This document shows positions 1 to 64,000 of a stretch of DNA of 64,000 nucleotides, piece by piece. The notes under the pieces are model-generated. The model had not been told where the DNA came from and did no database searches. It saw nothing but the letters and a program-made list of their open reading frames with translations. The stretch is taken from positions 14,538-78,537 of the forward strand of contig CAYLPT010000070.1 in assembly GCA_964385645.1 (NCBI GenBank). The letters are read 5' to 3'. Each line of letters starts with the position of its first letter. The stretch's first letter is position 1. The translations under genes were made by a program, and so were the position numbers. Source of the stretch: an uncultured bacterium. GTDB lineage: Bacteria > Armatimonadota > Hebobacteria > Hebobacterales > Hebobacteraceae.

Positions 1-1
1 G

Positions 2-160
2 TTCCTGACCGTGTCCGCGCACACGCGGCTCGCCACCTTCGACCCCCGGCTGGCGATGGGTGCGCTGCTGATCGTGCTCGCCATCGGGCTCGCGGCCGGC
101 GTCTACCCCGCGCTGCGGGCCAGCCGCCAAGAGCCCATAGAGGCCCTGCGGACCGAGTGA
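2..160 (+). CDS. 3' end of an ABC transporter permease (FtsX/MacB/LolE-type); 5' part lies outside the window
   Basis: Open frame from the window edge translating to ...GALLIVLAIGLAAGVYPALRASRQEPIEALRTE*, a typical FtsX-family C-terminal TM4 segment; followed after about 10 nt by a second FtsX permease gene. Confidence 0.55.
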   Translation, partial: FLTVSAHTRLATFDPRLAMGALLIVLAIGLAAGVYPALRASRQEPIEALRTE

Positions 161-171
161 GGACGGCCGAC

Positions 172-1392
172 ATGGACTACCTGCGACTGGCGCTGAAGAA
201 CATCCTGCGCCGCCGGCTCCGCAGCCTGCTGTCGGTGCTCGGGGTGGCGGCCGCGGTGGCCGTGCTCTACTCCCTGCTGGAGTTCCAGCGCGGCTACGAG
301 CGGGGGCTGAACCAGGAGCTCGAGCAGCTCGGCGCGCACATCATGGTGGTGCCCAAGGGCTGCCCCTATGAGGCCGCCACCATCGTGCTGCACGGCGGCA
401 AGTGGCCCCGCTACATGGAGGAGGAGTACTTCGGCCGCATCGCCGCCACGCCGGGCGTCGGCGATGCCGCCCCCATACTCATGGACGCCATCATTGACCC
501 GCAGGGCAGGGACAGCCGGATCTTCCTGGGCATCACGGATGAGTACCCGGCCCTGCGTTCGCGCTGGGAGCTCGTGGCAGGGACCGGCTTCAGCGGCCCC
601 GCGGCGAGGGAGGTCATCCTGGGCTCGACGATGGCGGAGCGCCTGCGGCTGTCCCCAGGCGACACCTTCGCCCTCCGCCAAGATGCCGCGGGACGGGCTG
701 CGGGCAAGCAGGACGCGGACCTCCGGGTGGCCGGAGTCCTGGCGCGAACCGGAACCCAGGACGATGGGCTCATCTTCCTTCCCCTGGCGACGGTGCAGGA
801 GCTGTTCAACCTCCCGGGCCGCATCGTGGTGGTGCTGGTGCGGGCCGAGCGCCTCGACTCCGGCGCCATCGAGCAGCTCTCCGATGACCTGCGAGCGCTC
901 GGCGGCAACATGAACATCTTCCCGCTCACCGAGTTAGTCGAGAACGCCGCCCAGCTCGTGCAAGCGACGCGGGTGTTCGTGTGGGCTATCGCGGCGGTGG
1001 CGATCGCGGTGAGCGCCGCCGGCGTCCTCAACACCATCCTGATGGCCGTGTTTGAGAGAAGGAAGGAGATCGGCATGATGAAGGCGGTCGGGGCGGGCCG
1101 CAAGGACGTCTTCGCCCTCATCTGGGCGGAGACCGTCCTCATCTGCCTCGGCGGCGGCCTGCTGGGGGTCAGCGCGGCCCTGCTGGGCTCCCGCGCCACC
1201 GAGTGGTTCCTGCGGGCGGCGCTCTCCTCTCAGTTCGCGGCCCTGCCCCGGACCACGCTGATCGGCTTCTCCCCCCCGCTCGCCGCCCTTTGCCTGGTTC
1301 TGGCGACCCTGGTCGGCATGATCGCCGGCTCCTATCCCGCCTGGCGCGCCGGCGCGGTGCGGCCCATCGAGGCGATCAGGGGAGCGGATTGA
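172..1392 (+). CDS. ABC transporter permease, FtsX/MacB-like (N-terminal TM, large periplasmic domain, three C-terminal TMs)
   Basis: ORF 157..1392; ATG at 172 preceded by GAGGACGG RBS; MDYLRLALKNILRRRLRSLLSVLGVAAAV start and C-terminal motif ...FERRKEIGMMKAVGAGRKDVFALIWAE... typical of the FtsX/MacB/LolCE family. Confidence 0.85.
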   Translation: MDYLRLALKNILRRRLRSLLSVLGVAAAVAVLYSLLEFQRGYERGLNQELEQLGAHIMVVPKGCPYEAATIVLHGGKWPRYMEEEYFGRIAATPGVGDAAPILMDAIIDPQGRDSRIFLGITDEYPALRSRWELVAGTGFSGPAAREVILGSTMAERLRLSPGDTFALRQDAAGRAAGKQDADLRVAGVLARTGTQDDGLIFLPLATVQELFNLPGRIVVVLVRAERLDSGAIEQLSDDLRALGGNMNIFPLTELVENAAQLVQATRVFVWAIAAVAIAVSAAGVLNTILMAVFERRKEIGMMKAVGAGRKDVFALIWAETVLICLGGGLLGVSAALLGSRATEWFLRAALSSQFAALPRTTLIGFSPPLAALCLVLATLVGMIAGSYPAWRAGAVRPIEAIRGAD

Positions 1393-1396
1393 CACC

Positions 1397-2116
1397 ATGA
1401 GTGCACGACCGCAGCCTGCCCACACTCATGGGCCTCACTCCGACGGCCCCCTGGTGGAGGCGGTGGACCTCGTCAAGGTCTACCTGCGCGGCGATGAGCG
1501 GGTGCAGGCCCTCCGCGGCGTATCGCTGTCCCTTCCCCCGGGCGACTTCTGCTGCCTGCTCGGCCCCAGCGGCGCGGGCAAGACCACCCTGCTCAACCTC
1601 GTGGGCGCGCTCGACACCCCTACCAGCGGGCGGCTCCGGGTGGCCGGGCTCAGTCTCCACGGGGGCCCCAGCCTTCCCGCGGCGGCGCGCGACCGCCTGC
1701 GGCGAGAGCGTATCGGATTCGTGTTCACCGAGTTCTTCCTCGTGCCTACCCTGTCGGCGATCGAGAATGTGTTGCTGCCGCAGCTCTGGACGGGCCGGCA
1801 GGACCGCCGCTACGCCGAGGAGCTGCTGGGGCGCGTCGGCCTGGGTGGGCGCTTGTCCCACCGGCCCTCGGAGCTGTCGGGCGGGGAGATGCAGCGGGTG
1901 GCGATCGCCCGCGCGCTGGCGAACCGACCGGCCCTGCTGCTCGCCGACGAGCCCACCGGCAATGTGGACACCGCCACCCGCGACGGGATCATGGCGCTCT
2001 TCCGGGAGCTGAATGCCGAGGGGCTCACCATCCTGCTCGCCACCCACGACCAGGAGCTGGCCGATGGGGTGGACCGGGTGCTGCCGCTGTCGGAGGGGAG
2101 GATCGCCGATGCTTGA
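1397..2116 (+). CDS. ABC transporter ATP-binding protein (MacB/LolD-like)
   Basis: Walker A GPSGAGKTTLLN, signature LSGGEMQRVAIARAL, Walker B LLLADEPTGNVD; start 4 nt after the upstream permease stop. Confidence 0.9.
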   Translation: MSARPQPAHTHGPHSDGPLVEAVDLVKVYLRGDERVQALRGVSLSLPPGDFCCLLGPSGAGKTTLLNLVGALDTPTSGRLRVAGLSLHGGPSLPAAARDRLRRERIGFVFTEFFLVPTLSAIENVLLPQLWTGRQDRRYAEELLGRVGLGGRLSHRPSELSGGEMQRVAIARALANRPALLLADEPTGNVDTATRDGIMALFRELNAEGLTILLATHDQELADGVDRVLPLSEGRIADA

Positions 2117-2807
2117 GGGCAACACCGCGCCCCTCGTCGAGGCGCGCGACCTCTGGCGCACCTACCGCCGCGGGTCCGAGACCATCCACGCGCTGGCCGG
2201 CGTCAGCCTGAGTGTGCGGCCGGGCGAGATGGTCGGCGTCGTCGGCCGCTCGGGCTCGGGTAAGACCACGCTCCTCAACCAGATCGGGTGCCTCGATCGG
2301 CCGACGAGGGGGACCATCCACATCGCCGGCCGAGAGGTCACCGCGCTGGGCGAGCGCGACCTGGTCGCCTTCCGGCGGGACCACATCGGTTTCATCTTCC
2401 AGCTCTTCTACCTCATCCCGACGCTCACCGCCCTCGAGAACGTCGAGCTGCCCATGGTCTTCGCCCGCGACCGGGAGCGCAGGGCCCGGGCCGAGGAGGC
2501 GCTCTGCCGCGTCGGCATGACCGACTTCGGGGCCCTCCCCCGCCAACTCAACGGCGGGGACATGCAGCGCGTCGCCATCGCCCGCGCCCTCGTCCGGCGC
2601 CCCCGGCTGCTGCTCGCCGACGAGCCCACCGGCCGGCTCGAGGCCGCCGCGAAGGGGGCCATCATGGGCATCTTCCGCGACCTGACGGCCCAGGGCCTGG
2701 CGGTCGTGCTGGTCACGCACGACCCCACCCTCGCCGCCCAGTCCGACCGCGTGCTCGAGCTTCGCGACGGCCGCGCCGCATCCCTGGCCGAGGGGGCGCG
2801 CGCATGA
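2109..2807 (+). CDS. Second ABC transporter ATP-binding protein (paralog)
   Basis: ATG at 2109 overlaps the upstream stop (ATGCTTGA); Walker A GRSGSGKTTLLN, signature LNGGDMQRVAIARAL, Walker B LLLADEPTG. Confidence 0.9.
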   Translation: MLEGNTAPLVEARDLWRTYRRGSETIHALAGVSLSVRPGEMVGVVGRSGSGKTTLLNQIGCLDRPTRGTIHIAGREVTALGERDLVAFRRDHIGFIFQLFYLIPTLTALENVELPMVFARDRERRARAEEALCRVGMTDFGALPRQLNGGDMQRVAIARALVRRPRLLLADEPTGRLEAAAKGAIMGIFRDLTAQGLAVVLVTHDPTLAAQSDRVLELRDGRAASLAEGARA

Positions 2808-3889
2808 GCGCCGCTTGGCCCCTGTCCGCGGTGGTGGGGCTCTTACTCTGCGTCCGCACGGCCGCCACCGCCGCCCCCGAGGAGGCCCCGGCCGAGCGCC
2901 GCGGCCTCCGTGTGGCTCGCACCCAGGTGGATGGGCGCCTCGACCTCCAACTGATGCACATGGATGCCGAAGGGCTCGAGCCACACGTGATGGCCGCCGA
3001 GGCCGAGATACTCATCACCGTCGCCTCGGCCGAGCGGGACGTCCTGGACATCGCGCTCCAGTGGCCCTACTACACCGACATGCGGGGCGTGGACGGCCGG
3101 GGACGGGAGATGCACTTCGGCAACGCTTACCTCGTCTACCGCACCGGCTTCGGACGGCCCAATCTCCGGCTGGGGCAGTTCGTCGTGCCCTTCGGCAACC
3201 TGACCCACTATGAGACCCACACCTTCCCCCTCCAGAGCCTGTACCCCGAGAGCCTCGGGCTGCGCATTGACCGCGGCGCCAGTCTAGAGGGATACGCCGG
3301 CGAGTGGGACTGGTGGCTCGCGCTCACCGGAGGCAATGGCCCCCGCGCCGACAACGACCGCCAGCCGATCATGGTCGCCCGGGCGGCCCGCACCCACCAG
3401 ACGGCCGGCGGCGCTCTCACGCTCGGCCTCTCCGGTCTGCTGGGCCGGCAGATGCCCCGCTTCTCGCCCCTCGTGGACCCTCTGATGGACCATGATGGAG
3501 GCGAGCATGGGGGCCACGCGCCAGCGCTGGAGTTCGCCAATAAGCGCCGGCTGGCGCTCGACCTGGAGTATGTCGCGGGGCTCGACCTGTGGCGCGGCGA
3601 GGTCGTTCTCGGGGAAGACGGCGACGGACCCGCCCGCGGTGGGTTCGCGCAGTGGGGCAGGGCCCTCGGGGAGGGGCGGGAGGTCACGCTTCAGGCGGCC
3701 GGGTGGCAGCAGCCCTCAGGTCGCCGAATGCGGCTCGGCGCCGCGTACGGGCTGGAGCTCGACCCCACCACGACGCTGCGGCTCGCGGCCGAGCGCCGCG
3801 CCGGCCGCACTGACACGGGGAGCGCAAGGGACACCGTCGTGTGGCTCCAGGTGTTGCGGGAGCTGCCCGCGCTGGCTCCTGCGCGCTGA
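2804..3889 (+). CDS. Secreted β-barrel outer-membrane protein, porin-like (possibly phosphate-selective porin O/P-like)
   Basis: ATG at 2804 overlaps the upstream stop (ATGA); signal peptide MSAAWPLSAVVGLLLCVRTAATAAP; alternating amphipathic β-strand pattern and aromatic-rich segments (FGNAYLVYRTGFGRPNLRLGQFVVPFG). The longer track ORF 2288..3889 is an upstream-extension artefact. Confidence 0.55.
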   Translation: MSAAWPLSAVVGLLLCVRTAATAAPEEAPAERRGLRVARTQVDGRLDLQLMHMDAEGLEPHVMAAEAEILITVASAERDVLDIALQWPYYTDMRGVDGRGREMHFGNAYLVYRTGFGRPNLRLGQFVVPFGNLTHYETHTFPLQSLYPESLGLRIDRGASLEGYAGEWDWWLALTGGNGPRADNDRQPIMVARAARTHQTAGGALTLGLSGLLGRQMPRFSPLVDPLMDHDGGEHGGHAPALEFANKRRLALDLEYVAGLDLWRGEVVLGEDGDGPARGGFAQWGRALGEGREVTLQAAGWQQPSGRRMRLGAAYGLELDPTTTLRLAAERRAGRTDTGSARDTVVWLQVLRELPALAPAR

Positions 3890-3918
3890 CCGGCCGGCGG
3901 GCGCCCACCAGCGGCGGG

Positions 3919-3947
3919 TTGACGCCCGCGCCGCGACTGGCTATCAT
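3919..3947 (+). promoter_or_regulatory. Near-consensus σ70-type promoter TTGACG-N17-TATCAT
   Basis: ttgacg (3919-3924), 17-nt spacer, tatcat (3942-3947); about 65 nt upstream of a small ORF with a GGGAGG RBS; conspicuous in a 70% GC background. Confidence 0.4.
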
Positions 3948-4012
3948 GCCTACCGGGATCAGGGCCCCCGGCCGGCGGCCCCGACGGAGGCAGCTTCAGG
4001 GAGGCGGATGAA

Positions 4013-4261
4013 ATGTCGGCGACAGAGCGGAAGGTCGCCATCGTGCTGGCGGTCCTGCTGGCACTGGTGGTTGTGGCGTATGTGACGGCCGGAGGAGGCC
4101 TGCGCGCGGGGACGGCGGCCGGCGAGGTCTCTCCTGCGGGCCACGTGCACGGCCCCGGGTGCACGCACGACCACGCGGCCCCAGCAGCCAGCGAGCCGGG
4201 CTGCGAGGACGAGCACGGAAGCGATGTCCTCGCCCCCTACCTCCAGCCGGAGGGCCGCTAG
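4013..4261 (+). CDS. Small single-pass membrane protein with His/Cys-rich tail (possible metal-binding protein)
   Basis: RBS AGGGAGGCGG 8 nt upstream of ATG; one TM helix (VAIVLAVLLALVVVAYV) then HVHGPGCTHDH...GCEDEHGSD; consensus promoter upstream. Confidence 0.45.
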   Translation: MSATERKVAIVLAVLLALVVVAYVTAGGGLRAGTAAGEVSPAGHVHGPGCTHDHAAPAASEPGCEDEHGSDVLAPYLQPEGR

Positions 4262-4415
4262 CGCCGGCCGCGGCAGCCCGGCCCGGGAGCCTTCGCCCAC
4301 ACGCCCTCCTGCTTGGCCCCGGCGGCGATCGTGGCCGCTGACCACGGGGAGTTCCACGGTCCGATCCCCGGCATGTTGGACCTGCCCCGCGCTCTCCCCC
4401 TCGCGGTCATGCGGC

Positions 4416-5417
4416 TCAACTGGAGCTCGGCCTACGCGTTCCACCGGGGCTACCGCGAGGCGGCCGGCACCGTGGCGGGAGGGAGCACACCGCCAGCAAC
4501 AGGTCGCCGGTGAGCAGGGAGACCGGCAGGCGCTGGAGCGATGATTCGATGTGGAGGCCGAGGCGCCCCAGCCGCCGGAGGGGGAGCTGTCGGCCGATGC
4601 CCTTCAGCCTGTGGAGCCGGAAGTGCGCGCCCAGCAGGGCCCTGATCTCGGGGGCGGTGAAGTTGTAGTAGTAGATGGCGTCACCCCAGTGGTAGCCTTG
4701 TTTGGCGCAGTCGGGCCGGCGGAGAAGATGGCGGAGGCGCTTGCGCAGGGAGTGGTTGTAGGCGGACACGCAGCAGCGGCCGCCGGGCTTCAGCACCCGG
4801 GCCAGCTCGGCCACTGCCCGCCTCTGCTGCCCATCATGGGGCAGGTGCTGGAGCACCTGGGAGCTCAGGGCGCGGTCGAAGGCGCGCGCAAGGAAGGGCA
4901 TGTGGCACACGTCCGCCTGGGCCAGGTGAAGGTTCGCCCCCAGGTGCGCGCAGCGCTCGCGGGCGGCGAGCAGGGAGTGAAAGGAGAAGTCCACCGCCAC
5001 CACCTCTCGGCACCGGGGGGCGTAGTGCTCGACCATGCGGCCGGTGCCGCAGCCCGCGTCGAGCACCCGGTCGGCCGCCCCAGGCTCGAGCGCGGCGAGC
5101 GTGGCGGGGATCTCAAGCGCGTCCTGGTATCCGGAGTCGCCCCACACCCAGGCCCGGCGGTCGCGGGTGCGCATCTCGCTGAGCTTGTCGCGCGCCACCC
5201 GGTCCCGGCGCGGGTGCTCTCTGGGCACTGGGCTGATGCTCTTGGGCAGCAGGACGGGGATCCCGTCGCGGATGGGGAACGCCCGGCCGCAGGCCGCGCA
5301 GGCCAGCTCGCCCGTGCCGACCTCCCCGTCGCCGAGACCGCCCGCCTCGGCCCTCAGCTCCAGGGGGTGAGAGCCGTCGTCTGGACAGCACAGCAGCCCG
5401 AGCAGACTCAGGTGCAT
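4416..5417 (-). CDS. Trm112-like zinc-ribbon domain fused to a class I SAM-dependent methyltransferase
   Basis: N-terminal LLCCPDDGSHPLEL...LACAACGRAFPIRDGIPVLL (Trm112p-like motif) followed by SAM-binding motif I VLDAGCGTGRM and motif post-I VVAVDFS. Confidence 0.75.
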   Translation of the reverse strand: MHLSLLGLLCCPDDGSHPLELRAEAGGLGDGEVGTGELACAACGRAFPIRDGIPVLLPKSISPVPREHPRRDRVARDKLSEMRTRDRRAWVWGDSGYQDALEIPATLAALEPGAADRVLDAGCGTGRMVEHYAPRCREVVAVDFSFHSLLAARERCAHLGANLHLAQADVCHMPFLARAFDRALSSQVLQHLPHDGQQRRAVAELARVLKPGGRCCVSAYNHSLRKRLRHLLRRPDCAKQGYHWGDAIYYYNFTAPEIRALLGAHFRLHRLKGIGRQLPLRRLGRLGLHIESSLQRLPVSLLTGDLLLAVCSLPPRCRPPRGSPGGTRRPSSS

Positions 5418-5513
5418 GCTCGCTCCCGGCAGGGGGCTTCATCGGGCGAGCGCCATCGGGCCGCCCTCTGACGGTGCGCCGCGACCTCATGGTACCCGCC
5501 GGCCGCGGTGAGG

Positions 5514-6719
5514 TCAAGGCAAGCCTGGGCCGCTGCCGGCACACCCGGGTCCGCTGTCGCCTCCCCGTGGTGGCGCCCCCGAGCTGGCGCGGCGGCGCGC
5601 GACCACCGCCGCCAATCGGTAGGCGCGGCTGCGCCAAGAGGGCGCGTACCGGCGCAGGGTCACGATTTGGCGGCGGCGAGACGCCAGGCGGCGTTTGTGC
5701 TCGAAGTCCCCCGCTAGCAGGTCACACCGGCGGAAGCGCCGGGCCTCGATGCAGTGCTCAATGGCCATCACCGTCAACACCTCCCCCACGCTGTCCTGCG
5801 GCCGGGGGTTTCGGTACCCGTGGTACCACAGGTAGCACACCTCGCCCTGCAACAGGGCGACGTCCAGGCCGGCCGGCTCACCGTCAAGCGTGAGGCGGAG
5901 CAGGCGAACGGCTCCGGTCGGGTAGAGGGAGTGTAGGAACCGGCCCACAAACTCCACGTGCGCCGGGTCGTCGAAGAGGGTCGGCTCGCCCCTCCCCCGC
6001 CACCGCTCGCGGACCATCTCGACGAGCGCCTGCCAGTCGCGCTCCAGCTCCTCCTGGGCCCCGCACACAGACAGCTCGGCCCGATAGCGGCGGGACAGCC
6101 GGCCGCGGTCCCGCCGCAGGTGCTTGCGCGTGCTTCGCCTCATGCCGGCCAGGTATTCCTCGAAGCTCGCCGGCAGCTCGACGAACAGGCCCCAGTCCTG
6201 AGGAACGACCTCGAAGGGCCGGCCCCGCCGCTCCGCCTCCTGGCGCACTATGCCCAGGGCCTGGCTGTCCTCCCGGACCCCGCGCAGGACAATCCGGTCC
6301 CAGCCGCGCTCCGCCTCCAGGTGGTCGAGAAGGGCGGCGGCGCAAGCCTCGGCCCGGCCGCGGTGGAAGATGACATCAGCATACGGGGCCACCATCCCGC
6401 CCGTATCCGCGAAGCGCAGCTCCCTCAGACCACCCTCCCACCATCTCTTGCGGTGCCACATCAAGGGCACGATGCCGACCAGCCCTCCCCGGTCGCGCAG
6501 CACGAGGGTGTGCATCGCGCTCCCGGCGCCGAACACCTCCCACCAGTGGTAGTGCCATTCCCAGGTCTGGAACGGGGTGGGGGAGAGGGACTCCGGCAGC
6601 AGCGCCTGCCACTCCTCCCTCAGCGCGGCCAGCCCCTCCAGGTCGGCCACCACGTTGGGGGACATGCCCCCCGCGTCCACCGGCTGGGCCCCTCCCGGCG
6701 CGGGGGCCCGCGACTGCAT
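5514..6719 (-). CDS. CelD/FemAB-like GNAT-fold acyltransferase (BioF2-like / Acetyltransf_6 family)
   Basis: TPFQTWEWHYHWWEVFG and downstream conservation resemble CelD/FemABX-type acyltransferases; ATG at 6719..6717 overlaps the upstream stop (TGATG), implying translational coupling. The track ORF extends to 6800. Confidence 0.6.
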   Translation of the reverse strand: MQSRAPAPGGAQPVDAGGMSPNVVADLEGLAALREEWQALLPESLSPTPFQTWEWHYHWWEVFGAGSAMHTLVLRDRGGLVGIVPLMWHRKRWWEGGLRELRFADTGGMVAPYADVIFHRGRAEACAAALLDHLEAERGWDRIVLRGVREDSQALGIVRQEAERRGRPFEVVPQDWGLFVELPASFEEYLAGMRRSTRKHLRRDRGRLSRRYRAELSVCGAQEELERDWQALVEMVRERWRGRGEPTLFDDPAHVEFVGRFLHSLYPTGAVRLLRLTLDGEPAGLDVALLQGEVCYLWYHGYRNPRPQDSVGEVLTVMAIEHCIEARRFRRCDLLAGDFEHKRRLASRRRQIVTLRRYAPSWRSRAYRLAAVVARRRASSGAPPRGGDSGPGCAGSGPGLP

Positions 6720-7750
6720 CACGATCCTCCCCCGGCGCGCTCGGCCGGCGTGCGGCGGCCGCCACAGCGGACGAACGCCCGGCAGGCAGCGTCCTGCCAT
6801 TCGGGCTTGACGCCGATGGAGGGCATGTCCTGGTAGAAGCCCGCGATGAACCCGCCATCGAACGCCCCCAGCTTCTCAACCAGCTCCCGCGCGAAGGCCT
6901 CGATCCTGGCTATGTCTCCCGTCGGCAGCACTTGCTGCACGTCCACCGGACACCAGAACGCAACCTTGCCCCCAAACGCCTCCGCCAGGCGGTCCACGCC
7001 GAACAGACCTGGCTGGTCGAGCTGCAGCACCGAGACACCGCACTCGATCAAGTCGGGGATGATGTCCCGGATGTAGCCGCAGGAGTGCATCCACACCGTC
7101 AGGCCGCACCGTCTCGCCACCTCGCAAAGACTCGCGTAGTCGGGCTTGAACACCTCCCGCCACATTCTGGGGCTGACCAGCAAGCGGTCCTGAGTCCCCC
7201 AGTCCTCCCAGATCAGCACCGCGTCCGCGCCCACCCGCGCCCAGTTCTCGACACACCGCGCCAGCAACGGCACCACCCGCTCCCGCAGCCGCTTTACCTC
7301 TCCGGGGTTGGCGGCCAGATCCTGCAGGAACACGTCCATACGCCGCAGGTAGCGCATCACGTCGAACGGGAAGTGCCCCAGGCCGCCCAGCCGATACCGC
7401 TCCGGCTCCCGCGCGAATGCCTGCCGGGCCTCCTCATATCGCGCCGGGTCGTCAATGCTGGGCATCACGTAGTCGTCGAGGTCGGACCAGTCCCTCAGCG
7501 CGCCCTCGACCACCTGGCCCTTCGAGAACTCATCCACCCGAGCCCACACATTGCCCCACTCGTCCTCCCACTTCGCCCCCCGCTCGACCTCAAACGTCCT
7601 CCTGGGTCGCCACCCCGGATCGGGCGCCAGATGCCCCCAGACGAAGTCGTTGGGGTAGGGCGGCGGCAGCGACATGGCGACGCGCTCCGGCCCCTCGAAG
7701 CGGATCGTCCGGAGCACGATCTCCCGTGGCGTCATCTCCCCTCCTGGCAT
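6719..7750 (-). CDS. Uroporphyrinogen decarboxylase (URO-D)/MtaA-family protein
   Basis: 343 aa; URO-D/methylcobamide:CoM methyltransferase-like TIM-barrel features including a WMHSCGYIRDIIPDLIECGVSVLQLDQP segment (HxCG motif); first gene of a three-gene minus-strand operon. Confidence 0.6.
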   Translation of the reverse strand: MPGGEMTPREIVLRTIRFEGPERVAMSLPPPYPNDFVWGHLAPDPGWRPRRTFEVERGAKWEDEWGNVWARVDEFSKGQVVEGALRDWSDLDDYVMPSIDDPARYEEARQAFAREPERYRLGGLGHFPFDVMRYLRRMDVFLQDLAANPGEVKRLRERVVPLLARCVENWARVGADAVLIWEDWGTQDRLLVSPRMWREVFKPDYASLCEVARRCGLTVWMHSCGYIRDIIPDLIECGVSVLQLDQPGLFGVDRLAEAFGGKVAFWCPVDVQQVLPTGDIARIEAFARELVEKLGAFDGGFIAGFYQDMPSIGVKPEWQDAACRAFVRCGGRRTPAERAGGGS

Positions 7751-7922
7751 CAGCGAAGCCCTTCACAGATGAATTCGACCGCCGCACAGGGCATGTCCTG
7801 CCTGGCGCAGGGCATGCGGGAGGGCAACCGGACCGGGGCATCCCGGTGACAGCCCTGGGACACGGGGCCGGTGTTCACACAATCTTCGGAGGGTAGCCGG
7901 CTGGCCGAAACAATGTGCGAGT

Positions 7923-7935
7923 TACATATATTGTA
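7923..7935. promoter_or_regulatory. 13-bp palindrome TACATATATTGTA in the only AT-rich island of the window; candidate operator overlapping the -10 region of the TonB-dependent receptor gene
   Basis: tacatatattgta is a perfect inverted repeat (TACA-N5-TGTA) about 30 nt upstream of the receptor start; the direct repeat gcagggcatg occurs twice at about 7787-7824. Confidence 0.35.
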
Positions 7936-7964
7936 GGAGACAGAACCCTGTGAGGAGGAGAGGG

Positions 7965-10001
7965 ATGGCAGAACTGGCAGAGGGGATCCGAGGCGTGGCG
8001 CGCGTGGCTCTGGCGCTCGTCGTCTGTGCCGCTCTGGGGCTGGGGGCTGGCGTTGCTTCGGCGGCAGAGGGGCAAGGGGAGACGGAGCTAGAGGTGGAGG
8101 CGCTGGCCCCCGCGGACGAGGGCGAGGTGCCTGAGATCGAGGTAGAGGTGGTGGGGAAGCGGGAAGGTCTGCTCTCCATCTCGCCGGCCCCGGGCGAGCA
8201 GGTCGTGGAGGTGACGGCGGCCGATATCGCGGACCTGGGCGCGCAGACCGTGCTGGAGGCGATCGAGCTGACGCCCTCGGTGTTCGTGCGCCACCAGGGG
8301 GCGCGCTACGAGAATCGGATCTCCATCCGGGGCATGACCCCGCGGCTGGTATTGCTAGACGGCCTGCCCGTGGCGCGGGAGGGGACCTCCGGACCCGGCG
8401 GCGGGGCGGGGGGCGCGGAGGCGGCGTTCGCCGGCCGCATCCTGTACACCATGCCGGCGGAGGTGATCGAGCGCATTGACGTCATCCGCACCGGCAACAC
8501 CATCGTGTACGGCCCCACCGCGGCCGCCGGATCGGTGATCAACATCGTCACCAGAGAACCGGCGCCGGGCGCCCGTGTTTCGGCGGCCCTGCACAAGGGC
8601 AGCTTCAGCCAGCAACGGGCCCTGGTGGACGCGGGTGTCAATGATCCGCCGCTGTCCTTCCTGGTGCTGGCCGGATCTGACTACGCCGGCTCTCACCTGC
8701 CCCTGGGCGAGAAGCGCTTCAAGGACATCTTCGGCAAGCTGGTCTACGACTACCCGGATGGTTCCCGGCTGCTGGTGGACGTCTACACCCTGGAGGGCAG
8801 GCGGCGGCTCGACCTGAGCCAGGACTTCAGCATCGTGCCGGCCCGCTACTGGGAGATCGCCCCGTGGAAGGAGCGCTTCGCCAACCTGGTCTGGAGCCAG
8901 GCGCTGAGTGAGGAGGAGACCCTCGATGTGGTCTTCTACCTGCGCAACAGGGATTTCAGCACCAACCAGTACACCGACGCCACCTTCGGCGTGGTAAGCC
9001 AGGACTGGCGGGAGGCCGAGGACGACCACGGCGTGGACCTGCGCTGGAGCGCCCGGCGCCAGGATGGCACTCTGACACGGACGGGCCTGCAGTGGTCGCA
9101 GCTCGACTCCTACACTCTTCAGCGGTGGCTGCGCGGGGCGCGGGCCGGTGAGAGAACGGAGGTCTCAGAGAAGCTCACCACCTGGAGCCTGTTCGCCAAC
9201 CACGTGGTCCCGGTGCGGGCCGACCTGAGGGCGAGCGTGGGCGCACGCTACGACAAGCTCCGGGGGCACTCGCCCGACCTGAGCCTCCAAGCTGGCGCGG
9301 AGGTTACCGTGTCGCCCCAGAGCACCTGGTACGCCAACCTGGGCACCGGGGTGGAGCGCCCGCGGCCGACGGCGAGGGACCTGGAGGAGGGGGAGATCCC
9401 CGTCGAGGCGCCCTCGCTGAGCGCGGAGACGGGCTGGACGGTGCGCCCGGACGAGCTCTCTCGGATCAACGCCGCCCTCTTCTGGGTACGGACGCGCGAC
9501 GCGCGAGTGCTCTACAACGACCCGCCCGGGTCCATCGGTCCCACCGCCTGGCGGAGCAAGGCGGAGGACCTGACGACCGCCGGGCTGGAGCTGGTCTACG
9601 ACCGCCGGCTTAGCGACCAGGTGACCGCGTTCGCGAACTACACCCACCTCGTCGAGCGCGTGTCGAACAAGAACTCCCCGCAGATCCCCGGCCCGCTGTA
9701 CCCCTACCTCCCGAAGCCGCCGCGCCACATCGTGGGCGCGGGCCTGCGGGCGGCCGTCGGCCAGGCGCGGGTGGCCCTCAACGCCAAGTATGCCAGCAGC
9801 TACTTCGCGCAGAGCCGGCTGATGAGCACTGCGGCGCCTGTGGACGCCTACCTGGTCTTCGACCTGCGGGTGACCCACCCCGTGGGCGCGGGGGAGCTGG
9901 CGGTGTCTGTGGACAACCTGCTGGATGCTGACTACGAGACGATGCCGGCCTTCCCGCGGCCGGGACGGAACTACCTGGCGAGCTATCGCTGGAGCTTCTA
10001 G
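7965..10001 (+). CDS. TonB-dependent outer-membrane receptor
   Basis: Signal peptide MAELAEGIRGVARVALALVVCAALGLGAGVASAAEG; plug-domain motifs (ISIRGMTPRLVLLDGLPV, IERIDVIRTGNTIVYGPTAAAGSVINIVT); long β-barrel ending in ...LASYRWSF (terminal aromatic). Confidence 0.85.
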   Translation: MAELAEGIRGVARVALALVVCAALGLGAGVASAAEGQGETELEVEALAPADEGEVPEIEVEVVGKREGLLSISPAPGEQVVEVTAADIADLGAQTVLEAIELTPSVFVRHQGARYENRISIRGMTPRLVLLDGLPVAREGTSGPGGGAGGAEAAFAGRILYTMPAEVIERIDVIRTGNTIVYGPTAAAGSVINIVTREPAPGARVSAALHKGSFSQQRALVDAGVNDPPLSFLVLAGSDYAGSHLPLGEKRFKDIFGKLVYDYPDGSRLLVDVYTLEGRRRLDLSQDFSIVPARYWEIAPWKERFANLVWSQALSEEETLDVVFYLRNRDFSTNQYTDATFGVVSQDWREAEDDHGVDLRWSARRQDGTLTRTGLQWSQLDSYTLQRWLRGARAGERTEVSEKLTTWSLFANHVVPVRADLRASVGARYDKLRGHSPDLSLQAGAEVTVSPQSTWYANLGTGVERPRPTARDLEEGEIPVEAPSLSAETGWTVRPDELSRINAALFWVRTRDARVLYNDPPGSIGPTAWRSKAEDLTTAGLELVYDRRLSDQVTAFANYTHLVERVSNKNSPQIPGPLYPYLPKPPRHIVGAGLRAAVGQARVALNAKYASSYFAQSRLMSTAAPVDAYLVFDLRVTHPVGAGELAVSVDNLLDADYETMPAFPRPGRNYLASYRWSF

Positions 10002-10075
10002 GCTCGCGCCAGCTTGCGGGAAGCGAGCGCCGGCCGGCCCCCCCCGGGACGGCGCGGGGGCGGGCGGGAAGGAGT

Positions 10076-10684
10076 ATGGGAAACGTGATAGAGCTCATCA
10101 GACAGGGCGGGATCTTGATGTACCCGCTGGGGCTGTGCTCGGTGCTCACGGTGGCGATCTTCCTGGAGCGGCTGTGGCGCTTCCTGCTGGCCGATCGCGA
10201 CCCGGCGCTGGTGATCGCGGAGGCCAGGCGGGCCCTCGCCGAAGGCGGCAACCCGCGCCCGAGGTGGGAGGATAGGCCTGCGCCCGCGGTTCGGGCGGCC
10301 GGCGCGGCGCTGAGCAGGGCCGGGGAGCGGAGGTCGGTGGTCGAGGACCACGTGCGCTCGACGCTCTCGAGAGAGGCTTTGCGGCTGGGCGCCAACCTGG
10401 GGATAGTGGGCACCATCGGAAACATCGCCCCCTTCATCGGGCTGCTGGGTACGGTGACCGGCATCATCCGGGCCTTCCGCGCCATCAGCGTGGTGGGCAC
10501 TGCGGGGCCGGCGGTGGTGTCGGCCGGCATCTCCGAGGCCCTGGTCACCACCGCGGCCGGGCTGTCGGTGGGCATCGTCGCGGTGGTCGCCTACAACCTC
10601 TTCGTCGTCTGGCAGGCGCGGCTCATGCGCCGGGCGGAGATCGTCGCCACGGAGGTGCTCAGCCTGGTGGCGCCGGAGGCGTGA
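10076..10684 (+). CDS. exbB: MotA/TolQ/ExbB proton-channel protein
   Basis: MYPLGLCSVLTVAIFLERLWRF and GANLGIVGTIGNIAPFIGLLGTVTGIIRAF, hallmark ExbB/TolQ TM2-TM3 motifs; sits upstream of two exbD genes and tonB. Confidence 0.88.
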   Translation: MGNVIELIRQGGILMYPLGLCSVLTVAIFLERLWRFLLADRDPALVIAEARRALAEGGNPRPRWEDRPAPAVRAAGAALSRAGERRSVVEDHVRSTLSREALRLGANLGIVGTIGNIAPFIGLLGTVTGIIRAFRAISVVGTAGPAVVSAGISEALVTTAAGLSVGIVAVVAYNLFVVWQARLMRRAEIVATEVLSLVAPEA

Positions 10685-10685
10685 G

Positions 10686-11132
10686 ATGGCCTTCGAGCAG
10701 GACGACAGCCACATCATAGGCGAGATCAACATCACGCCTCTGACCGACGTGATGCTCGTGCTGCTCATCATGTTCCTGCTCACGGCGACCTTCATACTCT
10801 CCTCGCGCGGGCTCCAGGTGGACCTGCCCGCCCCGGTGGTCGAGCATGAACCTCCGCCCGAGCCTGACCCCGCGGCGCGCATCGTCGTGCAGGTGGACCG
10901 GCAGGGGAGAGTGCACATCGGCGGGCGCCCACTGGCCGACGGCGAGCTGACTGGCGCGCTGATGGAGGAGGCCGCCCGGCGCCGCGATCGGGAGAAGATC
11001 GTGGTCGTGCGCGCCCACGCCGACGCTCCCTACGGGCGGGTAATATGGATAATGGACAGCGCCCGCCTGGTCGGGCTGCCCCGGGTGTCGCTGGCGACGC
11101 AGGAGCCTGAACCGGGGGCCGGCTCGCAGTAG
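10686..11132 (+). CDS. exbD: ExbD/TolR biopolymer transport protein (copy 1)
   Basis: INITPLTDVMLVLLIMFLLTATF N-terminal TM typical of ExbD/TolR; starts 2 nt after the exbB stop. Confidence 0.85.
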   Translation: MAFEQDDSHIIGEINITPLTDVMLVLLIMFLLTATFILSSRGLQVDLPAPVVEHEPPPEPDPAARIVVQVDRQGRVHIGGRPLADGELTGALMEEAARRRDREKIVVVRAHADAPYGRVIWIMDSARLVGLPRVSLATQEPEPGAGSQ

Positions 11133-11153
11133 CCGCCGAGCGAGGAGCCAACA

Positions 11154-11576
11154 GTGGCTGTCGGGTATCACAACGGAGGGATGATCGGGCAGATGAACAT
11201 CACCCCGCTCACGGGCGTGATGCTCATCCTGCTGATCGTGCTCATGGCCACCGCGACCATCCTCGTGCCTGAACCCTCGCCGCCGGTGGACCTGCCCGCC
11301 GCGGCCAGCAGCGAGATCATCGCCGGCGAGAGAGGCGAGATCGTGGTCGCCGTGGATCGCGACGGCGCGCTCTTCGTTGATGAGCAGCCGGTGGGAGCCG
11401 AGGAGTTCACCCGTGCGCTGCTCGACGCCTCCCGTAGGCTGGCGGCCGATCGCAAGGTGGTGCTCGTCCGCGCCGATCTCGAGGCCCCCTACGGGCGCAT
11501 CATCTGGATCATGGACAGCGCGCGGCTGGCCGGGCTTCGCCACATCGCGCTCGCCACCCGTCGCCCCGACGAGTAG
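11154..11576 (+). CDS. exbD: ExbD/TolR biopolymer transport protein (copy 2)
   Basis: MNITPLTGVMLILLIVLMATATIL; GAGGAG RBS 7 nt before a GTG start; paralogous to copy 1 (shared YGRIIWIMDSARLAGL / YGRVIWIMDSARLVGL). Confidence 0.8.
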   Translation: MAVGYHNGGMIGQMNITPLTGVMLILLIVLMATATILVPEPSPPVDLPAAASSEIIAGERGEIVVAVDRDGALFVDEQPVGAEEFTRALLDASRRLAADRKVVLVRADLEAPYGRIIWIMDSARLAGLRHIALATRRPDE

Positions 11577-11598
11577 GCACGGCCCCGACTGGAGGAGC

Positions 11599-12525
11599 AT
11601 GATGGCAACCGCCGACCTCATCCCAGAGCTCGTCCCCCGCGTCAGGTTCAACGGCCTGCTGGCGGCGGCGCTGCTCGTGTCCGCGGCCGGCCACGGGCTT
11701 GGGGTCTACGCGGCGGGGCGCTGGGGCGGCTGCGAGTGCTTCGCCCCGTATGTAGTCTGCCCCAGGGACTGCCCGGATGTGGCCGAGCGAAGCATCGAGA
11801 TCGCGCTGTCCGAGCCGCCCCCGCCGCCGGCGCCGCGGGAGCCTCAGCCCGAGCCCGAGCCCTCCGTGGCGGTCGAGCGCCCCCGGCCCGAGCGGGCCCC
11901 GGCGGCGCCTGCGGCCGGGCGCGTCGTCCTCCCGGATGAGGCCTTCCAGCGGGAGACCCGGCCGCCCGCTGACATCACCCTCGACCGGCCCGCGTTGCCC
12001 GAGGAAGTGGTCGTTCGGGAGTCGGAGGCGGAGGCCCCCGTCATCGCCACCGGCGAGATCTTCGGGCGGGCCCGCGATCTGACGGCGGGCGAGCCGGGCG
12101 TCTTCGGGCTCGGAGGCGCCGGCACTGCCACCGGCCTGGGTCCTTTTGGCGCCGACAGAGAAGGCCGGGGCGCGGCTCAGCCGGCCCCGCCCGCCCCTGT
12201 GTCCAGGCCCGAGCCCAGGCCACAGCCAGAGCCTCAGCCCCGAGGGCCCACTCGCAACCCGCAGGTAGTCAACTGGAGGGAGCCCGCCTACCCTGAGCAG
12301 GCTCGCCAGCAAGGGATCGAGGGAACTGTCATCCTGAGGCTGACGGTGGCCGCGGATGGGACGCCCCGCGACATCGAGGTCGCGCGCTCCTCCGGGCACT
12401 CGGCCCTCGACTCCGCCGCCGTGACCCACCTGCAGCGCACCCGCTTCCTGCCGGCGCTCAGGGACGGAGAGCCGGTGGACATGGCCATCACCTTTCGGGT
12501 GAGGTTCCGCCTGGTGACGGCCTGA
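11599..12525 (+). CDS. tonB: TonB-family energy transducer
   Basis: [10 protein letters not shown] then ATGATG; N-terminal TM; Pro/Glu/Ala-rich linker; C-terminal TonB domain (NWREPAYPEQARQQGIEGTVILRLTVAADGTPRDIEVARSSGHSALDSAAVTHLQRTRFLPA). The track ORF from 11377 is an upstream extension. Confidence 0.8.
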   Translation: MMATADLIPELVPRVRFNGLLAAALLVSAAGHGLGVYAAGRWGGCECFAPYVVCPRDCPDVAERSIEIALSEPPPPPAPREPQPEPEPSVAVERPRPERAPAAPAAGRVVLPDEAFQRETRPPADITLDRPALPEEVVVRESEAEAPVIATGEIFGRARDLTAGEPGVFGLGGAGTATGLGPFGADREGRGAAQPAPPAPVSRPEPRPQPEPQPRGPTRNPQVVNWREPAYPEQARQQGIEGTVILRLTVAADGTPRDIEVARSSGHSALDSAAVTHLQRTRFLPALRDGEPVDMAITFRVRFRLVTA

Positions 12526-12575
12526 GCGCGGCGGGGCAGCGAACCACATCCAGGGCAGGGAAGGAGATCCGCACG

Positions 12576-13973
12576 ATGGGCAACAGGGGTGCGCTTTCGG
12601 CCATCCTCACCGCGCTCGCGCTTGCCTGGGCGGTCTGCGGGGCGGCACAGGAGGGGCCTCGTTCGGTCCCGGTCCAGATCGCCCTGGCCGAGGCGATGGC
12701 CGAGAACGAGGACTGGGAGGAGGCGGCGCGGCGTTGGATCGGGATCATCTACTACTTCGGCCCCTCCGAGCAGGAGGCCCGCGCTGAGTTCGAGCTGGGC
12801 GCTGTGGCGCTGCCAAGGGGCCGCTCCGACCTCGCCGTCAGCCAGTGGCAGGAGGTCGTCGCCCGCCACCCCGACACCGAGTGGGCCGCCCGCGCCAGGG
12901 AGGCGCTGGCCCTCCTGGGGAAGGAGCCCCCGGAGCCCGAGGAGGCGCCCGAGCCCTACATCACCGAGGAGACTCCCGGCGACGAGCGGCAGTTCTTGAT
13001 GTCCGAGGCGGGCATGGCTCAGGGCCTGTACGCCTTCGCGCTGCGGGACTACCTCAAGGTGCCTAACCTCCATCCTGACAGCCCCCGCGCTGCCGAGGCG
13101 CGCTTCCGCGTCGGCACTTGCCAGGTGCTGCTGGGCCGGCCGGAGCTGGCCGTACGCCAGTGGCAGCGGCTGCTCGAGGAGCACCCCGACGCGCCCGAGG
13201 CGCGCCTCGCCAGAGGAGGCATCGCCGCCTGGCAGGCCCTGCTAGAGGTCGCCGGCGTGCAGGTCGGCCGCCAGCCTGGTCTGGATGGCGGCTGGACGCC
13301 CTTCCGCGCCCATGGTACGGAGCCGGACCGCGGCCTGAGCTATGCGGAGGACCTCTACGAGAACGGCATCTACGACTACGCGCTCCAGGAGTACGCCAAG
13401 GTCCTCTGCGGCATCTACACCCCGCCGGGCGAGGACAACCCGCACCTGGCCTACGCCCGCTATCGCATGGGGGTGTGCGCCTACCGGCTGCGCGATCCGG
13501 ATGGGGCCGCGCGGCAGTGGCGGCGCGTGATGGAGGACCACCCCGACAGCCCCTGGGCGCAGCAGGCCAGCCGCGCCCTGGCGGCCGTCGGCGGCAGCGA
13601 CACCCTCTCCTCAGAGGCCGGAAGGCCGGCGCTGGCTTTGCCGGAGGGGCTGGATACCCCCTTGGCCATGCGCCAACATCTGGCGCACCAGCTTGCCGAC
13701 GCCGGGCTGCCGCGGCTGGCGATCAAGGAGTACCTCAAGGTGATCAACGTGCTGACGGCCGGCCGGCCGAACCCGTATCAGGCGGAGGCGTGGTACCGGA
13801 TCGGGCAGTGCCAGCAGGCGCTGGGGCGGCCCGACCTGGCGGCGGCCGCCTGGGAGGCGGCGGTGCGGGAGCACGCGGGGACCGAGTGGGCGGAGAGGGC
13901 GGAGGCCGCGCTGGCCGCCGCGGGCCGACGGGAGGGCGTTTTCGCGCGGGGCCGGGGGGGGCCAGGAACCTGA
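12576..13973 (+). CDS. Tetratricopeptide (TPR) repeat protein with signal peptide (YbgF/TolB-associated type)
   Basis: Signal peptide MGNRGALSAILTALALAWAVCGAAQE; repeated W-x-A-x-Y-R-x-G-x-C / A-x-A-x-x-Q-W 34-residue-like repeats; follows tonB as in Bacteroidota/Gemmatimonadota-type Ton clusters. Confidence 0.7.
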   Translation: MGNRGALSAILTALALAWAVCGAAQEGPRSVPVQIALAEAMAENEDWEEAARRWIGIIYYFGPSEQEARAEFELGAVALPRGRSDLAVSQWQEVVARHPDTEWAARAREALALLGKEPPEPEEAPEPYITEETPGDERQFLMSEAGMAQGLYAFALRDYLKVPNLHPDSPRAAEARFRVGTCQVLLGRPELAVRQWQRLLEEHPDAPEARLARGGIAAWQALLEVAGVQVGRQPGLDGGWTPFRAHGTEPDRGLSYAEDLYENGIYDYALQEYAKVLCGIYTPPGEDNPHLAYARYRMGVCAYRLRDPDGAARQWRRVMEDHPDSPWAQQASRALAAVGGSDTLSSEAGRPALALPEGLDTPLAMRQHLAHQLADAGLPRLAIKEYLKVINVLTAGRPNPYQAEAWYRIGQCQQALGRPDLAAAAWEAAVREHAGTEWAERAEAALAAAGRREGVFARGRGGPGT

Positions 13974-13995
13974 GGGCTTGCGGGCCCCTCACTCT
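13969..13995. terminator. Imperfect GC hairpin between convergent genes (TPR gene and trkA); possible bidirectional terminator
   Basis: tgagggc-ttgcgg-gcccctca stem-loop in the 15-nt gap between the two stop codons. Confidence 0.3.
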
Positions 13996-14633
13996 CCGAA
14001 TTGGCTGAGGCCAGGCTCGCGGCCGAAGACGATCAGGACATCGCCCTCGCGGATCACGCTCTCGCCGGAGGGCAGCGCCTCGTAGTGGTCGCCTGATTTG
14101 ATGAGCAGCACCTGGATGCCGTAGCGGCGGGGGAGCTGGAGGTCGCGCAGGGAGCGCTGCCACCACTCCGGGGGGGCGGTGACCTCCTCGATGCTGTAGT
14201 CGCCCTCGATGTTCATGTAGTCGAGCGTGCGCGCGGTGCGACCGATCATGTGGGCCAGGCGCTTGCCCATGTGGCGCTCGGGCAGGACGATCTGGTCGGC
14301 GCCGATGCGCTCGAGGATCTTGGCCTGCTGGTCGGTGAGGGCCTTCGAGATCACGTAGCGGGCGTTGAGCTCGCGCAGGTTGAGGGTGATGAGGACGCTC
14401 TCCTCCAGGTTGGAGCCGCGCCCCACGATGCAGATGTCGAAGGAGGGGATGTCGAGGGTGTGGAGCGCCTCGATGCTGGTCGCGTCCATCTCGATGGCGC
14501 GGGCGAGGTGGGGGGCGTTGCGCTGAACGACCTCCATGTCGGTGTCCACGCCCAGCACGTCGTGGCCGAGGCGCGCGAGCTCAAGCGCCAGGCTCTCGCC
14601 GAAGTACCCCAGGCCAATGACCAGGATGTTCAT
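13989..14633 (-). CDS. trkA: K+ uptake regulatory subunit TrkA/KtrA (TrkA-N Rossmann domain + TrkA-C domain)
   Basis: MNILVIGLGYFGESLALELARLGHDVLGVD (GxGxxG NAD-binding) and a C-terminal TrkA-C-like domain; adjacent to a TrkH gene. Confidence 0.88.
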   Translation of the reverse strand: MNILVIGLGYFGESLALELARLGHDVLGVDTDMEVVQRNAPHLARAIEMDATSIEALHTLDIPSFDICIVGRGSNLEESVLITLNLRELNARYVISKALTDQQAKILERIGADQIVLPERHMGKRLAHMIGRTARTLDYMNIEGDYSIEEVTAPPEWWQRSLRDLQLPRRYGIQVLLIKSGDHYEALPSGESVIREGDVLIVFGREPGLSQFGE

Positions 14634-14651
14634 GTCACCTCTCCCCCTGTC

Positions 14652-16094
14652 TCAGCCGGCCATCACGCCCTCCTCCGGCAGGCGCCGGAGGGCGGCGGCC
14701 CTGGGCCGGGCGAAGGTGAAGGCGAAGGCCAGCGGCCCTAGCCGGCCGAGGAACATCGAGAATATGATGAGCGCGCGCGACAGTGGTGTCAAGGTGGGGG
14801 TGATGCCGCCGCTGAGCCCGACCGTGCCGAAGGCGGAGATCACCTCGAACAGGAGGTAGTTGTAGCGCAGAGCGGTCTCCGGGGTGAGGGGGAGGCGGGG
14901 CAAGGTGACCTCGATCAGCCCCACCGCCAGGCCGATGAGGAGGACCGCCAGCAGGTAGACCGCGGTGAGGGAGAGGGCGAGCCGCGACATGTCGCCGCTG
15001 ACACGCCGGCCGAAGGCCTCGATATCGCTGCGCCTGCGCAGCAAAGCGAGGACGGCGAGGAAGATGATGGCAAGGGTGGTGATCTTGATGCCCCCGGCGG
15101 TGCTGCCGGGGGCGCCCCCGAAGATCATGAGCAGCGACAGCAGCAGGAGGGTAGGTGGCGCCACCTGGCTGAGGTCCACAGGGGAGAACCCCGCGGTCCG
15201 CGGCGTGACGCTCATGAACCAGGCGTTGGCGAGCTGTGTCCGCAGGTCTGGGAGGGCCCCGAGGGTGGCCGGGTTCTCGAGCTCGAAGAGCAGGAAGAGG
15301 CCCATGCCGCCGGCGAGGAGCACCGCGGTGACGCAGAGGACCAGCTTGGCGTGCAGGGTCAGCCTGCGCACCCGGGGGAGCACGAACAGCTCCGCAAGCA
15401 CGCCGAAGCCCAGCCCGCCGAGGATGATGAGGCCGCTGGTGGCGAGCAGCAGGAAGAGGTCGGTGCGGTACTCGGGCCGGGAGAAGCCCTCGAAGCCTGG
15501 GACGAGGTCGAAGCCGGCGTTGCAGAAGGCGGAGACGGAGTTAAAGATGCCGTGGAAGACGGCCTCGCCCCTGGGCAGATGGTGCTGGATGTGGAAGCGC
15601 CGCGCGAGGGCGACCGCTCCCATCCCCTCGATGAGGAAGGTGGCGATGGCGGCATAGCGGGCCATGCTGACGGCCGACCTGAGGCTCAGCGCGCCGTGCG
15701 ACTCCTGTAGCTGGAGGCGGGCCCGCAGCCCCACCCGCAAGCCCAGCATGGTGGCGATGATGGTCGCCAGGGTCATGTAGCCCAGCCCGCCCACCTGTAT
15801 GAGCACGAGGATGACGACCTGGCCGAAGCGGGTCCAGGCGTCGGCCGTGCTGACGGTGACCAGGCCGGTTACGCAGGCGGCCGAGGTGGCGGTGAAGAGG
15901 CAGTCCAGCAGGCCGACCCTCTCGCCAGGTTGCTGGGAGATGGGCAGCGACAGCAGCGCGGTGCCCACCCCGATCAGCACCAGGAAGCTCAGCGCCACCG
16001 CCTGGATGGGGGAGAGCCGCCGCAGGAGCGCCCGGGCCAGCGAGACAGGCCGGAGCGGGCCGGACATGGATGAAGTGATCGGGACGCTGCGCAC
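14652..16094 (-). CDS. trkH: TrkH/KtrB-family K+ transporter membrane subunit
   Basis: 480-aa polytopic protein with repeated selectivity-filter-like Gly motifs (GLGYMT, GFDLV, GTVGLSGG); adjacent to trkA. Confidence 0.88.
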   Translation of the reverse strand: MRSVPITSSMSGPLRPVSLARALLRRLSPIQAVALSFLVLIGVGTALLSLPISQQPGERVGLLDCLFTATSAACVTGLVTVSTADAWTRFGQVVILVLIQVGGLGYMTLATIIATMLGLRVGLRARLQLQESHGALSLRSAVSMARYAAIATFLIEGMGAVALARRFHIQHHLPRGEAVFHGIFNSVSAFCNAGFDLVPGFEGFSRPEYRTDLFLLLATSGLIILGGLGFGVLAELFVLPRVRRLTLHAKLVLCVTAVLLAGGMGLFLLFELENPATLGALPDLRTQLANAWFMSVTPRTAGFSPVDLSQVAPPTLLLLSLLMIFGGAPGSTAGGIKITTLAIIFLAVLALLRRRSDIEAFGRRVSGDMSRLALSLTAVYLLAVLLIGLAVGLIEVTLPRLPLTPETALRYNYLLFEVISAFGTVGLSGGITPTLTPLSRALIIFSMFLGRLGPLAFAFTFARPRAAALRRLPEEGVMAG

Positions 16095-16243
16095 AGTATG
16101 GCCCTGGGCCGGGATTATACGCCTGGGCCAGGCGGTTGTAAAGCGAGGGACCGCGGCCGGTTGACGAAGCCCCGGGCCGCCTCTATAATCGGGGCGTGAA
16201 CCATCGCCCGGGCTGCTAGGAAGACTGCCCGGCGAGGAGCGGT

Positions 16244-16597
16244 ATGGCTAGTCGCACGCCGGCAGGGCGTCGCAGCTGGCGGCTCGCCCTGTTGCTGATG
16301 GCGCCGTGGGTGGCGCTGACGCTCGGCCTGGGCGGGCGGCACAACCACGCGCCGCTCGCAGGGCTCGCGCGGTGCGGCGAGACGCCGTGCCAGCTCGCCT
16401 CCGCTTCCTCTGGCTCTTGTGACAGGGCCTCGATCTGCTCGGCCTGTCTCTGGCACGCCGCCTCTGTGGGGGCGGCGGCGGCGCCGCCGGTGATCGCCAC
16501 ACCGGCGGCCGGAGAGAAGCCCCTGACCTGTGCGGGTGAGGCGCTCCCGCCGGAGCTTGCCGCGCCCGCGCGCTCGCGCGCCCCTCCCTCCTCCTGA
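16244..16597 (+). CDS. Small secreted Cys-rich protein (hypothetical; DUF2946-like position upstream of a metal-uptake operon)
   Basis: Signal-like LALLLMAPWVALTLGLGG followed by six Cys (CGETPCQ, CDRASICSAC, C-terminal C); very GC-rich, so coding status is uncertain. Confidence 0.25.
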   Translation: MASRTPAGRRSWRLALLLMAPWVALTLGLGGRHNHAPLAGLARCGETPCQLASASSGSCDRASICSACLWHAASVGAAAAPPVIATPAAGEKPLTCAGEALPPELAAPARSRAPPSS

Positions 16598-16622
16598 GCC
16601 GCGCTACACGCTACGACGTTGC

Positions 16623-16637
16623 CCTGCCCAGGGCAGG
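16623..16637. promoter_or_regulatory. 15-bp perfect palindrome cctgccc-a-gggcagg upstream of the His-rich protein / znu operon; candidate operator or RNA hairpin
   Basis: Exact 7-bp inverted repeat with 1-nt spacer, 60 nt upstream of the 16697 start codon. Confidence 0.3.
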
Positions 16638-16696
16638 CCGGCGCGGCCCTGCGCTGATCCGGCCATCACCCCCATCCCTGAAACGCTCGGGAGGCT

Positions 16697-17971
16697 ATGG
16701 TGCGTCTTGCACACTTGCGCTGGTTCGTCCCTGTGCTCTTGACGGTGCTGTGTCTGCTCAGCGGCGCGGCCTGGGCCGCGGACGAGGAGGTGCTGCGGGA
16801 GGAGCTTGAGGAGCTGCGAAGCCGGCTCTTCGCCATCCAGCAGCGCATCACCGAGCTCGAGGAGAGCCTGGAGGAGCCCGAGCCGTCGCCGGTAAGTCCC
16901 GCGGCGGCCCGGGAGATGCTGCTGCCGGACATCAGCGTCATCGGCAACGTGGTGGGCCTGGCCAGCAGCGACAAGCGCCGGCCGGGCCGCAACGAGGTGC
17001 TGCTGCGGGAGCTGGAGATCGGGCTGCAGGGCTACCTGTACCCGCAGGTCCGCGCGGACGCCTTCATCGCGCTATCCGAGATGCACGACTACAAGGCCGA
17101 GCTTGAGGAGGGTTACATCAGCTTCCTCGAGCTCAACAGCGTGCCCATCCTCAGGGGCGCGCCGGATGGGCTGAGCCTGCGCCTGGGCCGCAAGCTGCTC
17201 GACTTCGGCCGAGTCAACCCCATCCATCCCCACCATTGGGACTTCGCGAACCCGCCCGTGGTGGTGCACAACCTGCTGGGCGACCATGCGCTGATCGGCG
17301 ATGGCGCGCAGCTCGACTACCTGCTGCCCATCCCCCAGTTCGCGAACCTCCAGGTGGGAGTGTGGCGGGCTCCGCACCACCACGACCACGATGATGACGA
17401 ACACAGCGTCCATCTCGGCGCCGGCTTCGAGGATCGCCTATACACTGCCCGCCTGTGGACCTCCCGCCCGGTGGGTCCGGATGCCGAGCTGGAGCTGGGC
17501 GCGAGCGGCGCCTGGGGCCGCGGCGAGGCCGCCCTCACCCACGACCATGAGGAGGCTCACGAGGACGACGACGCCGAGGATCATGGGCGGGACCGCATCC
17601 GCCTCCACTGCCTCGACGTGACCTACCGGCGCTGGCCCGGCGGCTACCGCCGGCTGCTCCTGCGGGGCGAGGCGCTGTGGCACCGGCGGAGCAACGGCGA
17701 GGGCGACACCCGCCTCGGACACTACCTGTTCGCCAACTACCGCTGGGACCAGTACCTCGACGCCGGGCTGCTCTACAGCGCCAGCCAACGGCCATGGCCG
17801 GCCGAGGGCCGCGACGCGGCGCTATCAGCTATCGTGACCAACCGGCTGACCGAGACCACCGCGCTCCGCCTTCAGCTCGACCGGGCGCGGCGCCACGAGA
17901 CCGGCCGCGCCACCGAGCTGTGGCTCCAGGTGATCTGGGGCATAGGCCCCCACAGCCATCCCTTGGAGTGA
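16697..17971 (+). CDS. Secreted His-rich protein (N-terminal coiled coil, β-rich C-terminal part; possible metal-scavenging outer-membrane protein)
   Basis: Signal peptide MVRLAHLRWFVPVLLTVLCLLSGAAWA; coiled-coil EEVLREELEELRSRLFAIQQRITELEESLEE; His/Asp clusters HHHDHDDDEHSVH and HDHEEAHEDDDAEDHGRD; directly upstream of znuABC-like genes. Confidence 0.7.
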   Translation: MVRLAHLRWFVPVLLTVLCLLSGAAWAADEEVLREELEELRSRLFAIQQRITELEESLEEPEPSPVSPAAAREMLLPDISVIGNVVGLASSDKRRPGRNEVLLRELEIGLQGYLYPQVRADAFIALSEMHDYKAELEEGYISFLELNSVPILRGAPDGLSLRLGRKLLDFGRVNPIHPHHWDFANPPVVVHNLLGDHALIGDGAQLDYLLPIPQFANLQVGVWRAPHHHDHDDDEHSVHLGAGFEDRLYTARLWTSRPVGPDAELELGASGAWGRGEAALTHDHEEAHEDDDAEDHGRDRIRLHCLDVTYRRWPGGYRRLLLRGEALWHRRSNGEGDTRLGHYLFANYRWDQYLDAGLLYSASQRPWPAEGRDAALSAIVTNRLTETTALRLQLDRARRHETGRATELWLQVIWGIGPHSHPLE

Positions 17972-18002
17972 GCGGTTGCGCGGGAACTGAGGAGGAACGC
18001 CG

Positions 18003-18926
18003 ATGAAGACATCGTCTCTCACTATCGCGATGCTCATATCCGGCCTCGCCCTTGGGCTTGCCACCCCCCCGGCCGAGGCCCGGGTGACCGTCGTTGCCAC
18101 CACCCAGAACCTGGCCGCCATCGCCCGCGAGGTGGCGGGCGACCGCGCCGAGGTGATCGGCCTGGCCCCGGGCGACCAGGACCCGCACATGGTGGAGCCG
18201 CGGCCGAGTTGGGTGATGCACCTGCGGAGGGCGGACGTGCTGGTCCGCATGGGGATGGATCTTGACCTGTGGATTCAGGGCCTGGTGGACGCCTCCCGCA
18301 ACCGCCGCATCGCCCGCGGCGCGTCCGGCGATGTGGACGCCTCCGTGGGCATCCGCAAGCTGGAGGTGCCCACCGAGAGACTCGACCCCTCCATGGGCCA
18401 TATCCACGTCTACGGCAACCCCCACTACGACCTCGACCCCCGCAACGGCAAGGTTATCGCCCGGCGCATCATGGAGGCCCTGAGCCGGGCCGACCCGGCC
18501 GGCGCGCAGGTCTACCAGGCGAACTTCGAGGACTTCTCCCGCCGGCTAGACCAAGCGGTCGCCCGCTGGCAGGCCCAGCTAAGGCCGCACCGGGGCGCGG
18601 ACGTCGTTGTGTACCACAAGTCGTGGGCCTACTTCTTCGACTGCTTCGGCCTGCGGCAGTTCGCCGAGGTCGAGCCCAAGCCCGGCGTCCCTCCCTCCCC
18701 GGCCCACGCGCACGCGCTGATCCGGCGGATGAAGGATGCCGGCGTGGGGCTGATCCTGATGGAGTCCTACTACCCGAGGCGGTTCCCCCAGATGATCGCC
18801 CGCGAGACCGGCGCGCGGCTGCTGGAGGTTCCCGTCTCGGTGCGCGGGCGCCGCGGGATCGAGACCTACTTCGATCTCTTCGACCACCTGGTGATGAGCG
18901 TGGCCCGGGCGCTGGGGGAGGCCTGA
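18003..18926 (+). CDS. znuA: Metal ABC transporter periplasmic substrate-binding protein (ZnuA/TroA-like, cluster A-I)
   Basis: Signal peptide, then VVATTQNLAAIAREVAGDRAEV, VMHLRRADVLVRMG, YHKSWAYFFDCFGL and SPAHAHALIRRMKDAGVGLILMESYY, the typical ZnuA/MntC/TroA fold motifs. Confidence 0.85.
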   Translation: MKTSSLTIAMLISGLALGLATPPAEARVTVVATTQNLAAIAREVAGDRAEVIGLAPGDQDPHMVEPRPSWVMHLRRADVLVRMGMDLDLWIQGLVDASRNRRIARGASGDVDASVGIRKLEVPTERLDPSMGHIHVYGNPHYDLDPRNGKVIARRIMEALSRADPAGAQVYQANFEDFSRRLDQAVARWQAQLRPHRGADVVVYHKSWAYFFDCFGLRQFAEVEPKPGVPPSPAHAHALIRRMKDAGVGLILMESYYPRRFPQMIARETGARLLEVPVSVRGRRGIETYFDLFDHLVMSVARALGEA

Positions 18927-19702
18927 TGTCGGGCGGTTCGCCGGGGAGCGAGAGGATGGCCGAGGGGCTGATCGAGTTCCGCGAGGTGAGCCTGGGCTAT
19001 GGCCGCCGGACGGTGCTGTCGGGGATGAGCTTCACGATCGCGCGGGGGGACTTCATCGGCATCGTGGGGCCCAATGGCGCCGGCAAGACCACGCTGCTGA
19101 GGGCGGTGCTGGGGGTGCTGGCCCCGCAGTCAGGGGAGGTAGTCGTGCATGCGCCGCCGGAGGGGCTGCGCTTCGGCTACGTGCCGCAGCGCCAGGAGGT
19201 GGACGAGTCCTTCCCCCTCACCGCCCTAGAGGTCGTTGCGATGGGCCGCTTCGGTCTGCTCGGCCCCTGGCGCAAGCCCGGGCGCGCCGACCGGGAGCAG
19301 GCCCTGGTGTGCCTGGAGCACGTGGGCCTGGCGCACCTAGCGGAGCAGCGCTACCGGGAGCTCTCGGGGGGCCAGAAGCAGCGGGTGCTCATCGCCCGCG
19401 CGCTGGCGGGCGAGCCCTCCGTGCTGGTGCTCGACGAGCCCACCAACGACATGGACCTCACCAGCGAACGGGCGGTGATCGAGCTGATCTGCCACCTCCA
19501 CGGCGCCCACGGCATGACCACCCTGGTCGCCAGCCATCTCCTCAACGTGGTGGCGAGCTGTGCTCGCAAGGTGGCCTTCGTGGACGACATGGACTTCGCC
19601 ATCCGCCCCGTGGAGGAGGCGCTCACCGCCGAGAACCTGAGCCGGCTCTACGGCGTGCCGGTGCAGGTCGCCGAGCTGGGCGGGCGCCGGGTGGTGGTGT
19701 AG
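18926..19702 (+). CDS. znuC: Metal ABC transporter ATP-binding protein (ZnuC-like)
   Basis: ATG overlaps the znuA stop (TGATG); Walker A GPNGAGKTTLL, signature LSGGQKQRVLIARAL, Walker B VLVLDEPTNDMD. The track ORF 18269..19702 is an upstream extension. Confidence 0.88.
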   Translation: MSGGSPGSERMAEGLIEFREVSLGYGRRTVLSGMSFTIARGDFIGIVGPNGAGKTTLLRAVLGVLAPQSGEVVVHAPPEGLRFGYVPQRQEVDESFPLTALEVVAMGRFGLLGPWRKPGRADREQALVCLEHVGLAHLAEQRYRELSGGQKQRVLIARALAGEPSVLVLDEPTNDMDLTSERAVIELICHLHGAHGMTTLVASHLLNVVASCARKVAFVDDMDFAIRPVEEALTAENLSRLYGVPVQVAELGGRRVVV

Positions 19703-19715
19703 GGAGGCGGGTTGG

Positions 19716-20543
19716 ATGATCGAGATCTTCCAGATACCCTTCATGCAGCAGGCGCTTCTCGCCAGCCTGCTGGCCGGCGTCACCTGCGCGTTCCTCGCAG
19801 TGTTCGTGGTGCTCAAGCGCGTCGTCTTCGTCGGCATCGCGCTGGCGCAGTTGTCGTCGGCCGGGGTGGCGTTGGCCCTGCTGCTGGGGCTGACGGCCGG
19901 CTGGCACCTGACCCTGTCATCGCTGGTGTTCATGCTCGCCGGGGTGGCGCTGTTCTCCGCGCCGCTCGGGGGGCGGCAGCTCCCCCGGGAGGCCATCATC
20001 GGCATCGCCTACGCGGTGGCCTCGGCGCTCGGGATCCTGCTGGTCGCGCGCAGCGCCGCGGGCGAGTCGCACATGCTGTATTTGCTCTTCGGCAACATCC
20101 TCGCGGTGACGCCGCTGGACAACTGGCTCATGGGCGGGGTGTTCGCGGCGGTGGCGCTGATCCACTACCTGTTCCACAAGGAGTTCGTCCTCGTCTCCTT
20201 CGACCCGGAGACCGCCGACACGCTGGGGGTGAGGAGCCGCCGTTGGGAGCTGCTGTTCTACCTGACCCTGGGGGTCACCATCGCCATCGCCCTGCGGGTG
20301 CTGGGGGCGCTGCTGGTGTTCTCGTTCCTGGTGATCCCGGGGGTGATCGGGCTGCTGGTCGCGCCCCGGCTGCGGGGCGCTTTCGTGGGCGCGGCGCTGG
20401 CCGCCGTCGTCTCGGCAGCCGCCGGGCTCTACCTGTCTTTTGCGCTGGACCTGCCCACGGCCGCCACCATCGTGCTGCTGGCCTTCGCGCTGCTCTGCTT
20501 CAGCGGCCTGTGGGCGCGCTTTGTGGCCCGGCGCGGGGACTGA
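19716..20543 (+). CDS. znuB: Metal ABC transporter permease (ZnuB-like)
   Basis: MIEIFQIPFMQQALLASLLAGVTCAFLAVFVVLKRVVFVG, characteristic ZnuB/MntB/TroC N-terminus; 8-9 TM helices. Confidence 0.88.
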   Translation: MIEIFQIPFMQQALLASLLAGVTCAFLAVFVVLKRVVFVGIALAQLSSAGVALALLLGLTAGWHLTLSSLVFMLAGVALFSAPLGGRQLPREAIIGIAYAVASALGILLVARSAAGESHMLYLLFGNILAVTPLDNWLMGGVFAAVALIHYLFHKEFVLVSFDPETADTLGVRSRRWELLFYLTLGVTIAIALRVLGALLVFSFLVIPGVIGLLVAPRLRGAFVGAALAAVVSAAAGLYLSFALDLPTAATIVLLAFALLCFSGLWARFVARRGD

Positions 20544-20607
20544 GCCAGGGAGGGAGCCGTGGCGGGGGATGGAACCTCCTGTGCGGGCTCTAGCACAGGA
20601 GGAAGGT

Positions 20608-21693
20608 ATGACGCCGGTCAACGTCGGGGTTGTCGGATGCGGGCAGATCAGCGGGAACTACCTCAAGCACCTCACCGGGATGCTCTCTGGCCTGGTCAGG
20701 GTCACGGCCTGCTCTGACCTGATCGTCGAGCGCGCGCAGGAGCGCGCGGCGGAGTTCGGGGTGCCAAGGGTGTGCTCGACCGAGGAGCTGATCGCCGACC
20801 CCGAGCTCGAGATCGTCGTCAACCTCACCATGCCGGCCGACCACTACGAGGTCACGATGGCCGCCCTCAGGGCCGGCAAGCACGTCTTCTCCGAGAAGCC
20901 CCTCACCACCAGCCGCGAGCTCGGCCGGGAGATCCTCGCCGAGGCGGAGCGCCGCGGCCTGCTGCTGGCGGGCGCGCCGGACACGTTCCTGGGCGCCGGG
21001 CTCCAGACGTGTCGCCGCCTCATCGCCGAGGGCGCGATCGGCGCCCCCATCACGGCTCAGTCCATCATCGCCGCCGGCCACGGCTCCGAGCGCTACTACA
21101 ACGTCTTCACCGGCCCGATGTTCGACATGGGGCCCTATCACCTCACCGCGCTGGTATGGCTACTCGGCCCCGTGCGCCGCGCCACGGGCTCCGCCCAGAC
21201 CCCCTTCCCCGAGAAGCCCTACCCGCCCGACTCCCCCGACCACGGCAAGACCTTCCGCGTCAGCCGGCCTGGCAACATCTCCGGCGTGCTCGACTTCGCC
21301 GCCGGCTGCGTCGGCGTCATCACCACCACCTGTGAGGCCGCGGGCTACCAGCCTCGTCTGGAGGTCTACGGCACCGAGGGCACCCTGGTCACCAACGACC
21401 CCAACGCCTACGAGGGGCCGGTGACGCTGCGGCGGGGCCGGGGGGAGCCGGAGCCGGTGCGCCTGCCGGAGGGCTTCCCCGCCTGGGGCCGCGGCCTCGG
21501 CGTGGCCGAGCTCGCCCACGCGATCCGCACCGGGCGGCAGCCCCGCGCCAGCGGCGAGCTGATGTACCACGTGCTCGACATCATGCACGCCATCCACGAC
21601 TCCTCGGCTGAGGAGCGCCACCTCCACCTGGACAGTGCCTGCCCTGCCCCGGAGCCGTTCGAGCTGGAGGAGCTGCTGGCCGCGGCCGCTTAG
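20608..21693 (+). CDS. Gfo/Idh/MocA-family NAD(P)-dependent oxidoreductase
   Basis: AGGAGGAAGG RBS; MTPVNVGVVGCGQISGNYLKHL Rossmann motif; EKPLTTSREL consensus. Confidence 0.85.
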   Translation: MTPVNVGVVGCGQISGNYLKHLTGMLSGLVRVTACSDLIVERAQERAAEFGVPRVCSTEELIADPELEIVVNLTMPADHYEVTMAALRAGKHVFSEKPLTTSRELGREILAEAERRGLLLAGAPDTFLGAGLQTCRRLIAEGAIGAPITAQSIIAAGHGSERYYNVFTGPMFDMGPYHLTALVWLLGPVRRATGSAQTPFPEKPYPPDSPDHGKTFRVSRPGNISGVLDFAAGCVGVITTTCEAAGYQPRLEVYGTEGTLVTNDPNAYEGPVTLRRGRGEPEPVRLPEGFPAWGRGLGVAELAHAIRTGRQPRASGELMYHVLDIMHAIHDSSAEERHLHLDSACPAPEPFELEELLAAAA

Positions 21694-21765
21694 CCGGCGA
21701 CCAGAGGTCGGGGCAAGAGGCGCGCTCTTCACCGGCGGTCTGGGGTCGAGCCCACCGAGACCTCG

Positions 21766-23769
21766 ATGCGGCAGCTGAGCCCCAGGGAGGGACAACCAGC
21801 GCCTGAGCGGCGGCCGGCGGCGGGGGAGGTGACGGCGCCGGTCATCGTCGCCGCGGTCGTGCTGTTGCTCCTCCTCGGGGTGGTCGGCTTCTGGGTGGAC
21901 GTGTACGAGCGGGCGGCGGTCCGCTTCGGCGCGGGCGTGCCGGCCTCCGGCCCCTTCGCCCTGTTGTTCCTGTTGGCGGCCGCGGCGGCGCTGTGGCCCG
22001 CGGGGAGCCGGTTCGGGCTGACCCGGCGGCAGGCGCTCGCCATCTACATGGTCGTGCTCGTAGGCGCGCCGGTGGTCTCCTACAAGGTGATGGAGAGCGT
22101 GCTCGTTCACGCCACCATCCAACGCTACCTCGGCATGACCACCAACCTGCTCTGGCAGGACACGTTCCTGCCGGTGATCCCCAACTGGCTGGCCCCCGAA
22201 GACTGGACGGCCGTCGAGGGCTTCTACCACGGACTGGGCGCGGTTCCGTGGTCGGTGTGGTGGACGCCGCTGGCGGTCTGGTGCTCGTTCATGATCGCGC
22301 TGGCGGTCTGCTCGGTCTGCCTCATGTTGCTGGTGCAGCGCCAGTGGATCTCCCACGAGCGCCTCACCTTCCCTCTCGCCCAGATCCCGCTGGAGATGGT
22401 GGCGGAGACCAGCCCCGAGCGCGGCGGGCCGCGGGCGCGGCTCACCACCGCCTCCCTATTCTGGGCGGGCCTGATCGTGTCGCTGGTGGTGAGCGCGCTG
22501 CACACCGTCGCGCGCTACGCGCCCGCCGTCCCCTCCATCCCCCTCGGGCCGGTGCGGGTGATGGAATACCATCCGGTGGGCCCGCGCGCCGGCCTGGACG
22601 AGATGAACCTCGTGTTCTTCCCGTGGCTCATCGCCATCGCTTACCTGATCCCGAAGGACCTCTCCTTCTCCTGCTGGTTCTTCTGGTTCGTCCGGCTCAG
22701 CCTGCACGTGGCGGCCATCGCGGGCGGCTGCGCGCCCCAGCGGCCGGCCTTCCACTGGGTCAGCGAGTTCCCCGCGCCCCTCTTCCAGGGCACCGGCGCG
22801 GTGCTGGCCATCTCCGGGCTGGCGCTGTGGTCGGCGCGCCGTCACCTGGGGCGCGCGGTGCGCATCGCGCTAAGCCGCGAGTCTGGCCGCGCGGACGCCG
22901 ATGAGCCGATCCCGTATCGCTGGAGCCTGCTCGCCCTCGCGCTCTCCTTCGCCTGGATGGTCTACATCTGCTGGCTGACCGGAAGCCGCCTCGTCGTGGG
23001 GGTCGCGCTTATCGCGTTCATGCTCATCTACTACACGACCTGGGTGCGTCTTCGCGCGGAGACGGGGCTGGGCTTCTTCCCCTATCCGCTGTTCGTCCAC
23101 CAGTCCATTGTGGTGCCCTTCGGCACCGCGGGCTTCACGCCGCAGGAGATGATGACCATCCACGCCGTACACTGGGCCTACCACGGCGGCGGCGACAGCT
23201 TCGAGATCGTCCCCGGCAACGCGCTCGAGTCCATGAAGATCGGGGATGCGGCCGGCATCAGGATGAGGTCGGTGCTTATCGGGATGGCGGTGGGGTTCGT
23301 CGCGGTGGTCATCCTGGGCGCCTATATCACGCTCACCGGCATCTACCACTACGGGTTCCTGAACACGGGCCCGCGTGCGGTGGAGCACGAGTTGAGGGTG
23401 TACAGCTGGAGCCTGCACAGCCACTTCACTGACCCCGCGGGGACCGACGTGCCAGGCGCCATCGCGATGGGGGCCGGCGCGCTGGTGACCGCGCTTCTGG
23501 GCGCGATGCGGCTGCGGTTCTGGTGGTGGCCCTTCCACCCGATCGGCTACCTCGCTGCGCATACGTGGATCATGTACATGTACTGGTCGCCCTTCATGAT
23601 TGGGTGGCTCGCGAAGACCCTCGTGGTCCGCTACGGCGGGCTGCGGCTCTACCGGCGGACGGTGCCGCTGGCGATAGGCGCCATCGCCGGGGACCTGGTC
23701 AACGAGGTACTCTGGGGAGCGGTGACCTTGATCACGGGCGTGCCCTTCCGGCCCAGCCAGCTCTGGTGA
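21766..23769 (+). CDS. Large polytopic integral membrane protein of unknown function (667 aa, at least 14 predicted TM helices, Trp/Tyr-rich)
   Basis: Long ORF with strong coding character and many hydrophobic helices; no recognisable catalytic motif; lies between an oxidoreductase gene and a CAZyme cluster. Confidence 0.7.
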   Translation: MRQLSPREGQPAPERRPAAGEVTAPVIVAAVVLLLLLGVVGFWVDVYERAAVRFGAGVPASGPFALLFLLAAAAALWPAGSRFGLTRRQALAIYMVVLVGAPVVSYKVMESVLVHATIQRYLGMTTNLLWQDTFLPVIPNWLAPEDWTAVEGFYHGLGAVPWSVWWTPLAVWCSFMIALAVCSVCLMLLVQRQWISHERLTFPLAQIPLEMVAETSPERGGPRARLTTASLFWAGLIVSLVVSALHTVARYAPAVPSIPLGPVRVMEYHPVGPRAGLDEMNLVFFPWLIAIAYLIPKDLSFSCWFFWFVRLSLHVAAIAGGCAPQRPAFHWVSEFPAPLFQGTGAVLAISGLALWSARRHLGRAVRIALSRESGRADADEPIPYRWSLLALALSFAWMVYICWLTGSRLVVGVALIAFMLIYYTTWVRLRAETGLGFFPYPLFVHQSIVVPFGTAGFTPQEMMTIHAVHWAYHGGGDSFEIVPGNALESMKIGDAAGIRMRSVLIGMAVGFVAVVILGAYITLTGIYHYGFLNTGPRAVEHELRVYSWSLHSHFTDPAGTDVPGAIAMGAGALVTALLGAMRLRFWWWPFHPIGYLAAHTWIMYMYWSPFMIGWLAKTLVVRYGGLRLYRRTVPLAIGAIAGDLVNEVLWGAVTLITGVPFRPSQLW

Positions 23770-23840
23770 GCGGCCGCGGGGCGGCAGCGTGCGCGTCCCT
23801 CACGGGCAAGAGGCAAGCTCCTGCCCTGCGGGCCTACGGC

Positions 23841-25589
23841 CTACTCGGCCTTGCGGAGGCGGACGGCGATGGGGCGGCCCGCGGGGGGCCGGAGGGTGAA
23901 CTCTCCCGAGCGAGCGCCACTTAGCGGGGTGACCGTCATCTCCCAGGTGTCGAGCAGGTCAACGTGGTAAGTGTTGCCCGGGGGGGTGCGGAAGGTGTGC
24001 TCGCCATGGGCCTCCCGGCCGAAGTAGAAGAGCGCGTAGGCGTCGCCCTTAGCGGCCCCCGGGACCTCCCCGCCCCAGTCCACGGGGTCGAGGCCGCGGG
24101 GCGGGCCCTCCTCGATCATGCGCCTGAGGAAGGCGATCCGGGGCGGGCTCTGGCCGTGAAGGACGCCGCCCTTAGACCACCACAGGATGTCCTCGGGGTG
24201 CCGGTAGGTCTCGCCGTGGCCGACGTAGCAGCCGGCGACCGTCCCGACCCAGAAGCGGTGCACCATCTCCTGCGGTGATAGGTTACCCCAGCCCTGCTCG
24301 ATGTCGCCCTCGTAGACCACCTCGTCGAAGACGATCGGCTTACGGTACTGGTCCCTGAGCGGCTCCGCGCGGCCCGGCTCCTCGACGTGCCAGCCGCTCT
24401 GGACGCTGGCGTGGGTAACCCAGGGCTTGGTATGGTCGTACCAGACGCGGCCGTTGTGGATCGAGCGCAGGCGCCCGTATGGGTCGCTGTCGCGGACGAT
24501 CTGGAAGAAGCGGTCCCAGTCCTCCATGCGCTTGTTCCCGGGGCTCGCCGTGTCCTCGTCCGTGAAGCCAGGCATGAAGTCGAACTCGTTGGCGAGGGAC
24601 CACCACACATTGCGGTAGGCCGCCAGCCGCGCCACCACGTAGCGTAGGTACCGATCGTCGCTCTCCGAGTCCATCTTCGCGAAGCCCCAGCGGTCATAGG
24701 GGTGGAAGAGGATGATGTCGGCCTCGATGCCGAGGGCCATCAGCTCGCCGACACGCCGCTCGAGGTGACGGAAGAACTCGGGATTGAAGCGGGTGAAGTC
24801 CCAGCCGCCCCCCTCACCCCGCGCGAACGGATAGCGTGGCGGCTCGTTCTTGTTGTAGAGATAGTCCTTGGGGAAGACACACATGCGCAGCTTGTTGAAG
24901 GGAGCCGCGGCCAGCGTCTCCAGCGTCTGCGCCTCGAGCTCCTCCCCTTGGTGGATCCAGGCATAGCACGTGGTGCCCACCTGGTAGTAAGGCGTGCCGT
25001 CGGCGTAGGCGAAGTGATGGGTGTCGCGCACGCGCACCGGCCCGCGGTTGCCCCTGGAGGGGGGCACGCACTCGAACGAGCCGCGCCTGCCCGTCAGCTC
25101 CGGCCGGTTGCTCTGGGTCTCGTAGCTCCAGCGCCCGGGCGCGTCGGGCATGAAACGCACGCGGTAGGTCCCGCCGCCGTCGTAGAAGCCGGCGACCTCG
25201 ACCGCCTCGCCCCCGCGTGAGAAGCGCGCCGACAGCTCCACATCGAGGAACGGGTTGCCGTCGGCCGGCCCCTCCAGCGCCACCTCGAACACCCCCCACT
25301 GCTCGACGGCGCCAGCACCGCCCATGTCATCTCCTCCTGGGTGGTTCCTGCTCCCGACGGTGCTCGGAGTTCGACGCGGCCGCCGCGGGTCCTGTTCCGC
25401 CACTCCGGCGGCCCACGCTTCGTTCACAGTCGAGAAGGCGTCGGCGATAGACAGGGTTGTGTTCTCCCGCGGGAGCTCGACAGGGCTGGGACGCGCTCCG
25501 GCTGGAGGCGCGGCGGCCATGAGCCCGAACCCCAGCGCCCACAAAGCCGCGAGCACCTCGCGCTGGAAGCCAGTCGTTCCTCTGCCCAT
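23841..25589 (-). CDS. Secreted glycoside hydrolase, GH140-like (DUF5060 N-domain + DUF4038 catalytic domain)
   Basis: Signal peptide; DUF4038-type motifs ([17 protein letters not shown]..., [25 protein letters not shown]), the family that includes apiosidase GH140. Confidence 0.75.
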
Positions 25590-25761
25590 CCGTCAGTCGT
25601 CCTGCCTGTGTGGTCGCCACTGTGCGCTCGAGCCGCAGTGGCCCCGTCAGACTCCCTGCCACAGCGTCAGCCAGCCGTCGCCCGAAGGGCGAGTGTCTCG
25701 GCGCCTCCGCCCTCATCTAGGCTGGCCCGCGCCTGACGCCGCCTCAGGTTGGCCTAGCCAC

Positions 25762-27726
25762 CTATCCAGGGCTCTGCTCCACTGCCCGCCGCCGCAGCTC
25801 CAGCGCCCACCGCGTCCCGTCCAGCATCACCTCTACCCGCCCCTCCTGCGAGGCTGTGAGTCTGGCAGACTCGGCCGGGGCCACCTGAGAGGGCCGCGGC
25901 GCGAGCACCGACACGAGGACGGCGCGGGCCCGCCGGTGGAGCGGCGACACCGAGAGATAGCTGAACCCCTGCTCCCGCCGCCGGGGGGCCGCATCCCACG
26001 AGGGCACGTAGTCGGAGGTAAGCCTGACTACTCTGATCGTGCGACCCGCGGCCTCGTCAGGCCACAGAAGGTCCAAGTCCAGAGCCGCCCTCTCCGCGCT
26101 TAGCGCAATCCGCCCTCGGTGCAGGTCGCGTAGGTCCGCCTGTCCAGCGAACTGCCATAAGCACTCTAGCCGGCGCGGCTCGTCCAGCTCGACATCATCC
26201 ACCACTAGCACTCGCCCGCTCGGCACGAGTATGAGATGCCGATCGAAGCGCTTCACCTCCGGCCCGTAGGCGGCGGCGCCCTCCCCGACGACATAGGTGT
26301 ACTCTGGGGCGGCCTTCATGAGCGTCACTTCGCCGCGGTGCCGCTCGCCCCACCGCTGGCCGCGGCCGTCCACCAGAAGGGTGCTGTGGCCCTCGGTGCT
26401 GTTGGCGGGGTAGTCCCAGCGCCGAGAGCCGGTATCGAAGAATCCCCCGGCGTGGTCGTAGTGCCAGATCCCGGCGTCCACGATGAGCCGCTCGCCGAAC
26501 GCGTTCACGATCACGGAGTTGATGTCCAGATGCGAGTGATTGGCAGTGGTCTCCCCCGTCTTGAGGCCGAGGTAGACCGCCTGCGGCGACCAATCGCTGC
26601 GGACCACCGTGGCGCCGGTGCGGGCGAAGGTGCGGGCAAGGGGCAGGTCGTCCGGGGGGCGCGGTGGGGGTAGATCGGCGCGCCAGAGGAGGGAGAAGGG
26701 AGTCCATGTCTGGAGGCGATCGGCGAGCCACCGCGCGTGTGCGTCGCCGGTGCGCGCGGCGAGCAGCAGCAGCAGTTCGCCGGAGGGCGGGGCATACCGG
26801 TCGTCGCCGAAGTTGAATGACCCGAGGTCGGGGGTGGTCATGTACAGCGCGAACTGGCCCGTCTTCTGAAGATAGGGGTGAGAGAACAGGTTCACTGCGC
26901 CGTCGCTAAGGGCCCTTAGCGCCTCGGCGAACCACGCCGTGCGACCGATCCCGTAGCTCCAGTAGCCAAGCCCCTCGACGTAGCTGCCGTCAGCGGGGTT
27001 GGCGTCGAGCGTGGCGAGCACCCCGAGGAGCGACTCGCGGAGCGCCTGCCGCGCCCCGGGCCACTCCCCGGCCAGGGCGACGGCGCCCGCGCCCATCTCG
27101 CCGCAGATAACCGCCCGCCAGTTGTGGAGGGAATCGGCCCACCACTCGGTCCGGCCCTGGTGCGCGCGGAGGAAGAGGGATAGGCCGCGCTCGATGATCG
27201 CCTCCCGCCAGCGGCTGCGCTGAGTGGGCGCCAACTCCCCGTGGAGCCAGTCGTACACCCATGCAACCTCTGCCACAGAGTGTGCGACCCCCAGGTCCAC
27301 GGTCAGGCCCATGGCGCGATGAGTGGTGAGCACCCAGTCAGGCTCGTCGAGGCGCCGCTCGACAGCGGCCATGAGATGGTCGGCGTACTCGCGCCGGCCC
27401 GAGAGCAGGTAGGCGAGGCCTACGGCGGCGGTCGTGCCCCATCCCGAGCCGGACTCGAGCGCGGCGTCGGCGGCCTGGCGAAGGCGCTCCCAGTCGTCCG
27501 GGTACCGGGCGACCAGCTCCGGCAGCCGGGCGCGGTCGCCGGGGGACAGGAAGAGGCGCGGCCGGGGCAGGTCCGGCGGCATCTCCCAGTGGTCGAAGGC
27601 GTGCAGGAGGCGGTCGGCGTGGGACATGTTCTGCTCCTTCCCGGCGCGCGCGATCCCGAGGCGTCCCCAGCCGCTGAGGCCACCGACGGCAAACGCGGCC
27701 CACCTCAAGAACTCGCGTCGTCTCAT
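25762..27726 (-). CDS. Heparinase II/III-like polysaccharide lyase with twin-arginine (Tat) signal
   Basis: MRRREFLRWAAFAVGGLSGWG Tat motif; alginate-lyase-like α/α toroid N-domain and heparinase II/III-like C-domain (NHSHLDINSVIVNAFGERLIVDAG, characteristic His/Asn cluster). Confidence 0.75.
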   Translation of the reverse strand: MRRREFLRWAAFAVGGLSGWGRLGIARAGKEQNMSHADRLLHAFDHWEMPPDLPRPRLFLSPGDRARLPELVARYPDDWERLRQAADAALESGSGWGTTAAVGLAYLLSGRREYADHLMAAVERRLDEPDWVLTTHRAMGLTVDLGVAHSVAEVAWVYDWLHGELAPTQRSRWREAIIERGLSLFLRAHQGRTEWWADSLHNWRAVICGEMGAGAVALAGEWPGARQALRESLLGVLATLDANPADGSYVEGLGYWSYGIGRTAWFAEALRALSDGAVNLFSHPYLQKTGQFALYMTTPDLGSFNFGDDRYAPPSGELLLLLAARTGDAHARWLADRLQTWTPFSLLWRADLPPPRPPDDLPLARTFARTGATVVRSDWSPQAVYLGLKTGETTANHSHLDINSVIVNAFGERLIVDAGIWHYDHAGGFFDTGSRRWDYPANSTEGHSTLLVDGRGQRWGERHRGEVTLMKAAPEYTYVVGEGAAAYGPEVKRFDRHLILVPSGRVLVVDDVELDEPRRLECLWQFAGQADLRDLHRGRIALSAERAALDLDLLWPDEAAGRTIRVVRLTSDYVPSWDAAPRRREQGFSYLSVSPLHRRARAVLVSVLAPRPSQVAPAESARLTASQEGRVEVMLDGTRWALELRRRAVEQSPG

Positions 27727-27800
27727 CGCTTAGCGCGATCTTCCATGCTCACCACTACTGAGCAGGCACTCCAGTCGGTGTCGCTGACCCGCAGCGCATC

Positions 27801-28943
27801 TCAGCGAGCGCCCGCTTGCTCGTACACATCCAGGTAGCGCCTCACCACCCGCGCCCAGTCGAGCTCGCGGGCGGCCTCGCGCGCCGCCTCGCCGAGTCGG
27901 CGCCGCAGCCCGGCGTCGCCGAGAACCTCGGCGAGCGCCCCCGCCAGCGCCGCCGCTGACCCCGCCGCGAACAGCCGCGCCGTTCGGCCGTCACACAGCA
28001 GCTCCCGCAGGCCGCCCACGTCGCTCGCGACGATAGCCTTCGCCATTGCCATCGCCTCCAGGGGCTTGAGCGGCGTCACTGTCTCTGTGGCGCGCGTGGA
28101 CAGACGCGGGTAGACAACCGCGTGCGCCGCCGCGTAGAGAGCTTGCACCTCCGAGTGGGGCACCGGCGGCGCCACCGTCGCGCCCTCCCCCACCGCGCGG
28201 GCGGCCTCAGCGATCCGCGCCCGGTGCTCCCCCTGCCCGACGATGAGAAGCTGCACCTGCGGCGCAGACCGCCGGACAACCGAGAACGCCTCCAGCAACA
28301 GCTCCAGGCCCTCGTACGCTCTTAGTGCGCCGAGATAGAGCACCCGGGGCCCGCCCGGGAGCTCCGCGGCCGGGGTGAACCTCGCTGCGTCGACCCCGTT
28401 GGGCACAATGTGGAGCTTGGCGGGCGCGACCCCGCGCTTCACCAGGTCATCTCGCAGCCCGCGGCAGATGGCCACCACCGCGTCGGCGCGTGCGCACACC
28501 GCGGCTTCGGTGCGGCGCGCCAGCCGATAGCGAAGCGACCGTCCCCTCATCGCCTCCTCCCACAGGCCCCGCACCTCGTACACCACCGGCAGCCCCAGGC
28601 GCCGGCCGGCCTGGATCGCCGCCAGACCGCACAGAACCGGCGAGTGCGCGTGGATCAGCCGCACATCACCCCGCGCGCTGGCGATCTCCCGGATGCGTCG
28701 CGCCAGCACCCGGCACCGCGACCAGTCCCTCAACCACACGCTGCGCGCCCGCCGCTCGGGCTGGCACCGGTAGTGAAAGACGCCCTCAACATCGCCCTCG
28801 TGGGCGGCGGGATGGCGCGGGGAGGTTACGATAAGAGGGTCAAGTCCGAGGGCCCGCTGGTGCGCAACTATGGCTGCCGTGCGGACTGTGTAGCCGCTGC
28901 TGATCTCCGGCAGCGCGTACTGCACCACGTGCAGGACCGCCAC
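27801..28943 (-). CDS. Glycosyltransferase family 4 (GT-B, RfaB-like)
   Basis: MAVLHVVQYALPEISSGYTVR GT4 N-terminus; EX7E-type region (LYLGALRAYEGLELLLEAF...IVGQGEH..., PLEAMAMAKAIVASDVGGLRELL). Confidence 0.85.
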   Translation of the reverse strand: MAVLHVVQYALPEISSGYTVRTAAIVAHQRALGLDPLIVTSPRHPAAHEGDVEGVFHYRCQPERRARSVWLRDWSRCRVLARRIREIASARGDVRLIHAHSPVLCGLAAIQAGRRLGLPVVYEVRGLWEEAMRGRSLRYRLARRTEAAVCARADAVVAICRGLRDDLVKRGVAPAKLHIVPNGVDAARFTPAAELPGGPRVLYLGALRAYEGLELLLEAFSVVRRSAPQVQLLIVGQGEHRARIAEAARAVGEGATVAPPVPHSEVQALYAAAHAVVYPRLSTRATETVTPLKPLEAMAMAKAIVASDVGGLRELLCDGRTARLFAAGSAAALAGALAEVLGDAGLRRRLGEAAREAARELDWARVVRRYLDVYEQAGAR

Positions 28944-28944
28944 C

Positions 28945-30132
28945 TCAGGCCTCCCCTTGAGGGAGGCGCGCGGGCTCCCAGGTCGGCGCGGTCCGGCCGG
29001 CGATCCACAGCCCGAGCGCGACGAAGCTGGCGAGTGCGATCATGTCGAAGTGCGCAGCCAGGCGAGCCCAACGCAGCCGGCCGACCGCGGGGACCGCCCA
29101 ACCCATCGCCCCGACCAGATAGAGCACGACCTGGGCGGCGAAGAAGGCCGACAGGGTTGGGCTGCCGAGCGCCGTCCCCCAGCCGGCCCCGACGAGCATC
29201 GCCCCGAAGAAGACCCCCTGCACCTCCCGGAGCAGCTTGTGCGAGACGAGCTGCCACAGCACCAGCAGCCGGCCCCTGCGCAGCGTCGGCCAGACCAGCG
29301 AGACCATCTGAGCGATGGCCCGCGACATGATGCGCACCTTCCGCCGATACTCCGCGCCCAGGCTCGGTGCCGCCGGCTCCACTGACTTGGCCTCCGGCTC
29401 CAACACCACGGCATAACCCTGAAGCAGGGCCTCAAAGGGAACGCGGAAGTCGCTAACATCGCGGGGGCGCAGCGGCCGGTAGATCTCCCGCCTTATCGCG
29501 TAGATAGAGCCGTTCGCCCCCAGCAGGGAACCCAACGACGACTCGAGCGCCTTCACGCGCTGCTCGTAGCGCCAGTAGGCGCCCTCCGTATCGGCCGTGC
29601 CCTCGCCGTGGCGGTAGTGGAGCTGACCGCTCACCGCGGCTACGCGGGCGTCGGACATCGCGGCCACGAGCCTGCTGACCGCGTCCCGCGCGAAGAGCGC
29701 GTTCGCGTCAGTCATCACGATGACCTCCGCGGCGATCGCCGAGACACCCGCGTTCAGCGCGGCCGACTTCCCCTGTCGCCCCTCCAGCCGCACCAGCCGC
29801 ACCCGGCCGGTGCGCTCCGCGTACCCCTGCACTATCTCGTCGGTCGCATCCGTGCTGCCATCCGAGACGACCACGAGATCGAGCAGCTCCGCCGAGTAGT
29901 CTTGCTCCAGGGTGTTCTCGATCTTCGCGCCGATGACATCGCCCTCGTTCCACGCCGCGACGAGCAGCGTCACCCGGGGCGCGCAGCTCCCGGTTGAGGG
30001 CCGGAAGGGGCGCAGCTTCGCCAGTACCCAGAGCAGTGCGGGATAGCCGAAGTAGGCGTAGAGCAGAATGGCAAGCGCTCCCCAGGATAGCAGGAAGGCG
30101 ATAGTAGGCTGTGCGGAGTCGGACTCGCTCAT
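28945..30132 (-). CDS. Membrane-embedded glycosyltransferase family 2 (possible processive synthase)
   Basis: N-terminal TM helices, GT-A core (VVVSDGSTDATDEIV, VIVMTDANA), then C-terminal TM bundle; starts 2 nt from the GT4 gene. Confidence 0.8.
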   Translation of the reverse strand: MSESDSAQPTIAFLLSWGALAILLYAYFGYPALLWVLAKLRPFRPSTGSCAPRVTLLVAAWNEGDVIGAKIENTLEQDYSAELLDLVVVSDGSTDATDEIVQGYAERTGRVRLVRLEGRQGKSAALNAGVSAIAAEVIVMTDANALFARDAVSRLVAAMSDARVAAVSGQLHYRHGEGTADTEGAYWRYEQRVKALESSLGSLLGANGSIYAIRREIYRPLRPRDVSDFRVPFEALLQGYAVVLEPEAKSVEPAAPSLGAEYRRKVRIMSRAIAQMVSLVWPTLRRGRLLVLWQLVSHKLLREVQGVFFGAMLVGAGWGTALGSPTLSAFFAAQVVLYLVGAMGWAVPAVGRLRWARLAAHFDMIALASFVALGLWIAGRTAPTWEPARLPQGEA

Positions 30133-30231
30133 GCCTGCGAACCCTGCGCACTCAGGCGCTTGACCTCTAGTAACCCCTCCGCCTGCCTGGAGGCTTGGCG
30201 GCGGGGGCAGGACTCCCTCGCGACTGCGCCG

Positions 30232-31500
30232 CTAGAGGCTGATGACGCGGAAGCCGGCCTGCTCCCACTTCGCCCGCGGCAGAGCGTCCCGAGTGTCGAA
30301 CAGAAGCCGCCGGCGCATCCGGGCCCCGATGGCCTCCGGCTCGAAGAACGAGAACTCGCGGTGGTCGGTGAGCAGCAGCACGCAGTCGGCGCCGCTCACG
30401 GAGGCCTCCAGGTCATCCAGCTCCCAGCGGAAGCGCTTGACGTGGAAGTCCACAACGCTGACTCGGGCGCCCTTCGCCTCCAGCGCCTCCAGCACGTGCA
30501 GCGCCGGCGTCTCACGGGCATCATCCACATTCGCCTTGTAGGCCACGCCCCAGACCGACACCTTCGGGTCGGCCACCCCCGCCAGCTCCGCCATCACCCG
30601 TTCCGCCACCCACGCCGGCTGGCTGTCGTTGGTCTCCCGGGCGGTGCGCACCAGGCGGGCCAGCTTGGGCGCCGCGTCCACCAGGAACCAGGGGTCCACC
30701 GGGATGCAGTGGCCGCCCACGCCGGGCCCAGGGCTCAGGATGTTGACCCGGGGGTGGCGGTTCGCCAGCGCGATGACCTCCCGGACGTTGGCCCCGAACT
30801 TGTGGCTGATGCGCGCGATCTCGTTCGCGAAGGCGATGCCCACATCTCGCGAGGCGTTCTCCACCAGCTTGGCGAGCTCGGCGACGATCGCGCTGGTCAC
30901 CAGAACTTCGCCCTCCACCACCTGGCGGTAGATGGCGGCCGCCCTCTCGCCGCTCGCCGGGTCAATGCCGCCGACCACCCGATCGTTCTGCACCAGCTCG
31001 GTCAGGATGTTGCCTGGCAGGATGCGCTCGGGGCAGTGCGCGACGAAGAGGTCCTCGCCCGGCTTCAGCCCCGACTCCGCCAGTATGCCTGTCAGCAGCC
31101 CGCCCGTCGTGCCCGGCGGCACGGTGGACTCCAGCACCACCAGGTTGCCCGGGCGCAGGTGCGGGATCAGCGAGCGCGCCGCCTGCTCCACACACGAGAG
31201 ATCCGGCCTGTGGTCCTCCCCCACCGGCGTCGGCACGGCGATGATGAACACGTCTGCCGGCGCGGGGGTGACCTGAGCGCGGAGGTTGCCCGAGTTCACC
31301 GCCGCCTGCACCACGGTCTTGAGGCCCACCTCCTCGATCGGCACCTCACCCGCGTTCACGGCCTCGACCAGCTCCGCGCGAAGGTCAACGCCGGTCACCC
31401 GGAAGCCGTTCACGGCCAGCATCGCGGCCGTCGGCAGGCCGACGTACCCGAGGCCAAGGATGCAGATCACCTCGGCCGTCGGCTCACGCAGCTCGCCCAT
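30232..31500 (-). CDS. UDP-sugar 6-dehydrogenase (UDP-ManNAc/UDP-GlcNAc dehydrogenase, WecC/WbpA-like)
   Basis: ICILGLGYVGLPTA NAD-binding motif; catalytic GGHCIPVDP; 422 aa, typical of the UDP-glucose/GDP-mannose dehydrogenase family. Confidence 0.88.
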   Translation of the reverse strand: MGELREPTAEVICILGLGYVGLPTAAMLAVNGFRVTGVDLRAELVEAVNAGEVPIEEVGLKTVVQAAVNSGNLRAQVTPAPADVFIIAVPTPVGEDHRPDLSCVEQAARSLIPHLRPGNLVVLESTVPPGTTGGLLTGILAESGLKPGEDLFVAHCPERILPGNILTELVQNDRVVGGIDPASGERAAAIYRQVVEGEVLVTSAIVAELAKLVENASRDVGIAFANEIARISHKFGANVREVIALANRHPRVNILSPGPGVGGHCIPVDPWFLVDAAPKLARLVRTARETNDSQPAWVAERVMAELAGVADPKVSVWGVAYKANVDDARETPALHVLEALEAKGARVSVVDFHVKRFRWELDDLEASVSGADCVLLLTDHREFSFFEPEAIGARMRRRLLFDTRDALPRAKWEQAGFRVISL

Positions 31501-31747
31501 GCGAGGGGACCCTCCTGATCGGGGCAGTTGGCGTCAGGGTTCCACTAGCCAGCGCGCTCTCCCTTCAGCGAGGCGCTGCCGGAGGCGGCGGAACAGGACC
31601 TGCGGCGGCCGCGCCCAACTCCGAGCACCGTCGGGAGCAGAAACTACGGGGCGGCAGGCGACTCGGCGGGGGCCAGCCGGGAGTACCAGGTCGTCGCCGA
31701 GGACGAAGCCTACCCTGCAGTCCATCGCCACGAGGCGGGCGAGATGA

Positions 31748-32029
31748 TCCGCGAGCTCGACCGGGGAGCCGGGATTCCCTGTCTCTATCCCCCTGGGCAT
31801 CATCCGCAACCCACGCCCCACGGACCTGCTCGAGAAAGCGGTCTTCGGCGATGACCAGGACCCCGGATTCGTGGATGTGGGCGACAATGACTTCCGCTTG
31901 CGCCAAGACGCGGCAGCCTTCGAGAGACTCTCCTGTCGCCCCATCCCCGCGGAGGGGATCGGACTCTACGAGCATCCCTTGCGGGCGAGCTGGCCCGTGG
32001 ATGCTACCCTCTCGGTCCTGCTCGAGTGA
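31748..32029 (+). pseudogene. C-terminal remnant of a right-handed β-helix (pectate-lyase-fold) protein; no start codon, truncated
   Basis: Open frame without a start codon translating to ...GFPVSIPLGIIRNPRPTDLLEKAVFGDDQDPGFVDVGDNDFRLRQDAAAFERLSCRPIPAEGIGLYEHP..., resembling the conserved C-terminus (FVDPANGDFRLKPGSPA...GFKPIPF.KIGLY) of β-helix proteins; lies in a 650-bp intergenic gap. Confidence 0.4.
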
Positions 32030-32157
32030 GCGGCCGGGCAGTCTCGCTCACACTCCCCGCCGATGACCGGATGCAGGTGCCTGCGCAGCAGCGACGAACC
32101 CAGCGCCGCGCGGCGCCGATTGGCACGCGCGACACCAGAGCCGGTGGGAGGCCTGAG

Positions 32158-34539
32158 ATGAGGTACGGCTTCTTCGACGACGAGGCCAGGGAGTACGTGA
32201 TAACCAGGCCGGACACCCCGAGGTCGTGGAGCAACTACCTGGGCGACACCAAGTACGGGGCGATCATCACCAACAACGCGGGCGGCTACGGCTTCTACCA
32301 GTCGGGAGCGCGGGGGCGGTTCCTGCGGCTGCTCTTCAACGGCATCCCGATGGACCAGCCGGGCCGCTATGTCTACCTCCGCGACCGGGACAGCGGCGAC
32401 TACTGGTCGGCCTCCTGGCAGCCGGTGGGCAAGCCACTCGATGAGTACGAGTCCACCTGCCGCCACGGCACCGGGTACACGGTCATCGAGTCTCGCTACG
32501 GCGGGATCGCCACCGAAACCACTTACTTCGTGCCACTGGGCCAGGCGTTCGAGTACTGGCGTGTGCGGGTCACTAACGAGAGCGGGCGGCCGCGCAACCT
32601 GTCCCTCTTCACGTACTGCGAGTTCACGAATCAGTGGAACACTGTGCAGGATCAGGTCAACCTCCAGTACTCCCTGTTCATCGTCCGGGGCGCGCTTACG
32701 GACGGCTTGCTCCGGATCGCGATCGAGGATCACCTGACGCCGGAGTCGGGGGAGTACCTGTATCATCATGTATGGATGGGCCTGGTGGGCGGAGAGGTAA
32801 GGGGGTACGACACGAGCCGTGAGGCCTTCCTCGGTCCGTACCGAAGCTACCACAACCCCGTCGTGGTCGAGGAGGGGAGAACGACCAACAGCGAGGCCTA
32901 TGGGGACAACGCCTGCGGCTGTCTGAGGACGGACTTGACCCTTCAGGCCGGAGAGACCGGAGAGATGCTCGTCCTGCTTGGGATCGGCGATGCCCGGACC
33001 GTCGGCCGGCGGACAACCGCGGAGTACGGCTCGCTGGACCGGGCGGAGGCTGAGCTGAGGATGCTGAAGGCGAACTGGCACGCCAAACTGGGGAGCCTCC
33101 TCGTGGAGACGCCTGACGAGGAGTTCGACCATACGGTCAATGTATGGGGCCTGTACAACTGCCTGGTGTGCTTCGCCTGGTCGCGGTCCGCGAGCCTCGT
33201 GTACAATGGCGAGCGGGATGGGCTGGGCTTTCGCGACTCGGTGCAGGACCTGCTGGGCGTGACGGCCGCGATCCCGGAGGAGGCCCAGGAGCGCCTGGAG
33301 CTGATGCTGACCGGCCAGCTCTCCACCGGCGGTGCCATGCCGATCATCAGGCCGTTCGAGCACCGCCCGGGGCACGAGACGCCCCCGGCCCCTGAGGAAT
33401 ACCGGTCCGACGACTGCCTGTGGTTCTTCGACGCGGTGCCAGCGCTCGTGGGAGAGACTGGGGACCTGCGCTTCTACGAGAAGGTGCTGCCTTACGCGGA
33501 CAGGGGTGAGGCCACTGTCCTGGGCCATCTGCGGCGGGCCCTGGAGTTCAACCTGGAGCGCACCGGCAAGCACGGGCTCCCATGCGGGCTGGCCGCCGAC
33601 TGGAACGACTGCCTGCGGCTCGGCTATCACGGGGAGAGCCTGTTTGTCGCGTTCCAGGTGCGTAGGGGACTCACCACCTACGCAGAGGTCGCGGAGCGCC
33701 TAGGCAAGCGGGAGGAAGCCGCCTGGGCCCTCGCTAAGCGCGATGCCCTCGACTCATGCATCCAGGCCTGCGCCTGGGATGAAGACCGCTTCATATGGGC
33801 CATCGGCGAGGACGGCACGGTCTACGGGACCCGCGCGGCCGAGGAGGGGAGGTGCTATCTGAACACGCAAGTGTGGGCCGTCATAAGTGGGGGCGCCAGC
33901 CCCGAGCAAGCCGCTCGCTGCATGGAGACCGTTCATAGGGAGCTGGCCACCGCTTATGGCCTGATGCTCTCCGCGCCCCCCTTTGTGAAGACCCCGATTG
34001 ACGTGATGCGCGCCGTGGTGTTCAACCCCGGGGTGAAGGAGAACGCAGGGATCTTCAACCACACACAGGGGTGGGCGGTGATGGCGGAGTGTATGCTGGG
34101 GAACGGGGACCGGGCCTGGGAGTACTACCGCGCCTCCATGCCGGCCGCCTACAACGATCGCGCAGAGCTGCGCGAGAGCGAGCCCTATGTCCAGGCGCAG
34201 ACTACATACTCCACCTACTCGCCGCGGGCCGGGAACGCGCGCACGCCCTGGCTGACCGGCGCGGCGGCCTGGTCCTACTACGCCGCCACGCAGCATATAC
34301 TCGGCCTGCGGCCGGAGATAGACGGGCTGCGCATCGCGCCGTGCATCCCCAGCACCTGGGGTGGTTTCAGGGCCACCCGCCGCTTCCGGGGCCGAACCAT
34401 CCGGATCGTGGTTGAGAACCCGGACGCGGTCTGCCACGGCGTCAAGACGCTGACCCTCAACGGCGAGGCGCTGCCCGGCAACCTGCTCCCCGCGGACAAG
34501 CTGCGGGGCGAGAATGAGGTGCGAGCCGTCCTCGGGTAG
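32158..34539 (+). CDS. Glycoside hydrolase family 94 disaccharide phosphorylase (cellobiose/chitobiose/laminaribiose phosphorylase-like)
   Basis: N-terminus MRYGFFDDEAREYVITRPDTPRSWSNYLG...AGGYGFYQS closely parallels characterised cellobiose phosphorylases (MRYGHFDD..REYVIT.P.TP.PW.NYLG); about 790 aa as expected. The track ORF from 32026 is an upstream extension. Confidence 0.88.
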   Translation: MRYGFFDDEAREYVITRPDTPRSWSNYLGDTKYGAIITNNAGGYGFYQSGARGRFLRLLFNGIPMDQPGRYVYLRDRDSGDYWSASWQPVGKPLDEYESTCRHGTGYTVIESRYGGIATETTYFVPLGQAFEYWRVRVTNESGRPRNLSLFTYCEFTNQWNTVQDQVNLQYSLFIVRGALTDGLLRIAIEDHLTPESGEYLYHHVWMGLVGGEVRGYDTSREAFLGPYRSYHNPVVVEEGRTTNSEAYGDNACGCLRTDLTLQAGETGEMLVLLGIGDARTVGRRTTAEYGSLDRAEAELRMLKANWHAKLGSLLVETPDEEFDHTVNVWGLYNCLVCFAWSRSASLVYNGERDGLGFRDSVQDLLGVTAAIPEEAQERLELMLTGQLSTGGAMPIIRPFEHRPGHETPPAPEEYRSDDCLWFFDAVPALVGETGDLRFYEKVLPYADRGEATVLGHLRRALEFNLERTGKHGLPCGLAADWNDCLRLGYHGESLFVAFQVRRGLTTYAEVAERLGKREEAAWALAKRDALDSCIQACAWDEDRFIWAIGEDGTVYGTRAAEEGRCYLNTQVWAVISGGASPEQAARCMETVHRELATAYGLMLSAPPFVKTPIDVMRAVVFNPGVKENAGIFNHTQGWAVMAECMLGNGDRAWEYYRASMPAAYNDRAELRESEPYVQAQTTYSTYSPRAGNARTPWLTGAAAWSYYAATQHILGLRPEIDGLRIAPCIPSTWGGFRATRRFRGRTIRIVVENPDAVCHGVKTLTLNGEALPGNLLPADKLRGENEVRAVLG

Positions 34540-34792
34540 AGCGCCTCCCCAGCGGTAGGGCCATGGGCTCTGCCGATGAGTCGCTGAGAGGGATCTTGCG
34601 CGATAGCTGAAGCCAGCGGCTCGGACTCCGGTCTCGCAGGCCGGCGACCGGTCGGGCCACTTGACCGGGCAGTCGGAGCAGGGACGCGACTCCGGCGCTG
34701 ACTTCGCCGTCCGAAGAGGAGCGGAGCTTCGCATGGGCGAAGGGGGGAGGGTGCTGCAGGTTTGGAGTGAAGGTGGAGGAGGTGACACTGAG

Positions 34793-36829
34793 ATGGCGCG
34801 AGTGCTGCTGACGGCGATGACGCTCATGCTGGTGGGGGAGGCGGCCGGCGCCGCGGCCGCCTCCGGCGGCCTGCGGGTGAGCGAGAACGGGCGCTTCCTG
34901 GTCATCGAGGACGGGCAGCCGTTCTTCTACGTGGGGGACACCGCCTGGGAGCTGTTCCACCGGCTGAACCGGGAGGAGGCCGAGCACTACCTGAGGGATC
35001 GGGCGGGGAAGGGCTTCACCGTCATCCAGGCGGTGGCGCTGGCTGAGTTCGACGGGCTCGAATCACACAACGCCTATGGCGAGGTGCCGCTTATTGAGGG
35101 CGACCCGACGCGGCCCAACGAGCGCTACTTCGAGCACGTGGACTGGGTGGTGGACACAGCCGAGCGTTTGGGGCTGTACATCGGCATGCTTCCCACCTGG
35201 GGCGATAAGTGGAACCGTAAGTGGGGGGTGGGCCCGGAGGTGTTCACGCCCGAAAACGCGGAGGCTTACGGCGAGTGGCTGGGCCGGCGCTACCGCGACA
35301 AGCCGATCATCTGGATCTTGGGCGGGGACCGCAACCCGGAGATCGAGGAGCATCTGGCCATCGTCCGCGCTATGGCGCGGGGCCTGCGCCGCGGCGATGG
35401 CGGTCGGCACCTGATGACCTTCCACCCCCAGGGCGGGGCAAGCTCCTCCCGGTGGTTCCACGACGACGACTGGCTGGACTTCAACATGCTCCAGAGCGGC
35501 CACTCCCGCCGCAACACCCCCAACCACGAGATGATCGCCGCCGACTACGCCCGCACCCCTGTGAAGCCGTGCCTCGATGGCGAGCCCTGCTATGAGAACC
35601 ACCCGGTGAACTGGAACCCCACCTTGGGCCGCTTCGGCGACCACGATGTCCGCAAGGCCGCCTACTGGGCGGTGTTCGCGGGCGCGCACGGGCACACTTA
35701 CGGCTGCCACGAGATCTGGCAGTTCTACGCGCCCGAGCGGCCACCGATCTCCCACGCCATGACCCCCTGGCGGGAGGCGCTCCAGCTCCCCGGCGCGGGG
35801 CAGATGCGACACCTGCGGGCGCTCATGGAATCCCGCCCCTTCCTGTCTCGCATCCCCGATCAGGCGCTTATCGTCCCCGACGCGCCGCCGGAGCCGGCCC
35901 TTACCCACCTACTCTACACGCGGGACGCCGGGGGCAGCGCGGTCTTCTATGTCAACGGGCGGGTGCGGAACCGCGGCATCGTCGCCGGCACGCTGGAGAA
36001 CTGGGACCGCGGGTCTCGGCTGGCGCTCGCCAACGAGCTGACGCGGGAGCGCCCGTGGCTGGGCGAGTACCGCCTGGTGGCCATCTACGACCGCGCGCTG
36101 AGCGCCGCCGAGGCCGCCGCGCGCTTTGCCGCCGGTCCGGCCGCGGCGCCGGAGGACGCCGCCGCGGCCTACCTGTTTCAGGAGCAGGCAGGCACTGTGG
36201 TCCGCGACGAGTCGGGCGGCGGGCTCGACCTGACGATCGCCGACCCGGAGGCGGTGGAGTGGCTGCCCGGCGGGGGCCTGGCAGTGCGATCACCAACCCT
36301 GATCGCCGCCGGCGAGGCGCCGGCGGAGTTGATGTCGAGGATCGTGGCCTCCGGGGCGATCACCATCGAGGCCTGGGTCAAGCCGGCGGACCACCATCAG
36401 GCGGGGCCGGCCCGCATCGTCACCCTCTCCCGCGACACCGTGCAGCGCAACTTCACCCTGGGGCAGGAGGGCGGCGACTACGAGGTTCGGCTGCGGACGA
36501 CACAGACCTCCGACAACGGCCTGCCCGGGCTGGCGACCACCGACCGGGAGGCGCGCCACGTCCAGGCCACCCGGGACGGGGACGGCTCCTACGCCATGGT
36601 CTACCTGCCGGAGGCGGGCCAGCGCGTGACCCTCGACACGAGCGCGCTCTCCGGCGAGCGCCTCCGGGCCTGGTGGTATGACCCGCGCACCGGCCAGGCC
36701 ACCGCGCTGGAGGGCGACTTCCCGGTGGGCGGCCGGCTGGAGTTCACGAGCCCCGAGCAGGGCCCGGACTGGGTGCTGGTGCTGGACGACGCGGCGCGCG
36801 GCTACCCGCCGCCGGGGAGGTCCGGCTAG
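34793..36829 (+). CDS. Secreted GH140-like (DUF4038) glycoside hydrolase with C-terminal LamG-like/β-sandwich domains
   Basis: Signal peptide [27 protein letters not shown]4038 motifs ([49 protein letters not shown]); GAAGGTGGAGGAGG RBS. Confidence 0.75.
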
Positions 36830-36914
36830 GGGGCTGGGCGGACATGCCCGGGGTGTAGCCCAGCCTCTCCGCGCCACCCACGCCGAGGAGGCGGCGCGCG
36901 GGTAGCTGGGCGTC

Positions 36915-37982
36915 TCAGGCGCGGCCGGCGATCCAGAGGCGGAAGACCTCCTCGAACAGCCTCACGTCGGTGAGCGTGTCGGCCCCGCTGGAGCGGAACT
37001 CCTCGCCGGTCTGCAGGCACGTGACGAAGTGCTGCGCCTCCCGGCGATAGCACCAGCTGTAGAGCGCCTCCGGCATGGGCTGGCAGATCTCCTGCATGTC
37101 GCCGCCCCGGTAGACCTCCACCGCCTCGCAGACGTTGTCGAGCAGCAGCGGAGGAGAGGTGGACTTCACCCAACCGTCACGGAAGAACACCTGGGTGTTG
37201 AAGTCCCAGGAGAAGTGCGAGGTGTTGCCGGACTCGACGACGGCCTGCACGCCGTCCATGTCGAGGACGATGAGGCCCGTGTAGCCATCATCCCCCAGGT
37301 GGACGCCCGTGACACGCGCCTTGTCGCCCACGCCGAGATACCACCGCAGCAGGTTCACGTTGTGAGTGTACTGCTGGAGGTACCAGATGTAGGGCTGGTG
37401 GAAGCGCGGCGGCAGCCAATCGGGGCAGCGGGCTGGGCCCGGAGTCGGGCGGGGCTCCTGCGTGCTCTCGAGCGTGCCGGCGAAGCCCGCGTTCCACTGC
37501 CGCCCGCAAAAGCCGTGGTTCCGCGCGTAGAAGACTTCGCCCAGCGCCCCCTCCTGCCTGAAGCTGTCTATCAAGCGCTTGGCGAGCTCCGCGCCGGCAT
37601 CGTAGCGCTTCATGTACCCGACCATGAGCCGGGCGCCGCCGGCCTGCGCGGCCGCCAGCATCTCCTCGGCCTCCGCGACCGAGACCGCCATGGGCTTCTC
37701 CATGAACACGTGCTTGCCCGCGGCGAGGAGGTCCCGCGCGATCTGCGACTGCTCGGTGAATGCGGCCGAGACCCCGACCGCCTCCACCTCCGGGTCGTCG
37801 GCCAGCTCGGTGTGGCTCTGGTAGAGCTTGCGGAAGCCCCATCGCCGCTGCACCTTCGCGCCCAGCTCCGGCCTGATCTCGGCGAGCGCGACAAGCTCCA
37901 CCTCCGGCAGGCCGGCGAAGTTGGGGATGTGTACGGCCTGCGCCATGAAGCCGCAGCCCACGTAGCCGAACTTGAGTGCCAT
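36915..37982 (-). CDS. Gfo/Idh/MocA-family oxidoreductase
   Basis: AGGAGGGAG RBS; MALKFGYVGCGFMAQAVHIPNF Rossmann start; EKPMAVSVAEAEEM consensus. The track ORF 36915..38309 extends about 330 nt upstream into non-coding sequence. Confidence 0.85.
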   Translation of the reverse strand: MALKFGYVGCGFMAQAVHIPNFAGLPEVELVALAEIRPELGAKVQRRWGFRKLYQSHTELADDPEVEAVGVSAAFTEQSQIARDLLAAGKHVFMEKPMAVSVAEAEEMLAAAQAGGARLMVGYMKRYDAGAELAKRLIDSFRQEGALGEVFYARNHGFCGRQWNAGFAGTLESTQEPRPTPGPARCPDWLPPRFHQPYIWYLQQYTHNVNLLRWYLGVGDKARVTGVHLGDDGYTGLIVLDMDGVQAVVESGNTSHFSWDFNTQVFFRDGWVKSTSPPLLLDNVCEAVEVYRGGDMQEICQPMPEALYSWCYRREAQHFVTCLQTGEEFRSSGADTLTDVRLFEEVFRLWIAGRA

Positions 37983-38179
37983 CGCTAACTCCCTCCTGGC
38001 TGTCGCCCAGGCAGATACGACGGGCACGGGGGCCGCCCCTCTGCGATCACCTCTGCTCTCGCAGCAGGTGTGAGGCCCGGCCGCAGGTGACCCTACCTGG
38101 AGCCGCGGCGCCCGCAGCGGCGGGACGCAGGCGGACACGAGGGCTGAGACCAGGCCGGAGGCGTTCCACTTCGGGTTGG

Positions 38180-39163
38180 TCAGCCTGCCATCAGCTGGGC
38201 CGCCAGCCGGACGCAGGACACCACCTTGTGCAGGTTCTCGTCGGCGGCCTCCACCGGCTCGCCGGCCAGCGCGGGGACCAGCTTTGCGATCGGCAGCCAG
38301 GTCGTGCACAGATACCCCAGCATCTTGCCCGCGTCGTCGCGGCGGGAGACCTCGACCAGGCGGGCCACCGCTTGCTCCTCATTCCAGCCCGCCGGCCACA
38401 CGCGGAGGCCCTTCTCCTGCAGGTAGCGCACCGACGGGTACTCGCCCTCCGGCATCACCTCGTAGTGCCAGTCGCACACCACGATGTCCCTCGGAATGAG
38501 CTCGATCGCGTCCTCGGTCTCGTTACTGCTCCTCTCCCACATGCTGTAGCCCGTGGAGGGCGGCAGCAGCCGATCCCCCCACATCAGCATCTCGACCCCG
38601 CGCCGGCCCACCACATGGGCATGAAGGTCGTTGACTGCCTTGGCGAAGAGCTGCGCCCGCGGCGTCCCCTGGCAGCGGGGGCACTCGCCAAGCACGAACA
38701 CCTCGTCCATGCCCACATGCAGACCCTTCGCCCCGAACGCCTCCAACAGCTCGTCCAGCAGGTCGAACACGATCTCGTACACCTCCGGCCGATTGGGGCA
38801 CCAACTGTAGAAGTTGTCGAAGCTGAACTGGCTCATGTCCATGTCCGGCGCCTCGTTGAACTCGGGATGCGCACGCAGTAGCGCATTCGGCTTCTCGCGG
38901 AACGACTGGTGCCCCAGGCAGTTGTACTCCGGCGCCAGCGTGATGCCGTTTGCCCGCGCCAGCTCCGCCAGCCGCCGCGCGTCGCTCGCCTCCATCGAGC
39001 CTGGCTCCGCCGCCTCGGGATGGCTCCGGTAAGCGAAGTGGCCGGTGATGCCCAGCACCACCCAGTTGAGCCCCAGCGACGGCGCGATCTCGCCCACCAG
39101 GCGCTCCAGCATCGGCACTCCGGCCTTGCCGTCCGCCTGTACGTGGATCCCTCTGCGCTCCAT
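38180..39163 (-). CDS. TIM-barrel glycoside hydrolase, GH20-like (β-N-acetylhexosaminidase-like catalytic-domain fold; assignment tentative)
   Basis: AAGGAG RBS upstream of ATG 39163; LHVGMDEVF (variant of the GH20 H-x-G-G-D-E motif), CDWHYE; 327 aa. Confidence 0.55.
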   Translation of the reverse strand: MERRGIHVQADGKAGVPMLERLVGEIAPSLGLNWVVLGITGHFAYRSHPEAAEPGSMEASDARRLAELARANGITLAPEYNCLGHQSFREKPNALLRAHPEFNEAPDMDMSQFSFDNFYSWCPNRPEVYEIVFDLLDELLEAFGAKGLHVGMDEVFVLGECPRCQGTPRAQLFAKAVNDLHAHVVGRRGVEMLMWGDRLLPPSTGYSMWERSSNETEDAIELIPRDIVVCDWHYEVMPEGEYPSVRYLQEKGLRVWPAGWNEEQAVARLVEVSRRDDAGKMLGYLCTTWLPIAKLVPALAGEPVEAADENLHKVVSCVRLAAQLMAG

Positions 39164-39540
39164 CCTCTCTCGCTCCTTTCCTCGAGCCGGGGTGCTGCCG
39201 GCTCGACGCGTGGGGAGACGGCGTGTCAGGGCCAGGTCACCAACTTCGACATGGGCGGGGGGCATTCCCCGCTCGCCGCTGGGCGCCGGGAGCTGGCCTG
39301 GCGTGGAGGGCGCGCAATGCCCTGCCACTGGTGAGCGAGGCTGGGGCGCGGCGCCTCGACGGGCACGCCGGCGGCGAGGATCCCGCGGGGAGGAGATGAA
39401 CCAGCGCACCGAGAGAGGCGGAGGTCCTCGGGATGCGGAAACCTGCCCCGCGACCGCGGCCCGGGTGGCGGCCTCGGGCGGGGGGCGGCGCGGGGCCGCT
39501 CCAGCCGAGGTGGTGACTGAGCACGCCTGAGGAGGCGGAG

Positions 39541-40809
39541 GTGGAGGCGATCAGGGAGTTCGACGTAGTGGTGGTCGGAGGGGGGCCGGCAGGGATCGGA
39601 GCCGCGGTCGGCGCGGCGCGGGGAGGCGCGCGGACGCTGCTGTTGGAGAGGTATGGCTTCTTGGGCGGGGTGGGAGCGCATGGCATGGGCATGCCGGTGA
39701 ACCAGATGCGACCGGGGGCCAGGGGCCGGGGGGCGGTGCATGAGCTGGTGGTCGAGGCCGTAGGGGCCTACGGGCCGGAGGCAGGGCGTTTGGTGGACCA
39801 TGCGCTGGTGTGCAACGTGGAGTTCCTCAAGGTAGCGCTAATGGATGTGCTGGAGGCCGCGGGATGCCGGTACCTCCTGCACGCCCCAGTGGTGGACTGC
39901 CTGGTAAAGGGGGAGCGCGTAACGGGGGTGGTCTTGGGCACCAAGAGGGGGCTGCTGGGGGTGGAGGCTCGGGTGGTGGTGGACACCACCGGGGACGCCG
40001 ATGTTGCCTTCTTCTCAGGGGCGGAGACCATGAAGGGGAGGGAGAAGGACGGGTTTCTATCGCCGATGACGTTGTGCTTCATCATCACAGGTGTGGAGGT
40101 AGACGGGGCGAGGGAGTACGCGGAGAAGGATGGGGCGTTCAGGGGTCTGTTGGCGAAGGCGAGGGCAAAGTACCCGCTGCTGCCGGAGAGCATGATCCTG
40201 GAGCTGGGCCCGTTTGCGATCGAGAACGCAGTGGTGGTGAACCACGCGGGGACGAAGGGGAGGGGGCCGCTCGACGGGAGCGAGCTGGCTGACATGACGG
40301 AGGCGGAGCGGTACAGCCGTCGGCAGATCGTGCAGATCGTGAGGGCCCTGCGGGAGTTCGGCGGGCCGGCGTTCGCAAGGGCACAGCTTGGGGCGGCCGG
40401 GGCACAGGTGGGGGTGAGGGAGACGCGGCGCGTAAAGGGGCTGTATACGTTGACCGAGGAGGATGCCAAGACGGGGAGGCGCTTTGCCGACGCGGTGGCG
40501 TGGCGGTCAGGGATGCTGGACATTGGGTGGGTTCGCTGGGAGCCCATGAGGGTGCACGATGTGCCATACCGGGCGCTGACGCCGGAGAAGATGGACGGGC
40601 TGCTGGCGGCAGGGCGGTGCATATCGGCCACCCATGTGGGGGCCTCGTCGGGGAAGAGCATGGGGAACTGCATGGCGACGGGGCATGCCGCCGGGCGGGC
40701 GGCGGCGCTGTGTGTGGAAAGGGGCTGTCAGCCACGGGAGGTGGACGTCGGGGAACTGCAGGCCGCGCTGGCGGCCGACGGGGTTGACCTGCACTACGGC
40801 GGCAGTTGA
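39541..40809 (+). CDS. FAD-dependent oxidoreductase (FAD_oxidored / GlcNAc-6-P-associated family common in CAZyme loci)
   Basis: GTG start after GAGGAGGCGGAGG; FDVVVVGGGPAGIGAAVGAARGGARTLLLE dinucleotide-binding motif. Confidence 0.8.
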   Translation: MEAIREFDVVVVGGGPAGIGAAVGAARGGARTLLLERYGFLGGVGAHGMGMPVNQMRPGARGRGAVHELVVEAVGAYGPEAGRLVDHALVCNVEFLKVALMDVLEAAGCRYLLHAPVVDCLVKGERVTGVVLGTKRGLLGVEARVVVDTTGDADVAFFSGAETMKGREKDGFLSPMTLCFIITGVEVDGAREYAEKDGAFRGLLAKARAKYPLLPESMILELGPFAIENAVVVNHAGTKGRGPLDGSELADMTEAERYSRRQIVQIVRALREFGGPAFARAQLGAAGAQVGVRETRRVKGLYTLTEEDAKTGRRFADAVAWRSGMLDIGWVRWEPMRVHDVPYRALTPEKMDGLLAAGRCISATHVGASSGKSMGNCMATGHAAGRAAALCVERGCQPREVDVGELQAALAADGVDLHYGGS

Positions 40810-40828
40810 CCCAGAGAGGAGAGAGACG

Positions 40829-41470
40829 ATGGTAGACGAGCGCGTCACGATAGCCGAGCACGCGTATGTTGACCCGTCGGCGGTGTTGGAGGGGAGAGTG
40901 ACAATCGGCGCGGGGTGTCTCGTGTCGGCTGGGGCGATGCTGAGGGGGCAGGTGACCCTCGGGGAGGGCGTCTTGGTCGGCGAGCGGTCGGTGCTGACGG
41001 GGAACATCACTGTGGGGGATCACACCTCGATCTTGTGCGGAGTAGTGATCCGCGGGTCCAACACCATCGGGCGGTATGTCTGCATCTACGATCTGGTGAA
41101 CATCGAAGGGGGGCGGCCATATGAGGAGACGGGCGATCGCTCAGTCATAGGGGACGGAGCGTGGATCAACCACGGGGCGACTATGCACGGCTGTGAGGTA
41201 GGGGAGGGGGCCGCGATCGGCATCAACGCGGCGATGGACTACCACTGTCGGATCGGCAGGGGAGCGATCGTGATGAACGGCAGCGCCCTGCGGGTGGCGA
41301 CGGTGGTGGAGGAGGACTGCATCGTCGAGGGAGTGCCAGCGCAGGTTGTGAAGCGGGGGATAACGGATGAGGACCGCAGGCAGTGGCTTGGGCTGCTGCC
41401 AAGCGAGTGGGTGAAGCGATTCGCGGGCTTCACGGCAGAGATGGTGAGAGCGAGACTGGCGTCTGAGTGA
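40829..41470 (+). CDS. Left-handed β-helix hexapeptide-repeat protein (γ-carbonic-anhydrase/acetyltransferase-like)
   Basis: GAGAGGAGAGAGA RBS; tandem hexapeptide repeats (VTIGAGCLVSAGAMLRGQVTLGEGVLVGERSVLTGNITVGDHTSI...); 213 aa. Confidence 0.8.
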   Translation: MVDERVTIAEHAYVDPSAVLEGRVTIGAGCLVSAGAMLRGQVTLGEGVLVGERSVLTGNITVGDHTSILCGVVIRGSNTIGRYVCIYDLVNIEGGRPYEETGDRSVIGDGAWINHGATMHGCEVGEGAAIGINAAMDYHCRIGRGAIVMNGSALRVATVVEEDCIVEGVPAQVVKRGITDEDRRQWLGLLPSEWVKRFAGFTAEMVRARLASE

Positions 41471-42013
41471 GGCAAGCGACCCCTCCGCGCTAACCTGCAC
41501 GGTGGCCCGCTGTTGTGCGGCCGCTAAGACGATCTGCGGCGACAACCGCTCTCCTCGACGGCAGAGGGGACGCAAGGCTCGGGATCAGATGGGCTCTCCT
41601 TAGCGGTGGAGTCGTGCACACAACATGGTTCGCGGGCGCACACCGATGGATCCGCTCCCCCTGTCCGCGATCCACCAGAGGGCAACGGGAGAGCCCCACA
41701 GGGTGCAGAGGCCACCAGGCGAGACTCAGCTACAGCCCCACCAGGGCCATGGTCTTGTGGAAGCGCCTCTCGGTCTGCAGCAGATGCCTGAGGCACCCCG
41801 TCCAGCGCAGCGCCAGCGCGACGTCTCGCCAGCCCGTCACCCGCGAGGGATGGCTTCGGCCCGCAAGGAGACGGCGCCGTGACGGCAGGCGAGAACGACG
41901 TGCCGCAGGTGGGGCCGTCCTCTCCTGCCCCGCTGGCCGACGGCTCAGCACGACGAAGGCCCTCGCCGCCGCGCGCTAGGCGGCGGGTCCGGCCTCCCCC
42001 ATAGGAGCCAGGC

Positions 42014-43021
42014 CTACTCGTGGGCTAGCGCGCAGCGGAATCCGGAGCGCTCGTCACGACCCGAGATGCCCACATAGTTCCGATAGGGGCACCGGTAGAA
42101 CTCGTCCTTGGGGTCGAACCAGGAGCCTCCGCGATGCACCCCGCGCTCGCCCGTCGAGGGCGGCGTGGTCTGCCCTGCCTGGTAGCGCACATAGGCGCGC
42201 TCGTCATACCAGTCAGTGCACCACTCCTCGACATTGCCCGCCATGTCAAGGCAGCCATATGGGCTCGAGTCCGACGCATAGGATCCCACCGGCGCCGGGC
42301 CTTCGCGCACCGCGTCGTGAGCGGTCAGCCAAACATCGCGAGCGGCCGCGAGCTCCCCGGGGCTGGCGTTCCTCCTGCCCAACACCACCTCGAGGCTGCG
42401 GCACTTCCTGGCGTCCCATTCATTGCCCCAGGGAAACACCCGGCCATCTGTACCCCGCGCTGCCTTCTCCCACTCCAGCTCCTTGGGCAGGTATCCGCCG
42501 GCCCACCGGCAGAAGGCGCGCGCGTCCTCTCGGTCCACATACACGACCGGATGGTTGCCCAAGCCGGCAGGCACCCGTCCCCCCTGCCAGTGCTGCGGGG
42601 GACGGTGTCCGGTGGCCTGGACGAACCGCAGGTACTGGGCGTTGGTCACCTCTGTGCGCCCTATCCAGTAGCCCGGCAGGTAGACCCGACACTGCGGCTG
42701 CTCGTCAGCCAACCACCTTCGCTCGTCGCCTGGGTGAGCGCTGAGCCATGCGTCGAGGTCGGCGTCGCTCGATCCTAACGTGAACTGCCCGGCGGCGATG
42801 TACACCATGTCCATCCCAGCCTTGGGGTTCACCCATATGTCGCCAGGCTGAGGGTTCGGGGGCGGCGCCGGTGTGCGCCACACCACCGCGTTAGCGTTGA
42901 CCTCGGGCGCCGGCAGGACGCGCTCTGCCGGCCGCTCTTGCGCGGCGGCGATAGCTGTGGCCGCGACGCAGGCCGCGAGGAGGAATACGACCGAGAAGCG
43001 TCCAGCGGGTCTGAGGCTCAT
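42014..43021 (-). CDS. Secreted formylglycine-generating-enzyme (FGE/SUMF1) domain protein
   Basis: Signal peptide MSLRPAGRFSVVFLLAACVAATAIAAAQ; FGE-sulfatase domain motifs (YWIGRTEVTNAQYLRFV, HPVVYVDREDARAFCRW, RVFPWGNEWD, GVHRGGSWFD, FRCA). The track ORF to 43381 is an upstream extension. Confidence 0.8.
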   Translation of the reverse strand: MSLRPAGRFSVVFLLAACVAATAIAAAQERPAERVLPAPEVNANAVVWRTPAPPPNPQPGDIWVNPKAGMDMVYIAAGQFTLGSSDADLDAWLSAHPGDERRWLADEQPQCRVYLPGYWIGRTEVTNAQYLRFVQATGHRPPQHWQGGRVPAGLGNHPVVYVDREDARAFCRWAGGYLPKELEWEKAARGTDGRVFPWGNEWDARKCRSLEVVLGRRNASPGELAAARDVWLTAHDAVREGPAPVGSYASDSSPYGCLDMAGNVEEWCTDWYDERAYVRYQAGQTTPPSTGERGVHRGGSWFDPKDEFYRCPYRNYVGISGRDERSGFRCALAHE

Positions 43022-43127
43022 GCGTGTGCTCTCTTCGGACCACGTCCAGAGTGTGGTCCAAGATGGGTTGGACGTGCGGCGAATCTTACGCCGGCCGTCC
43101 CCCCCTGTCAAGGGGGCGCGGAGCAGG

Positions 43128-44432
43128 TAACCGGTAACCCCTGGGGGGAGGAGATTGGTGAGGGGGCAAGAACCAGGCGGCAAGTGGGATTTCGCAGCCA
43201 CACCAGGCCAGGAGACGCCGCCATGAAAGAAGCCCTCTCGTTCCCGGAACTGTTGCCTCGCACCGATGCTCGCCCCGCCGCCTGTCCCCGCTGCGGGAGG
43301 CCCGGCATGGGCTGGCACCGCCGCCAGACCCGCCCCGTGGTGGACCCCAAGCTCTCCCAGGTGGAGGTGGTGCAGTACCAATGCGCCGCCTGCGGCGCCA
43401 GCCTCACAGTCATCCCCCCTGGTCTATCCCCCAACTGCCGGCACTCGGATCGCACCCGGGTGATGTTGGTGGTCCTGTGGGGGTTGGGACTGTCCTATCG
43501 GGACGCGGCCCTGGTGATGAAGGCTTTGGGGGCGCCCATCTCGCATGTAGAGATCATCCTCAATGTGCGGCAGATGGGGCACAAGGCGATGGCGCGCCAC
43601 AAGAAAGTCACGGCGAAGGTCAAGACCCCGGTGCTGGGGGCGGACGAGACGCAGGTGAAGCTCTAGGGCAATGGGGTGACGCTGGGCTTTCTGTGCGATC
43701 CCGGCTCCGGCGACATCGTGGGCCTGGAGATCCTCACCAGCCCGGAAGGCGAGGAGCTGGGCCGGTGGCTGGTGGAGGCGGCGAAGCACTTTGGCGCCAA
43801 GGCGCTGGTCTCCGACGAGCTGGAGTCCTACAAGCCGGCGGCGGAGCAAGCCGGCCTGGAGCACCAGCTCTGCCTGGCCCACTGGCGCAAGGCCACCGCG
43901 CCTCGGCTCAAGAAGATCAAGGGATATGAGAAGGAGAAGCAGCTGATTCGGGAGGCCCTCCAGCACCTGGATGAAGCTGGCCTGGAGGCGATCCGCTGGC
44001 TGCATGCTCGATTCCGAGAAGCCCGCCCACCCCGCAAGGGCGAGAAACAGTCTCCCGAATATGCCCTGCGCATGCTCACCCTGGATATCCTGGAGAACTG
44101 GCAGCGGCTGGTCTGCTACCAGCACACCGACGAACCCATGCGCGATGGGCTAGGGCGCAAAGCGCGCCGCACCTGCCAAGCGCCCGCCACCAACAACGCC
44201 TGCGAGAACGCCATCGGCCGGGGAGGCAAGATCCGCGTCAAGCGCATGCGGGGCTTCAAGCGCGCCAACACCATCCTGCCCATCATGTTCCTGCTGGCTT
44301 CCCTGGGAGGGGTGCTCGCCGGAGCGCCCTTCAACTCACTGACCCACTGACCACACACCCAGGCGCCACTGTCTCTCCCACCAACCTCGCTCAAACACGC
44401 CCCCTCCCTCCCAGCCCCGCTTGGGCCTACCA
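43128..44432 (+). mobile_element. Insertion sequence, IS1/IS1595-superfamily-like, with imperfect terminal inverted repeats
   Basis: Transposase ORFs 43223..44350; left end ccggtaacccctggggggagg..., right end reverse-complement ccggtaactggtaggcccaagcggggctgggagggagggggc (shared ccggtaac ... gagggggc); boundaries approximate. Confidence 0.45.
43223..44350 (+). pseudogene. IS transposase (N-terminal zinc ribbon + DDE domain) interrupted by a single in-frame TAG at 43664..43666
   Basis: AGGAG RBS; CPRCG...HRRQTR...YQCAACG zinc ribbon; ...VLGADETQVKL*GNGVTLGFLCDPGSGDIVGLEIL...SDELESYKPA...HQLCLAHW...TNNACENAIGR...MRGFK resembles IS1/IS1595 DDE transposases; both halves lie in the same frame, separated only by TAG. 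Confidence 0.6.
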
Positions 44433-45950
44433 GTTACCGGAGCGGTTCTGGTAGACGTATGCGGGGTCGAGCAGGATCATGTCCCTGTGGTTTTGGCGGA
44501 AGAGGGAGAGCGTGAGCGCGCCCTGGGGCAGGAAGTGCTCGGCGCTAAGCTCGTAGTTCCAGGCGGTGTGGGGCTTCAGGTCCGGGTTGCCGATGTTGAT
44601 GCCCGCGCCGTACAGCTCGTCGAGCACGGGGAAGCGCTTATTGCGGCTGATCGCGAGGCGCAGCTTGGTGTCGCGGCCGAGCCGCTGGAGACCGCTGAGG
44701 AACGGGGACAGCGCGGCCCGGCCCGGGTCGGTGCCGTCATAGCGCAGGCCGATGGTCGCCGCCTGTGCGTCACCGCGGACCATCGTGTTCTGCGCGAACA
44801 GCCCCCGCCAGGTCACCTCGCGGGCGCTCCATTCCCCGAGTTCGGGGCTGGGCACGGGCCTGGTTGAGCGCATGCGATCGCGCTGCCACCACAGCCCCCA
44901 GCTCAGCATGCTCTCGGGGGTGATCGCGTAGTTATGCTGAAGCTCGCTCCGCAGCAGTGAGTAGCGCGCCTTCCCCTGGATGGGCGCCTCGCGGAGGTTG
45001 ACCGGGTCCCACTGCTGGTACTGAAGGTCGTAAGACAAGGACAGCGGTGACAGCCGCAGCAGGACGTCGGAGCGCGGGCTGAGGCGGCGCGTGTAGGTAA
45101 GCGAGGCGGCCGGTCGAGAGAGGTTGGGCCACCGATGCTCCCACTTATCGCCCGGGTTAGGGCCGCTGGGCCGAAAGCCCTGCTTCTCGCCGCTCAGGTT
45201 GGTTCCCACCAGAGTTAGCTGCGCGTCGTCGCCGAGGGAGCTGACGGCCTTGAAGGAGATGTCCGTGAGGTCGGTGCGATGGTCCTTCGGCATCCAGCCG
45301 GTGAAGCGATTGCGGTTGCAGGCGATGAAGTAGTTGAGCTCGGGGGTCCCGCCGCCGGCCTCCAGTTCGTAGTCCTCGGTGCCGAAGCTTCCGCCGGTGA
45401 ACGAGACCCGGCCGCCGGGGAAGCGCTCCCCGCTCTTGAGGGTCATAGCGAGCACGCCCGACACCGTGTTCCCGGGGTACTTGGGCGGGGCCGGGCCGCG
45501 CGCCACCTCCATCTCGCTCAGGGCTGTCACCGACACGCGGTTGAGCGTACACGAGCCGGTCGGGTTCACCGGGATGCCGTCTACGAGCACCTGCAGCCAA
45601 GTGAAACTCGACCCCCGGAGGGAGGGCCGCGGCGAGTTCATCAGGCACCCCGTGAGGGTCTGAGTGCCGGGCAGACGTTGGATGGCATCGCCGATGTGCT
45701 GGACGTGCGGCATCTCCTCGATGTCCGCTGCGCGGATGACGTCCACGCGGGCGGGCCGTTCCCGCTCGCCTATCACCTCGACCTCGATAAGGAGGGCCGC
45801 CTCCTCTGCGGTCTCACCGGCCGGCGGCTCGGCCGCGGCGGCCACCTGATCCTCCCTGCCCGGCTCGCCCTCCCCTGCGAGGGCCGGGGCGACCGTGACG
45901 GCCGCCGAGATCACCACTGCACACAACAGGACGACATACGAGAGCCTCAT
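44427..45950 (-). CDS. TonB-dependent receptor-like outer-membrane protein (plug + β-barrel, short: 507 aa)
   Basis: Signal peptide MRLSYVVLLCAVVISAAVTVAPALA; plug motifs (VDVIRAADIEEMPHVQHIGDAIQRLPG, LRGSSFTWLQVLVDGIPVN); terminal ...YQNRSGNW; the last codons abut or overlap the IS right end. Confidence 0.7.
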   Translation of the reverse strand: MRLSYVVLLCAVVISAAVTVAPALAGEGEPGREDQVAAAAEPPAGETAEEAALLIEVEVIGERERPARVDVIRAADIEEMPHVQHIGDAIQRLPGTQTLTGCLMNSPRPSLRGSSFTWLQVLVDGIPVNPTGSCTLNRVSVTALSEMEVARGPAPPKYPGNTVSGVLAMTLKSGERFPGGRVSFTGGSFGTEDYELEAGGGTPELNYFIACNRNRFTGWMPKDHRTDLTDISFKAVSSLGDDAQLTLVGTNLSGEKQGFRPSGPNPGDKWEHRWPNLSRPAASLTYTRRLSPRSDVLLRLSPLSLSYDLQYQQWDPVNLREAPIQGKARYSLLRSELQHNYAITPESMLSWGLWWQRDRMRSTRPVPSPELGEWSAREVTWRGLFAQNTMVRGDAQAATIGLRYDGTDPGRAALSPFLSGLQRLGRDTKLRLAISRNKRFPVLDELYGAGINIGNPDLKPHTAWNYELSAEHFLPQGALTLSLFRQNHRDMILLDPAYVYQNRSGNW

Positions 45951-46378
45951 GAATCACCTCCTGAAGTATGTCCAGCGCCCCGGTGGGGCTGCACGTCGTC
46001 AGAGCCTTCGCTGCCGCGGTGCGCGTCGGGGAAGAAGTCGCAGTGCGCGCCGTCGCAGGTCTCGTTATCGGCGGAGAACACACAGCGCCCCGCGAACTGC
46101 TCGCGGGGCAGGGGCAAGCCGATAGTGGCGAACTCCTGCTGCGCCACCTCCAGCGCGACATAGCTGCTCTTCTTGCAGCAGCGGCTTCCCCGATGTCGGC
46201 CAGGCGGATGGCGAGACGAGATGAGAACCCGAGCAGGCGCTCGCGCGGCTCCGTTGCCACCGGGGTGGAGCCCAGCAGAACCGCATAGGCCGCCGCAGCG
46301 CTCACCAGCGCGCCACAAGTGCCGAGGAACCCGCAGGCGCCGCCGGGGATCTGCCGGCCGCGCTCGATCGCCTGTCAA
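45947..46378 (-). CDS. Small hypothetical Cys-containing protein translationally coupled to the downstream receptor gene (start uncertain)
   Basis: Stop overlaps the receptor ATG (ATGA); contains CCKKSSYVALEVAQQEFATIGLPLPREQFAGRCVFSADNETCDGAHCDFF; the N-terminal part of the ORF is probably a GC artefact. Confidence 0.3.
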   Translation of the reverse strand: MTGDRARPADPRRRLRVPRHLWRAGERCGGLCGSAGLHPGGNGAARAPARVLISSRHPPGRHRGSRCCKKSSYVALEVAQQEFATIGLPLPREQFAGRCVFSADNETCDGAHCDFFPDAHRGSEGSDDVQPHRGAGHTSGGDS

Positions 46379-46522
46379 TCAACCCCTCGGAGATCGGGTG
46401 GCCCGCGTTGCGCAGGCACACGAGCAGGACCTCGCCGACCAGCGCGTCAGGAGCCTCCACGCCTGAGCCTCCCAGCGGCGACGGGTGGCGCTGGCCGAGT
46501 GGGGGTACGGTCGGCGCGCTGG

Positions 46523-56333: not shown

Positions 56334-56980
56334 CTGGTCATCTCCTCCAGGCGCCGTTCCCGGAGACGCTCCAGGATGGCCTGCACATCGGGATCATCAT
56401 CGCCCGCGGGCGGCGCCGCCTCGCGCTCGGGGGCTTCCGCGACCGCGCGGTCCGCACGGCGCGGCGGGCGCTGCCGCGCCGGCTCCGAGGCCGAGGTCAG
56501 GGGCGGCATGAGCGCCGGGCTGGCCTGCTGCGGCTCGACGCGCGGCGAGTAGACGCTCCCGTCGAGCGCGTGACCGACCCGCACCACCAGGGAGCGGTCG
56601 CCCCGCTCGTACACGATTCCCTCGAGGGCCACCTCTGCGATGCGCCCACCGGCAATCCAGTCGCCCGCGGCAAGCCGGACCGTAGTGCCGCGCTCGGTGT
56701 CCTCCACGAAGGCGATATCGCGCCCCTCGCGGCGGGTGATGCCGGTGAGCACGAGCCTCGCCTCCGGTGGCACGAAGGCGGCCTCCAGCGGAGGCAGCTC
56801 CATCGGCGGCACATCGAGCTCGACCTGCCGGGAGCGGTCTCTCAGGAAGATGTTGCGCTCCACTATCACCTGGTAGGCCTCCCATGCCGGCGGCTCGTCG
56901 GCCTCCGCGCACAGAGGCGCGGACAGACCTGCCGCCAGCAGCAGCGCCACCAGGCTGACCAGCACTAAGCGATCACTCAT
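56330..56980 (-). CDS. T2SS accessory protein (GspC/GspN-like; signal peptide, Pro-rich C-terminus)
   Basis: Position between gspM-like and gspD genes with 4-nt overlaps; signal peptide MSDRLVLVSLVALLLAAGLSAPLCAEA; no PDZ domain recognised. Confidence 0.45.
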   Translation of the reverse strand: MSDRLVLVSLVALLLAAGLSAPLCAEADEPPAWEAYQVIVERNIFLRDRSRQVELDVPPMELPPLEAAFVPPEARLVLTGITRREGRDIAFVEDTERGTTVRLAAGDWIAGGRIAEVALEGIVYERGDRSLVVRVGHALDGSVYSPRVEPQQASPALMPPLTSASEPARQRPPRRADRAVAEAPEREAAPPAGDDDPDVQAILERLRERRLEEMTR

Positions 56981-57569
56981 GCACTCTCGCCTCCTGGCGC
57001 GGCGGGCCCGCCTCCCGCCCTTGTGGCGTGCCGGACTGCTCCGCGGCGCTCGGCTGACATAGGGCCGAGATACGAACCTGCACGGACAGCTCGTCCTCGC
57101 CCTCCTTGCGGGCGGCGACCTGAAGCTCGGCCGGGCGCACGGGGAAAGGTGAGGTCTCCAGCCGCCACAGGAAGCCCGCGACCGCGCTCATCCCGCCCTC
57201 GCCGGAGGTGTGGAACGTGAGCTCCTGGAGTCCCCCCACCTCCCGGGCCCGCTCCGGCCGCACAGAGGTCAGGGTGAGGCCGGACTGCTCCGCCCAGTCG
57301 CGGACGGCATGGAGGAGGCGGCTCTCGACCTCGGTGGAGCTCTGGGCCAGCCCCGCGGCCAGCATCGCCTCCCACTCCTCGGTCACCCGGTGTCGTTCGT
57401 CGAACAGAGCGCGGGCGCGCTCGAGCTGGGCCACCACCTGTTGCCGCTGCTCCAGCATCGCCTGTCGGCGGCCCCGGACGGGGGTGAGCACCAGCCGGTC
57501 GAGCCCGAGTACGCCGAACACCAGTAGCGTGGCGAGGGCGATGTAGCGCTCGCGCTTGCTGAGGATCAT
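56973..57569 (-). CDS. gspM: GspM/PilO-like bitopic inner-membrane protein
   Basis: Single N-terminal TM (YIALATLLVFGVLGL), coiled coil, ferredoxin-like C-domain; position after the gspL-like gene. Confidence 0.5.
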   Translation of the reverse strand: MILSKRERYIALATLLVFGVLGLDRLVLTPVRGRRQAMLEQRQQVVAQLERARALFDERHRVTEEWEAMLAAGLAQSSTEVESRLLHAVRDWAEQSGLTLTSVRPERAREVGGLQELTFHTSGEGGMSAVAGFLWRLETSPFPVRPAELQVAARKEGEDELSVQVRISALCQPSAAEQSGTPQGREAGPPRQEARVHE

Positions 57570-59011
57570 GGCGTCTCGCCCTGCATGTAGTTACAGGCCA
57601 GCGCGAAGGCCAGCTCCCGCCTCTCCGTGCCGGCCTGGCGGAGGTACAGCAACTGCGCGTTCGCGAACTCGGGCCGGCCCTGGATCCGCTCGAGCAGCAC
57701 GAGCACCGGCTGCTCCCGGTCCGCCTTGCCGGAGATGAGCACGCGGAGGTCGTCCTGAACCACCACACTGGTCGCCCAGATCTGGCCCTGCTCCGGGAAC
57801 AGCAGGGTCAAGTCCCGCAGCACGTTGAGCAACCGTGGGCTGCGAGCGGTCCAGCGCCGCGCCAGCCTGGTCTGGTCCACCATCGCCTCCGCGACCCGGA
57901 TCTCCGGCTGCATCTGGCGGAGTCGCTCCTGGAGCTGGGCCACCTCCTGTCGGTCAGCGCGCCACTGGGCGGAGAGAGAGAGCACGGCCCCCAGCACGGC
58001 CAGGCAGGTGGCCGCCGCCCACGCGATCCGGGGCCACCGGCGGCTGTGACGCCGGATCTCCAGCGAGGGGCGGAGGAAGTTCACCGGAAGCCCGCCCCGG
58101 CGCGCCCCCACGACGGCCACCACGGCCGCAACCGCGGGGCCCGGCGCCGCAAGGTGGTCCGACCGACCCGCGATCCCCATCTCGGCGAGGCCGGGGCTGC
58201 GCCTCACCTGGAGGCCGGCGGACTCCCCTATTGCCGCGATCACCCCGGCCCCCAGGCCGGTGCTGTCCCAGACCACCACCTCGTCCCCGCCCTCGCTCTC
58301 CGGCGTTGGCGAGAGGGCGGCCACGCGCGCCAGCAGGCCGCCCACCGCGCGCAGCCAGCCCGCCCCCGGCTCCCCGGCTATCGGCTCGGGAGCGGTGGGC
58401 GGCAGCCCGATGTGCCTCACATCGGTGACCCGGTCGCCGGACCGGGTCACCACCTCGGCCCGCCGAGGCGTCAGCACGAGCAGCATCCGCGCGCCGGCCA
58501 GGCCGGGCGCGCCGGCCAGCGCGAGGGCGGTGGAGGTGATGGCGCGCACCCGCAGGCCGGCGGCGAGGGCCGTGGCGCGCAGCATCCCCACGGCGCGCCG
58601 CGGCAGCGCGGCCAGCAGCGCCCGCCGCGCCTGCTCGGTGGTCGAGTTGGCCGTGCAGTCCACGATCAAGTCGGCAATGCCAGTGGCGAAGCTGCGCTCG
58701 GCCTCGATGCGGGCCATGGAGCCGAAGGTGGCGGCACCAGCCGGTGGGAAGCTCTTGCGGGCCGCCAGCAGCCAGGAGGCAGGCACCGCGATGACCGCCT
58801 CCCTCGCCCGGAAGCCCTCCGCGCGGAGCAGGCTGCGCAGGGCGCGGCCGGCCTCCTGCGCCTCCGCGTCGGAGGCCCTCGCTGACACCGCCAGAGGCAG
58901 CTCCGCGGCGCGCACGAGCGCCGTCCTGCGGCCGCCCAGCGCGACCTCCGCCACTAGGACGCTGTGCTCCTCCACCACCAGCCCAAGGATATGTCTTCGG
59001 CGCAGGGCCAT
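57566..59011 (-). CDS. gspL: GspL-like (PilM-like actin-fold cytoplasmic domain + TM + PilN-like periplasmic domain)
   Basis: GGAGG RBS before MALRRRHILGLVVEEHSVLVAEV; central TM (IAWAAATCLAVLGAVLSL); synteny between gspK and gspM. Confidence 0.6.
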   Translation of the reverse strand: MALRRRHILGLVVEEHSVLVAEVALGGRRTALVRAAELPLAVSARASDAEAQEAGRALRSLLRAEGFRAREAVIAVPASWLLAARKSFPPAGAATFGSMARIEAERSFATGIADLIVDCTANSTTEQARRALLAALPRRAVGMLRATALAAGLRVRAITSTALALAGAPGLAGARMLLVLTPRRAEVVTRSGDRVTDVRHIGLPPTAPEPIAGEPGAGWLRAVGGLLARVAALSPTPESEGGDEVVVWDSTGLGAGVIAAIGESAGLQVRRSPGLAEMGIAGRSDHLAAPGPAVAAVVAVVGARRGGLPVNFLRPSLEIRRHSRRWPRIAWAAATCLAVLGAVLSLSAQWRADRQEVAQLQERLRQMQPEIRVAEAMVDQTRLARRWTARSPRLLNVLRDLTLLFPEQGQIWATSVVVQDDLRVLISGKADREQPVLVLLERIQGRPEFANAQLLYLRQAGTERRELAFALACNYMQGETP

Positions 59012-59016
59012 GAGCC

Positions 59017-60363
59017 TCAGCCTCCGGTGATGACCCGGCCCGCGGTGAGCGGCCCGCTCCCCTCGCGCAGCGCCGCGAGGAGGGCCGGATCGAGCGGCCA
59101 ACCCAAGGGGGTGAGGTCGCTCCAGCGGGTGACACGGGGCGGACTGGTGCTCGCGTCCACCACCGCCAGGTAGCGGCGGAACGCGCGGCCGTCGCCGCTG
59201 ACGGCCACGATGTCCGCGGAGAACTGGTAGGAGCGGGTTGTGATCAGCCCACCGATCTCGACCGCCTTCTCGGCCGGCAGCGCCTCGGCCACCCAGGCGA
59301 TATTCGTGAGGTCGGTGTCGGGGGAGCTGCGGCGGGCCAGCAGCGCGGACACGTCACCCTCCTCGAGCCCTGGCAGGCAAGCCAGCACCTCCCGAGGGGC
59401 GGTGACGACGTTCACCAACCCGGTCAGGGTCCGCCCGCGACTGGTGGTGATGGCGTCCGCCACCTGCGCGAATTCCTCTGCGGTGAGCCCGGCGCGCAGG
59501 TAGAAGTCGAGCGGGTTGCGGAAGGGCCGCTCGCGACGCACCCGGGACATCACCTCGGAGAGTCGCTCCGCCGAGAGCGCCCGGCGCAGCAGCCGCTCCA
59601 GCTCCCCGTCACTGCGATCGTTGACATTGACTCGCGCCTCCCCCGCGGCCGTCTGGTTGGGCTCGCGGCTGTACACTGTGATGTAGGGCAGCAGCCCGCG
59701 GTCGAGCCGGCCGGCGGCAGCGTGCTCGTGCGCGTCCAGCACGCCGTTGCGGTTCCTGTCCTCCCCGACCAGCAGCTCAGGGGTGGCGCCTCGCACCAGG
59801 AGCAGTTCCTCGACGGTCTCGAAGGGCGCGTTCTTGCAGTAATATGGATCGGGCAGCAGCAGGTAGTACTCGCTGCCGGCCCCGCCCGGAGAGGCCTGCT
59901 CCTCCGGGTCCCGCCAGTCCCGGATGGCGGCCGCCAGCTCCACGGTCATGTTGGGGAGCCTCACCAGCATGTCCTGGGTGGCGGTGTTGAGGTTCAACCG
60001 GCCCGCCTCGTCCCGGAGCCCGAAAGCGTGCGTGTAGTCGTCCTCGAGGTTCTGCACGAGCAGCCAGAAGAACCCCTCGCCCACCGGGACGGCCTCGCAG
60101 CTCATCTCCGCCGCCGGCCGGAGGAGCCCGTCGGTGCCGTCCACCTGTGAGAGCACGTACTGCAGGGCCGCGTGGGCCGTGCCGTCGGCCTGCATCGCCG
60201 CCACGTGGTTGGCGGAGGCGATGAGCTCGACCCGCATCGCCCGCGCGAACACCAGCGCGAGGGCCGCCAGCGCGAGCACGATCCACGTCACTACGATCAG
60301 CACCGACCCGCGGGATCGCCGCCTCGCGCCTTGCTGTCTGCCAGATGAGGTCGCGCGTACCAT
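59017..60363 (-). CDS. gspK: T2SS minor pseudopilin GspK
   Basis: SVLIVVTWIVLALAALALVFARAMRVEL N-terminal helix; GspK-like helix-hairpin-helix region (LNLNTATQDMLVRLPNMTVELAAAIRDWR). Confidence 0.8.
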   Translation of the reverse strand: MVRATSSGRQQGARRRSRGSVLIVVTWIVLALAALALVFARAMRVELIASANHVAAMQADGTAHAALQYVLSQVDGTDGLLRPAAEMSCEAVPVGEGFFWLLVQNLEDDYTHAFGLRDEAGRLNLNTATQDMLVRLPNMTVELAAAIRDWRDPEEQASPGGAGSEYYLLLPDPYYCKNAPFETVEELLLVRGATPELLVGEDRNRNGVLDAHEHAAAGRLDRGLLPYITVYSREPNQTAAGEARVNVNDRSDGELERLLRRALSAERLSEVMSRVRRERPFRNPLDFYLRAGLTAEEFAQVADAITTSRGRTLTGLVNVVTAPREVLACLPGLEEGDVSALLARRSSPDTDLTNIAWVAEALPAEKAVEIGGLITTRSYQFSADIVAVSGDGRAFRRYLAVVDASTSPPRVTRWSDLTPLGWPLDPALLAALREGSGPLTAGRVITGG

Positions 60364-60367
60364 GGCG

Positions 60368-61042
60368 CTATGTGCCCGTCTCCTCCTCGAGGGCCATGAA
60401 CTCCCGGCCGCCCGGCGCGCTGGCCGGCACCAAGAACCGCCGCGTCAGCACGTACTCCTCGGCCCCGGGGGGGTGCACGCCGAGCGTGACCTCCACGGCC
60501 GCCGGAGCGGAGTCCCCTTGCACCGTGGAGTGCCAGCTATCGAGCCACGAGAAACCGTCGAAGTAGTGGAGGCCGAACGAGACGACGTGCCGACACAGCA
60601 CCTCCTCCTCCGGCTCCGGCACGACGGGCGCAAGCAGGTTGGCGGTGACCCTGCGGACGAGCAGGAAGTCGGCGCCATTCTCCGCCGGGACCAGGTCGAA
60701 CTCGACCTTGCGAACCCCGGGGATGCCGGACACGGGGTCCGTGACCAGGGCGTGCAGTTCCAGCCGGTCCGCGCCCTCGGCCGAGGCCGCGCCCTGCTCG
60801 CCGATGAAGGGGCCGGCGAGGATGCCGGTTGGGGGGAGCGCGGTGGTCACGTCCCGGCGCAGCAGCTCGAGGGCCAGCATGGCGGCGCGTGCGGGAGCGA
60901 TGGACGTCTCCGCGCTGGCGCGGGCCCGGAAGCCGATGTGCAGGCTCGCGTAGACGCCGCCCGCGAGCACGCCCGCCAGCGCAAGTGCGGCCAGCATCTC
61001 CAGGAGGGTAAACCCGCTGTTCCCTCTGCGCGGGCCGGTCAT
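60368..61042 (-). CDS. gspJ: T2SS minor pseudopilin GspJ-like
   Basis: Prepilin N-terminus NSGFTLLEMLAALALAGVLAGG; synteny. Confidence 0.7.
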   Translation of the reverse strand: MTGPRRGNSGFTLLEMLAALALAGVLAGGVYASLHIGFRARASAETSIAPARAAMLALELLRRDVTTALPPTGILAGPFIGEQGAASAEGADRLELHALVTDPVSGIPGVRKVEFDLVPAENGADFLLVRRVTANLLAPVVPEPEEEVLCRHVVSFGLHYFDGFSWLDSWHSTVQGDSAPAAVEVTLGVHPPGAEEYVLTRRFLVPASAPGGREFMALEEETGT

Positions 61043-61043
61043 G

Positions 61044-61436
61044 TCACTGCTCCGCCGGACGGACGAGCGTGGTGAGCGTCACGGCGCGCTCCCGTCCCCG
61101 CGCCACCCAGCCCACCTCGACGGCGAGCTGGCGCAGACCCGCCGCGGTCGGCCACTCGGTCACCTCCGCCCGCCAGGTGTACTCCGGATACTCCGGGGCG
61201 AAGCCGCCGGACAGCTCAGCGGTCTGCCACTCGCCGGCCGCCACCAGCTCCGCCAGCTTTCCCTCCGCCAGCGCGGCCGCCTCCAGCCGTCGGCGGGCGT
61301 CGCCCGCGGCGCGGGTGGCGACGGAGATCGCCTGCATGGCCACCGGCAGTACGATGGCCGCCAGCAACAGGGCAGCGAGCACCTCCACCAGTGTGAAGGC
61401 CGCACGCCACTCTCTGGCCTGCCGATGCCAGGTCAT
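61044..61436 (-). CDS. gspI: T2SS minor pseudopilin GspI-like
   Basis: Prepilin N-terminus AAFTLVEVLAALLLAAIVLPVAMQ; 130 aa; synteny. Confidence 0.7.
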   Translation of the reverse strand: MTWHRQAREWRAAFTLVEVLAALLLAAIVLPVAMQAISVATRAAGDARRRLEAAALAEGKLAELVAAGEWQTAELSGGFAPEYPEYTWRAEVTEWPTAAGLRQLAVEVGWVARGRERAVTLTTLVRPAEQ

Positions 61437-61979
61437 AGCACCTCACCATCCGCGGCCGCCACCACCTGTAGGGACTCCGCCGGCGAGAGTGAGAGCACCC
61501 GCACCGCCTCCCCCCACGCGTCGGTGATCAGGATGCTCGCCGGGTCGCTGCGACCGTCGGGGTAGAGGCCGATCCAGCCCCAGCCGACACCCTCGTGGGG
61601 CCACTCCCAGCGCGCTGCTGTGCCCTGTGGGAGGAGGAAGAGCCGACCGAACTCGGTTGGTGGCTCCACGAACTCGCCCGCGGTCTCAGCGGTGAGCCAG
61701 AAGCGGCCCTCCTCGGGGTCGAGGTTCAGGCGGTACGCGCGGCCCTCGACCACCGCCTGCGAGCGGGCGTACTCGGCCAGCGCCACCATCTCGCGGGCCA
61801 CGTCGCCGGCCTGCCGCGACCACAGGAAGCGCCGCAGGGAGGGGGAGGAGACCCCCAGGACGATGCCCGCGATCACCAGCACGAGCACCAGCTCGAGCAG
61901 CGTGAAGCCGGCGGCCCACGCGCGCGCGCACCCCCTGCCCTGGGGCCGGCGGCCATGTGTGCACCGCGTGCTCGCGCCG
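61433..61979 (-). CDS. gspH: T2SS minor pseudopilin GspH-like (start not resolved)
   Basis: Prepilin motif AAGFTLLELVLVLVIAGIVLG at about 61909; the track ORF extends to 62053 but that would overlap gspG, so the real start is probably a non-ATG codon just downstream of the gspG stop. Confidence 0.55.
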
Positions 61980-62411
61980 CTACCGCGGCGACCAGTTGTC
62001 AATATCGTCGCCTCCTCCAGGCTGTCCATCCGGGCCGTAGGAGTACAGGTCATAGCTGTGGGGGTTGTGCCGCCCCGGATACTCGTAGATGTAAGGGTTG
62101 CCCCACGGGTCGTTGGGGATGTCGCGCTGCAGGTAGGGGCCGCGCCACCTCGAGGCCTCCATGGGCGGCCTCACCAGTACGGCCAGACCCTCCTCGGTGG
62201 TTGGGTAGCGGCCCATGTCAATCTCGAAGGCATCCAGAGCCACCCCGAAGTTCGCGATATCAGCGCGGGCGGCCGCGATGCGCGCGTCCTCAGAGCGCCC
62301 CGCGAACCTTGGCACAACGATGGCGGCCAGCGCGGTGATGATGACCAGCACTAGCAGCAGCTCGATCAGCGTGACGCCCCGGTGGCGTGCCGGCGGGATC
62401 ACCAGTCGCAT
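61980..62411 (-). CDS. gspG: T2SS major pseudopilin GspG
   Basis: RGVTLIELLLVLVIITALAAIVVPRF prepilin start plus conserved GspG core (DIANFGVALDAFEIDMGRYPTTEEGLAVLV..., WGNPYIY, YSYGPDGQPGG). Confidence 0.88.
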   Translation of the reverse strand: MRLVIPPARHRGVTLIELLLVLVIITALAAIVVPRFAGRSEDARIAAARADIANFGVALDAFEIDMGRYPTTEEGLAVLVRPPMEASRWRGPYLQRDIPNDPWGNPYIYEYPGRHNPHSYDLYSYGPDGQPGGGDDIDNWSPR

Positions 62412-62464
62412 GGTCTCTTGCCTCCTCATCCTCGTCTCCCAGCGCCGCGGGGCACGGCCCTCGG

Positions 62465-63679
62465 TCACCGGATCAGCTCCTGCAGCGTGAAGATCGGCAG
62501 CAGCATGCCGATGACTATGGTCCCCACCACGGCCGCCATCACGAACAGCAGCGCCGGCTCGGCCAGCGCCACCAACATGGAGAGCTGGCGGTCGAGCTCC
62601 CCGTCATAGGTGGTGGCCAGGCGAAGCAGCTCCTTGTCCAGGCGACCGCTCTCCTCCGCCACCGCGACCATCTCCACCACCTCGGCCGGGAACAGCCGCT
62701 TGGCGGCCGCCAGGCTGGCGGAGAGGGAGGCGCCACGCTGGACCTCCTCGACGGCCTGGCTGATCGTGTCCGCGAGGGTCTGGTTGCCGACGGCCTCCCG
62801 GGCCACCCGCAGAGCGGACACGAGAGGCACGCCGGCCGCCAGCAGCGTGCCGAGCATCCGGCAGAACCGCACCAGGGCGAGGCGAGCCGCCACCCGGCCG
62901 GCCAGCGGAAGACCCACCACGAAGCGCTCCACGGCTCGCCGCCCGGCCTCCGTGGTCACGGCGCGCCGCACCGCAAGCGCCACCAGCGCCAGGCCGATCA
63001 CGATCAACGCGGCGTGACGGACCATCACCTCGCTGGCGGCGACGATGGCGCGGGTGAGCCAGGGGAGCGCGCCGCCGAGGTCGGCGAAGATGGTGGCGAA
63101 GCGGGGGATGAAGTAGGTCAGCAGGAAGGCAAGCACCGCGGTCGCCAGCACCGCCAGCACCGCCGGGTAAAGCAGGGCGCTCTTCACCTTCCCCTTCAGG
63201 CGCTGCTCCCAGGCGCGGAAGTCGGCGATCTGCTCCAGCACCACGTCCAGGAAGCCGCCGGTCTCTCCGGCCCGCGCCATGGCGATGTAGACGGGGGAGA
63301 AGGAGCGCGGGTACTTCGCCAGCGCCTCCGCCAGCGCCGTGCCGCCCACGACATCCTCGTGAATGGCGGCCCACCGCTCCCGCGCGGCGGCACTCGTCGC
63401 CTCCCGAGCGACCACGCGGAGGGCGCGGCTCAGCGGCACCCCAGCGGTCAACAGATTGGCGAGCTGGCGGGTGAAGGCATCCACGTTGCCCTGGGACACT
63501 GGGGCCCCGAAGAGCCGCACGCCAGGCGCCCGCCGGGCTGCGCGCTGTTCCTGGACCGCCACCGGGTGCAGGTTCTGCTGGACGATGTACTCGATGGCCG
63601 CCCCACGCCCGGAGGCGGTGACCGTCCCGGCCACCGGCCGTCCTGCGCCGTCCACCGCCTGGTACTCGAATACCGGCAT
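62465..63679 (-). CDS. gspF: T2SS inner-membrane platform protein GspF
   Basis: MPVFEYQAVDGAGRPVAGTV start typical of GspF/PilC; two repeated GspF domains with three TMs; the stop of gspE overlaps its ATG. Confidence 0.9.
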   Translation of the reverse strand: MPVFEYQAVDGAGRPVAGTVTASGRGAAIEYIVQQNLHPVAVQEQRAARRAPGVRLFGAPVSQGNVDAFTRQLANLLTAGVPLSRALRVVAREATSAAARERWAAIHEDVVGGTALAEALAKYPRSFSPVYIAMARAGETGGFLDVVLEQIADFRAWEQRLKGKVKSALLYPAVLAVLATAVLAFLLTYFIPRFATIFADLGGALPWLTRAIVAASEVMVRHAALIVIGLALVALAVRRAVTTEAGRRAVERFVVGLPLAGRVAARLALVRFCRMLGTLLAAGVPLVSALRVAREAVGNQTLADTISQAVEEVQRGASLSASLAAAKRLFPAEVVEMVAVAEESGRLDKELLRLATTYDGELDRQLSMLVALAEPALLFVMAAVVGTIVIGMLLPIFTLQELIR

Positions 63680-64000
63680 CAGGCGCCCTCCCGGGACCCG
63701 GGCCCGGCGGGCTGCCGCCGTTGCGGGGCGGCGGCCGGCGCTATCAGACCGTCGCCGTTGGGGACCTCCGCCCGGGTGACGCGCAGCACCTCCTCGATAG
63801 TCGTCCGCCCCTCCAGCAACAGCCGCAGACCATCGTCCCAGAGGCTCCTCATGCCGTTCTGCTGGGCGACTCGGCGGATCTCGCCTGCCGAGGCGTGCTC
63901 GAGCACCAGGGCGCGGACCGGATCGCCAATCGTCATCATCTCGAACACCCCGGTGCGACCCCGGTACCCAGTGCCCCGGCACTTGCGGCAGCCGCGCCCG
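63679..64000 (-). CDS. gspE: T2SS ATPase GspE, C-terminal part (gene continues beyond the window)
   Basis: Reverse translation of the window end gives ...CRKCRGTGYRGRTGVFEMMTIGDPVRALVLEHASAGEIRRVAQQNGMRSLWDDGLRLLLEGRTTIEEVLRVT, the conserved tetracysteine/C-terminal region of GspE/PilB ATPases. Confidence 0.85.
   Translation of the reverse strand, partial: GRGCRKCRGTGYRGRTGVFEMMTIGDPVRALVLEHASAGEIRRVAQQNGMRSLWDDGLRLLLEGRTTIEEVLRVTRAEVPNGDGLIAPAAAPQRRQPAGPGSREGA

Follow-up and report, generated by a model that had tools for sequence, protein, structure and literature searches.

Three accessory enzyme genes in a species-specific arrangement in a genome related to Candidatus Hebobacteria

Proteins in which a Trm112 zinc knuckle is fused to a methyltransferase have already been described in bacteria and archaea (PMC5372719, PMC6144793), and the knuckle carries the signature [C/D]PX[C/D]X19-36CX2C (PMC5372719). 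MtaA-like proteins of the UroD superfamily, on the other hand, are defined by a sequence identity of more than 25% (PMC10418091), a value that the URO-D homologue described here does not reach. In this study, we analyzed a window, meaning the whole stretch of 64,000 nucleotides, from the genome of an uncultured bacterium (Armatimonadota) related to Candidatus Hebobacteria. It contains three genes in succession, encoding a URO-D-type protein, a transferase and a Trm112-methyltransferase (Table 1). All three proteins are ordinary, uncharacterised members of known enzyme families, and the trio represents a local, species-specific gene arrangement rather than a conserved new pathway.

Table 1. Positions of the trio, its junction and promoter-like elements, and adjacent genes within the window
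Feature	Position	Strand	Details
UroD-superfamily TIM-barrel protein, 338 aa	6719..7735	-	PF01208, 52 bits
Tandem-GNAT (FemX/CelD-like) acyl- or aminoacyl-transferase, putative, 401 aa (383 aa if start 6665)	5514..6719	-	PF13480
N-terminal Trm112-like zinc knuckle (CPDD...CAAC) + class I SAM methyltransferase, 333 aa	4416..5417	-	PF03966 + Methyltransf_25/11
GGAGGA Shine-Dalgarno and TGATG stop/start overlap, URO-D/transferase	6717..6730	-	direct sequence reading
Promoter-like, sigma-70-like site TTGACC-17-TACCAT	5489..5517	-	within the 96-bp gap ahead of the methyltransferase gene
His/Cys-rich small gene, 82 aa, membrane-anchored	4013-4261	+	downstream of methyltransferase gene, convergent
Promoter-like site of the small gene, TTGACG-17-TATCAT	3919-3947		10/12 match
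TonB-dependent receptor gene	7965-10001	+	divergent, upstream of URO-D gene

The three co-directional genes and the domains assigned to them in a first-pass annotation were confirmed by their open reading frames and by Pfam matches to URO-D (cut-off 23.9 bits), Acetyltransf_6 (98.7 bits, cut-off 22), Trm112p (37 bits, cut-off 22) and the class I methyltransferase models (~80 bits). Other parts of that description required correction. The trio had been called tightly linked, but the methyltransferase gene is set off by 96 bp. Similarly, a small His/Cys-rich gene with a consensus promoter had been placed divergently upstream; gene and promoter-like site do exist, but they lie downstream and convergent, and the true divergent neighbour is the TonB-dependent receptor gene. 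The genes flanking the trio encode a MacB-type ABC transporter, an uncharacterised protein of 361 aa and the receptor/ExbBD/TonB module. GC3 amounts to 0.88-0.90 across all three genes and is alike in neighbouring genes. A mobile-element or foreign origin of the trio was rejected, as flanking repeats are absent and neither GC nor GC3 is anomalous. No tRNA genes were found, and neither an E-value scan of positions 1-16000 nor one of the entire window at gathering thresholds revealed an Rfam riboswitch or other known RNA.

At the junction between the first two genes (...GGAGGATCGTGATGCAG...), the URO-D stop codon TGA (6721-6719) overlaps an ATG (6719-6717) that is preceded at a distance of 5 nt by the Shine-Dalgarno sequence, so that the shared TGATG noted earlier can be read directly from the DNA. 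However, gene calls disagree on the transferase start, the alternative being a 383-aa entry beginning at M19 (6665), and residues 1-18 are rich in Pro, Gly and Ala, do not align with homologues and are modelled with low confidence. Because of this uncertain start, we regard translational coupling from the URO-D to the transferase gene as no more than plausible. For the URO-D gene itself, the ATG at 7735 is likelier than the alternative at 7750, since AGGAGG lies 4 nt upstream and both the 338-aa entry (P0001) and the alignment of homologues begin there. A scan of positions 3800-8100 for promoter-like sites yielded two, compared to 0.1 expected from shuffled sequences. No terminators were predicted between the trio genes, and the two gaps showed neither terminators nor unusual RNA structure (z-scores -0.6 and 0.1). 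The URO-D protein and the transferase would probably be co-translated from one mRNA, while the methyltransferase gene may possess its own promoter.

The URO-D homologue belongs to an uncharacterised family of more than 1000 members with identities from 80% down to 50%, spanning Armatimonadota, Planctomycetota and Chloroflexota. Invariant across the family are H217-x-C219 (“MHSCG”) and E177-D178 (“EDWGTQ”). In the predicted structure (pLDDT 93), these residues, together with the invariant Q238, D265 and Y301 and the nearly invariant D240, are located at or just after successive barrel-strand ends, with the His-x-Cys at the C-terminal end of a strand. A Foldseek search returned MtaA (4ay7; TM 0.62, 16% identity) as the top match, followed by HemE. 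Such a protein could be a housekeeping enzyme of haem biosynthesis (hemE) or an MtaA-type corrinoid:thiol methyltransferase, and the Pfam assignment, the best structural match and the alignment of its His-x-Cys with the zinc-binding residues of the MtaA motif LHICG would all agree with such a role. Nevertheless, no hemE family model matched at E<=0.01, HemE was absent from the matches of a profile-versus-PDB sequence search, and HemE structures share 14-20% identity with it; the first-pass annotation had named an authentic hemE as a finding that would contradict it. The NCBIfam MtaA models score the protein at 28-42 bits against cut-offs of 235-400, an invariant third cysteine was not found in the family (C262 is present in 36/49 sequences, C318 in 41/49), and none of the ~50 window genes scanned encodes a B12-binding or corrinoid protein. 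Based on the model scores, the low identity and the lack of a corrinoid protein among these genes, both identities were rejected, and we consider either role largely excluded and highly improbable.

The predicted structure of the transferase (pLDDT 87) matched FemX, the C-terminal domain of MprF and aminoacyl-tRNA-dependent peptide synthases in Foldseek, the top matches being the FemX structures 1xf8 and 1ne9 (TM 0.57/0.66), which indicates a tandem GNAT fold. Besides PF13480, Pfam reported a sub-threshold match to Acetyltransf_3 and none to PF02388 (FemAB), and a sequence search of the PDB gave no match. We retrieved 11,097 relatives, the best non-self sequence sharing 46% identity, and three distant matches in a plasmid search. 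While relatives of this protein occur in EPS or glycan clusters, no genes for cellulose or exopolysaccharide biosynthesis were detected within 10 kb of it in the window.

In the methyltransferase, C11-P-D-D14 and C40-A-A-C43 fit the Trm112 signature, and motif I of the catalytic domain reads LDAGCGTG. Searching the PDB by sequence returned generic small-molecule methyltransferases as well as the archaeal Trm112 chains 6zxw_H and 6f5z_C; in addition, there were weak matches to natural-product and RiPP methyltransferases. The fusion had previously been taken as unusual, a view that does not hold in light of the published examples and of further fusions encountered among the homologues in this analysis.

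Synteny likewise spoke against a conserved three-gene pathway, as had been proposed for this locus. The full trio is absent at ~85 loci of URO-D homologues, including all relatives of 72-80% identity, as well as in five contexts of transferase homologues and three of methyltransferase homologues; in 80 GTDB URO-D loci, tblastn detected no transferase homologue. In the five closest URO-D homologues that were inspected (72-80% identity), the gene follows one or more CbiA/ParA-like ATPase genes, usually with two FAD oxidases before these and an ECF sigma factor after, a context that is not present elsewhere in the window. Across the family, neighbourhoods are mixed, with GFO_IDH_MocA proteins in 14/80 loci and also sulfatases and SBP_bac_5 proteins. 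Since none of the other genomes examined contains the complete set, comparison gives no grounds for joining the three genes in one pathway.

It is conceivable that the adjacency is coincidental, i.e. that a rearrangement in this species placed the URO-D gene beside an unrelated transferase and methyltransferase, with no common substrate or pathway. The different conserved context kept by all 72-80% relatives would be in line with this, as would the contrast between the URO-D protein, with its many relatives, and the other two enzymes, which lack close ones. Moreover, the overlapping start runs into an unconserved, disordered N-terminal tail that could be a chance extension of the reading frame, and the methyltransferase gene has a separate promoter-like site. 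The common strand, the absence of a predicted terminator between the genes, the strong Shine-Dalgarno sequence at the overlapping ATG and the recurrence of transferase/Trm112-methyltransferase and URO-D/FemAB pairings in other lineages point the other way, and overall we judge a purely fortuitous arrangement to be rather unlikely, yet a serious alternative.

The best transferase homologue (P0252, 46%) resides in a glycan-type cluster comprising five Acetyltransf_6 genes, a Trm112-methyltransferase, an ATP-grasp-like protein, a Polysacc_deac_1+PMT_2 protein and a GT4. This Trm112-methyltransferase (locus L109) shares 36% full-length identity with that of the window (E 6e-56). Three Anaerolineae loci keep two FemAB genes, an unknown gene, the URO-D gene and a cyclase, followed by a class B PBP in the two that extend far enough (L022, L034); together with a further locus (L064) they form one clade in the tree. 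Another URO-D clade adjoins MurJ and PGM/PMM. The transferase/Trm112-methyltransferase and URO-D/FemAB pairings each correspond to essentially one independent lineage and are candidate associations. A gene downstream of another Trm112-methyltransferase (P0139) was discarded as evidence, given its sub-threshold FemAB match and lack of BLASTP similarity to the window transferase.

The flanking genes raise the question of whether the trio might instead tailor a small molecule or peptide, e.g. with the flanking MacB-type ABC exporter, the His/Cys-rich protein and the receptor handling a metallophore or modified peptide, which comes near to the small-molecule pathway suggested in the first-pass annotation. 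Two FtsX/MacB permeases, two ABC ATPases, the 82-aa His/Cys-rich protein and a receptor/ExbB/ExbD x2/TonB module surround it, and ZnuABC follows 8 kb further on. The weak methyltransferase matches to natural-product and RiPP enzymes would fit such a role, and certain members of the FemX-like group synthesise peptide natural products. However, relatives at 57-62% identity keep the receptor/ExbB/ExbD/TonB/TPR module but carry neither the trio nor the small protein nor the 361-aa gene upstream of it, which led us to reject a functional link between trio and module. An AT-rich motif in the trio-receptor intergenic region belongs to the receptor, since these relatives retain it in front of their receptor gene, and the vicinity lacks a core biosynthetic enzyme of the NRPS, PKS or RiPP maturase kind. 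Small-molecule tailoring consequently appears improbable to us.

Taken together, we tentatively favour the trio as a species-specific set of accessory tailoring enzymes whose likeliest target would be a cell-envelope polymer, either the peptidoglycan stem peptide or a surface glycan, although we rate this at somewhat less than an even chance. The initial suggestion of “small-molecule or cell-envelope modification” thus retains the envelope as its best-supported direction, because transferase relatives occur in EPS/glycan clusters and an Anaerolineae URO-D clade is linked to FemAB genes and, in the loci of sufficient length, to a PBP gene, and loses the uncharacterised conserved pathway. In the window, no glycan or peptidoglycan gene lies directly next to the trio, and it is from these comparisons that we infer an envelope target and every chemical step. 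In this scheme, acyl-CoA or aminoacyl-tRNA would donate the acyl or aminoacyl group that the tandem-GNAT protein attaches, the Trm112-fused class I enzyme would methylate with SAM as donor, and the UroD-superfamily TIM barrel would perform a metal-dependent step. A more far-reaching version, which seems to us a long shot, is that the URO-D-like family consists of cell-wall-associated metalloenzymes working with FemAB-like aminoacyl transferases, and that this species assembled an undescribed three-step envelope modification of aminoacylation, methylation and a UroD-type step. If envelope tailoring were true, a large URO-D-like family without known role would gain its first link to a function, and Armatimonadota and Chloroflexota would become candidates for unusual cell-wall chemistry. 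As things stand, the locus brings together generic enzyme families in one species, with no conserved tie into a pathway.

Compared to known systems, the URO-D homologue shares the (beta/alpha)8 barrel of the MtaA/UroD superfamily (4ay7; HemE) at a TM of 0.6, and conserved acidic residues on the C-terminal face of the barrel, and its His-x-Cys motif aligns with the zinc ligands of MtaA. It differs in an identity of only ~16%, scores under every curated subfamily cut-off and an additional N-terminal segment rich in beta structure (residues 20-77); an invariant third cysteine was not seen in its family, and no corrinoid partner gene was found near it. The transferase resembles FemX/FemAB and CelD/BcsL-type PF13480 proteins in its predicted tandem-GNAT fold, a PF13480 score well over the cut-off and the EPS/glycan clusters of its relatives. 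It differs in that it has no PF02388 match, shares 10-15% identity with solved structures, and has no adjacent cellulose/EPS genes in this window; acyl-CoA and aminoacyl-tRNA are its candidate donors. The methyltransferase, finally, matches the described Trm112 fusions in its N-terminal zinc knuckle and class I SAM domain (PMC5372719, PMC6144793), whereas this domain is not related to Trm9, Trm11, Mtq2 or Bud23. As the solved structures closest to it are those of methyltransferases for small molecules and lipids, a role in translation seems unlikely.

Pfam searches bore out the domain assignments that the first-pass annotation had made for the three ORFs on the minus strand of 4416-7750, and judged by sequence these are uncharacterised members of known families. 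All three show the strong third-position GC bias typical of genes, with GC3 values (0.88-0.90) equal to those of the flanking genes in a genome of ~70% GC. Scans of the region turned up no known RNA element, terminator or repeat, and its composition is not anomalous. The annotation had also described tight linkage. A TGATG at 6721-6717, with GGAGGA 5 nt upstream, is indeed common to the URO-D stop and an ATG, but the methyltransferase gene lies behind a 96-bp gap containing a sigma-70-like site (TTGACC-17-TACCAT). The annotated starts needed revision as well: position 7735 is the more likely URO-D start, since it has AGGAGG 4 nt upstream and is where a database entry of 338 aa and the alignment of homologues both begin. 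Gene calls disagree on the transferase start, leaving the overlapping ATG uncertain; the 18 residues between the two candidates are low-complexity, lack homologue alignment and are modelled with low confidence.

Features of the window and of the comparison loci (L-handles, loci from other genomes)
Feature	Position	Strand	Content
URO-D homologue	7735 or 7750 to stop TGA at 6721 (TGATG overlap)	-	PF01208, 52 bits
Transferase, Acetyltransf_6	start 6719 or 6665	-	PF13480, 98.7 bits
Trm112-methyltransferase	4416-5417	-	Trm112p PF03966, 37 bits; class I SAM methyltransferase (Methyltransf_25/11), ~80 bits
Small His/Cys-rich gene	4013-4261	+	promoter-like site 3919-3947; downstream of and convergent with methyltransferase
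Receptor upstream elements	7880-7945	+	kept in L095, L096, L097, L100 ahead of receptor genes
Metal-acquisition neighbourhood	7965-13973 and 18003-20543		receptor/ExbB/ExbD x2/TonB/TPR, then TrkA/TrkH, 424-aa uncharacterised gene, ZnuA/ZnuC/ZnuB
Second TonB-dependent receptor ORF	44427-45950	-	507 aa, Plug domain and partial barrel
Type II secretion/pseudopilin cluster	54213-63982	-	secretin, T2SS K, J-like and F proteins, several ORFs without Pfam match
Anaerolineae cluster	L022 1803-11892; L034 1856-11840; L031 2010-7174		in order: FemAB x2, 433-532-aa uncharacterised protein, URO-D-like, putative cyclase PF04199
Transferase-homologue cluster	L109/L110 1-11146		five Acetyltransf_6 paralogues, Trm112-methyltransferase, ATP-grasp-like, polysaccharide-deacetylase/PMT_2 fusion, GT4

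Conservation of the operon proposed from the sequence did not hold up, as the three genes occur together in none of the URO-D loci compared; the arrangement is known from one species only. Using tblastn on 80 URO-D loci of species-representative genomes, we detected nothing homologous to the transferase, while matches to the methyltransferase were weak and generic; clustering of all neighbouring ORFs revealed no conserved partner gene (commonest neighbour: GFO_IDH_MocA, 14/80). The five nearest URO-D homologues looked up (72-80% identity) share a gene context that is not present in the window: one or two CbiA/ParA-like ATPase genes precede URO-D, usually after two FAD oxidases and sometimes with a 301-aa uncharacterised gene in between, and an ECF sigma factor usually follows. 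Among the Hebobacteria-clade relatives looked up (72-79% URO-D identity), two CooC-like P-loop ATPase genes of this CbiA/ParA type precede the orthologue in L004, L006 and L090 and one is visible in L088, with the sigma factor next in most; the pair could be candidate metal-insertion chaperones for this His-x-Cys enzyme. Close relatives of the transferase and methyltransferase were absent from a word-indexed search (at most 30% and 41% identity, respectively), and when 1.84 billion representatives were scanned in full with HMMER, the transferase had one match at 46% identity, all others reaching ≤36%. These comparisons provide no evidence for a conserved three-gene pathway and favour the reading that accessory tailoring enzymes lie side by side in this species alone. 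Purely coincidental adjacency is a serious rival, albeit on the unlikely side.

The small His/Cys-rich gene and its promoter-like site, reported by the annotation as divergently upstream, both exist, but at the opposite end of the trio. A promoter-like TTGACG-17-TATCAT and a GGGAGG Shine-Dalgarno precede this gene, whose 82-aa product (N-terminal transmembrane helix, tail HVHGPGCTHDH...PGCEDEHG) is a candidate periplasmic metal-binding protein; none of the comparison loci yielded a homologue. Upstream of it lie genes for two FtsX permeases and two ATPases, making up a MacB-type ABC transporter, and for a protein of 361 aa without Pfam match. The true divergent upstream neighbour of URO-D encodes a TonB-dependent receptor whose substrate may be zinc or another metal; genes for ExbB, two ExbD, TonB and a TPR protein come after it. 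Tailoring of a metallophore or other small molecule by the trio is improbable, because relatives keep the transporter module, at 57-62% identity, but lack the trio upstream of it. An AT-rich motif of the shared intergenic region was assigned to the receptor, as it is conserved upstream of it in relatives carrying the module. The conserved elements ahead of the receptor gene, TTCACA(A/C)A and, ~45 nt further, GT(G)TAG.GTACATATAGAGAG (window form ACAATGTGCGAGTTACATATATTGTAGGAGAC), have the look of a common promoter or operator.

Two pairings recur in other lineages. The 46% transferase homologue (P0252) resides in a co-directional cluster that gives the impression of an elaborate but uncharacterised system for tailoring glycans or peptides; its Trm112-methyltransferase shares 36% identity with the window enzyme over the full length (E 6e-56). 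Further transferase relatives are located in exopolysaccharide clusters. Near URO-D homologues, the transferase-family profile matched in three Anaerolineae loci only; L022 and L034, the two reaching far enough, continue with a class B penicillin-binding protein with MecA_N domain and also contain an InhA-like protease, which by gene content places the URO-D-like enzyme within a peptidoglycan cross-bridge locus. In the tree, the URO-D sequences of these three loci form one clade with that of L064, so the URO-D and FemAB pairing counts as one independent event. A separate URO-D clade adjoins MurJ and a PGM/PMM-type phosphohexomutase gene. The transferase itself is predicted as a tandem GNAT (pLDDT 87), nearest to FemX, the MprF C-terminal domain and aminoacyl-tRNA-dependent peptide synthases. 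The methyltransferase carries a zinc-knuckle signature (CPDD...CAAC) and a catalytic domain nearest to small-molecule and lipid methyltransferases. Its Trm112 fusion, highlighted by the annotation as odd, is real but not unusual, since both bacterial and archaeal examples are already on record (PMC5372719, PMC6144793). An envelope polymer would be the most plausible common target, a tentative reading because each supporting pairing stems from about one independent lineage. Overall, the observation of the first-pass annotation holds in part and its interpretation likewise: the envelope direction stays plausible, a conserved pathway found no support.

The contig is present in three public assemblies, and its nearest URO-D homologues in species-representative genomes (72-76% identity) belong to Candidatus Hebobacterum and Hebobacteria, an Armatimonadota class described from marine sediments (PMC10290634). 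The remaining genes (GH94, GH16, apiosidase-like and heparinase-like enzymes, glycosyltransferases, ZnuABC, a second TonB-dependent receptor and a type II secretion cluster) would fit a polysaccharide-degrading Gram-negative-type organism. The second receptor ORF may be truncated, frameshifted or mis-delimited.

The best lead is the URO-D-like family, which lacks an explained role, with its occasional cell-wall neighbours. It is large, with >1000 homologues at identities from 80% to 50% that come from Armatimonadota, Planctomycetota, Anaerolineae and further groups, and a 49-sequence alignment showed invariant H217-x-C219 (MHSCG), E177-D178 (EDWGTQ), D139, D265 and Y301. Authentic hemE, named by the annotation as an outcome against its reading, was not found: no hemE family model matched. 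MtaA family models scored far under their cut-offs, no corrinoid protein was found among about 50 window genes scanned, and the homologue falls outside the published definition of MtaA-like proteins (PMC10418091). Its confident model (pLDDT 93) resembles MtaA (4ay7, TM 0.62) and HemE structures (TM ~0.6) at just 14-20% identity. Sequence and model comparisons essentially exclude hemE or MtaA and leave a divergent, probably metal-dependent UroD-superfamily member. MtaA was the sole match of the family profile among PDB sequences, and whereas its third zinc cysteine is not conserved in the family, MHSCG lines up with its zinc motif LHICG.

Follow-up and report, generated by a model that had tools for sequence, protein, structure and literature searches.

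The window, a stretch of DNA of 64 kb with a GC content of 70%, contains what is probably a five-gene metal-uptake operon (leader ORF, porin, znuA, znuC and znuB) headed by a leader that is probably ribosome-stalling and metal-responsive. We give a probability of about 0.6 to the explanation as a whole, namely that a CruR-like arrest leader, released by metal, controls a porin-ZnuABC zinc-uptake operon. The analysis shows how the genes are ordered and conserved, how the motifs are spaced, which fold is predicted and which RNA segments are complementary; from these we infer stalling, the direction of regulation, the sensed metal and the selectivity of the channel.

The gene order given in the earlier note (a 424-aa ORF, znuA, an ABC ATPase and an ABC-3 permease on one strand) is borne out, as is the small ORF with six Cys upstream of them, which that note mentioned only in passing and without a function. 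This leader ORF (16244..16597, + strand, 117 aa, 6 Cys) has a Shine-Dalgarno (SD) sequence GAGGAG at 16234-16239 and is probably the regulatory element of the operon. On the same strand follow the porin ORF (16697..17971, 424 aa), a ZnuA-type substrate-binding protein (18003..18926, 307 aa) that starts 31 nt downstream, a ZnuC/AztA-like ABC ATPase (18926..19702, 258 aa) whose start overlaps the znuA stop (TGATG), and an ABC-3 permease classed as ZnuB/AztB-like by domain searches (19716..20543, 275 aa). The single + strand promoter-like site detected in a promoter scan of the operon was a sigma-70-like TTGACG-17-TATAAT before the leader (16161..16189, 11 of 12 matches, 0 in 50 shuffles); the scan gave none in the leader-porin interval. 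Since this is the sole site, no intrinsic terminator was found in the operon scan and znuA and znuC overlap, we consider the five genes as one operon. By eye, equivalent promoters were seen before the leader ORFs of two related loci, TTGACG-17-TAGAAT in L034 and TGcTATAAT in L036.

Conservation shows the leader to be a real gene: of about 34 loci, 24 have it ahead of the porin gene. These 24 range in GC content from 0.30 to 0.71 and come from Armatimonadota, Abditibacteriota, Nitrospirota, Elusimicrobiota, Verrucomicrobiota, Thermodesulfobacteriota and other phyla. Mean identity among 22 aligned leaders (alignment A3) is just 21%, and the invariant residues are M1, H33, C65, C68, R112, P114 and P115; two of the six Cys of the window leader, C65 and C68, are thus kept in relatives. 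After four Arg comes an N-terminal hydrophobic export or membrane segment (residues 15-29, 16286..16330, Kyte-Doolittle 2.05), which is present in 24/24 leaders (Kyte-Doolittle at least 1.87), always after at least two K/R. Directly past it lie the candidate metal ligands H33-N34-H35 (16340..16348), with H33 invariant and the third position of the motif occupied by H or C in 21 of the 22 aligned leaders. The invariant CxxC, C65-S-A-C68 (16436..16447), is a candidate metal-sensing motif, and two codons before the stop is the RAPP ribosome-arrest motif, R112-A-P-P115 (16577..16588), invariant as R[AGS]PP. The tail past PP is mostly of 2 residues (range 1-9 in the 24 leaders). CxxC lies 43 residues before R112 in the window and 42-46 in all 24 leaders; the distance from the His to CxxC varies from 11 to 58. 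Arrest by the leader is a candidate property, suggested by a motif that needs a suitable upstream context.

As far as sequence can tell, the architecture of the leader is that of the CruR/DUF2946 copper-sensing RAPP ribosome-arrest uORF, here heading a zinc-type operon. CruR (Bp2923, DUF2946/PF11162) is a copper-responsive upstream ORF of Bordetella pertussis (Roy et al. 2022, PMC9426467), with a CXXC 45 residues before a RAPP that is 3 residues from the C terminus. RAPP is needed for expression in this system and CXXC for its metal control, the spacing between them matters, the signal peptide is dispensable for regulation and the action is through Rho-dependent termination; more than 2,000 DUF2946 homologues, like CruR, head copper-related operons (PMC9426467). 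Both CruR and the window leader are the first gene of a metal-uptake operon with an outer-membrane transporter gene next, and both have, besides an export signal at the N terminus and an invariant CXXC, a RAPP motif 2-3 residues short of the C terminus, a fixed spacing between these motifs (45 residues in CruR, 43 in the window leader, 42-46 in its family), a poorly conserved remainder and a long, structured, C-rich spacer before the next gene. They differ in several respects. The window leader has no DUF2946 (PF11162) match even at E <= 10, and among 22 leaders of the family four match and one passes the Pfam threshold. The family has an extra invariant His (H-x-H/C) past the hydrophobic segment, and its host phyla (Armatimonadota and others) are outside those reported for CruR. 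Downstream are a porin and a ZnuABC-type importer, whereas CruR has a TonB-dependent transporter, PepSY_TM or Cu chaperones. Finally, the stall-site codons are here complementary to the ribosome-binding site (RBS) of the next gene, while CruR was shown to use Rho-dependent termination.

The mechanism of RAPP stalling is structurally established (Morici 2024, PMC10951233). Ordinary proteins strongly avoid RAPP/RGPP motifs, regulatory uORFs have them at their C termini more often than expected, and such uORFs are enriched upstream of metal-related genes (Fujiwara 2025, PMC12992588). The tables of that work include uORFs before TonB receptors, PCuAC, YcnI, a 'carbohydrate porin' and a 'zinc-regulated TonB-dependent receptor', and none before ZnuA-type or zinc ABC genes, presumably because porins of the window type are annotated as hypothetical. 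ApdA, ApdP, ApcA and SecM (Sakiyama 2021; Morici 2024, PMC10951233; Fujiwara 2024, 2025, PMC12992588) share with the window leader a C-terminal R-A/G-P-P near the stop; in each case the motif belongs to a small protein, exported or membrane-bound, whose gene precedes the one under control. They differ in that they monitor Sec or YidC activity and have no conserved metal ligands. That the leader is itself a monitoring substrate of this Sec/YidC type, like SecM, MifM or VemP, its arrest released by the pull on the chain during membrane insertion or export, so that synthesis of envelope proteins is tuned to secretion capacity instead of metal, seems very unlikely to us. Most characterised RAPP-type arrest peptides do monitor protein localisation and the hydrophobic segment of all the leaders is of the N-in type, but no Sec or YidC component is encoded downstream, where the genes are those of a porin and a metal ABC importer, this reading would leave unexplained why the His is invariant and the CxxC at fixed spacing, and the dispensable signal peptide of CruR (PMC9426467) also speaks against it.

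In both the MFE and centroid folds an anti-RBS strand at the stall site (16576..16599, + strand) pairs with the SD and start region of the porin gene. The last two codons, the stop and 2 nt beyond it (16590-16599, CCUCCUGAGC) form a 10-bp helix with the porin SD, and the codons of R112 and A113 (16576-16582) a 7-bp helix with the start-codon region. The porin RBS (GCUCGGGAGG, 16685..16705, + strand), with SD GGGAGG at 16689-16694, ATG at 16697 and GTG at 16700, is therefore predicted to be sequestered in free mRNA. The porin start is probably the GTG at 16700 (423 aa) and not the ATG at 16697, because the SD is 5 nt from the former and 2 nt from the latter and JGI called the 423-aa form. The probability that the SD pairs with positions +0..+21 from the P-site codon is 1.00 in the window, and the anti-RBS strand falls at +7..+16, within the footprint of a stalled ribosome. 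Masking that footprint lowers the predicted opening energy of the porin RBS from 16.4 to 10.7 kcal/mol in the window, where the SD is still largely paired with alternative partners (P unpaired 0.12), and from 11.8 to 7.5 kcal/mol across loci (p = 8e-5), the relief being below 1 kcal/mol in 6 of 21 loci; with a control footprint placed 45 nt upstream the relief was 0.0. In 12 of 21 loci the SD has a probability of at least 0.67 of pairing with +0..+21, and in three others it pairs with -6..-13; L036 has a 13-bp helix (z = -4.3). Cognate duplexes of stall site and RBS average -16.5 kcal/mol against -12.9 for non-cognate ones, the cognate one ranks first in 7/21 loci and the permutation test of locus-specific pairing gave 0/20,000 (p<5e-5), a cross-locus control that removes only partly the inflation expected because Pro codons (CCN) are intrinsically complementary to GGAGG. 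From RAPP to the porin start C exceeds G in nearly all loci. In the SecM-secA pair the stalled ribosome exposes the downstream SD, and the complementarity between the stall-site codons and the porin RBS indicates a SecM-like translational control here.

This pairing also bears on whether the product of the small ORF works as a stable protein in the membrane or periplasm, for instance as a membrane-anchored metallochaperone or a thiol-disulfide partner of the porin or ZnuA, with RAPP as an interaction or degradation tag. The export or membrane segment, the conserved His and CxxC, which could bind metal in the periplasm, and a second hydrophobic segment past CxxC in the leaders of several relatives would suit such a protein, and the related CutF was once proposed as a Cu chaperone (Roy et al., PMC9426467). 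We nevertheless hold it to be improbable. Apart from M1 only six residues are invariant, CxxC and the C-terminal motif keep a fixed distance in sequences that otherwise vary freely, and the stall-site codons are complementary to the RBS of the next gene in a locus-specific manner. Besides, RAPP/RGPP has the distribution described above (PMC12992588) and CruR itself is seemingly short-lived and regulatory (PMC9426467).

The earlier note had proposed a different control element, a perfect 15-bp palindrome (CCTGCCCAGGGCAGG, 16623..16637) read as a possible Zur-type operator. The palindrome exists, a 7-1-7 inverted repeat 59 nt before the ATG at 16697, and zinc operons are commonly Zur-regulated, with Fur-family genes in the loci of some relatives. 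However, perfect 7-N(0-3)-7 palindromes are as frequent in the window as expected by chance (43 vs 43.5 +/- 7 in Markov-1 simulations), near matches with up to 3 mismatches number 16 (12.2 +/- 4 expected), and there is no second exact copy in the 64 kb. The only promoter-like site lies about 430 nt upstream of the palindrome, which is transcribed as part of the leader-porin spacer and folds there as a local GC hairpin in the loop closed by the long-range anti-RBS:RBS helix. It has no Rfam match, L034 and L036 do not keep its sequence at the corresponding position, its high GC content sets it apart from the Zur boxes on record for Caulobacter, which are AT-rich, and neither a Zur gene nor a Fur-family ORF motif was found in the window. 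Transcriptional control by Zur at this site is therefore hardly credible.

The 424-aa protein can be confidently predicted as an outer-membrane porin of an undescribed family. It has a signal peptide, a coiled coil (30-57), a disordered linker, a 16-strand beta-barrel (78-416) and a C-terminal GPHSHPLE tail; the N-terminal signal-like helix, the helix at 30-57 and both His/Asp clusters described before were all found. The structure prediction that the note called for gave a beta-barrel behind the N-terminal coiled coil (AF2 model, 16 strands, pLDDT 88.2, pTM 0.78), and Foldseek matched the model to porins only, all 16-stranded. No Pfam, NCBIfam or PDB sequence match reached threshold, and the family is large and unannotated, with 3,739 cluster representatives. 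Of the metal-scavenging envelope components suggested earlier, the novel porin fits. A TonB-dependent zincophore receptor does not, the barrel having 16 strands rather than 22 and no plug, and neither does a periplasmic metallochaperone. Like PhoE/OmpF, OprP and VhChiP, which are 16-stranded trimeric porins, it has a long loop between strands 5 and 6, and like DcaP (6eus) and OmpM1 (8bys) a periplasmic coiled coil ahead of the barrel. It differs from known 16-stranded porins in sequence (about 10% identity, TM-score 0.5-0.68, no Pfam porin family at threshold), in its conserved GPHxHxLE tail in place of a terminal aromatic residue, in having no SLH domain, in its invariant His and acidic residues and in being always encoded with ZnuA.

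The long loop (residues 168-199, 17198..17293, + strand), at the L3 position, has invariant F170, G171, N174, H177 and H179 and a pLDDT of 93-98; terms such as 'lumen-facing' or 'L3 constriction' derive here from strand parity and loop position only. The His/Asp cluster PHHHDHDDDEHSVH (about 226-239) lies in loop L4 (226-244, 17372..17428, + strand) and the His/Asp/Glu cluster HDHEEAHEDDDAEDHGRD (about 282-299) in loop L5 (277-298, 17525..17590, + strand), both with low pLDDT. At least two His are found in L4 in 22 of 48 family members and in L5 in 15 of 48, so the His-rich loops appear to be a subfamily trait. The barrel might be a general porin or one selective for something else, be it a small organic zincophore or another solute, and be encoded beside ZnuABC without a functional tie, the His clusters being incidental low-complexity loops. 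About half of the family is devoid of His in L4 or L5 and the porins matched in fold include both general and substrate-specific ones; still, we find this unlikely, though conceivable. The ZnuA gene immediately follows the porin gene in every locus with enough DNA, across about 8 phyla, four His (H177, H179, H419, H421) and six acidic residues (E107, E138, E266, D307, E325, E386) are invariant in all 48 aligned porins, and the porin shares a metal-type leader or a Fur-family regulator with ZnuABC. There are precedents for porins in metal entry. MnoP of Bradyrhizobium is reportedly a Mn2+ channel co-regulated with MntH (Hohle et al. 2011, PNAS). MspD of M. smegmatis has been connected to zinc homeostasis (PMC13098993) and RopAe of Rhizobium etli to copper transit (PMC6011978). 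As is proposed for the window porin, these three porins work without TonB, have been linked to the entry of divalent metals and share their regulation with a metal importer of the inner membrane. In the comparisons made they show no sequence relationship to it, and they are not known to be encoded within a znuABC operon or to follow an arrest-peptide leader.

The importer has the domains of the cluster A-I zinc importers ZnuABC/AztABC (Pfam ZnuA at 6e-53, ABC_tran, ABC-3) and their three-His site (H62, H141, H205), aligned with the DPH, DPH and FHPSWAYF histidines of Synechocystis ZnuA and invariant in 34 syntenic homologues. Unlike these importers, it stays below every NCBIfam equivalog cut-off (AztC 118 vs 350, ZnuA 63 vs 268) and its binding protein has no long His-rich loop; no AztD-like chaperone accompanies it. 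The sensed metal is most likely Zn(II), and the products would form a complete envelope route for it (porin, ZnuA, ZnuBC). It could be copper, since CruR homologues are overwhelmingly copper-linked (PMC9426467), and the same arrest might then respond to copper or another thiophilic metal that the porin-ABC system imports instead of zinc. CXXC is well known as a motif for Cu(I), the leader of one relative scores above the DUF2946 threshold and the ABC components meet no zinc equivalog cut-off. We judge this rather unlikely, as the binding protein has an invariant ZnuA-type site and its best matches are the ZnuA of P. aeruginosa and Synechocystis, while the extra leader His (usually H-x-H/C) would complete a four-ligand His/Cys set more typical of Zn(II) than of Cu(I). 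Moreover, no PCuAC, ScoI, YcnI, CopC or PepSY_TM was found among the called genes of the loci, and the genes that take the place of the leader are of the Fur family and not of CueR or CsoR types (6 of 10 leader-less loci vs 1 of 24 leader-bearing ones, p about 1e-3), although these Fur-family proteins cannot be assigned to Zur.

In the zinc explanation that we favor, the promoter at 16161-16189 would drive all five genes, and in free mRNA the codons at and after the stall site (16576-16599) would pair with the porin SD and start codon (16685-16705). A ribosome arrested on the leader, its P-site tRNA carrying R112-A113-P114 and its A site occupied by Pro115-tRNA, would cover the anti-RBS strand and free the porin RBS, and may, as in CruR, also keep Rho off the C-rich spacer. 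Once bound by the exposed His33(-x-His35) and Cys65-x-x-Cys68, ligands at a fixed distance of ~43 residues, about one exit-tunnel length, from the peptidyl-transferase center, metal would fold or tension the nascent chain. Under that tension the arrest would give way, the anti-RBS strand would pair with the RBS again and expression of the uptake genes would cease, so that metal shortage would switch the operon on and ample metal would switch it off. When on, a trimer-type 16-strand porin, which has an acidic lumen, His residues that are invariant in both the L3-position loop and the C-terminal tail, and lineage-specific His/Asp-rich surface loops, would pass Zn(II) across the outer membrane, and the three-His ZnuA would hand it to ZnuBC.

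The locus is best explained by a CruR-like RAPP arrest leader, probably zinc-sensing, that would control a dedicated porin and a ZnuABC importer, the arrest and the metal response both being predictions from sequence. The window has a GC content of 70%, and five genes follow one another here on the forward strand: the leader ORF (16244-16597, 117 aa), the porin ORF (16697-17971, 424 aa), a ZnuA-family substrate-binding protein (18003-18926; Pfam PF01297, 6e-53), an ABC ATPase (18926-19702; PF00005, 3.5e-30) and an ABC-3 permease (19716-20543; PF00950, 1e-47). The stop codon of znuA overlaps the start of znuC in the TGATG at 18924-18928, which implies translational coupling; a 477-aa ORF in the znuC frame (18269-19702) is spurious and came from mechanical ORF listing. 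A sigma-70-like promoter (TTGACG-17-TATAAT, 16161-16189, +) faces the leader and a divergent promoter-like site (TTTACA-17-TATAAT, 16114-16142, -) faces trkH, each with 11 of 12 matches and neither found in shuffles. Both lie in the 600-bp divergent intergenic region between the zinc operon and the potassium-uptake pair trkH and trkA, located upstream on the opposite strand (13989-16094, -). The leader is the operon's first gene, separated from the porin by 99 nt (53-299 nt in relatives), and no promoter-like site or intrinsic terminator was found in this leader-to-porin interval. The porin Shine-Dalgarno sequence, GGGAGG, ends 2 nt before the ATG at 16697 and 5 nt before the GTG at 16700 (window 16689-16702), and the true start is probably this GTG, giving 423 aa as in the JGI porin record P0001. 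On the 3' side of the operon there are a GFO/IDH/MocA oxidoreductase, named from the gene calls of locus L038, a 667-aa polytopic membrane protein (21766-23769, +) and a 582-aa protein (23841-25589, -) that by eye resembles a DUF5060/apiosidase-like gene near the porin locus in L002.

The association of porin and importer was followed in three contexts fetched by identity, three close relatives and 29 loci from GTDB genomes. In all of them but one the porin gene is followed on the same strand, after 10-290 nt, by the start of a ZnuA homologue, the sole exception being a contig that ends 180 nt past the porin, and ZnuC and ZnuB usually come next. These loci come from Armatimonadota, Abditibacteriota, Omnitrophota, Nitrospira, Elusimicrobia/Endomicrobia, Verrucomicrobiota, Thermodesulfobacteriota and Fidelibacterota, the Abditibacteriota being represented by the cultured Abditibacterium utsteinense LMG 29911 (with a copy lacking the leader) and by strain IAD-21. 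The best PDB matches of the substrate-binding protein were the ZnuA proteins of P. aeruginosa and Synechocystis. Its residues H62, H141 and H205, invariant in 34 of 34 syntenic homologues, align with the histidines of the Synechocystis motifs DPH, DPH and FHPSWAYF, which we take to be the Zn ligands of the 1PQ4 structure. Among cluster A-I binding proteins, a His in the third position instead of the Glu of Mn/Fe binders marks the zinc binders. All the components of a ZnuABC system of this cluster are present here, i.e. the ZnuA-fold binding protein with its three-His site, the ABC ATPase and the ABC-3 permease; the scores of the ABC parts stayed below the NCBIfam equivalog cut-offs (AztC 118 vs 350, ZnuA 63 vs 268, AztB 122 vs 280 and AztA 188 vs 220).

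The 424-aa protein itself had no sequence match in Pfam, NCBIfam or the PDB other than coiled-coil noise, either as a single sequence or as a 48-sequence profile. The Pfam porin families (Porin_1, Porin_4, Porin_O_P, OprB, BBP2) left it unmatched, and its distant relatives gave only sub-threshold matches to Porin_O_P, Porin_4 or BBP2. A word-indexed search retrieved 140 relatives from Armatimonadota, Fidelibacterota, Omnitrophota, Eisenbacteria and others, every one labelled "hypothetical", and in an exhaustive profile search 3,739 of 1.84 billion cluster representatives matched at E < 1e-3, 639 of them at E < 1e-30. One relative, P0023, has a precomputed match to Pfam PF27954 that was absent among its matches when our local Pfam copy was scanned; a very recent entry may already cover part of the porin family or its coiled coil. 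The AlphaFold2 model built on the 48-sequence alignment (pLDDT 88.2, pTM 0.78) has a signal helix, a helix at residues 30-57, a disordered linker (61-74) and 16 beta-strands between residues 78 and 416, counted by DSSP and mostly with pLDDT above 90. Foldseek against the PDB returned outer-membrane porins only (E 5e-10 to 1e-7, identity about 10%), including VhChiP, OmpM1, OmpT, PhoE (TM 0.68 on target), OprP and DcaP. By this predicted structure we assign the protein to the porins, in a family that carries no annotation, which bears out the "novel porin" offered as one possibility in an earlier note on this DNA. Like OmpM1 and DcaP it has an N-terminal coiled coil, which is compatible with a homotrimer as in those proteins, the model being that of a monomer. 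A TonB-dependent zinc receptor of the ZnuD type, with 22 strands, a plug and a TonB box, was rejected: the barrel has 16 strands, a coiled coil takes up the N terminus and no Plug or TonB_dep_Rec match was obtained.

In the porin, strands 5 and 6 are joined by a loop of 32 residues (168-199) that contains a short helix and occupies the position of the constriction loop L3 in classical porins; F170, G171, N174, H177 and H179 within it are invariant. So are E107, E138, E266, D307, E325, E386 and R391, an LPDIS motif where the barrel begins and a C-terminal GxGPHxHxLE tail (H419, H421); their putative lumen orientation is read from strand parity and loop position. The genes and motifs described in the earlier note are real, among them helix 30-57 and the two His/Asp clusters, but the His-rich loops are not conserved. 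The clusters fall in the loops that join strands 7/8 and 9/10, both modelled with low confidence; in the usual topology these loops would be at the surface. At least two His are found in loop 7/8 of 22/48 members and in loop 9/10 of 15/48, and both loops are acidic yet His-free in about half of the family.

The leader ORF has codon-position GC values of 0.70/0.73/0.85, with an atypically high GC2. It was initially read as a high-GC artefact, an idea dropped once homologues appeared in lower-GC relatives. Such an ORF directly precedes the porin gene in 24 distinct loci, whose GC spans 0.30-0.71; a search with the leader profile retrieved 17 proteins, the word index being ill-suited to short, divergent sequences. 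The leader is a real and key element of the operon, and a conserved gene as well, but most of the cysteines for which it had been noticed are not conserved. Mean identity is 21%, and invariance is limited to the start Met, H33, C65, C68, R112, P114 and P115. The cysteines form a CXXC (C65-S-A-C68), and R112-A-P-P115 is followed by two residues before the stop. In all 24 leaders there is an R[AGS]PP, mostly two residues from the stop codon, at 42-46 residues from the CxxC (mode 43, the value in the window). The invariant His is 11-58 residues from the CxxC and 1-10 residues past a hydrophobic N-terminal segment, also present in 24/24 leaders (Kyte-Doolittle of at least 1.87 in a 15-residue stretch preceded by two or more K/R). 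No leader with a variant motif was found in the ten leader-less loci.

This architecture is that of CruR (Bp2923), a member of DUF2946 that heads the cruR-bfrG-bp2921 operon and has a signal peptide, a CXXC and, 45 residues on, a RAPP located 3 residues from the C terminus (Roy et al., PMC9426467). Mutation of the RAPP abolished downstream expression, mutation of the CXXC abolished copper control and five extra residues in the spacer impaired control, while the signal peptide was dispensable; in the model of these authors copper on the nascent chain relieves the RAPP arrest and thereby permits Rho-dependent termination (PMC9426467). The leaders share with CruR the CXXC, the C-terminal RAPP, the spacing of about 45 residues, the N-terminal hydrophobic or signal segment, the first position in the operon and the long spacer. 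They differ in the genes that follow, which for CruR are copper genes (TBDT, PepSY_TM, PCuAC, ScoI, YcnI, CopC), whereas all leader loci have the porin and ZnuABC. Pfam DUF2946 (gathering score 23.7 bits) matches 4 of 22 syntenic leaders, and only that of locus L028 passes (24.5 bits), in an alignment running from the His/CxxC region through to the C-terminal end of the model; weaker scores include those of loci L006 (19.0) and L014 (16.7 bits), and the window leader had no match to DUF2946 even at E <= 10. The leaders are best seen as a divergent branch of the CruR-like uORFs, one associated with zinc-type operons.

Structures have established how RAPP stalls the ribosome (Morici et al., PMC10951233). 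Proteomes avoid RAPP and RGPP, but the two motifs are enriched C-terminally in small exported proteins encoded upstream of genes for TonB receptors, PCuAC, YcnI, PepSY, "carbohydrate porin" and "zinc-regulated TonB-dependent receptor" (Fujiwara et al., PMC12992588). Neither ZnuA nor zinc ABC genes appear among the targets in that paper's text and the supplements examined. Its supplement file 24 contains RAPP uORFs before "carbohydrate porin" genes, one of which reads ...AAHGVVHPY...CDLC, 43 residues, RAPPVLV, with the His, CxxC, 43-residue spacing and RAPP laid out as in our leaders; pairs of leader and porin may be a theme wider than this porin family. In the open-access literature searched, no description was found of a zinc-linked RAPP/CruR uORF or of the porin family.

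The RNA provides a possible link between the stall site and the porin. In both the MFE and the centroid folds, 16590-16599 (CCUCCUGAGC; last two codons, stop and 2 nt) pairs with 16685-16694 (GCUCGGGAGG, the porin SD), and 16576-16582 (the Arg and Ala codons) pairs with 16699-16705 in the GTG start region. Counted from the P-site codon, this anti-SD spans +7 to +16, within the footprint that an arrested ribosome would have. The equivalent helix in locus L036 has 13 perfect bp (fold z = -4.3). A porin start could be assigned in 21 loci; in 12 of these the probability that the SD pairs with P-site +0..+21 is at least 0.67, and in three more the SD pairs with -6..-13. Since Pro codons are inherently complementary to GGAGG, cognate and non-cognate combinations of stall zone and RBS were compared; the mean duplex energy was -16.5 kcal/mol for the cognate pairs vs -12.9 for the others, the cognate ranked first in 7/21 and 20,000 permutations gave no mean as low as the cognate one. 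Masking the stall footprint lowered the ensemble opening energy of the RBS from 11.8 to 7.5 kcal/mol, with a relief of at least 2 kcal/mol in 14/21 loci (in the window, 16.4 to 10.7) and little relief in six; a control footprint 45 nt upstream gave none (Wilcoxon p = 8e-5). Furthermore, the stretch from the RAPP to the porin start has more C than G in nearly all loci (0.46 vs 0.28 in the window), an excess compatible with a Rho-utilisation site as in CruR, and RBS exposure and Rho shielding may both operate.

The earlier note had proposed instead that a perfect palindrome between leader and porin is a Zur-type operator. The 15-mer does exist (16623-16637), but it occurs at chance frequency: the window has 43 perfect 7-N(0-3)-7 inverted repeats, against 43.5 +/- 7 expected from first-order Markov simulations, and 16 near matches to the 15-mer (up to three mismatches), against 12.2 +/- 4. 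There is no second exact copy in the window, and it was rejected as a repeated element or operator. It is also 430 nt downstream of the sole promoter facing the leader, within the transcribed RNA, where it folds as a small hairpin in the predicted structure. An Rfam scan of the operon region (15900-18100, E <= 1) gave zero matches, indicating that no known riboswitch or leader is found there. Chance frequency, single copy, lack of an Rfam match and position in the transcript together leave the Zur-operator idea unsupported.

A motif scan of the window ORFs revealed no Fur/Zur gene. Across the compared loci, a Fur-family gene is present in 6/10 leader-less loci (L019, 4337-4732; L025, 8830-9207; L026, 4131-4508; L027, 7368-7745; L031, 5549-5989; L033, 4366-4758) vs 1/24 leader-bearing ones (L006, 5133-5579; Fisher p about 5e-4 to 1e-3). 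On this distribution, the leader and a Fur-family repressor look like alternative, interchangeable controls of the same operon. In L034, which among the non-identical relatives comes closest (its porin is 58% identical), the stretch 3188-4435 has, just upstream of the leader, an ArsR/SmtB-family metalloregulator, a 42-aa ORF and a DUF364 protein, which may be an extra metal-responsive layer.

The distribution of the Fur-family genes counts for zinc as the metal sensed, and so do the three-His binding protein, the His- and acid-rich porin and the extra invariant His of the leader (usually in H-x-H/C), which with the CxxC would make a four-ligand His/Cys set. The absence of the copper partners typical of cruR operons from the three fetched contexts and the three close relatives points in the same direction. 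Against zinc, CruR homologues are otherwise linked to copper, and the Fur-family proteins were not typed as Zur, no assignment to Zur, Fur or PerR being possible for those of L006 and L031. Zinc nevertheless remains the probable metal. In the most far-reaching reading the leader ligands might even sense Zn(II) in the periplasm, as a length of 43 residues could be enough to bridge the exit tunnel plus the SecYEG channel.

Roy et al. (PMC9426467) note that Cu and Zn have no known riboswitch and that, among uORFs, CruR was the first for which a response to a transition metal was shown. The zinc-linked branch, if true, would carry nascent-peptide metal sensing from copper to zinc. In its full form, to which we give a probability of roughly 0.4, our reading is that this is the first zinc-responsive nascent-peptide sensor, a CruR-type RAPP arrest leader whose His/Cys ligands would read Zn(II) and gate the translation of widespread, previously unrecognised Zn(II)-selective porins, the missing TonB-independent outer-membrane step by which many deep-branching diderm phyla would take up zinc through ZnuABC. 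The passage of Zn(II) through the outer membrane where no TonB-dependent receptor serves is poorly understood, and a porin always ahead of ZnuA, with four His and a set of acidic residues that are invariant, is a concrete candidate for it. With its constant 43-residue ruler amid free-running sequence, the leader branch is also a clean system for testing whether RAPP arrest is released by force. Thousands of proteins now labelled "hypothetical" (3,739 cluster representatives) would gain a function, together with small upstream ORFs of a kind usually missed or dismissed in high-GC genomes.

Follow-up and report, generated by a model that had tools for sequence, protein, structure and literature searches.

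Within a window of 64,000 nt (the whole stretch of DNA analysed, from contig CAYLPT010000070.1 of an uncultured bacterium of the Armatimonadota; Hebobacteria), four adjacent minus-strand genes (25762-31500) most likely form a compact operon, predicted to provide an acidic amino-sugar surface polymer and an exported enzyme that cuts it. These genes encode a UDP-sugar 6-dehydrogenase, a membrane GT2 glycosyltransferase, a GT4 glycosyltransferase and a heparinase II/III-like lyase (Table 1). We give about an even chance to the reading that this operon makes and then cuts its own glycan. It is drawn from the gene order, the tight spacing, the GT2-GT4 coupling, the conservation of the dehydrogenase-GT2-GT4 triad and the heparinase-like genes found beside the triad and, at distant loci, only where a dehydrogenase is present. 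The intact lyase residues, the coding-like Tat leader and the diderm host (TonB-dependent receptors and a secretin are encoded in the window) also argue for it, as does the lack of Wzx, Wzy, an initiating phosphoglycosyltransferase and a 2-epimerase among the annotated ORFs of the window. The locus would then plausibly be a 'make and cut' operon in the style of AlgL, one more case of an arrangement already known.

Table 1 Features of the polymer locus and its neighbours in the window
Feature	Coordinates	Strand	Remarks
UDP-N-acetylhexosamine 6-dehydrogenase (Cap5O/WecC/WbpA clade)	30232..31500	-	422 aa; first gene of the predicted operon; three UDPG_MGDP_dh domains (Pfam)
Membrane-embedded inverting GT2, minimal cellulose-synthase-like fold	28945..30132	-	395 aa; Pfam GT2 families, AF2 model, hydropathy scan
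Retaining GT4 glycosyltransferase	27801..28943	-	380 aa; Pfam GT4 N- and C-terminal domains
Putative heparinase II/III-like (PL35/PL15-like) beta-eliminase	25762..27726	-	654 aa precursor
Tat signal peptide MRRREFLRWAAFAVGGLSGWGRLGIARA, lineage-specific N-terminal extension of the lyase	27643..27726	-	RRxFL motif, mildly hydrophobic core, A-x-A site
Embedded ancestral RBS and start codon GGGAAGGAGcagaacATG inside the lyase ORF	27625..27642	-	Orthologue N-termini align at this Met
Non-coding spacer of ~436 nt, lyase to hydrolase	25326..25761	-	Includes spurious 88-codon N-terminal ORF extension
Putative glycoside hydrolase, DUF5060 / Apiosidase-like (clan GH-A TIM barrel) / DUF5605	23841..25325	-	494 aa, without signal peptide; membership of the unit doubtful
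DUF6785/DUF6784 polytopic membrane protein, divergent OPT-superfamily transporter	21766..23769	+	Pfam; convergent on the hydrolase

All five minus-strand ORFs named in the sequence-only reading were present (GC3 0.86-0.92), bordered by plus-strand genes that are convergent at 23769 and divergent at 32026. Searches of Pfam, NCBIfam and PDB agreed with the families it had assigned (Cap5O/WecC-type dehydrogenase, membrane GT2, GT4, heparinase II/III-like and GH140-like TIM barrel). The packing of all five genes at 2-100 nt held for the first four, with gaps of 99 nt (dehydrogenase-GT2), 1 nt (GT2-GT4) and 74 nt (GT4-lyase), but not for the hydrolase, which lies about 436 nt beyond the lyase. At the GT2-GT4 junction (GGGGAGGcctgagGTG) the GT4 gene starts with a GTG 1 nt past the GT2 stop, with GGGGAGG 6 nt upstream of the GTG; judged from this arrangement, the two genes are translationally coupled. 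The ATG of the dehydrogenase is preceded by AGGAGGG. Promoter and terminator scans and intergenic folds at the locus were uninformative.

The hydrolase ORF as called extends to an ATG at 25589 (23841-25589), a start that we rejected. The 88 N-terminal codons (25326-25589) diverge like non-coding DNA: 10.6 % of sites differ from L001, a 95 %-identical contig, and the differences are not concentrated at third positions. The ATG itself is missing from L001, lost with a 23-nt deletion, and the alignment with PDB entry 4n0r ('putative glycoside hydrolase'; 8.5e-119) begins at residue 93 of the long ORF. Differences from L001 across the spacer ranged from 10.6 to 18.6 %, again with no codon-position bias. 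AGGAGG is found upstream of the ATG at 25325, and in L001 the gene is called with a length of 494 aa. The start is therefore most likely 25325, which leaves the protein without a signal peptide and the lyase-hydrolase gap at 436 nt, and this fifth gene is probably outside the operon.

The dehydrogenase scored 427 bits against the NCBIfam NDP-sugar dehydrogenase subfamily (cutoff 190) and 424.5 bits against the WecC equivalog NF008286, which is under the cutoff of 459 and places it outside that equivalog. The nearest PDB entries were Cap5O (1.5e-105) and the P. horikoshii UDP-ManNAcA dehydrogenase (3e-93), and the catalytic GGHCIP motif was found in the translation. As the enzyme is of the UDP-HexNAc type (Cap5O/WecC), it points to ManNAcA or GlcNAcA as the acid of the polymer, the substrate being read from the family. 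A 2-epimerase was found neither among the annotated ORFs of the window nor in the relatives' loci, so UDP-GlcNAc would be an equally likely substrate. The predicted glycan resembles teichuronic acid, ECA or Vi antigen more than a glycosaminoglycan or alginate, and the glycosaminoglycan- or alginate-like polymer proposed earlier does not agree with the type of the dehydrogenase.

For the GT2, the AF2 model (pLDDT 93.3) and hydropathy predict one N-terminal TM helix, a GT-A core, interface helices and three C-terminal TM helices, and the packing of the core on the interface and TM helices is that of the cellulose-synthase-like fold. The best Foldseek match was PcManGT (6yv7; TM 0.68-0.80), with hyaluronan synthases (Chlorella virus, Xenopus HAS) at ~0.64 and BcsA at ~0.63-0.66. 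PcManGT of Pyrobaculum calidifontis, a mannosyltransferase that depends on dolichyl phosphate, is non-processive and has a 'half tunnel', was also the top sequence match (1e-24), and its GT-A core is likewise flanked by one TM helix on the N-terminal and three on the C-terminal side. However, identity is only 21-24 %, and PcManGT is archaeal, uses GDP-mannose and acts in N-glycan assembly, whereas the GT2 donor is presumably a UDP-sugar. For a complete channel, at least six TM helices or a second subunit would be expected; the 1+3 helices predicted here match the 'half tunnel' of PcManGT, although the GT2 may oligomerise or have a partner. The motifs SDGSTD, TDAN, GANGSIYAIRR and xDF were found in the GT2. 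The stretch equivalent to QxxRW is E261-Y-R-R-K-V-R-I268, a positional equivalence taken from helix H258-285 of the model and not from structural superposition; R264, R267 and I268 do not vary among 22 family members, all of which have Ile and none Trp at the W position.

The TM bundles described on both sides of the GT2 core thus come down to a single helix on the N-terminal side, and the QxxRW motif that the sequence-only reading had proposed as a check is degenerate. The suggested processive-synthase layout was right as to the fold, but the nearest solved relative, in sequence and in fold, is the non-processive PcManGT. That reading had also named what would speak against it, a GT2 of the dolichol-phosphate type and a lyase of non-uronate fold, and half of this was seen, with PcManGT nearest to the GT2. 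Processivity of the GT2 is unproven. The GT4 matched TIGR04063 ('stp3') with 350 bits, under the cutoff of 442.

The lyase matched Pfam Hepar_II_III_C with 57.6 bits (cutoff 24) and DSE-like_N with 26.2 bits, slightly under the cutoff of 28.7; the latter was also among the precomputed matches. PL35 gave the best PDB match (8khv, 3e-29, ~25 % identity; 8khw, 5e-25), PL15 was nearly as near (3a0o, 2e-21) and DS-epimerase 6hzn followed with 1.3e-11. Alignments to 8khv, 8khw, 9o3q and 3a0o covered nearly the full length, both domains included. Residues were mapped from GAGase II (PL35), with Tyr246, His401, Asn191/192 and His403/Asp405/Asp421/His457 as catalytic and metal residues (PMC12088678). 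The corresponding Y255, H397 and H201-N202 and the metal ligands H399, D401, D417 and H447 are all kept, and they are invariant across both heparinase-like types (alignment A2). In its two domains, catalytic Tyr and His and His/Asp metal site the lyase is like the PL35 GAGases (8khv, 8khw) and PL15 Atu3025 (3a0o), and its His-Asn neutraliser pair is as in alginate-active members. Unlike these enzymes, with which it shares only ~25 % identity, it has a Tat and not a Sec leader and lies in a biosynthetic locus and not a PUL.

The claimed Tat signal was found at the N terminus of the lyase. A comparison with L001 over 99 nt showed a single synonymous change in the leader region, while intergenic DNA differs by 13-19 % (16 % in the stretch next to it), so the leader evolves as coding DNA; by this comparison it is genuine coding sequence under purifying selection, while export itself is predicted. 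The leader is absent from orthologues P0002-P0006, and no in-frame upstream extension was found in L002 or L004. The gene calls of L007 and L008 use the internal start (621 aa), and a leaderless cytoplasmic isoform made from the strong internal RBS and ATG is possible. Tat export, called unusual in the sequence-only reading, is not unique in the family: P0272 carries a Tat-like leader too, and a crude screen flagged ~6 of 149 relatives. Most members of the nearest clade lack a leader, as does the cytoplasmic PL15 oligo-alginate lyase. The locus would be a clean small case of re-targeting of a cytoplasmic enzyme, in which a Tat leader was added upstream of the old start and the old RBS is still visible.

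When related genomes were compared, as the sequence-only reading had advised, the triad was found to be conserved (58-81 % identity). The dehydrogenase orthologues (64-81 % identity) adjoin GT2-GT4, and the GT2-GT4 pair is adjacent in 12 of the 15 loci of close relatives. Heparinase II/III-like genes recur beside the triad (L089, L090 and L091) with all catalytic and metal residues conserved; a signal peptide is present in H090, and the leader of H091 is lipoprotein-like. At distant GT2 loci (n=80), heparinase-like genes were found only with a sugar dehydrogenase (6/17 vs 0/63, Fisher p=4e-5), for example in L053 (Roseiconus). The window contains no second heparinase-like gene. Its lyase is not orthologous to the partners in relatives (~25 % identity over 170-200 aa) and adjoins the triad in one species-level lineage only (window, L001, L007 and L008), which counts against the make-and-cut reading. 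The orthologues of the lyase (54-62 % identity) never adjoin a synthase; one of their settings, between OPT-like DUF6785 genes and DegT aminotransferases, is seen in L004-L006, and elsewhere they stand by themselves or next to a paralogue. Since these orthologues are leaderless and away from synthases, the pairing seen here is, by this comparison, a recent recruitment of the lyase to the triad, specific to the lineage.

In the proposed mechanism, the Cap5O/WecC-type dehydrogenase would oxidise UDP-ManNAc or UDP-GlcNAc to the uronic acid. The inverting GT2 and the coupled retaining GT4 would join this acid and a second nucleotide sugar at the inner membrane in alternating beta and alpha linkages, on a lipid carrier or the growing chain. 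The lyase would fold in the cytoplasm, probably take up its metal there, and be exported by Tat to the periplasm of the diderm cell, where its His/Tyr pair and metal site would carry out beta-elimination at 4-linked uronic-acid residues. By analogy with AlgL and alginate, cleavage may control chain length or clear polymer stuck in the periplasm. The leaderless hydrolase, the OPT-like transporter and a GFO/IDH/MocA oxidoreductase, probably in separate transcription units, may salvage imported fragments.

For the lyase as glycanase of the operon, the evidence consists of its spacing (74 nt, same strand) and the comparative association. Against the make-and-cut reading stand the non-orthologous partner lyases, the leaderless orthologues, the internal start, the catabolic flanks (GH94, GH140, GH20-like and GFO genes), the lack of an outer-membrane exporter encoded nearby, and a GT2 with only four TM helices and no QxxRW Trp. 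Several of these points would suit a chance juxtaposition, in which the lyase belongs, with the leaderless hydrolase, the OPT-like transporter and the GFO oxidoreductase, to a catabolic or uptake set for an exogenous uronic-acid glycan, and this set abuts an unrelated triad. The synthase-free settings of the lyase orthologues, once between DUF6785 and DegT genes, its mostly leaderless nearest clade, the catabolic genes nearby and the 436-nt distance of the hydrolase all favour it. However, the lyase is co-directional with the GT4 and only 74 nt away, the Tat leader gained in this lineage appears to be under purifying selection and fits the exported heparinase-like proteins that accompany the triad at other loci, the window holds no other heparinase-like gene while such genes are strongly associated with dehydrogenase-bearing GT2 loci, and DUF6785 adjacency is weak evidence in so paralogous a family. 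We consider chance juxtaposition rather unlikely.

A closer contender, held to have somewhat less than an even chance, concerns the synthase: GT2 and GT4 may be single-addition transferases acting on a polyprenyl-phosphate-linked acceptor (a repeat unit, glycolipid or protein-linked glycan) that is completed by genes elsewhere, and not a self-contained synthase. PcManGT as best match and the degenerate QxxRW argue for this, as do two relatives: in L092 the GT2-GT4 pair is part of a Wzx/Wzy-type locus that also encodes Wzy_C, a Wzx-type flippase and additional transferases, and in L089 it is accompanied by a Bac_transf initiating enzyme. The lack of such partners among the annotated ORFs of the 64 kb, the additional match of the fold to hyaluronan synthases (TM ~0.64) and an exported polymer-cleaving enzyme, which implies a polymeric product, argue against it. 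This alternative bears on the assembly mode alone and leaves room for the lyase pairing. The heparinase-like protein could also be a polymer-level C5-epimerase that converts D-ManNAcA or D-GlcNAcA residues to the L-epimers after polymerisation, as dermatan-sulfate and alginate epimerases do. Lyases and epimerases of the heparinase fold have a common C5 proton-abstracting His/Tyr machinery, the N-terminal domain falls in DSE-like_N with a match to human DS-epimerase, and heparinase-like genes recur within biosynthetic loci. We regard this as highly improbable, given the much stronger similarity to proven lyases and the complete lyase triad and metal site. The two outcomes, lyase or epimerase, were not told apart by sequence. 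A bolder reading is very unlikely in our estimate: the four-helix GT2 and the GT4 would be a two-enzyme synthase of a kind not described before, which both polymerises an alternating, HexNAcA-containing glycan and translocates it with no need of Wzx/Wzy or an ABC transporter. Its obligatory periplasmic processing partners, perhaps acting as C5-epimerases, would be heparinase-fold enzymes that were recruited several times and are not orthologous (in this locus by a Tat leader on a formerly cytoplasmic oligo-uronate lyase).

Operons that pair the synthesis of a polymer with a glycanase for it are well known (alg/AlgL, bcs/BcsZ, psl/PslG and Vi/VexL), and the current view is not overturned. The alginate operon of Pseudomonas/Azotobacter likewise encodes a nucleotide-sugar 6-dehydrogenase, a membrane GT2 polymerase and a periplasmic lyase for its own polymer. 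However, its dehydrogenase acts on GDP-mannose (here UDP-HexNAc) and AlgL is a Sec-exported PL5 enzyme (here PL35/PL15-like, Tat), whereas the present locus, whose function is predicted, has a GT4 partner and neither the Alg44, AlgK, AlgE or AlgX scaffold nor an exporter. In the Vi locus (TviB/TviC/TviE, with Burkholderiales variants), a UDP-HexNAc 6-dehydrogenase supplies a HexNAcA polymer built by a GT4, and the lyase VexL is encoded; in contrast to the locus studied here, VexL is a beta-helix, pectate-lyase-like enzyme, export is by an ABC transporter and there is no membrane GT2. The comparison points to widespread, uncharacterised loci that join a minimal membrane GT2 and a GT4 with a sugar 6-dehydrogenase and a heparinase-fold enzyme. 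Such loci are present in Planctomycetota and other phyla as well as in Armatimonadota-like bacteria, and they probably make acidic surface glycans. The lyase could represent a new specificity, cleavage of N-acetylhexosaminuronic-acid polymers, and such an enzyme would help to analyse or degrade teichuronic acids and ECA-like, Vi-like or staphylococcal capsule-like glycans.

Of the claimed making and trimming of a polymer, the pairing of a synthesis module with a heparinase-like enzyme of intact catalytic residues stood, but the hydrolase as a trimmer did not; leaderless by prediction, it cannot trim an exported polymer. It accompanies the locus only in near-identical contigs and was absent from all other GT2 or lyase loci. 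The OPT-like transporter is a possible importer of glycan fragments, although the link is weak. Its homologues (~50 % identity) match PF03169 OPT full-length above the cutoff, and paralogues are found close to lyase orthologues (L004) and to relatives of the GT2 (L096 and L103), but the DUF6785 family is highly paralogous, with three copies in 22 kb of L176. The closest relative of the hydrolase is 4n0r, an uncharacterised Bacteroides protein. The Apiosidase-like domain of the hydrolase scored 64.5 bits (1.7e-17; cutoff 26.5), above the cutoff but weak. The GH140 apiosidase BT_1012 has a similar Apiosidase-like/DUF4038 TIM-barrel domain (PMC4032388) and a Collagen_bind_2 C-terminal domain, where the hydrolase has DUF5060 and DUF5605 flanks; the weak profile score and these flanks place it outside GH140 of the BT_1012 type. 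A genuine GH140 is encoded elsewhere in the window, at 34661-36829 (435 bits, 2.6e-130).

The window has a G+C content of about 70 %, and a GC3-based ORF screen recognised five successive minus-strand genes flanked by plus-strand genes, the convergent one ending at 23769 and the divergent one starting at 32026. The sequence-only reading had described these five genes as a tightly packed unit in which a processive synthase is paired with a cognate lyase and a hydrolase. Profile and structure-database searches bore out the family labels of all five. The close packing holds for the dehydrogenase, GT2, GT4 and lyase genes, separated by 99, 1 and 74 nt, but not for the hydrolase gene, so that the compact unit is one of four genes, not five. 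The GT4 gene starts with GTG, with GGGGAGG ahead of it within the 3' end of the GT2 gene.

Coordinates of the features discussed, in the window and in other contigs
Feature	Sequence	Position	Strand	Remarks
DUF6785/DUF6784 protein	window	21766-23769	+	convergent on hydrolase
4n0r-like hydrolase	window	23841-25325	-	GH140-like
Heparinase II/III-like lyase	window	25762-27726	-	Tat leader
Internal start of lyase	window	27625-27642	-	GGGAAGGAGcagaacATG
GT4	window	27801-28943	-	
GT2	window	28945-30132	-	
Dehydrogenase	window	30232-31500	-	
Indel between dehydrogenase and GH94 gene	window	~31750-31770		divergent region
Extra DNA at the same point	L001	3058-3874		~815 nt
Carbohydrate-processing neighbourhood	window	32026-40809		transcription directed away from operon; GH94 phosphorylase, leaderless GFO/IDH/MocA oxidoreductase, GH20-like protein, FAD_oxidored protein
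Genuine GH140	window	within 32026-40809		435 bits; signal peptide, Laminin_G_3 and Collagen_bind_2 domains
Lower GC3	window	40001-44350		
GC-skew spike (0.216)	window	40001-42000		
PLAT/LH2-domain protein (817 aa)	window	46523-48976	-	adjoins amino-acid permease
Second GT4 (~424 aa)	L089	6981-8255		
Second GT4 (~424 aa)	L053	2312-3595		

The start of the hydrolase gene was examined by comparing substitutions between the window and L001, a 95 % identical contig. The two differ at 3-4 % of coding sites, chiefly third codon positions, and at 13-19 % of intergenic sites. In the 264-nt N-terminal extension of the long hydrolase ORF 10.6 % of sites differ without codon-position bias, and the ATG of this ORF is removed in L001 by a 23-nt deletion; a 582-aa form with a signal peptide was rejected on these two observations. 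Because, in addition, a strong AGGAGG stands ahead of the ATG at 25325, the 4n0r alignment starts at residue 93 of the long ORF and the L001 gene was called at 494 aa, the hydrolase most likely starts at 25325, lacks a signal peptide and lies 436 nt beyond the lyase. It contains DUF5060, Apiosidase-like and DUF5605 domains and is closely related to 4n0r (8.5e-119), a Bacteroides structure that is uncharacterised. Among the GT2 loci compared, such a hydrolase is present only in the near-identical L001. Given this distribution and the gap, the hydrolase is probably not a member of the synthesis-lyase unit. No promoter or terminator was found in a scan of 23500-32200, and none of the four intergenic regions was predicted to fold more stably than its shuffles, which speaks neither for nor against co-transcription. 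No Rfam family or tRNA was detected in the window.

The dehydrogenase, with three UDPG_MGDP_dh domains, reaches 427 bits against the NDP-sugar dehydrogenase subfamily model; against the WecC equivalog it reaches 424.5 bits, slightly below the cutoff of 459. Among solved structures, Cap5O (1.5e-105) and the UDP-ManNAcA dehydrogenase of Pyrococcus come closest. The place of the enzyme in the UDP-HexNAc clade makes ManNAcA or GlcNAcA the expected acid. A 2-epimerase is encoded neither in the window nor in the loci of relatives, from which we infer that UDP-GlcNAc is an equally likely substrate. One inverting and one retaining transferase would give alternating beta/alpha linkages in the glycan, and a beta-eliminase would need a 4-linked uronic acid in it. 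The polymer would thus be closer to teichuronic acid, ECA or Vi antigen than to the glycosaminoglycan- or alginate-like class first proposed, which needs revising in view of the dehydrogenase clade.

In the GT2, hydrophobic segments flank the catalytic core on both sides. A confident AlphaFold model built from 22 homologues (pLDDT 93.3) has one long N-terminal TM helix, the GT-A core, interface helices and three C-terminal TM helices. Foldseek ranked PcManGT first (6yv7, TM 0.68-0.80), followed by hyaluronan synthases (~0.64) and BcsA, and PcManGT is also the top sequence match. PcManGT is reportedly a non-processive, dolichyl-phosphate-dependent mannosyltransferase with a 'half tunnel'. The GT2 family conserves SDGSTD, TDAN, GANGSIYAIRR and the xDF aspartate, and has R-K-V-R-I, with an invariant Ile, at the position expected for QxxRW. 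The cellulose-synthase-like fold of the supposed processive synthase was therefore confirmed, but QxxRW, a defining motif, fails and processivity is only putative. The GT4 resembles TIGR04063 'stp3' (350 bits, below the cutoff of 442). Neither Wzx, Wzy, an initiating transferase nor an outer-membrane exporter was found among the annotated ORFs of the window. The same GT2-GT4 pair lies within a Wzx/Wzy-type locus in one relative (L092) and beside a Bac_transf gene in another (L089). More than one mode of assembly is therefore conceivable. A 537-aa metagenomic protein, P0078, was considered as a GT2-GT4 fusion from its Pfam string and dropped as evidence. In it, 140 C-terminal aa of a GT4 precede a GT2 that stops after residue 321, the gene order being reversed, and the protein is most likely a read-through or mis-call.

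The lyase is composed of DSE-like_N and Hepar_II_III_C domains, and an exact look-up returned no identical gene on record. Among solved structures it matches the PL35 'GAGases' 8khv (3e-29) and 8khw (5e-25) best, followed by the PL15 enzyme Atu3025 (2e-21), and human dermatan-sulfate epimerase more weakly (1e-11). The essential residues of GAGase II, defined by mutagenesis (PMC12088678), were transferred through a HMMER alignment. The acid corresponds to Y255 and the base to H397, H201-N202 is the His-Asn form seen in alginate-active members, and H399, D401, D417 and H447 are the metal ligands. With these residues in place, the lyase is predicted to be equipped for C5-proton abstraction from uronic acid. 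The same chemistry could serve epimerisation in place of elimination, and sequence alone cannot tell the two apart.

The Tat leader of the lyase is real coding sequence, since the 99-nt N-terminal extension (MRRREFLRWAAFAVGGLSGWGRLGIARAGKEQN) shows only one, synonymous, change against L001; export itself is predicted. Lyase orthologues (54-62 % identity) begin exactly at the internal Met34 of the window lyase and have neither a leader nor an in-frame upstream extension. They are found in unrelated contexts: alone next to cpn10, flanked by OPT-like DUF6785 genes and DegT aminotransferases, adjoining a paralogue and a URO-D-like gene, or next to a methyltransferase. An exhaustive search showed the nearest clade to be mostly leaderless, one member (P0272) carrying a Tat-like leader. 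The old start, with a strong ribosome-binding site and an ATG at the exact start of the leaderless orthologues, persists inside the lyase ORF, and in two 100 %-identical contigs (L007 and L008) the gene was called with it. It resembles a relic of the ancestral start, left behind when the Tat leader arose upstream, and a residual second, cytoplasmic isoform might arise from it. In the simplest reading, a formerly cytoplasmic oligo-uronate lyase would have joined the operon in this lineage through an added Tat leader, and would fill the role of a different heparinase-fold enzyme found in relatives.

Exact look-ups and a metagenome scan gave 15 close GT2 loci (58-72 % identity). The GT4 gene is directly downstream of GT2 in 12 of them, and a dehydrogenase orthologue (64-81 % identity) is nearby in six. 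In three (L089, L090 and L091) a heparinase II/III-like gene directly adjoins the dehydrogenase-GT2-GT4 triad. These proteins are of the Hepar_II_III_N type and share only about 25 % identity with the window lyase over 170-200 aa, and two of the three have signal or lipoprotein-like leaders; in the alignment, all catalytic and metal residues are invariant across both types. A distant set comprised 80 GT2 loci among the matches listed (31-44 % identity, many phyla), in which heparinase-like genes occur in 6/17 loci with a sugar dehydrogenase vs 0/63 without one (Fisher p=4e-5). Roseiconus nitratireducens, for example, has the order heparinase-like, GT4, unknown, dehydrogenase, GT4, unknown, GT2, GT2. 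This co-occurrence genuinely supports a functional connection of heparinase-fold enzymes with uronic-acid glycan synthesis by this GT2 family. The pairing of synthesis with a lyase is thus plausible and has comparative backing, with the hydrolase probably outside it, the synthase only putative and the polymer class to be changed. The proposed arrangement is a familiar one, AlgL, BcsZ, PslG and VexL being likewise glycanases encoded in the operon that makes their polymer. Its most attractive details are that a Tat leader would have re-targeted the lyase and that heparinase-fold enzymes would have been recruited repeatedly and non-orthologously.

A second GT4 adjoins the dehydrogenase in 4-5 of the 15 close loci. 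It travels with the dehydrogenase in L089, L096, L099, L100 and L053, and also accompanies the Hepar_II_III_N-type protein where the latter is present. As it is missing from the window, this lineage may hold a reduced version of the ancestral locus.

The DUF6785/DUF6784 protein has homologues (P0184, P0189 and P0205, ~50 % identity) with full-length PF03169 matches above the cutoff, which suggests that the family is a divergent branch of the OPT oligopeptide-transporter superfamily. It is met repeatedly near lyase orthologues and also beside two GT2 relatives, and is highly paralogous in Armatimonadota-like genomes. This recurrence was not accepted as strong evidence for a link to the locus, because a homologue with 74 % identity occurs in an unrelated context, where three paralogues lie within 22 kb (contig L176). 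From gene adjacency, a salvage route is conceivable, from periplasmic cleavage through OPT-like import to cytoplasmic hydrolysis. Literature searches found no paper on DUF6785 or DUF5605, on heparinase with PEP-CTERM, or on heparinase with C5-epimerase and biosynthesis.

The wider neighbourhood includes a GH94 phosphorylase, a genuine GH140, two leaderless GFO/IDH/MocA oxidoreductases and a GH20-like protein. The extra DNA in L001 holds a called 121-aa ORF without a Pfam match. Farther on, ORF translations of the region of lower GC3 resemble a hexapeptide-repeat protein, an FGE-sulfatase-like protein and a transposase-like protein, and the region may be a small insertion. The PLAT/LH2 domain of the 817-aa protein is uncommon in bacteria.
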